Origin: an uncultured Eubacteriales bacterium
GTDB lineage: Bacteria; Bacillota; Clostridia; TANB77; RGIG9151
Direction: 5' to 3'
NCBI GenBank assembly: GCA_964478905.1
Contig: CAYZJZ010000008.1
Span: 1 to 18,308 of the forward strand
DNA length: 18,308 nt
Both the position numbers and the translations under genes were made by a program. Shown piece by piece: positions 1-18,308 of this stretch. The notes beneath the pieces are model-generated. The model did no database searches. It saw only the letters and a list, made by a program, of their open reading frames with translations, and was not told the origin of the DNA. Within the stretch, counting starts at the first letter, position 1, and each line of letters begins with the position of its first letter.

Positions 1-55
1 AGCCAACCGGGACATTTTTAGTGGGATTTATAAAGTTAAGTCTGAATAGTAACAT

Positions 56-3000
56 TTACACACATTTTACGTTTCCTTTTCCCAAAACATCTTCCAATTT
101 CCCAATTAAAAAATCTGTAATCTTTACATTTAGCTCACTTGGAACAACCTTTGTAATTTTCTTATCTTCATAATATAAAAACACCTTCGTCTCCCCATAA
201 TTTCTTCTTAATAAAGGTAAAATCTCACTATCAATAAACCTTTCCTTATCCTTCGTAATTTTCAAATAAAGTTTCTCAATGGGCAAATTAAGTTCTTCAA
301 TATTGTTACAAATTATTTTAGGTTCTTCATCCTCTTTCAAACTAAGTCGCCCTTTAATTAAAACAGGTATATCTTCAACAATTTTATTTTGAATTCTTAA
401 ATATACCTTAGGAAAAACAATCGCATCAATAGTTCCGTAAAAGTCCTCCAGCTTAAAAAATCCCATTATTTCATTATTTTTCGTAATTTTAGTACGCTTA
501 TTGGAAATCATTCCACCAACTGTCACTTCCATATTATCTTCAATCTTACTCTCAAATTCATCATTTCCCCTGTTTTCAATATACTCAACAACATCTAAAG
601 TATTTATTGTAGTCTTTTTATCCAAAAAGTCTTGGTATTTATCTAAAGGATGTCCGCTTACATATAATCCCAACATCTCTTTTTCAAAAGATAGTAATTG
701 CTTTTTAGGGAACTCCGGAATTTTAGGATAATCATATGAAAAAGTCTCCATTTTAGGAACTGCACCCATATCAAACAAATTAAATTGACCGGAAACGTTA
801 TTCCTTTCCGTAGAAGAAATACCCTCAATAATCTTCTCATATGACTGAAGTAAAACAGACCTATATTTCATTCCGTCAAACGCACCACATTTTATCAAAG
901 ACTCCACACATTTTTTATTAACGCCCTTTCTTGTAGCGCGTTTACAAAAATCCTCAAAGTCCTTAAACTTTCCGTTTTGTTCTCTCTCTTGAACTATCGC
1001 TTTAACAACAGTTTCACCAACATTTTTTACTGCCCCCAGTCCAAACCTTATAGCATTATCCTTTACACTAAACGTCGCCATGCTTTCATTTATATCAGGG
1101 CACAATATACTAATTCCAAGCTTTTTACACTCACTTATATATTGAGGCACTCTATCTAGGCTCCCTATAAAACTATTTAACATTGCAGCCATAAATTCAG
1201 CAGGATAATGAGCTTTTAAATACGCAGTTCTATATGCAACTACCGCATATGCAGCAGCATGTGACTTATTAAAAGCGTATTTTGCAAAATCAGTCATTTC
1301 ATCAAAAATTTTATTTGAAGAAATTTCATCAATATTTCTTTCAAGACATCCTTTTACAAATACTTCTCTTTCTTTAGCCATAACATCAGCTTTTTTCTTA
1401 GCCATCGCACGTCTAACTAAATCAGCATGACCCAAAGTATATCCCGCAAGTTCTCTAACAATTTGCATAACTTGTTCTTGGTAAACCATACAACCATATG
1501 TTACATTTAATATAGGCTCTAATGCTTGGTGAATATATGTAACGCTACTGGGATTATTCTTATTTTTTATATACCTTGGAATTTGATCCATAGGGCCGGG
1601 ACGATAAAGCGAAATACCTGCAATAATATCTTCCAATGATTCAGGCTTTAGCTCTCTCATAAACTCCTTCATACCGGCACTTTCAAGTTGAAACACCCCT
1701 TCTGTTTTACCCTCAGATAATAATTTATATACCAAAGGATCGTCCATATTTTCATCAAATTTTACTTCTACACCTGTATTCTCCTTTATATAATTTATAG
1801 CATCTTTTATAACCGTAAGCGTTCTAAGACCTAAAAAGTCCATTTTTAAGAGTCCAAGCTCCTCCAAAGTCGTCATAGTAAACTGTGTAGTAATATTCTC
1901 ATCACTTTTATAAAGTGCAACATAATCCATAACAGGATCTTTAGTAATAACGACCCCAGCAGCATGCGTCGAAGCATGACGAGGTAATCCTTCTAACGCC
2001 ATAGATATATCTAGCATATTTTTTACTTCAAAATCCGTTTCATACAGTTCCTCTAATTCCTTATTCATTTTAAGCGCTTTTTTTATAGTAATTCCAATCT
2101 CAATTGGGATATTTTTTGCAACCAAATCAGTTTTTGAATAAGAAATATCCAATACTCTTCCCACATCACGAATAACAGCCCTTGCCGCTAAAGTTCCAAA
2201 AGTTATAATTTGAGAAACATGGTCTTTACCATATTTCCTTATAACATAATCTATAACCTCTGAACGCCTTTGATAACAAAAATCTATATCTATATCCGGC
2301 ATACTTACCCTTTCCGGATTTAAAAACCTTTCAAAAAGCAAATTAAATTTTAACGGCTCTATATCTGTTATATAAAGAGCATATGCAACAATGCTACCAG
2401 CAGCAGAGCCTCGCCCCGGTCCTACCGGAATTCCATTATCCTTTGCATATCTTATAAAATCTTCAACTATTAAAAAATAGTCTACATATCCCATCTTTTT
2501 TATTACATCAATTTCATAATCTAATCTATCATAAATCTCTTGAGTAAGTTTTCCTTTATACCTTTCTTCTATTCCCTTCCTACATCTTTCCACAAAATAT
2601 TCTTCATGTGTCATATCAGTATCAATTTTAAATTCAGGAAGTTTTAACTTTCCAAACTCAAATTCAACATTACACATATCCGCAATCTTTAACGTATTCT
2701 CTATTGCTTCAGGGAAATTCTTAAACCGCTCTTTCATTTCTTCAGCAGATTTAAAATAAAATTCATTTGTAGAAAAACTTAGTCTATCTGTATCTGACAT
2801 CTTTTTTCCAGTTTGAATACAAAGTAAAACCTCATGACTATAATAATCATCCTTTGTTAAATAATGTGCATCATTAGTCGCAACAAGCGGAATATTAAAT
2901 TCACGAGCAAGTCTAACAATTCCTTGATTAACCAAAACTTGCTCATCAATTCCGTTACTTTGCATTTCCAAAAAGAAATTACCTTGTCCAAAGATCTCAT

Positions 3001-3487
3001 TATACTCACAAACAAGCTCTCTAGCTTTATCATAATTATTCTCAATAATAGCCCTCGGAATTTCTCCGGCTAAACACGCTGAAAGACCAATGAGACCCTC
3101 CGAATACTTTCGCAAAATTTCCTTATCAATTCTAGGCTTATAGTAAAAGCCTTCTGTAAATCCAAGAGAAACAAGCTTAGTTAAATTCTTATAGCCTTCA
3201 TTGTTTTTACAAAGCAAAATAAGATGTCCACGCTCAGCATCACCGCTATTTACATCTTTATCAAATCTACTCCTTGAAGCTACATAAACCTCCGAACCAA
3301 TAATAGGTTTAATTCCTTCCTTCTTAGCTTCCTTATAGAAATCAACAACACCATACATAACGCCATGATCAGTTAACGCAACTGCCGGCATATTAAACTC
3401 TTTCGCTTTAGCCACTAAATCTTTAATTCTTATAGCACCATCAAGCAAGCTATATTCACTATGCACGTGTAAATGAACAAAACTCAT
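56..3487 (-). CDS. dnaE: DNA polymerase III alpha subunit, DnaE type (1143 aa from the refined start)
   Basis: N-terminal PHP domain signature MSFVHLHVHSEYSLLDGA. Length and collinear motifs are typical of DnaE (GPGRGSAAGS, FLGLRTLT, C-terminal OB-fold region). Start refined from the ORF-track 3517 to the ATG at 3487, which follows the SD GGGGAGAGG. Confidence 0.95.
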   Translation of the reverse strand: MSFVHLHVHSEYSLLDGAIRIKDLVAKAKEFNMPAVALTDHGVMYGVVDFYKEAKKEGIKPIIGSEVYVASRSRFDKDVNSGDAERGHLILLCKNNEGYKNLTKLVSLGFTEGFYYKPRIDKEILRKYSEGLIGLSACLAGEIPRAIIENNYDKARELVCEYNEIFGQGNFFLEMQSNGIDEQVLVNQGIVRLAREFNIPLVATNDAHYLTKDDYYSHEVLLCIQTGKKMSDTDRLSFSTNEFYFKSAEEMKERFKNFPEAIENTLKIADMCNVEFEFGKLKLPEFKIDTDMTHEEYFVERCRKGIEERYKGKLTQEIYDRLDYEIDVIKKMGYVDYFLIVEDFIRYAKDNGIPVGPGRGSAAGSIVAYALYITDIEPLKFNLLFERFLNPERVSMPDIDIDFCYQRRSEVIDYVIRKYGKDHVSQIITFGTLAARAVIRDVGRVLDISYSKTDLVAKNIPIEIGITIKKALKMNKELEELYETDFEVKNMLDISMALEGLPRHASTHAAGVVITKDPVMDYVALYKSDENITTQFTMTTLEELGLLKMDFLGLRTLTVIKDAINYIKENTGVEVKFDENMDDPLVYKLLSEGKTEGVFQLESAGMKEFMRELKPESLEDIIAGISLYRPGPMDQIPRYIKNKNNPSSVTYIHQALEPILNVTYGCMVYQEQVMQIVRELAGYTLGHADLVRRAMAKKKADVMAKEREVFVKGCLERNIDEISSNKIFDEMTDFAKYAFNKSHAAAYAVVAYRTAYLKAHYPAEFMAAMLNSFIGSLDRVPQYISECKKLGISILCPDINESMATFSVKDNAIRFGLGAVKNVGETVVKAIVQEREQNGKFKDFEDFCKRATRKGVNKKCVESLIKCGAFDGMKYRSVLLQSYEKIIEGISSTERNNVSGQFNLFDMGAVPKMETFSYDYPKIPEFPKKQLLSFEKEMLGLYVSGHPLDKYQDFLDKKTTINTLDVVEYIENRGNDEFESKIEDNMEVTVGGMISNKRTKITKNNEIMGFFKLEDFYGTIDAIVFPKVYLRIQNKIVEDIPVLIKGRLSLKEDEEPKIICNNIEELNLPIEKLYLKITKDKERFIDSEILPLLRRNYGETKVFLYYEDKKITKVVPSELNVKITDFLIGKLEDVLGKGNVKCV

Positions 3488-3507
3488 AAGCCTCTCCCCT
3501 CGGCACA

Positions 3508-3536
3508 ATTCTATCACAAAACAGGCAAAAAATAAA
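3508..3536 (-). promoter_or_regulatory. Possible dnaE promoter: extended -10 TGATAGAAT (3508-3516) with a weak -35 TTTATT (3531-3536), 17-nt spacer
   Basis: Read on the minus strand: TTTATT-N17-TAGAAT with TGn immediately upstream of the -10. It lies between the upstream terminator and the dnaE SD. The -35 is poor and overlaps the terminator T-tract. Confidence 0.3.
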
Positions 3537-3554
3537 GGAGTATCTCTACTCCTT
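3527..3554 (-). terminator. Rho-independent terminator after the 108-aa gene
   Basis: Minus strand: AAGGAGTA-gaga-TACTCCTT (perfect 8-bp stem, 4-nt loop) followed by TATTTTTT. The TAA stop codon of the 108-aa ORF sits inside the 5' arm. Confidence 0.6.
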
Positions 3555-3879
3555 ACAGTACCAAAGTTTTACCTTCCAATTCATAATCTATATTTATGCT
3601 TCCCTTTAAATCAACTATAAATTGCTTCACTAAATATCTGCTTTGATTTTCAAAACACCTAAACTTAATAACTTTCACATCAGCATTAGTCATATCTGCC
3701 CACTCTTTTAAGTACTTTTCATCTTCTCTCTTTAATCGGCTTATTCTAAAACTGGTAAACCCATCTTTTATTTGACTAAGCGCGTGTAATTGAATTTGAT
3801 TCATTATACTTTCACGCCTATTATTCTTATCTTCAAAAAAATTACTTGCTACACAAATTAATTCGTCCCTATATTGCAC
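3553..3879 (-). CDS. Hypothetical protein, 108 aa, GTG start
   Basis: Open frame preceded by the strong SD AAGGAGG 7 nt upstream of the GTG at 3879. It has its own candidate promoter and terminator. I recognise no family. Confidence 0.65.
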   Translation of the reverse strand: MQYRDELICVASNFFEDKNNRRESIMNQIQLHALSQIKDGFTSFRISRLKREDEKYLKEWADMTNADVKVIKFRCFENQSRYLVKQFIVDLKGSINIDYELEGKTLVL

Positions 3880-3946
3880 CTTAGGAACCTCCTTGTCACA
3901 CTCTTATTTCGTCTCATTAGTAAACAACACTAATAGTTTAACACAA

Positions 3947-3976
3947 ATTCTACAAGAAATCAATAATTTATGTAAA
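3947..3976 (-). promoter_or_regulatory. Candidate sigma-A promoter for the 108-aa gene (-35 TTTACA, 18-nt spacer, -10 TAGAAT)
   Basis: Minus-strand read: TTTACA (3971-3976) and TAGAAT (3947-3952). An alternative pairing, TTGATT-N17-TAAACT, is also present in the same stretch. Confidence 0.4.
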
Positions 3977-3984
3977 CTTTCTCC

Positions 3985-4572
3985 CTAAGATTGCATTTTA
4001 TTACGGTAATACTCCTCAAGAGTAATCCCCTCTTCATATAGCTCTTTAGCTACATTTTTTCCAACATATCTTATGTGCCAAGGCTCAAATACATATCCGG
4101 TAACATCTTCTTTCCCTTTGGGATACCTTAATATAAAGCCATTATTTTGCATATTCTCTATTAGCCACTCATATGCATTAGTCTTTTCAAACTCCTCACA
4201 AAGCTTATATTCAACCTCTTCACAAGTAATATCCATAGCAAGACCGGTCTGATGTTCACTTTGGCCCGGCCTTGCACTATATTTATTAGCTCTTTCCCCA
4301 TCAATTTTATAGTTAGCCTTAAAAATATCTCTTTGTCTTTCAAACGACCTATACCCAGAAACAGCGTATAATTCAATTTTATTCTTCTTAGCTGTTTTAA
4401 ATAATTTCTCTAAAGCTTTAGCTGCGACGTGTCTCATAAGCTTAGACATCTCCAAAGTACCCTCGGTAAATTTCACTTTTGGAATTATCAAATCATAATG
4501 CTCATAATCTTTAGATAGCCAATTCTCTTTGTTAACCAAAACATCAATTCTTTCAGGTTCTTTAATCAACAT
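3985..4572 (-). CDS. M15B zinc D-Ala-D-Ala carboxypeptidase/dipeptidase, VanY/VanXY-like (195 aa from the refined start)
   Basis: Motifs SGYRSFERQ, SEHQTGLAMD (SxHxxGxAxD) and EPWHIRYVG (ExxH) are diagnostic of the VanY/LdcB/VanXY family. Start refined to the ATG at 4572, 6 nt after the SD GGAGGGG. Confidence 0.85.
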   Translation of the reverse strand: MLIKEPERIDVLVNKENWLSKDYEHYDLIIPKVKFTEGTLEMSKLMRHVAAKALEKLFKTAKKNKIELYAVSGYRSFERQRDIFKANYKIDGERANKYSARPGQSEHQTGLAMDITCEEVEYKLCEEFEKTNAYEWLIENMQNNGFILRYPKGKEDVTGYVFEPWHIRYVGKNVAKELYEEGITLEEYYRNKMQS

Positions 4573-4634
4573 AGTACACCCCTCCATTAAACTATACTAT
4601 GTTGAAATTGCAAATATGTTACAAGAATTTAACT

Positions 4635-6263
4635 CTACTCAAGCGCTGCGATAATAGTCTTTTCTACCTTTCTTAGCTTACCTTTCATATCTTCAAACTG
4701 TTCTTCGTCCATTCCAGCTCTTAAATCTTCTTTAATCATCAAGCACATTTCATCAACCTCATCTTTAAGAAGATTAAGCTTTTCAAGAATTTCAAGACAC
4801 ATAAATCTATATTTTCTATCCGGAGCTTCCTCACCAACTTGAGTTGCGTAATCATTTTTAATTTCAAACACATCTCCACGATTAGGAATTATCGTTCTAA
4901 TTCCAAAAGTATCCGTTATAACATCCGAAAATACCTTTTGTGATTCTTCTTCACCATGAACAATAAATATAGTCTTAGGTTTAGTCTTAAATTCATTAAG
5001 CCAATTAATTAAAGCTTTTTGGTCAGCGTGACCAGAAAATCCTTCAATATATTCAATTCTAGCTCTTACAGTAATATCTTCGCCAAAAATTCTAATTTGT
5101 TTCTCGCCATCAACAAGTCGTCTTCCCAAAGTTCCAATAGCTTGATAACCAACAAACAAAATAGTACTCTTCTCATCCCATAAATGATGTTTTAAGTGAT
5201 GGCGAATTCTACCAGCTTCACACATACCGCTCGCAGAAATAATAATTGACGGCTCTCTGTCTTCATTTATAGCCTTCGATTCTTCAACAGTCCTAGATAA
5301 CCTTAAAGTCGGGAAATCAACAGGATTTTTATTCTCCATAATATACCGTCTTGCAGTCTCATCATAACAGTCTACATTATCTTTATATATTTCAGTAGCA
5401 GAAATAGCAAGCGGACTGTCTATATAAACAGGAGTTTTCAAAATCTTTTCATATTTTTCCTTTAAAATATCTTTATTCTGATTTAATCCGTAAACAATTT
5501 CTTGTGTTCTTCCAACTGCAAACGAAGGAATAACCACGCGTCCGCCATTATCTATAGTTTCATCAACAATATTCACAAAATCTTCAAACCTATTTTCTCT
5601 CGCTTTATGAAATCTGTCTCCATAAGTAGACTCTAAAACAAGGAAATCAGCCGAATCAACAACTTCCGGATCACGTAAAATAGGAGTATCCTTATTTCCT
5701 AAGTCACCGGAAAATACAGCCTTAGTTTCCACTCCATTTTCCTTAACCCAAATCTCAATTACAGCAGACCCTAGCATATGTCCTGCATCTCTAAATCTAA
5801 CTTTAACATCATCATTTACTTGTATAACTTCATCATATGGGCAAGGTTCAAAAGCCTTCAAGCTCTCAACTGCACTTTCAGCAGTATAAAGTGGTGGAAC
5901 AGGATGCTTACCTGCTCTAATACGCTTTCTATTAATCCATTCAATTTCCATCTCTTGAATATGACCACTATCCGGTAACATTATACTACATAAATCACAA
6001 GTCGCCTTTGTAGCATAAACCTTTCCTTTAAAACCATCATTACACAACTTCGGAATTCTACCTGAATGATCGATATGTGCATGAGTCAAAAACATAAAAT
6101 CTATTGTGTTGGGAGCAAATGTAAAATCATCTACATTTAGCATAACTTCTTTATTTTGACCTTGGAACATACCACAATCAACCAAAAATTTGTACTTGCT
6201 CGTCGTTACCATAAAACAAGATCCGGTAACTGTTTTTGCTGCACCTAAAAACGATATTTGCAT
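4635..6263 (-). CDS. MBL-fold beta-CASP family RNA-metabolising hydrolase (CPSF73/RNase J-like), 542 aa
   Basis: HAHIDHSG (HxHxDH), downstream D and H motifs, SGHADQ (beta-CASP motif C) and VHGE near the end of the catalytic region, plus a roughly 90-aa helical acidic tail. Start refined to the ATG at 6263 (MQISFLGAAKTVTGS) after the SD AAGGGGAG. Confidence 0.85.
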   Translation of the reverse strand: MQISFLGAAKTVTGSCFMVTTSKYKFLVDCGMFQGQNKEVMLNVDDFTFAPNTIDFMFLTHAHIDHSGRIPKLCNDGFKGKVYATKATCDLCSIMLPDSGHIQEMEIEWINRKRIRAGKHPVPPLYTAESAVESLKAFEPCPYDEVIQVNDDVKVRFRDAGHMLGSAVIEIWVKENGVETKAVFSGDLGNKDTPILRDPEVVDSADFLVLESTYGDRFHKARENRFEDFVNIVDETIDNGGRVVIPSFAVGRTQEIVYGLNQNKDILKEKYEKILKTPVYIDSPLAISATEIYKDNVDCYDETARRYIMENKNPVDFPTLRLSRTVEESKAINEDREPSIIISASGMCEAGRIRHHLKHHLWDEKSTILFVGYQAIGTLGRRLVDGEKQIRIFGEDITVRARIEYIEGFSGHADQKALINWLNEFKTKPKTIFIVHGEEESQKVFSDVITDTFGIRTIIPNRGDVFEIKNDYATQVGEEAPDRKYRFMCLEILEKLNLLKDEVDEMCLMIKEDLRAGMDEEQFEDMKGKLRKVEKTIIAALE

Positions 6264-6299
6264 ACGCTTCTCCCCTTTCATAAGTACCAAAAATATTCA

Positions 6300-6758
6300 C
6301 TATTTATTTTTATCCAATAGTTTTTGTAATTCATCAACAAAACTATTTATATCCTTAAATTGTCTGTAAACTGACGCAAATCTTACATAAGCAACGTCAT
6401 CTAGTTCCTTTAGCTCATCCATAACTAACTCGCCAACCTCAAAAGAAGTTATTTCCTTCTTCATTTTATTACGTATCTGTAATTCAACGGAATTAACAGC
6501 CTTCTCCATTTGGTCAACCGTAACAGGTCTTTTCTCACAAGCTCTTATTATTCCATTCATAACTTTAGTTCTGTCAAAAGACTGACGACTTCCATCTTTC
6601 TTTATAACAATTAATGATACATCTTCTACTCTTTCATATGTAGTAAATTTCCTACCACAACTAATACATTCACGCCTACGTCGTATGCTCATTCCATTAT
6701 CAGCCGGTCTTGAATCTATAACTTTACTCTCCGGCACATAGCAAAACGGACATTTCAT
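6300..6758 (-). CDS. nrdR: Transcriptional repressor NrdR (zinc ribbon plus ATP-cone)
   Basis: MKCPFC...CxxC zinc ribbon, ATP-cone region ([24 protein letters not shown]) and typical length of 152 aa. Confidence 0.95.
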
Positions 6759-6769
6759 CTAATTTCCTC

Positions 6770-8071
6770 CTAACCTATAACCTTTGCAATTAATTTTTCC
6801 TTCTTAACTTCACTATCAACATACTCATATGCAGTATCTAAAAGCTCAATAACATCATTTACTTTAGCCTCATTATTTATATGTAGAGTAAGTAAAGACT
6901 CTCCTTCCTTTACAAACTCTCCACCCTTTTTTTCTAAAACAATTCCAACACCATAATCTATATTATCAGTCTTTTTAGCCCTTCCACCGCCTAACATCAT
7001 AGACGCAATTCCAAGTTTCTCAGCCTCAATTTTAGAAATATATCCGCTTCTTTTAGCAACATACTTTTTCATTACTTTAGCTCCGGGAAGTAGTGAAACA
7101 TCTTCAATAGACTTAATATCTCCACCTTGAGCCGAAATAAATTCTTTAAACTTATTAAACGCTTTACCATTATTAAGTAATTCTTTAAGTTTAATTTTAA
7201 GCTCCGATATTTCCCCACATTTTGCTAAATAAAGCATATTCGCAGCAAGTTCAATACATACCTCTTCTAAGTCTTTAGGACCTCTTCCGTTTAACGTATC
7301 AATCGCTTCTTTAACTTCAAGGGAATTACCAATTGCAAAGCCAAGAGGCTCATTCATATTAGAAATTACAGCAATAGTCTTTCTATTAACCATATCTCCA
7401 ATATCCACCATAGTTTTGGCTAATTTTTCAGCATCCTTTATATTTTTCATAAAAGCGCCATCACCATACTTAACATCTAAAACGATAGCATCAGCTCCAC
7501 CAGCTATTTTTTTGCTCATTATACTGCTTGCAATAAGCGGAATACAACTAACAGTCGCCGTAACATCGCGCAAAGCATATAACTTTTTATCAGCAGGAGC
7601 TAAATCACCTGTTTGACCAACAACTGAAATTCTTATATTATTCACATTTTCAATAAATTTCTCTATTGGAAGTGAAATATTAAATCCCGGAATCGCCTCT
7701 AATTTATCAACTGTACCACCGGTATGACCAAGACCTCTTCCCGACATCTTCGCAACAGGCACATCAAAACAAGCAACCAACGGCCCAACAATAAGAGTAG
7801 TTTTATCTCCAACTCCCCCGGTACTATGTTTATCCACTTTTATACCAGTTATACCTGATAAATCAGCAATATCTCCAGAATGAGCCATAGCCATAGTTAA
7901 ATTAGACGTTTCTTCCATAGTCATACCATTTAAGTAAATCGCCATAAGCAACGCTGTAATCTGGTAATCTTCAATAGAGCCATCAACCGTTCCCTTTACA
8001 AAGAAATCTATTTCCTCTTTAGAAAGTTCTCCCTTATCACGCTTCTTAGCAATAATATCGTATATTCTCAT
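6770..8071 (-). CDS. pdp: Pyrimidine-nucleoside (thymidine) phosphorylase
   Basis: 433 aa. N-terminal MRIYDIIAKKRDKGELSKEEI, DKHSTGGVGDKTTL phosphate-binding motif and MSGRGLGHTGGTVDKLE are classic for Pdp/DeoA. Confidence 0.95.
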   Translation of the reverse strand: MRIYDIIAKKRDKGELSKEEIDFFVKGTVDGSIEDYQITALLMAIYLNGMTMEETSNLTMAMAHSGDIADLSGITGIKVDKHSTGGVGDKTTLIVGPLVACFDVPVAKMSGRGLGHTGGTVDKLEAIPGFNISLPIEKFIENVNNIRISVVGQTGDLAPADKKLYALRDVTATVSCIPLIASSIMSKKIAGGADAIVLDVKYGDGAFMKNIKDAEKLAKTMVDIGDMVNRKTIAVISNMNEPLGFAIGNSLEVKEAIDTLNGRGPKDLEEVCIELAANMLYLAKCGEISELKIKLKELLNNGKAFNKFKEFISAQGGDIKSIEDVSLLPGAKVMKKYVAKRSGYISKIEAEKLGIASMMLGGGRAKKTDNIDYGVGIVLEKKGGEFVKEGESLLTLHINNEAKVNDVIELLDTAYEYVDSEVKKEKLIAKVIG

Positions 8072-8083
8072 AAGTCATCGCCC

Positions 8084-8455
8084 CTATAATACATTCTTTA
8101 TTAAGTTTATTTTTTCAGTTATAAAATTATTATCGGCATATTTTGCAAAAATCTCAATAACATCAAATCTAGCTACAAAATTTCCTAGTCGTTTATAATC
8201 AATGTAGTTTCTTGCAGTAAGTTCTAAATGTTTCTTCTTCCAATAATTAACCGCATTTTGAGGATGACCGTATTTATCATTAGTTCGCGTTTTAACCTCA
8301 ATAAATACCAAGCAATTTCCATCAAACGCAATTATATCTATCTCTCCAAACCTGCAAGAATAATTTGTTGTCAAAATTTTATACCCATTTTCCAACAAAT
8401 ACTCTCTTGCAACTTTCTCGCCAAAATTTCCAACAACTTTATTATACTTCTCCAT
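8084..8455 (-). CDS. yraN: YraN family protein (UPF0102, restriction-endonuclease-like fold)
   Basis: GEKVAREYLLENGYKIL...GEIDIIAFDGNCLVFIEVKTR matches the UPF0102 D-x(n)-E-x-K core. 123 aa. Confidence 0.85.
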   Translation of the reverse strand: MEKYNKVVGNFGEKVAREYLLENGYKILTTNYSCRFGEIDIIAFDGNCLVFIEVKTRTNDKYGHPQNAVNYWKKKHLELTARNYIDYKRLGNFVARFDVIEIFAKYADNNFITEKINLIKNVL

Positions 8456-8457
8456 AA

Positions 8458-8760
8458 TTAAACCCTAACATCAAATTTCTTTTCGCCTTGACCTTTTTCT
8501 TTAATATATTTCAGCTTTATAAAATCATCCGTTCTCTCTGTAATTTCAAACAAAACAATATCTCCTATACCCGCAGCAATTCTTTCCTCAAGTCTTGCTT
8601 CTAATATAACACCATCATCAAGTTCCAACTCAACTTTACCATCTCTGGATATGTTTTTAATTCTTGAATGAAACTTTTTACCTTTTCTAAACCTGTCATT
8701 TTGTTTGTCAGGATTCACCGCGTGAATATAATTTAATCCATTTACTTCATTTATATTCAT
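8458..8760 (-). CDS. Hypothetical protein (100 aa from the refined start), first gene of the yraN-pdp-nrdR transcription unit
   Basis: Open frame whose stop lies 2 nt from the yraN ATG. Start refined to the ATG at 8760 (MNINEV), 8 nt after GAAGGGA. The 8778 ATG would lie at or upstream of the predicted transcript start. No family recognised. Confidence 0.55.
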   Translation of the reverse strand: MNINEVNGLNYIHAVNPDKQNDRFRKGKKFHSRIKNISRDGKVELELDDGVILEARLEERIAAGIGDIVLFEITERTDDFIKLKYIKEKGQGEKKFDVRV

Positions 8761-8786
8761 ATGTATCATCCCTTCCATATACTTTT

Positions 8787-8815
8787 ATGATACACTTTTT
8801 TAAACTACTAGTCAA
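8787..8815 (-). promoter_or_regulatory. Candidate sigma-A promoter of the 100aa-yraN-pdp-nrdR unit (-35 TTGACT, 17-nt spacer, -10 TATCAT)
   Basis: Minus-strand read: TTGACT (8810-8815) and TATCAT (8787-8792). Confidence 0.45.
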
Positions 8816-8829
8816 ATAGCACAAACTAC

Positions 8830-8864
8830 AAAAAAAATTTCCTACTCAAATTATATTTTTTGAG
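8830..8864 (-). terminator. Weak AT-rich hairpin plus T8 run, possible terminator of the 93-aa gene
   Basis: Minus strand: ACTCAAA-loop-TTTGAGT (7-bp A/T-rich stem), then AGGAAA, then TTTTTTTT. The T-tract is separated from the stem by 6 nt, so this is non-canonical. Confidence 0.25.
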
Positions 8865-8988
8865 TCTAACATTAACAAAAATGGACTATAAAAAACTCAT
8901 TTGCCATTAGTATAAAGCATAATGCTTCATAAATTTTGAGAGTTTTTTACAATCCATTCTAAAATTCGGTTCCAAAAAATAACCAGGC

Positions 8989-9270
8989 CTAAAGGATATT
9001 TTCAAGACTTGCTTTAATCTTTTTTAATTCTTCATTTTTTTCTTCAGCCGATTCATCTTCAAGGATAATACTATTTAACCCCAGCTGTAACAACAATTCT
9101 TTCAATTCATCCATTTTCCATTGATTTTCATCCTCTTTTGCGACAAAACTTTTAATTAAAAATATTCCCGAAAAATTATAGTTTTCCCCTGATAATTCTT
9201 TATACGCTTCCTTCCATTTTTCTGTACATTCTTTTAATAATTTTTCATTTACTTCTTCAATGTTTTCCAA
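8989..9270 (-). CDS. Hypothetical small acidic protein, 93 aa, TTG start
   Basis: Open frame with the strong SD GGGAGGGA 6 nt upstream of the TTG at 9270 and a dedicated consensus-like promoter. Glu-rich and predicted helical. No family recognised. Confidence 0.6.
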   Translation of the reverse strand: MENIEEVNEKLLKECTEKWKEAYKELSGENYNFSGIFLIKSFVAKEDENQWKMDELKELLLQLGLNSIILEDESAEEKNEELKKIKASLENIL

Positions 9271-9290
9271 GGATAGTCCCTCCCTATTTC

Positions 9291-9312
9291 CTGCTAATTA
9301 ATTGTTTAGCAG
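9291..9312. promoter_or_regulatory. Inverted repeat CTGCTAA-N8-TTAGCAG in the 5' UTR of the 93-aa gene
   Basis: Perfect 7-bp arms located between the predicted transcript start and the SD (ends about 5 nt before GGGAGGGA). Either an operator or an SD-proximal RNA hairpin. Confidence 0.35.
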
Positions 9313-9337
9313 TATTCATTTTTACCCATAGAACAGT

Positions 9338-9366
9338 ATTGTACTGCATTTTTATACTTATGTCAA
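9338..9366 (-). promoter_or_regulatory. Strong sigma-A promoter for the 93-aa gene (-35 TTGACA, 17-nt spacer, -10 TACAAT)
   Basis: Minus-strand read: TTGACA (9361-9366) and TACAAT (9338-9343). The palindrome CAGTA-N3-TACTG (9334-9346) is centred on the -10. Confidence 0.6.
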
Positions 9367-9376
9367 CTTTTTTCGC

Positions 9377-9631
9377 TTATTTACTAAATTTAATATATTT
9401 ATCCATCAAATAAGATATAATTTCCGGAGTATATTTTTCCATTGCTTGTTTTTTTAATGGCTCATCTCGATTTATTCTTAAATATTCAACTTTTCCATCG
9501 TATTGATGAACAAAGAAATTCTCTACATTATCCGGCAAATTAATCTTTATATCATCGTCTAATAAGTCAATTATATCTCTTACTTGATTAATCGACTTTT
9601 GAATATCTAACTTAGTATCTTCCTCCACCAA
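9377..9631 (-). CDS. Hypothetical small acidic protein, 83-84 aa, overlapping the 3' end of the upstream 561-aa gene
   Basis: Start is TTG at 9631 or GTG at 9628, preceded by the SD AAGGGAGAG. It overlaps the upstream stop (9612-9614) by 17-20 nt, indicating translational coupling. By my count 18 D/E versus 13 K/R. No family recognised. Confidence 0.6.
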   Translation of the reverse strand: MVEEDTKLDIQKSINQVRDIIDLLDDDIKINLPDNVENFFVHQYDGKVEYLRINRDEPLKKQAMEKYTPEIISYLMDKYIKFSK

Positions 9632-11297
9632 TATACTCTCCCTTCAGCATTTTTTTCCTTAAATCCAAAATCCCTTTTGAAGGCAACTCACTTTTAGCAA
9701 TTTCAACAGCATCACCAAGAGGATTTTGTTCTAAGTCACGGCCATCTTTTTCAAATGTAAAAGCCAGTAACGCTTGGACAGCTTCTAGCATTTGAGCTTT
9801 CGTACAATTTTGAGCTTTAACAAATTCGTCAATTTCTTCTACCGAAATAGTTCCTTCTTTTTTTTCGTCTTTCATTTTCTTAAACTTATCACTTATCTCT
9901 TGTTTTATAGATTTCAACAATTTGGAAACTTTTTCTTCATCATTAAAAGTCTCTCTATTTATTTTATCTTTGCTTAATCCATCTAAAATAAGCAATAATG
10001 CCGAATCCACAACGGTATCAGGCTCAACGTCATAATCTTCAAATTTAAAAGTACTAAATATATTTTTAATTTTAGTTATTAATGTTTTCATAGAATTCAT
10101 GGAAAATTGCTCTCTTAACACCTCATTTTCCACTTTATCAAGAATAGATATATTCTCATCAATATCGTTTATTCCCAAAGCTTCTAAATTAGCAAGCATC
10201 TCATATCTTTCCCCTATTTCATCAAATGTCCCTAGTTTTCGTGGGAAATTATTAGCAAGATTAAATCTATTCTCAACCATTTTCAATATTTTTTCAAAAT
10301 CCCCATTTTGAAAATCAATAGCATTTACTATTTTATTTAATAGATATATACTCTCCGCATTCTTTTCATCGTTTCTAGAATCCACCAAACCATATAATTT
10401 ATTAAACTTCTCATCAACTTCTTTTTGTGAATCATTTTGATATTCATCTCTTATTTTTGCTCTAATTTTACTTTCAATTACTTTTACTCCTGAGTGTCCA
10501 CCCTCATTATATATTTTTTCTTCTTGAGTTAAAACCTCTCCATTTAGTAACTTATCCAATTCATCTTCTGAAACATCTAAAACTGGGAAATTATCACTAA
10601 TAATTTCTTTTATACCAAGTTTATTTTCACTTCTAGTAAAAAGCATATCATTTAACGTATTCATTCCTTTTTCGTTATGTCTAAGTTCCTCACCGGTCAT
10701 TTGAGCAAATTTAAAATCTTTTCCAGAGAAAGAATTGTATTCACCTACACCCTCACCACCATATGATTGATACATATCATTTGTAACATCTACTAAATGT
10801 GCAAAATCCGAATTAGCATCCACCATTCCCAAATGCCATGAAATAACAGACTTTTCGTCATATTTATCTAATTGAACTGTATAATTTGATTCAATCTTAC
10901 TTTTCGCTGGATCAATTCCACTGCCACGTTCCGCTATTTCTCCAACAACATCAATACGAGACAATGCATCAATGCCCACGGTTTTCATTAAATAAAACCT
11001 TCTTTTATTAATATTCGAAATTTCAGGTAGTTTAGCTAATCTATTAGATAATTCTACCACATTAACAACCTTAGTTATCCATTCCAACTTATCATATTTA
11101 CCTATTGAGGGAATTTTACCTGATAAATAAGTCGGTAACCTTATTCCCTCACTTTTTAGCATATCCCTTAATTCTTTAATACATATATCTAAATTAGAAA
11201 TAGAGTCTTCTTGTATTTCAATCTCAAAACTTCCATTAAAGCCGGTTGCATTTTTTAATGTATTATATATATAATGAATTTTGCTATTACTTATCAT
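9612..11297 (-). CDS. Large acidic hypothetical protein, 561 aa from the refined start
   Basis: Long uninterrupted frame. ATG at 11297 (MISNSK) follows GGTGAT by 4 nt; the ORF-track GTG at 11309 is possible. No Walker A, HExxH, HNH or relaxase motif that I can recognise. The C-terminal half is rich in E/K/D and looks helical. The extreme C-terminus is basic (LDLRKKMLKGEYIGGGRY). Confidence 0.8.
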   Translation of the reverse strand: MISNSKIHYIYNTLKNATGFNGSFEIEIQEDSISNLDICIKELRDMLKSEGIRLPTYLSGKIPSIGKYDKLEWITKVVNVVELSNRLAKLPEISNINKRRFYLMKTVGIDALSRIDVVGEIAERGSGIDPAKSKIESNYTVQLDKYDEKSVISWHLGMVDANSDFAHLVDVTNDMYQSYGGEGVGEYNSFSGKDFKFAQMTGEELRHNEKGMNTLNDMLFTRSENKLGIKEIISDNFPVLDVSEDELDKLLNGEVLTQEEKIYNEGGHSGVKVIESKIRAKIRDEYQNDSQKEVDEKFNKLYGLVDSRNDEKNAESIYLLNKIVNAIDFQNGDFEKILKMVENRFNLANNFPRKLGTFDEIGERYEMLANLEALGINDIDENISILDKVENEVLREQFSMNSMKTLITKIKNIFSTFKFEDYDVEPDTVVDSALLLILDGLSKDKINRETFNDEEKVSKLLKSIKQEISDKFKKMKDEKKEGTISVEEIDEFVKAQNCTKAQMLEAVQALLAFTFEKDGRDLEQNPLGDAVEIAKSELPSKGILDLRKKMLKGEYIGGGRY

Positions 11298-11353
11298 ATA
11301 AATCACCACTCAATATATCGTCAAAAAAATCTCAACCTTAATATATACTCTTT

Positions 11354-11408
11354 AAAAAAGGTGGACTAAAGTCGAGGCTACTTTTTCAGTATCCTCACCT
11401 TAGTCCAC
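11354..11408 (-). terminator. Strong rho-independent terminator ending the T4CP transcription unit
   Basis: Minus strand: GTGGACTAA...TTAGTCCAC (perfect 9-bp outer stem, extended by 2+4 further pairs including GAGG/CCTC), followed directly by C and TTTTTT. It starts 4 nt after the stop of the 55-aa gene. Confidence 0.75.
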
Positions 11409-11411
11409 TTT

Positions 11412-11579
11412 TTACATCATACTTGCTACTTCACTCATAACTTTACTTGCTTTTTTTATAGCTTGACGACTAGGTTTCCAAACTTTCTTTTTCATCCATC
11501 CGGAATTACTTATGCCGGTTAATCCTAAAGCCGCTCCAACAATACTACCAACTAACAAGCCTCGTGCAAAATTATTCAT
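11412..11579 (-). CDS. Small membrane protein, 55 aa, YtxH-like Gly-rich helix (not in the supplied ORF track)
   Basis: Hand translation: MNNFARGLLVGSIVGAALGLTGISNSGWMKKKVWKPSRQAIKKASKVMSEVASMM. SD GAGGTG lies 6 nt upstream of the ATG at 11579, with TAA at 11412-11414. One Gly/Ala-rich hydrophobic segment is followed by a Lys-rich tail. It sits between the T4CP stop and the terminator. Confidence 0.55.
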   Translation of the reverse strand: MNNFARGLLVGSIVGAALGLTGISNSGWMKKKVWKPSRQAIKKASKVMSEVASMM

Positions 11580-11636
11580 AACACTCACCTCTATGAATTA
11601 TTTTTTTCAAATAGTCAAAAATAATACATAGGGATT

Positions 11637-13547
11637 TTAGGAAGATAAACTTCCAAATAATTCATCAAACTTAGCTTCCAAACGCTTTTGAATATCTTCA
11701 TCATCTAAATTGCTTTCAATTTCCGGATCTTCTCCTATACCATTGTTTGGGATATGTGAATTATCAGCCGGTCCGGTTTTTAATCCATAAGGATAAACAA
11801 TCCTAAATTCACCTCTATGGTTTAACGTTGGGTCATTATGATTAAGTTTAAACTTATCAATTTCATTTGCCTTTGGATGCATACTAATATCGTATTTTTT
11901 AGCCTTAATCGGTCTCATACCTTTAACCATAACAATACTTGTATCAAGTGGGAGACGTTTTAATTCATCAATAGTCATCAAAGAACGCCCCATAGATTGG
12001 TCAGATATACTTTGAGAATCAAGACCACTTGCAAGTAATGAACCTCCTAATTTCCCGCTTCTCGAAACTTGTTCTTTATTAATGGTAGTTTCGCCTAAAG
12101 TCTTTGAAATATACTCACAAGTAGCAGTAGCCTGGCTTCCTAAGAATAGATGAGTATCACAGTTAGCCATAATATTTTCATAAATATCTTTATACAAATC
12201 CTTTAATTGGTCTATACTCTGTAAAACAATACTAATATTAATATTTCTACTTCTACTCGTACTAAGCTTTTGGTTAAAATCAGGAATTTGTCCAACGTTT
12301 GCGAATTCGTCCATAAGGAAGAATACAGGAATATCCAACGTACATTTTCCGTCCGGTCTTATCGCCGAATTCTCATCAGCCTTATAATATAGTCTTTGTA
12401 AAACTTGACCAAAAAATACAGTAGAAATAAAGTTGAATGCACTATGGCTATCCGGTGTAATAACAAAAGTAGCCATTTTTTTAGACCCCATTGCGTCTAT
12501 ATCTATCGAACTCGTTCCGGTAATTGAGGAAATCTGAGGAGTATCAAAGACATTAAGACGAGTCGCAAGTCCAACTAAAACTCCCGCCCTTGTTTTATCT
12601 ACCGCCAATCTAAAAGTTTCATAGCTTTTTCTAGCCATATGTTCAAACGGAAGGCGCATAAATACATCATCCATCCATTCAAAATTTTCTCCGGCTCTTA
12701 CCATAGCTAAACAACTCGCAAAAGACCGTTCCTCTTTAGGACATTCGCTAAGCAAATAATAAATACAAGAATTAAGTAAAGCTCTCTCCGCTTGAGGCCA
12801 AAAAGGATCTTCATTAGTAGAACCTTTACTGGTACCTTTAATTATAGCATCACTTATAATATCAACATCAAGCGTTCCACCTATATGCCAAAGCGGATTA
12901 TACGAGTCACTACATTCAGGATTAACCAAGTTAATACATCTTACTTCATATCCATTTTCTTGTAAAAATCCGGCAGCAGTATCAAAGTTTTCACCTTTAG
13001 GGTCAGTTACAACATATGAGCCTAGCATTTGCATCATATTCGGCATAATATAACCTCTTGATTTTCTAGAACCCGCACCACCTATAATTAAAACATTTTT
13101 ATTAATAAATTTGTTATCCGTAGTTAAATAATTATCTTTAGCTAAAATTATACCTGTATTTTTATTTAATATTTCATATTGCTCTCCATCAGCCCAACCA
13201 CTAGAACCATGTTCAACGCCTTCATACTCTTTTTTAATCCAATAATTTTTAACTTCATACATTGTACAAAATATTAAAACGATAACAGCACTCCAGAAAA
13301 ATCCACCTAAAAAGGCGTTCCTTGCAACAACCGACGAAAATAGTTCTCCAATAAACGTAACCGGATTAAGATTTACAAAAATTTTCGTCACAAAGAAATT
13401 TATAACTTCAAAACCCTTAATTCCGTTACTATTTATTTGAGATATCGTAGCCGCATAAGAACCGCCTAAAAATATTCCAACTATTAAAGTAAGTATCCCA
13501 TAAAAACTAAATCTTTTTTTCCTGTTTTTCAAAAGATTTTTCATCAT
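11637..13547 (-). CDS. Type IV secretion coupling protein (VirD4/TraG/PcfC family T4CP), 636 aa, with an atypical Walker A
   Basis: Two N-terminal TM segments (FYGILTLIVGIFLGGSYAATI; FLGGFFWSAVIVLIFCTMY). P-loop region NVLIIGGAGSRKSRGYIMPNMMQ...SYVVTDPKGE, Walker B FFLMDEFANVG, IVLQSIDQLKDLY and NCDTHLFLGSQ motifs are typical of Gram-positive T4CPs. SD GAGGAGAG lies 7 nt upstream of the ATG. Confidence 0.9.
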   Translation of the reverse strand: MMKNLLKNRKKRFSFYGILTLIVGIFLGGSYAATISQINSNGIKGFEVINFFVTKIFVNLNPVTFIGELFSSVVARNAFLGGFFWSAVIVLIFCTMYEVKNYWIKKEYEGVEHGSSGWADGEQYEILNKNTGIILAKDNYLTTDNKFINKNVLIIGGAGSRKSRGYIMPNMMQMLGSYVVTDPKGENFDTAAGFLQENGYEVRCINLVNPECSDSYNPLWHIGGTLDVDIISDAIIKGTSKGSTNEDPFWPQAERALLNSCIYYLLSECPKEERSFASCLAMVRAGENFEWMDDVFMRLPFEHMARKSYETFRLAVDKTRAGVLVGLATRLNVFDTPQISSITGTSSIDIDAMGSKKMATFVITPDSHSAFNFISTVFFGQVLQRLYYKADENSAIRPDGKCTLDIPVFFLMDEFANVGQIPDFNQKLSTSRSRNINISIVLQSIDQLKDLYKDIYENIMANCDTHLFLGSQATATCEYISKTLGETTINKEQVSRSGKLGGSLLASGLDSQSISDQSMGRSLMTIDELKRLPLDTSIVMVKGMRPIKAKKYDISMHPKANEIDKFKLNHNDPTLNHRGEFRIVYPYGLKTGPADNSHIPNNGIGEDPEIESNLDDEDIQKRLEAKFDELFGSLSS

Positions 13548-13570
13548 ATGTTTTCTCTCCTCTTTAGTAA

Positions 13571-14131
13571 CTATCTATCCATTCCATCTATCTCTCTCAT
13601 TTTTCTTCTCTCCGGATCATTATATCTAGCGTACCTCTCTTGAGCAATCACGCTATCGTCAGTTATATCTTTGTCATTTACATTATCCGCTCTATCAACA
13701 TATTTAGCTCTATCTTCAACTGTAACTTCTCTCTCGGTCTCTTTCTCCGGTCTTTCAACAATTTTATTCTGAATTAAAATTTCTTCAATTTCATCGCGAT
13801 TTTGAGCTGCTTCTATCTGTAAAGCTACATTTGGACTAAGTTCCTTATCTAAAGTTATCTTATCTTGAATCGGTCCGTCGTTGTAGAAAATAACTGTTCC
13901 TTCATTTACAGGCATTATAACTGCTTTTGAATTATCCATATTTAAATACACACCGGTAGCTCTTAAATTATCATATAATTCATTAAAATTTTGAGCTTCC
14001 ATAATCATTTTTTCCATTTCTTGGTTGCTAAGATTAGTTTTTAGATTACCGGAACTCTCAAACTCCGGTTCTCCCTTATCATTAATCCCCATTACATAAG
14101 CTCCGAAATTCAGTCTAGTCTCTCCGTTCAT
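13571..14131 (-). CDS. Hypothetical protein, 186 aa (globular N-terminal part of about 115 aa plus a highly charged tail)
   Basis: SD GAAGGAGG lies 7 nt upstream of the ATG at 14131. Its stop is 23 nt before the T4CP start. The tail ERPEKETEREVTVEDRAKYVDRADNVNDKD...RRKMREIDGMDR looks low-complexity/disordered. No family recognised. Confidence 0.7.
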   Translation of the reverse strand: MNGETRLNFGAYVMGINDKGEPEFESSGNLKTNLSNQEMEKMIMEAQNFNELYDNLRATGVYLNMDNSKAVIMPVNEGTVIFYNDGPIQDKITLDKELSPNVALQIEAAQNRDEIEEILIQNKIVERPEKETEREVTVEDRAKYVDRADNVNDKDITDDSVIAQERYARYNDPERRKMREIDGMDR

Positions 14132-14145
14132 AAATATGCCTCCTT

Positions 14146-14712
14146 CTACAACATTACATTAGCTAACTCCTTAGTTCTATCATCTTGAGGTAATTTTACA
14201 GTAACGCTCATTTCTAAAACAACATACTTTCTATATGGATTTAACTTATAGTTTCCCTTTAAGTTACCAAACATATCAGGAGAAGAAATTTGAGGAATAA
14301 TTTGCTCACCCGTCTCAGTATCCAGTAAAACCATTTGTCTTTTAGGATTATAAGTAAACGAAATATTTCTAGCCTCAACATCAGATTCTCCATAATTCAT
14401 ATACTCAAGTTGTATAGTTTCATCAGAAGATACAAATTTATTATCAATAATTTGTCCATATCCTATAACACATCTGTTCTTAGCTAAAGACGCAATCAAA
14501 ACATTCGTGTTATCTCCTGATGCATCATAAGGAATAGAAAAAGTTTTCTGAATTCTTCCATCCACCGCATTTTCAATATACTCAAGTTTTTCTAAAGTAC
14601 ACAACGGTAAGTTCTTCCATTGTTCCTTTTTAGTAAATTTAATTGAAAACGCAACTACATTAACTCCCACAGGTTGAACAACATTAAATTCTATTCCTTC
14701 CAAAAAGTTCAT
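14146..14712 (-). CDS. Hypothetical protein, 188 aa, first gene of the T4CP unit
   Basis: SD AAGGAGGAA lies 5 nt upstream of the ATG at 14712. No signal peptide or TM segment. Composition suggests a beta-rich fold. No family recognised. Confidence 0.7.
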   Translation of the reverse strand: MNFLEGIEFNVVQPVGVNVVAFSIKFTKKEQWKNLPLCTLEKLEYIENAVDGRIQKTFSIPYDASGDNTNVLIASLAKNRCVIGYGQIIDNKFVSSDETIQLEYMNYGESDVEARNISFTYNPKRQMVLLDTETGEQIIPQISSPDMFGNLKGNYKLNPYRKYVVLEMSVTVKLPQDDRTKELANVML

Positions 14713-14745
14713 TTGGCTTCCTCCTTGGTAACATAATCTATTTAT

Positions 14746-14774
14746 ATTTTAGCACATAACATATCAAAAATCAA
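14746..14774 (-). promoter_or_regulatory. Near-consensus sigma-A promoter with extended -10 driving the 188aa-186aa-T4CP-55aa unit
   Basis: Minus-strand read: TTGATT (14769-14774), 17-nt spacer, TGCTAAAAT (-10 TAAAAT at 14746-14751 with TGn). Immediately upstream is an A/T-rich block with TTTATATA repeated (14776-14783 and 14791-14798), resembling an UP element. Confidence 0.6.
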
Positions 14775-14861
14775 GTTTATATAGCTATGCTTTATATAAC
14801 TTTATGTTATTATTTAAATTCCCTATTTGAAAAAAGGTAATGAATCTAAACAGTAACAAAT

Positions 14862-16517
14862 TTATCTATTTCGCATCTCCTCAGCGTGTTTTATCGCAAC
14901 ATCAGACATATTTCCGCCACTTATGATTCTGGCAATTTCTCTTATAGTCTCGTCTTCATTTAGTTTTTTAACTGAAGTCTCCATTTTATCATTAACAAGT
15001 TTTTTACTAATAAAGAAATTACATTCTCCTTTAGCCGCAATGCTAGGTAAATGAGTAACACAAATAACTTGTTTGTTTTTCGCAATTTCAAGCATTTTCT
15101 CGCCAACTGCATTTCCGGCCTCTCCACTAATTCCCGTATCTATTTCATCAAATATCATTACCGGTATTATATCGGCATTTGCTAAAACATTCTTTAGCGA
15201 AAGCATAATCCTTGAAATTTCTCCCCCAGAAGCAGTCTTAGAAAGCTCTTTAACTTTCTCTCCCGGATTAGATGAAAATAATATTTCCACATCGTCCATA
15301 CCATTTTTTAAAAAGCTTCCACTAATAAACTCCACTTTTATTTCAAATCGAGCCTTCGGCATTTCAAGTTGAGCCAGTATATCTGCTAATCGTATCTCTA
15401 ATTCTTTAGCAACTTTTTGTCTAATTTCAGAAATCCTATGTGCTAAATCAGTCATATTCTTTTCAACATTTATAAGCTCATTGTTTAGATTATTTAGAAT
15501 ACTCTCAGAATTACATAATTCTTCATATTCTTTTTCTATTTTTTCATATGTCTCTAAAATCTCTTTTACACTATTTCCATATTTTTTCTTTAATCTCGAA
15601 ATTAAATCCATTCTTTCTTCAACATTATTCAGCTCATCTTCATCAATATAAACCTTATCTCTTTCAGCGCTTACATTATATCCTACTTCTTCAATTTGGT
15701 AATATGCTTCGTTTAGCGTCTCTTCTATTTTCTTATACTCATCTTTAATATCCGAAACATCCAAAATACGTTTTATAGCATGTTGAAGAATAGACAGTAT
15801 CCCGTTCTCGTCATTAATGGAAGAATTACAAAACTCTAACGAATCCATAACTTTTTTCGCATTAGCAAGTATTTTCCTTTTCTCAAAAAGTTCTTCATCT
15901 TCATTATCTTTTAACTGAGCCGATGATATTTCATCAATTTGGAATTTCAAAAATTCCATAGTTCTAGCCCTTTGTTCAGGATTTCCGCCCATTTTTTCTA
16001 TCTTATCTAAAGTTTCCTTGCGAATTTGATACAGCTTTTCATACTCATCCTTGTACTTCTTTAATTTATCATACGCAAAGTTATCTAACACTTCGATATG
16101 TTTTTTAGAGTTAAGTAATGACTGATTATCGTGTTGACCATGAATATCAACTAATAAACTTCCAACTTCACGAAGTTCATTTACTGTAACCATTTTGCCA
16201 TTAATTTTAGCCATACTCCTGCCATTTTGTAAAATTTCTCTATAAATTATTATTTCTTCTTCATCATAACCTAAAGTTTTAAATTCCTCTCTTAATTTAG
16301 GATTATCTATAAAAAATAATGCCTCAGCATACGCTTTAGCCTCTCCGGTTCGTATATTTTCACGATTTACCTTTCCACCCAAAATCATAGCAATTGCACC
16401 AATAATAAGAGTTTTCCCGGCACCCGTCTCCCCTGTCATAATATTAAAGCCTTTTTCAAAATCTATTTCCAAATCGCTAATTATCCCCAAATTAGATATA
16501 TGAATATGTGATAACAT
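14862..16517 (-). CDS. recN: DNA repair protein RecN (SMC-like ATPase)
   Basis: N-terminal MLSHIHISNLGIISDLEIDFEKGFNIMTGETGAGKTLII (Walker A), a long central coiled coil, and C-terminal SGGEISR signature followed by VMIFDEIDTGISG (Walker B). 551 aa. Confidence 0.95.
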   Translation of the reverse strand: MLSHIHISNLGIISDLEIDFEKGFNIMTGETGAGKTLIIGAIAMILGGKVNRENIRTGEAKAYAEALFFIDNPKLREEFKTLGYDEEEIIIYREILQNGRSMAKINGKMVTVNELREVGSLLVDIHGQHDNQSLLNSKKHIEVLDNFAYDKLKKYKDEYEKLYQIRKETLDKIEKMGGNPEQRARTMEFLKFQIDEISSAQLKDNEDEELFEKRKILANAKKVMDSLEFCNSSINDENGILSILQHAIKRILDVSDIKDEYKKIEETLNEAYYQIEEVGYNVSAERDKVYIDEDELNNVEERMDLISRLKKKYGNSVKEILETYEKIEKEYEELCNSESILNNLNNELINVEKNMTDLAHRISEIRQKVAKELEIRLADILAQLEMPKARFEIKVEFISGSFLKNGMDDVEILFSSNPGEKVKELSKTASGGEISRIMLSLKNVLANADIIPVMIFDEIDTGISGEAGNAVGEKMLEIAKNKQVICVTHLPSIAAKGECNFFISKKLVNDKMETSVKKLNEDETIREIARIISGGNMSDVAIKHAEEMRNR

Positions 16518-16526
16518 AAACTCCTC

Positions 16527-17285
16527 CTATAAATGAAACTTTTCACGTACAATATCAAAAAAGCATTTATCATTTAACTTTATAATCTTAGCTTTACAAT
16601 TAGGCTTTTTAATTTCAACCTTTCTCCCCTCAACCGCCACTTGACCATCCGCAGTAATCAAAAACTCATTACTCTCTCCTAAAATTTCTATTTTTGTATC
16701 CGCATCGGAAATAATCGGTCTTTGATGTAAAGAATGAGCACAAATCGGTGTAACGACAACTACATCAAGCTTAGGATCTACAATAGGTCCACCAGCAGAC
16801 AAAGAATATGCAGTCGAACCGGTAGGAGTCGCAATAATAAGCCCGTCAGACTTATAATTATCCACATGTTTCCCATTAAAAAACAAATTCAAATCAAGAG
16901 TCCTGGCTGAATTAATCCGGCTAATCACGATATCATTCAACGCCAGCATTTTTCTATCATTTACAGTCGCCTCAAGTAAAGCCCTCTCTTCAATTTTATA
17001 CTCTTTTTTTATCAATTTCGCAACAACATTTTTCACGTCTTCAATTCCGGCCTCCGTCAAAAAACCTAAATGCCCTAGATTAATTCCCAAAATCGGAGTA
17101 CCTAAAAAAGTCCTGTTAGCCGCTAAAAAAGTTCCATCTCCACCTAAAGAAATAATAACCTCATATTCTCGCTCCTTATCAGCAATTTCAGAATCAACAT
17201 TAAACTCCTTTGTAACCTCAATTATTTCCTTAGTAATCCTAAAAGAAGAAGTTTTTTCCGAATTAACAAAAATACCAAATCTCAT
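16527..17285 (-). CDS. nadK: NAD kinase
   Basis: GGDGTFL motif, NDIVISR, PTGSTAYSLSAGGPIV, 252 aa. Its stop lies 9 nt upstream of the recN start (a tight operon). Confidence 0.9.
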   Translation of the reverse strand: MRFGIFVNSEKTSSFRITKEIIEVTKEFNVDSEIADKEREYEVIISLGGDGTFLAANRTFLGTPILGINLGHLGFLTEAGIEDVKNVVAKLIKKEYKIEERALLEATVNDRKMLALNDIVISRINSARTLDLNLFFNGKHVDNYKSDGLIIATPTGSTAYSLSAGGPIVDPKLDVVVVTPICAHSLHQRPIISDADTKIEILGESNEFLITADGQVAVEGRKVEIKKPNCKAKIIKLNDKCFFDIVREKFHL

Positions 17286-17302
17286 AAAAATAATTTCCTT
17301 TC

Positions 17303-17347
17303 AAAAAAAATCCCTCCAACAAAACAACCATAAAGCATTGTTGGAGG
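17303..17347 (-). terminator. Strong rho-independent terminator downstream of prs
   Basis: Minus strand: CCTCCAACAA-15 nt loop-TTGTTGGAGG (perfect 10-bp stem) followed by GATTTTTTTT. The T-tract ends 17 nt upstream of the nadK ATG. Confidence 0.8.
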
Positions 17348-17369
17348 AACTATATTTTTAATTTAATTT

Positions 17370-18308
17370 CTAATAAAACATTTCTCCCATAGAATGACCT
17401 TCGTGAATTCTTTTAATAGCTTCGCCGAAAATAGGAGCAACAGTTAAAACTTTTATTTTATCCAATTGTTTTTCAGGCGGAAGCGGAATTGTATTTGTTA
17501 TTATAAATTCCTTTATAGACGAATTCTTTATTCTCTCAATCGCAGGTCCTGATAAAACTCCATGAGTACAAGCCGCATAAATCTCTTTTACATTATATTC
17601 TTCTAAGACATGTACTGCGTTCATAATAGAACTTCCACGATCAATTTCATCATCAAAAATCACACATCTTTTTCCGCTTACATCTCCGACTATGTTTTCT
17701 ATTAAAGTTTCTTGGCTATTACCTAATCTTCTCTTATCGAGCATAGCAATAGGTGCATTAAGACGAGTCGCATATTTATAGGCTTTTTTAGAACTTCCGG
17801 CATCAGTAGCAACAACAACTAAATCATCAAAATTCTTAGCCTTAAAATAATTTGCAAGCAAATCTGCAAAAACTAATTGATCCGCAGGTACATTAAAGAA
17901 ACCTAAAATCTGAGTAGCGTGTAAATCAGAAGTAAGAACTCTGTTAGCTCCCGCTGCTGCTAATAAATCCGCCACCAACTTAGAAGTAATCGCAATTCTA
18001 GGTTGATCTTTTTTATCAGAACGCGCATAAGGAAAATAAGGTAAAACCGCCGTAATCCTCTTAGCAGACGCTCTTTTTAAAGCATCAATAGTAATAAGTA
18101 ACTCCATAAAATTCTCATCAACAGGAGGCTTAGAAGTTTGAATTACGAAAACATCGTCCCCTCTTACAGTCTCTAAAATCTTCACAAACCGATTGTCATT
18201 ATCAAACTTAAACGATTCGCTCTCTCCTAAAGGTAGTCCAATAGAATCGCACACTTCCTTCGCAAATTCTTTACTAGCATTACAACCAAAAATTTTTAAT
18301 TGGTCCAT
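17370..18308 (-). CDS. prs: Ribose-phosphate pyrophosphokinase (PRPP synthetase), 312 aa; the start codon coincides with the window edge
   Basis: VRGDDVFVIQTS, MELLITIDALKRASAKRITAVLPYFPYARSDKK, DLHATQILGFFNVP and FDDEIDRGSS (PRPP-binding loop). The ATG at 18306-18308 gives a normal-length Prs, but the upstream context is outside the window. Confidence 0.9.
   Translation of the reverse strand: MDQLKIFGCNASKEFAKEVCDSIGLPLGESESFKFDNDNRFVKILETVRGDDVFVIQTSKPPVDENFMELLITIDALKRASAKRITAVLPYFPYARSDKKDQPRIAITSKLVADLLAAAGANRVLTSDLHATQILGFFNVPADQLVFADLLANYFKAKNFDDLVVVATDAGSSKKAYKYATRLNAPIAMLDKRRLGNSQETLIENIVGDVSGKRCVIFDDEIDRGSSIMNAVHVLEEYNVKEIYAACTHGVLSGPAIERIKNSSIKEFIITNTIPLPPEKQLDKIKVLTVAPIFGEAIKRIHEGHSMGEMFY

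Follow-up and report, generated by a model that had tools for sequence, protein, structure and literature searches.

A chromosomal type IV coupling protein apart from conjugation genes: probable domestication in uncultured Clostridia

Type IV coupling proteins (T4CPs) are treated as markers of conjugation. What does one do in a row of housekeeping genes? The question is raised by a stretch of 18,308 nucleotides from an uncultured Eubacteriales bacterium, here called the window, where a 636-aa T4CP is encoded between two groups of genes: prs, nadK and recN and, opposite these, yraN, pdp, nrdR, an RNase J-like gene, vanY and dnaE. A previous interpretation made from the letters of the window (the sequence-only reading) had described seven open reading frames between housekeeping flanks, had recognised the T4CP as the only known protein and had found the partners of conjugation missing. 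These points stand. All seven frames are present on the minus strand in the sizes given (Table 1), Pfam-type family matches confirm the flanks, and the window is without relaxase, VirB4, VirB6, hydrolase and integrase genes. The T4CP matches PF02534 and NF045973. The six orphan frames gave no significant match in Pfam, NCBIfam, PHROGs or PADLOC, and the relaxase or pore families to which, in the sequence-only reading, they might have belonged did not emerge. That reading left two interpretations side by side, an integrated mobilisable remnant and a T4CP-type ATPase recruited into another system; the comparative data back the second and speak against the first. It is highly probable that the T4CP belongs to a domesticated, non-conjugative host module and that the interval is divided into two independent operons. 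When all parts of the explanation are blended, an exapted T4CP module, rather than an ICE or IME remnant, is on balance favoured.

Table 1. Features of the recN-yraN interval (positions in the window)
Feature	Position	Strand	Basis
Operon A: o188, o186, T4CP, o58, with its own sigma-A promoter and terminator	11411-14775	-	synteny, sequence
Sigma-A-type promoter of operon A: TTGATT, 17 nt spacer, extended -10 TG-n-TAAAAT	14746..14774	-	motif scan and sequence reading
o188	14146-14712	-	ORF; homologue search
o186	13571-14131	-	orthologue alignment
T4CP, 636 aa, VirD4/TraG type, derived from the CD1115 family	11637-13547	-	Pfam and NCBIfam matches
Deviant Walker A GGAGSRKS, residues 156-163	13059..13082	-	alignment including Cag5
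Walker B FFLMDE, residues 409-414, intact	12306..12323	-	alignment
Clade-specific C-terminal tail motif DIQKRLEAKFDELFG, residues 618-632	11652..11696	-	motif search
o58; 55 aa from ATG at 11579 (11412..11579)	11412-11588	-	ORF
Intrinsic terminator of operon A: hairpin, then T run	11354..11408	-	-33.6 kcal/mol, z = -5.78
o565; 561 aa from ATG	9612-11309	-	ORF, first gene of operon B
o84; 20 nt overlap with o565	9377-9631	-	second gene of operon B
Promoter-like site before o93: TTGACA-17-TACAAT, 11/12 consensus positions	9338..9366	-	scan; candidate
o93	8989-9270	-	third gene of operon B

Is the interval one unit? The sequence-only reading saw a single seven-gene cassette wedged into a core region. 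This idea has to be given up, because DNA homology to relatives stops exactly at 11411 and 11328, because o565-o84-o93 follow secD-secF in three other loci (L001-L003), with no T4CP, and because the DNA 3' of o58 varies between related species. The interval appears to consist of two unrelated host operons that adjoin only in this genome. The junction between them (11329-11410) is observed in this window alone and may be an assembly chimera. On this comparative evidence, operon B would be an independent, lineage-restricted orphan operon that is merely next to operon A here. Its first gene, o565, has only seven homologue clusters in 5.8 billion proteins, with an invariant C-terminal GGGRY; one homologue (P0001) is 95% identical. 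The AF2 model of o565 (pLDDT 70) is mostly helical with a small sheet; neither a PDB fold match in Foldseek nor a sequence match was found. In L001-L003, o84 accompanies o565 at 73-86% identity and o93 follows o84 at 64-81%; homology to L001 stops at 8995.

Several expression signals proposed by the sequence-only reading hold. The gene overlap thought to couple two frames is that of o84 and o565, the ribosome-binding sites are strong (AAGGAGG) with intergenic gaps of 14, 23 and 57 nt, and the terminator described as clean is borne out by folding; a simple terminator scan overlooked this hairpin. L005 has a different hairpin and T run at the equivalent place. Of the two promoters claimed, both sites exist, but promoter-like sites in this AT-rich window are no commoner than in shuffles (31 versus 32.9). 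The operon A promoter gains weight by conservation, as almost all lineages examined have a TTGAC/-10 pair 5' of their o188-type gene; it is a perfect TTGACA-17-TATAAT in L017 and L019, and the tier-1 locus L012 has no clear promoter there. A sporulation-specific role, which nearby SpoIIR, SpoIID and YpeB genes had brought to mind, was dropped because the promoter is of sigma-A type in the lineages examined.

Could operon A be what is left of an ICE or IME in decay? A T4CP on its own, next to genes that lack annotation, invites this thought, as does the frameshifted P-loop of some distant relatives. The gene order prs-nadK-recN-o188-o186-T4CP-o58, however, recurs in seven of eight species genomes (L011 has a different upstream neighbour), and no empty site was seen. 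Across the eight the T4CP (72-97% identity) is more conserved than RecN (54-90%) and NadK (50-79%). The frameshifts or pseudogenes in close relatives that the sequence-only reading would have taken as decay are not there: all four operon A genes are intact in every tier-1 genome, at dN/dS values of 0.03-0.14 (T4CP 0.03-0.05, o188 0.04-0.07, the fast-evolving o186 0.08-0.14). As to traces of integration, att-like direct repeats are limited to chance-level short repeats, none bracketing the module, the window has no tRNA genes or Rfam elements, and the GC content of the module, 0.28-0.38, agrees with that of the flanks. Integrase and recombinase Pfam families are missing from the window's frames and from 81 neighbouring proteins scanned in other loci, and relaxase families from the window (Pfam, NCBIfam) and the neighbouring proteins. 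Synteny, conservation above that of recN, strong purifying selection, the lack of integration traces and a clade free of type IV secretion system (T4SS) linkage together leave the integrated mobilisable remnant unsupported. For the window's lineage, conservation and dN/dS refute decay, and a decaying remnant is hardly credible. Typical of IMEs are genes for a relaxase and an integrase, att sites at both ends and a patchy distribution. Their T4CPs likewise lie apart from a mating pore, but none of these hallmarks is found here.

How widespread is operon A? Nine independent chromosomal contexts, with T4CP identities of 39-97%, are all housekeeping. An o188 homologue was found upstream by profile search in L015, L017 and L023 and marginally in L016 (E 0.004); in the other contexts its presence is inferred from position and size. 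The search for co-occurrence in metagenomes that the sequence-only reading had suggested proved informative: an o188-family gene stands upstream in 46 of 46 orphan-type loci with enough upstream DNA. The window, L001-L024 (405 kb) and 50 orphan-type metagenome loci yielded no T4SS or relaxase gene, and genes for VirB4, VirB6, PrgI and PcfB are not near an orphan-clade T4CP in any surveyed locus. Conjugative-type loci present the opposite picture, with o188 in 0 of 30 and DUF3801, VirB6, VirB4 or similar in 25 of 30. The same T4SS profiles match 13-25 of these 30 loci. Conjugative relatives share 33-37% identity with the orphan T4CP and the nearest plasmid T4CPs 30-34%, and in a neighbour-joining tree the orphan clade is one group against four conjugative outgroup sequences. 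These data point to one clade of chromosomal T4CPs in Clostridia, separate from conjugative T4CPs, and operon A would be this genome's copy of an exapted module that is passed on vertically and is common among uncultured Clostridia of gut and rumen. Kept on the chromosome under strong conservation and joined by a new partner, the T4CP very probably does a job other than mating. Literature searches on orphan or solitary T4CPs, CD1115 and exaptation turned up no account of such a module, and an exact look-up of the window's T4CP in a contig index gave no record.

What kind of protein is the T4CP? Family membership is clear: PF02534 is matched at 229.8 bits (cutoff 20.1; E 8e-68), PF12696 and PF10412 (TrwB_AAD_bind, 2.3e-18, residues 149-546) are matched as well, and NF045973, 'VirD4-like, CD1115 family', is matched at 418.6 bits (cutoff 250). 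The NCBI annotation model would label it 'conjugal transfer protein'. FtsK/SpoIIIE and TraB families are not among its Pfam and NCBIfam matches. Hydrophobic segments at about residues 14-36 and 78-98 of the translation and the domain matches show that the protein keeps its membrane anchor at the N-terminus and a cytoplasmic nucleotide-binding domain into which an all-alpha domain is inserted; the C-terminal tail is acidic. Domain order, family membership and Walker B are shared with conjugative T4CPs of the CD1115 family such as that of the Clostridium botulinum plasmid pCDC3875, and no member of the orphan clade departs from D413, E414 and F415. Walker A differs. Arg161 takes the place of the canonical Gly before Lys, and the pattern GxxxxGK[ST] is not matched. 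Every tier-1 and tier-2 sequence in which the stretch is present has GGAGS[R/K]KS, tier 3 has GGSGxGK[ST], and the conjugative T4CPs sampled have GK[ST]. This is the main difference between the tiers in the ATPase core, where only 11 of 148 conserved columns discriminate the clades, two of them through the Walker A change, and the other 137 are identical. In the window's lineage the Gly-to-Arg change would alter nucleotide turnover, probably making it slow or switch-like. The Arg could abolish ATP binding altogether; 'motor' would then be the wrong word for this lineage.

The sister lineages (tier 3) present another peculiarity at the same place, as their P-loop requires a +1 frameshift at a near-unused CGG codon. 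The frameshift is at one fixed site, both halves are open and constrained, and omega for the downstream half is 0.13-0.23 in eight of nine pairs. Is this a sequencing error, or decay? Both were rejected: there is no homopolymer, the frameshift recurs in many independent assemblies, and two different insertion points both create the CGG codon. Neither the Walker A change nor the P-loop frameshift was seen in the conjugative T4CPs sampled.

The T4CP tail carries a further mark of the clade. The motif, LEAKFDELFG in its orphan-clade form, ends 108 of 120 T4CP matches, and RFDELFNIV is found in 11 more; outside T4CPs there were no matches in 506,043 background residues, and the motif is absent from the conjugative-type T4CPs of L073-L104. 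Might the protein be a host coupling protein whose type IV secretion channel is encoded at another place, by a chromosomal T4SS or a resident ICE, and which docks there to deliver DNA or proteins? There are precedents, as IMEs are known to carry their own T4CP and some Gram-negative systems encode VirD4 separately. The T4CP passes its family cutoffs, an acidic tail and an all-alpha domain are the usual elements for docking of substrates and partners, and the pCDC3875 protein ends in a vaguely similar LRDELEKLFES. The pCDC3875 locus, however, has the order DUF3801(PcfB)-T4CP-VirB6-PrgI-VirB4-SLT and none of these genes is found here; pore, relaxase and PcfB are missing within 8-10 kb around the T4CP in 9 + 46 contexts. 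The clade is set apart from T4SS-linked T4CPs and has its own partner family and tail, with the Walker A change in the window's lineage and the P-loop frameshift in sister lineages, and vertical inheritance under core-gene-like constraint would be unusual for a component at the service of mobile elements. Docking onto a distant channel is rather improbable.

The constant partner is o188. A search of 1.84 billion representative proteins gave 75 clusters at E<1e-3. There are 60 clusters of full-length homologues, none with a Pfam domain, and a Pfam scan of 30 diverse family members yielded nothing consistent. Of the modelling that the sequence-only reading had advised for all the orphan frames, AF2 and Foldseek were run for o188 and o565, the latter with no match. 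The o188 model is all-beta (pLDDT 76.7, pTM 0.74), and Foldseek returned generic Ig-like or Fab folds (TM about 0.25) from the PDB and nothing useful from BFVD. Nor did the alignments of o188 and o565 find a match when used as profiles against the PDB. The o188 protein appears to be the first member of a new protein family, cytoplasmic and built of tandem beta-sandwiches. Neither o188 nor o186 is a divergent PcfB/DUF3801, as there is no Pfam match and the hhalign probability against a 28-sequence DUF3801 alignment, with alignments of both proteins, is 0.1%.

Of interest are two fusion proteins, P0251 and P0281, in which the tail motif stands in cis beside an o188 domain. These, together with co-occurrence, suggest that o188 probably binds the T4CP tail. 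In the F-plasmid TraD-TraM and Legionella DotL-adaptor complexes the C-terminal tail of the T4CP docks a dedicated adaptor, and the same tail-adaptor logic may apply to LEAKFDELFG and o188; those adaptors, however, are not known to share sequence or fold with o188, and the known systems feed a T4SS channel, whereas no channel is linked here.

P0281 is a TIR-domain protein; at 1e-9 its TIR fits models of the Thoeris, pAgo and CBASS type, and the N-terminal domain of P0251 contains an Rx4H motif. Is the module an immune or exclusion system, in which the membrane T4CP and o188 sense or block DNA arriving by conjugation or with phage? Exclusion was among the proposals of the sequence-only reading, and the TIR fusion fits an immune-type better than a housekeeping role. 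The surroundings do not fit: PADLOC-DB v2 gave no significant match for any gene of the module (the best was that of the T4CP to mad8, E 0.009), an effector gene is missing, no defence-island context was seen in the loci examined, and the module keeps a stable single housekeeping position with constraint at least that of recN and a constitutive-type promoter. An immune or exclusion role is very unlikely.

What would an exapted T4CP act on? The T4CP would form a membrane-anchored hexameric ring, and the o188 beta-sandwich would hold its tail as adaptor or regulator; independently of conjugation, the module would work at the membrane on some macromolecule of the cytoplasm. DNA is the most likely substrate, since T4CPs are DNA-dependent translocases and genes for DNA double-strand breaks and DNA processing recur as neighbours (recN, SbcD/SbcC-like genes, comEA, ligA and nth). 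Among the downstream neighbours Metallophos has 13 and AAA_27/AAA_23 11 matches in the 81 proteins; comEA adjoins the module in L021 and L022, and ligA with nth in L024. These neighbours were chosen after the data had been seen, and the lineages are not independent; DNA as substrate is a tentative choice, somewhat short of an even chance. The nearest functional analogy for a lone T4CP is with FtsK/SpoIIIE and Streptomyces TraB, membrane-anchored hexameric ring ATPases that work on DNA without a dedicated secretion channel, which belong to the same superfamily but a different family and are not known to have an o188-type partner. A more elaborate picture, more doubtful still, is of a hitherto unrecognised stand-alone machine that moves or senses DNA at the membrane, throttled by the Gly-to-Arg change in the window's lineage or, in sister lineages, by a programmed +1 frameshift at the near-unused CGG codon of the P-loop, its adaptor-tail pair reused in TIR immune proteins.

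The clade would show cleanly how an ATPase of conjugation was exapted in Gram-positive bacteria, with three handles for further work: the tail-adaptor pair, the natural Walker A variant and the candidate bacterial +1 recoding site of the sister lineages. Should DNA be the substrate, abundant Clostridia of gut and rumen would have a new system that handles DNA at the membrane. Since a whole clade appears to be a host gene passed on vertically, genome surveys may be misled when they take such matches for traces of mobile elements.

Could the substrate be protein? The T4CP ring and the o188 adaptor might recruit or unfold a client, for example a charged, disordered protein of the o186 type with its conserved C-terminus as the signal, perhaps together with DnaJ/DnaK, in export or membrane quality control. 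The T4CPs of effector-translocating systems recognise C-terminal signals, and o186 orthologues keep a charged DG(M/L)DR tail. DnaJ-like genes gave 22 upstream matches among the 81 neighbouring proteins, and almost every dereplicated tier-3 locus has a DnaJ+DnaJ_C gene immediately upstream. The o188 gene, however, has a promoter separate from dnaJ, a channel component is not present, and conservation of the middle gene is confined to tier 1: in tier 3 its position is taken by unrelated frames of 40-100 aa or, in L023, by a protein fused to o188. A protein-handling role is unlikely. In the exapted module o186 and o58 would be lineage-specific accessories. The o186 protein consists of two repeats of about 63 aa, then the charged tail, and its orthologues in L005-L013 are 32-89% identical; a DNA repeat within the gene lies at 13774-13808 and 13963-13997. 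In tier 1 operon A ends with o58, which is absent from tiers 2 and 3; it lies directly 3' of the T4CP gene in L005-L015 (53-91% identity) and is predicted to be a small single-pass membrane protein with a glycine-zipper-like helix.

All called genes of the window lie on the minus strand; the sequence is AT-rich (GC 0.28-0.38), with a strongly negative GC skew along its whole length (1-18308; -0.15 to -0.54). One-strand genes and negative skew are in keeping with co-oriented genes within a single replichore. ORF calling finds all seven ORFs that the sequence-only reading had listed, and the flanks are housekeeping as it had said: prs, nadK and recN on one side, UPF0102/yraN, pdp, nrdR and dnaE on the other, with an RNase J-like gene and vanY also in the yraN-to-dnaE flank. 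Two further small ORFs in these flanks are without Pfam match (table). The 636-aa protein was rightly singled out as the only recognisable product; the remaining six ORFs have no significant match in Pfam, NCBIfam, PHROGs or PADLOC. The 636-aa protein matches PF02534 at 8e-68, with PF12696 and PF10412 also matching, and reaches 418.6 bits with the NCBIfam model NF045973 ('VirD4-like conjugal transfer protein, CD1115 family'; cutoff 250). By sequence and domain architecture it is a type IV coupling protein (T4CP), with two defining features missing: a canonical Walker A and a linked T4SS with relaxase.

Do the seven ORFs form a single cassette, as proposed? Relatives carry the T4CP unit (operon A, o188-o186-T4CP-o58) without the adjoining o565 trio (operon B, o565-o84-o93), and vice versa. 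A close T4CP relative is encoded in eight species-representative genomes, seven of which keep the order prs-nadK-recN-o188-o186-T4CP-o58; in the eighth (locus L011) the module is present and the upstream neighbour differs. None of the eight has the o565 trio beside the T4CP unit, and 3' of o58 the species diverge (tig-clpP-clpX, a rhodanese gene with FTHFS, or ispG). On contigs carrying o565 homologues, the trio follows secD-secF with no T4CP nearby. Comparison of the recN-to-yraN interval among relatives, suggested earlier for locating cassette boundaries, did find boundaries (11411, 11328), with the T4CP unit kept and the o565 unit elsewhere. The terminator read in the sequence is borne out as a strong hairpin 3' of o58 (-33.6 kcal/mol, z = -5.8), within the unshared 80 nt separating the units. 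Since the units are separate in relatives and homology breaks between them, their juxtaposition is specific to this genome, and the adjacency may be an assembly join at that point.

Coordinates of features in the window and, with L-numbers, at related loci
Feature	Position	Remarks
Operon A	11411-14775, minus	
T4CP gene	11637-13547, minus	
T4CP tail	residues about 600-636	peptide DIQKRLEAKFDELFG
o186 internal direct repeat	13774-13808 and 13963-13997	189-nt spacing; motifs EAQNFNELYDNL and EAAQNRDEIEEIL
Operon B	8989-11309, minus	beyond the window in seven other sequence clusters only
DNA homology to relatives, T4CP unit	11411-14775	
DNA homology to relatives, o565 unit	8995-11328	
106-aa ORF	8458-8778	between o93 and yraN
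108-aa ORF	3553-3879	
Inverted repeat	8880-8898 / 8940-8958	19 nt, 89% complementary, 41-nt loop; in gap after o93
Genes bracketing tier-3 module	L019:8218-9123 and 12204-15396; L027, L035, L045, L057	
comEA-type gene (SLBB + HHH_3)	L021:6563-7178; L022:6619-7164	directly 5' of o188-type gene, one sub-clade
Unannotated gene run (tier 1)	L013:15539-20579	about 2 kb downstream of module
Shift site, type A	L045:10395-10470; L041:6390-6460; L057:10410-10480	
Shift site, type B	L053:7410-7480; L058, L066, L069	

T4CP identity among the eight species is 72-97%, against 54-90% for RecN and 50-79% for NadK. Between the window and the three closest genomes, dN/dS (NG86) is 0.03-0.05 for the T4CP, 0.04-0.07 for o188, 0.04-0.06 for recN, 0.08-0.14 for o186 and 0.07-0.24 for o58. 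The window has no att-like repeats, tRNA gene, Rfam element, integrase or compositional shift. This constraint, with the lack of element hallmarks, excludes a decaying remnant and makes the integrated mobilisable element of the sequence-only reading very unlikely; the unit is not an ICE or IME. Judging from these comparisons, operon A belongs to the host and is under constraint.

A homologue search sorted T4CP relatives into tier 1 (70-97% identity), tier 2 (51-60%) and tier 3 (39-46%, several hundred proteins). In every sub-group, the representatives whose context was looked up lie in chromosomal housekeeping surroundings only: mreBCD with a PBP2 gene; dnaJ upstream, with either lipB and fab genes or sbcD, sbcC and prfB downstream; comEA upstream and prfB downstream; ftsH upstream and spoIID and spoIIID downstream; and ligA with nth upstream. 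In tier 3 the module nearly always has a CbpA-like DnaJ+DnaJ_C gene on its upstream side; downstream come Metallophos and AAA_27/AAA_23 genes, often with prfB next. In L021, the comEA-type gene is apparently split into two 95-aa ORFs. The tier-1 gene run in L013 ends in a 511-aa T2SSE-family ATPase and possibly encodes a type IV pilus or a competence pseudopilus.

In four contexts tested with an o188 profile, the gene directly 5' of the T4CP gene is a clear o188 homologue in three (L015, L017, L023) and a marginal match in the fourth (L016, E 0.004); elsewhere its position and size suggest the o188 type. At E<1e-3, 75 clusters out of 1.84 billion representative proteins belong to the o188 family, which lacks any Pfam domain. 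Nearly all lineages examined have a sigma-A-type promoter ahead of the o188-type gene, with perfect consensus in some; tier-1 locus L012 has no clear one. The promoter-like sites reported for the window are present, but such sites are no more frequent here than in shuffled sequence.

A metagenome scan with a T4CP alignment yielded 80 loci in two clearly separate groups: 50 orphan-type loci, whose T4CP reaches 580 bits or more with the clade profile, and 30 conjugative-type loci (414-504 bits). An o188 gene lies upstream in all 46 orphan-type loci with enough upstream DNA and in 0/30 conjugative-type loci. The KFDELF tail is present in nearly all orphan-type loci reaching the C-terminus and absent from the conjugative type. 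DUF3801, VirB6, PrgI, VirB4 and SLT genes occur in none of the 50 orphan-type loci; among the 30 conjugative-type loci, DUF3801 is found in 25, VirB6 in 19 and VirB4 in 13. Of the gene order proposed earlier for a metagenome search, the o188-T4CP pairing recurs. In a neighbour-joining (NJ) tree with four conjugative sequences only as outgroup, the orphan genes form one clade, tiers 1 and 2 being jointly sister to tier 3. The best plasmid-borne relatives reach only 30-34% identity and show the standard order DUF3801-T4CP-VirB6-PrgI-VirB4-SLT. No description of a comparable module was found in the searchable literature. The earlier suggestion of a T4CP recruited outside conjugation is thus supported in the form of an exapted, non-T4SS clade, given the o188 pairing and the lack of T4SS genes in the orphan-type loci, and on sequence grounds we rate the T4CP of operon A as a probable exapted coupling protein whose obligate partner family is new.

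How might the partners interact? The T4CP C-terminal end reads DIQKxLEAKFDELFG in all tiers. A regular expression for this tail motif matches the C-terminus of 108/120 homologues, with RFDELFNIV in 11 more, and has zero further matches among 506,043 residues of background ORFs. Two multidomain o188-family members from a representative-protein search hold the motif in cis, 50-75 residues before the o188 domain: P0281 (676 aa; TIR domain, DDQLNAKFRELFAED, o188 domain, Sel1/TPR repeats) and P0251 (620 aa; N-terminal domain with Rx4H motif, LSATFDHLFGED, o188 domain, Sel1 repeat). These fusions are Rosetta-stone evidence, from which we infer that the o188 domain binds the T4CP tail. With their effector-like N-termini they also make the o188-tail pair seem a reusable module, possibly one used in immune-type proteins. 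TraD-TraM and DotL with its adaptors are T4CP tail-adaptor pairs, and FtsK/SpoIIIE and Streptomyces TraB are stand-alone membrane DNA translocases; these would be the closest analogies. The predicted o188 is cytoplasmic, with two beta-sandwich domains (pLDDT 76.7, pTM 0.74), and the AlphaFold and Foldseek check proposed for it recovered no specific structural relative. In the o186 product, two ~63-aa repeats are followed by a charged tail with DG(M/L)DR at its end, and other tiers have unrelated small ORFs in place of o186; o58, a small membrane protein, is found in tier 1 only.

The ATPase core is retained, as 137 of the 148 columns conserved in both groups have the same residue, and Walker B is intact. 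Every tier 1-2 sequence with the stretch present has GGAGS[R/K]KS for GGSGxGK[ST] at Walker A, so the glycine before the catalytic lysine is replaced. Because the whole T4CP is under constraint, we read this change as probably modifying how the protein handles nucleotide, not as abolishing its function. T4CPs are DNA-dependent ATPases and the neighbours are often DNA-processing genes, which suggests DNA as the substrate, the weakest step in the argument. Thus recN neighbours the module in tier 1, comEA in one sub-clade and ligA with nth in one context, and 81 neighbouring proteins of 29 dereplicated tier-3 loci include 13 Metallophos and 11 AAA_27/AAA_23 matches, an SbcD/SbcC-like or YhaO/YhaN-like pair. 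The DnaJ-type gene almost always upstream in tier 3 (22 matches) keeps alive the alternative that the module handles proteins rather than DNA.

In 27 tier-3 loci the T4CP gene is readable only if the frame moves by +1 precisely at the P-loop. Type A sites read GTN-GGA-C-GGN-TCN-GGN; in type B sites, GTN-GTA-C-GGA-GGT (one locus has GTT for GTA), the additional C stands a codon further upstream. Either way a CGG codon arises in the zero frame; in those loci CGG accounts for 0.4% of Arg codons (0.1 per 1000 codons). In the NJ tree, shifted and in-frame genes are intermixed. This does not look like decay, as both halves are open and constrained: downstream, 489-533 codons are open, with omega 0.13-0.23 in 8/9 pairs and 0.44 in the most divergent pair, and ~156 codons upstream are open as well. 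Translation from an internal TTG start could also explain the shifted genes and is less likely; the shift looks like a candidate programmed +1 recoding event at a hungry or unassigned codon, inside Walker A.

No link between operon B and the T4CP unit could be demonstrated. Its o565 is lineage-restricted, with homologues in just seven clusters among 5.8 billion proteins, and no structural or sequence relative was found; the predicted structure is mostly helical and the C-terminal GGGRY is invariant. The inverted repeat after o93 may serve operon B as terminator or form a regulatory hairpin.
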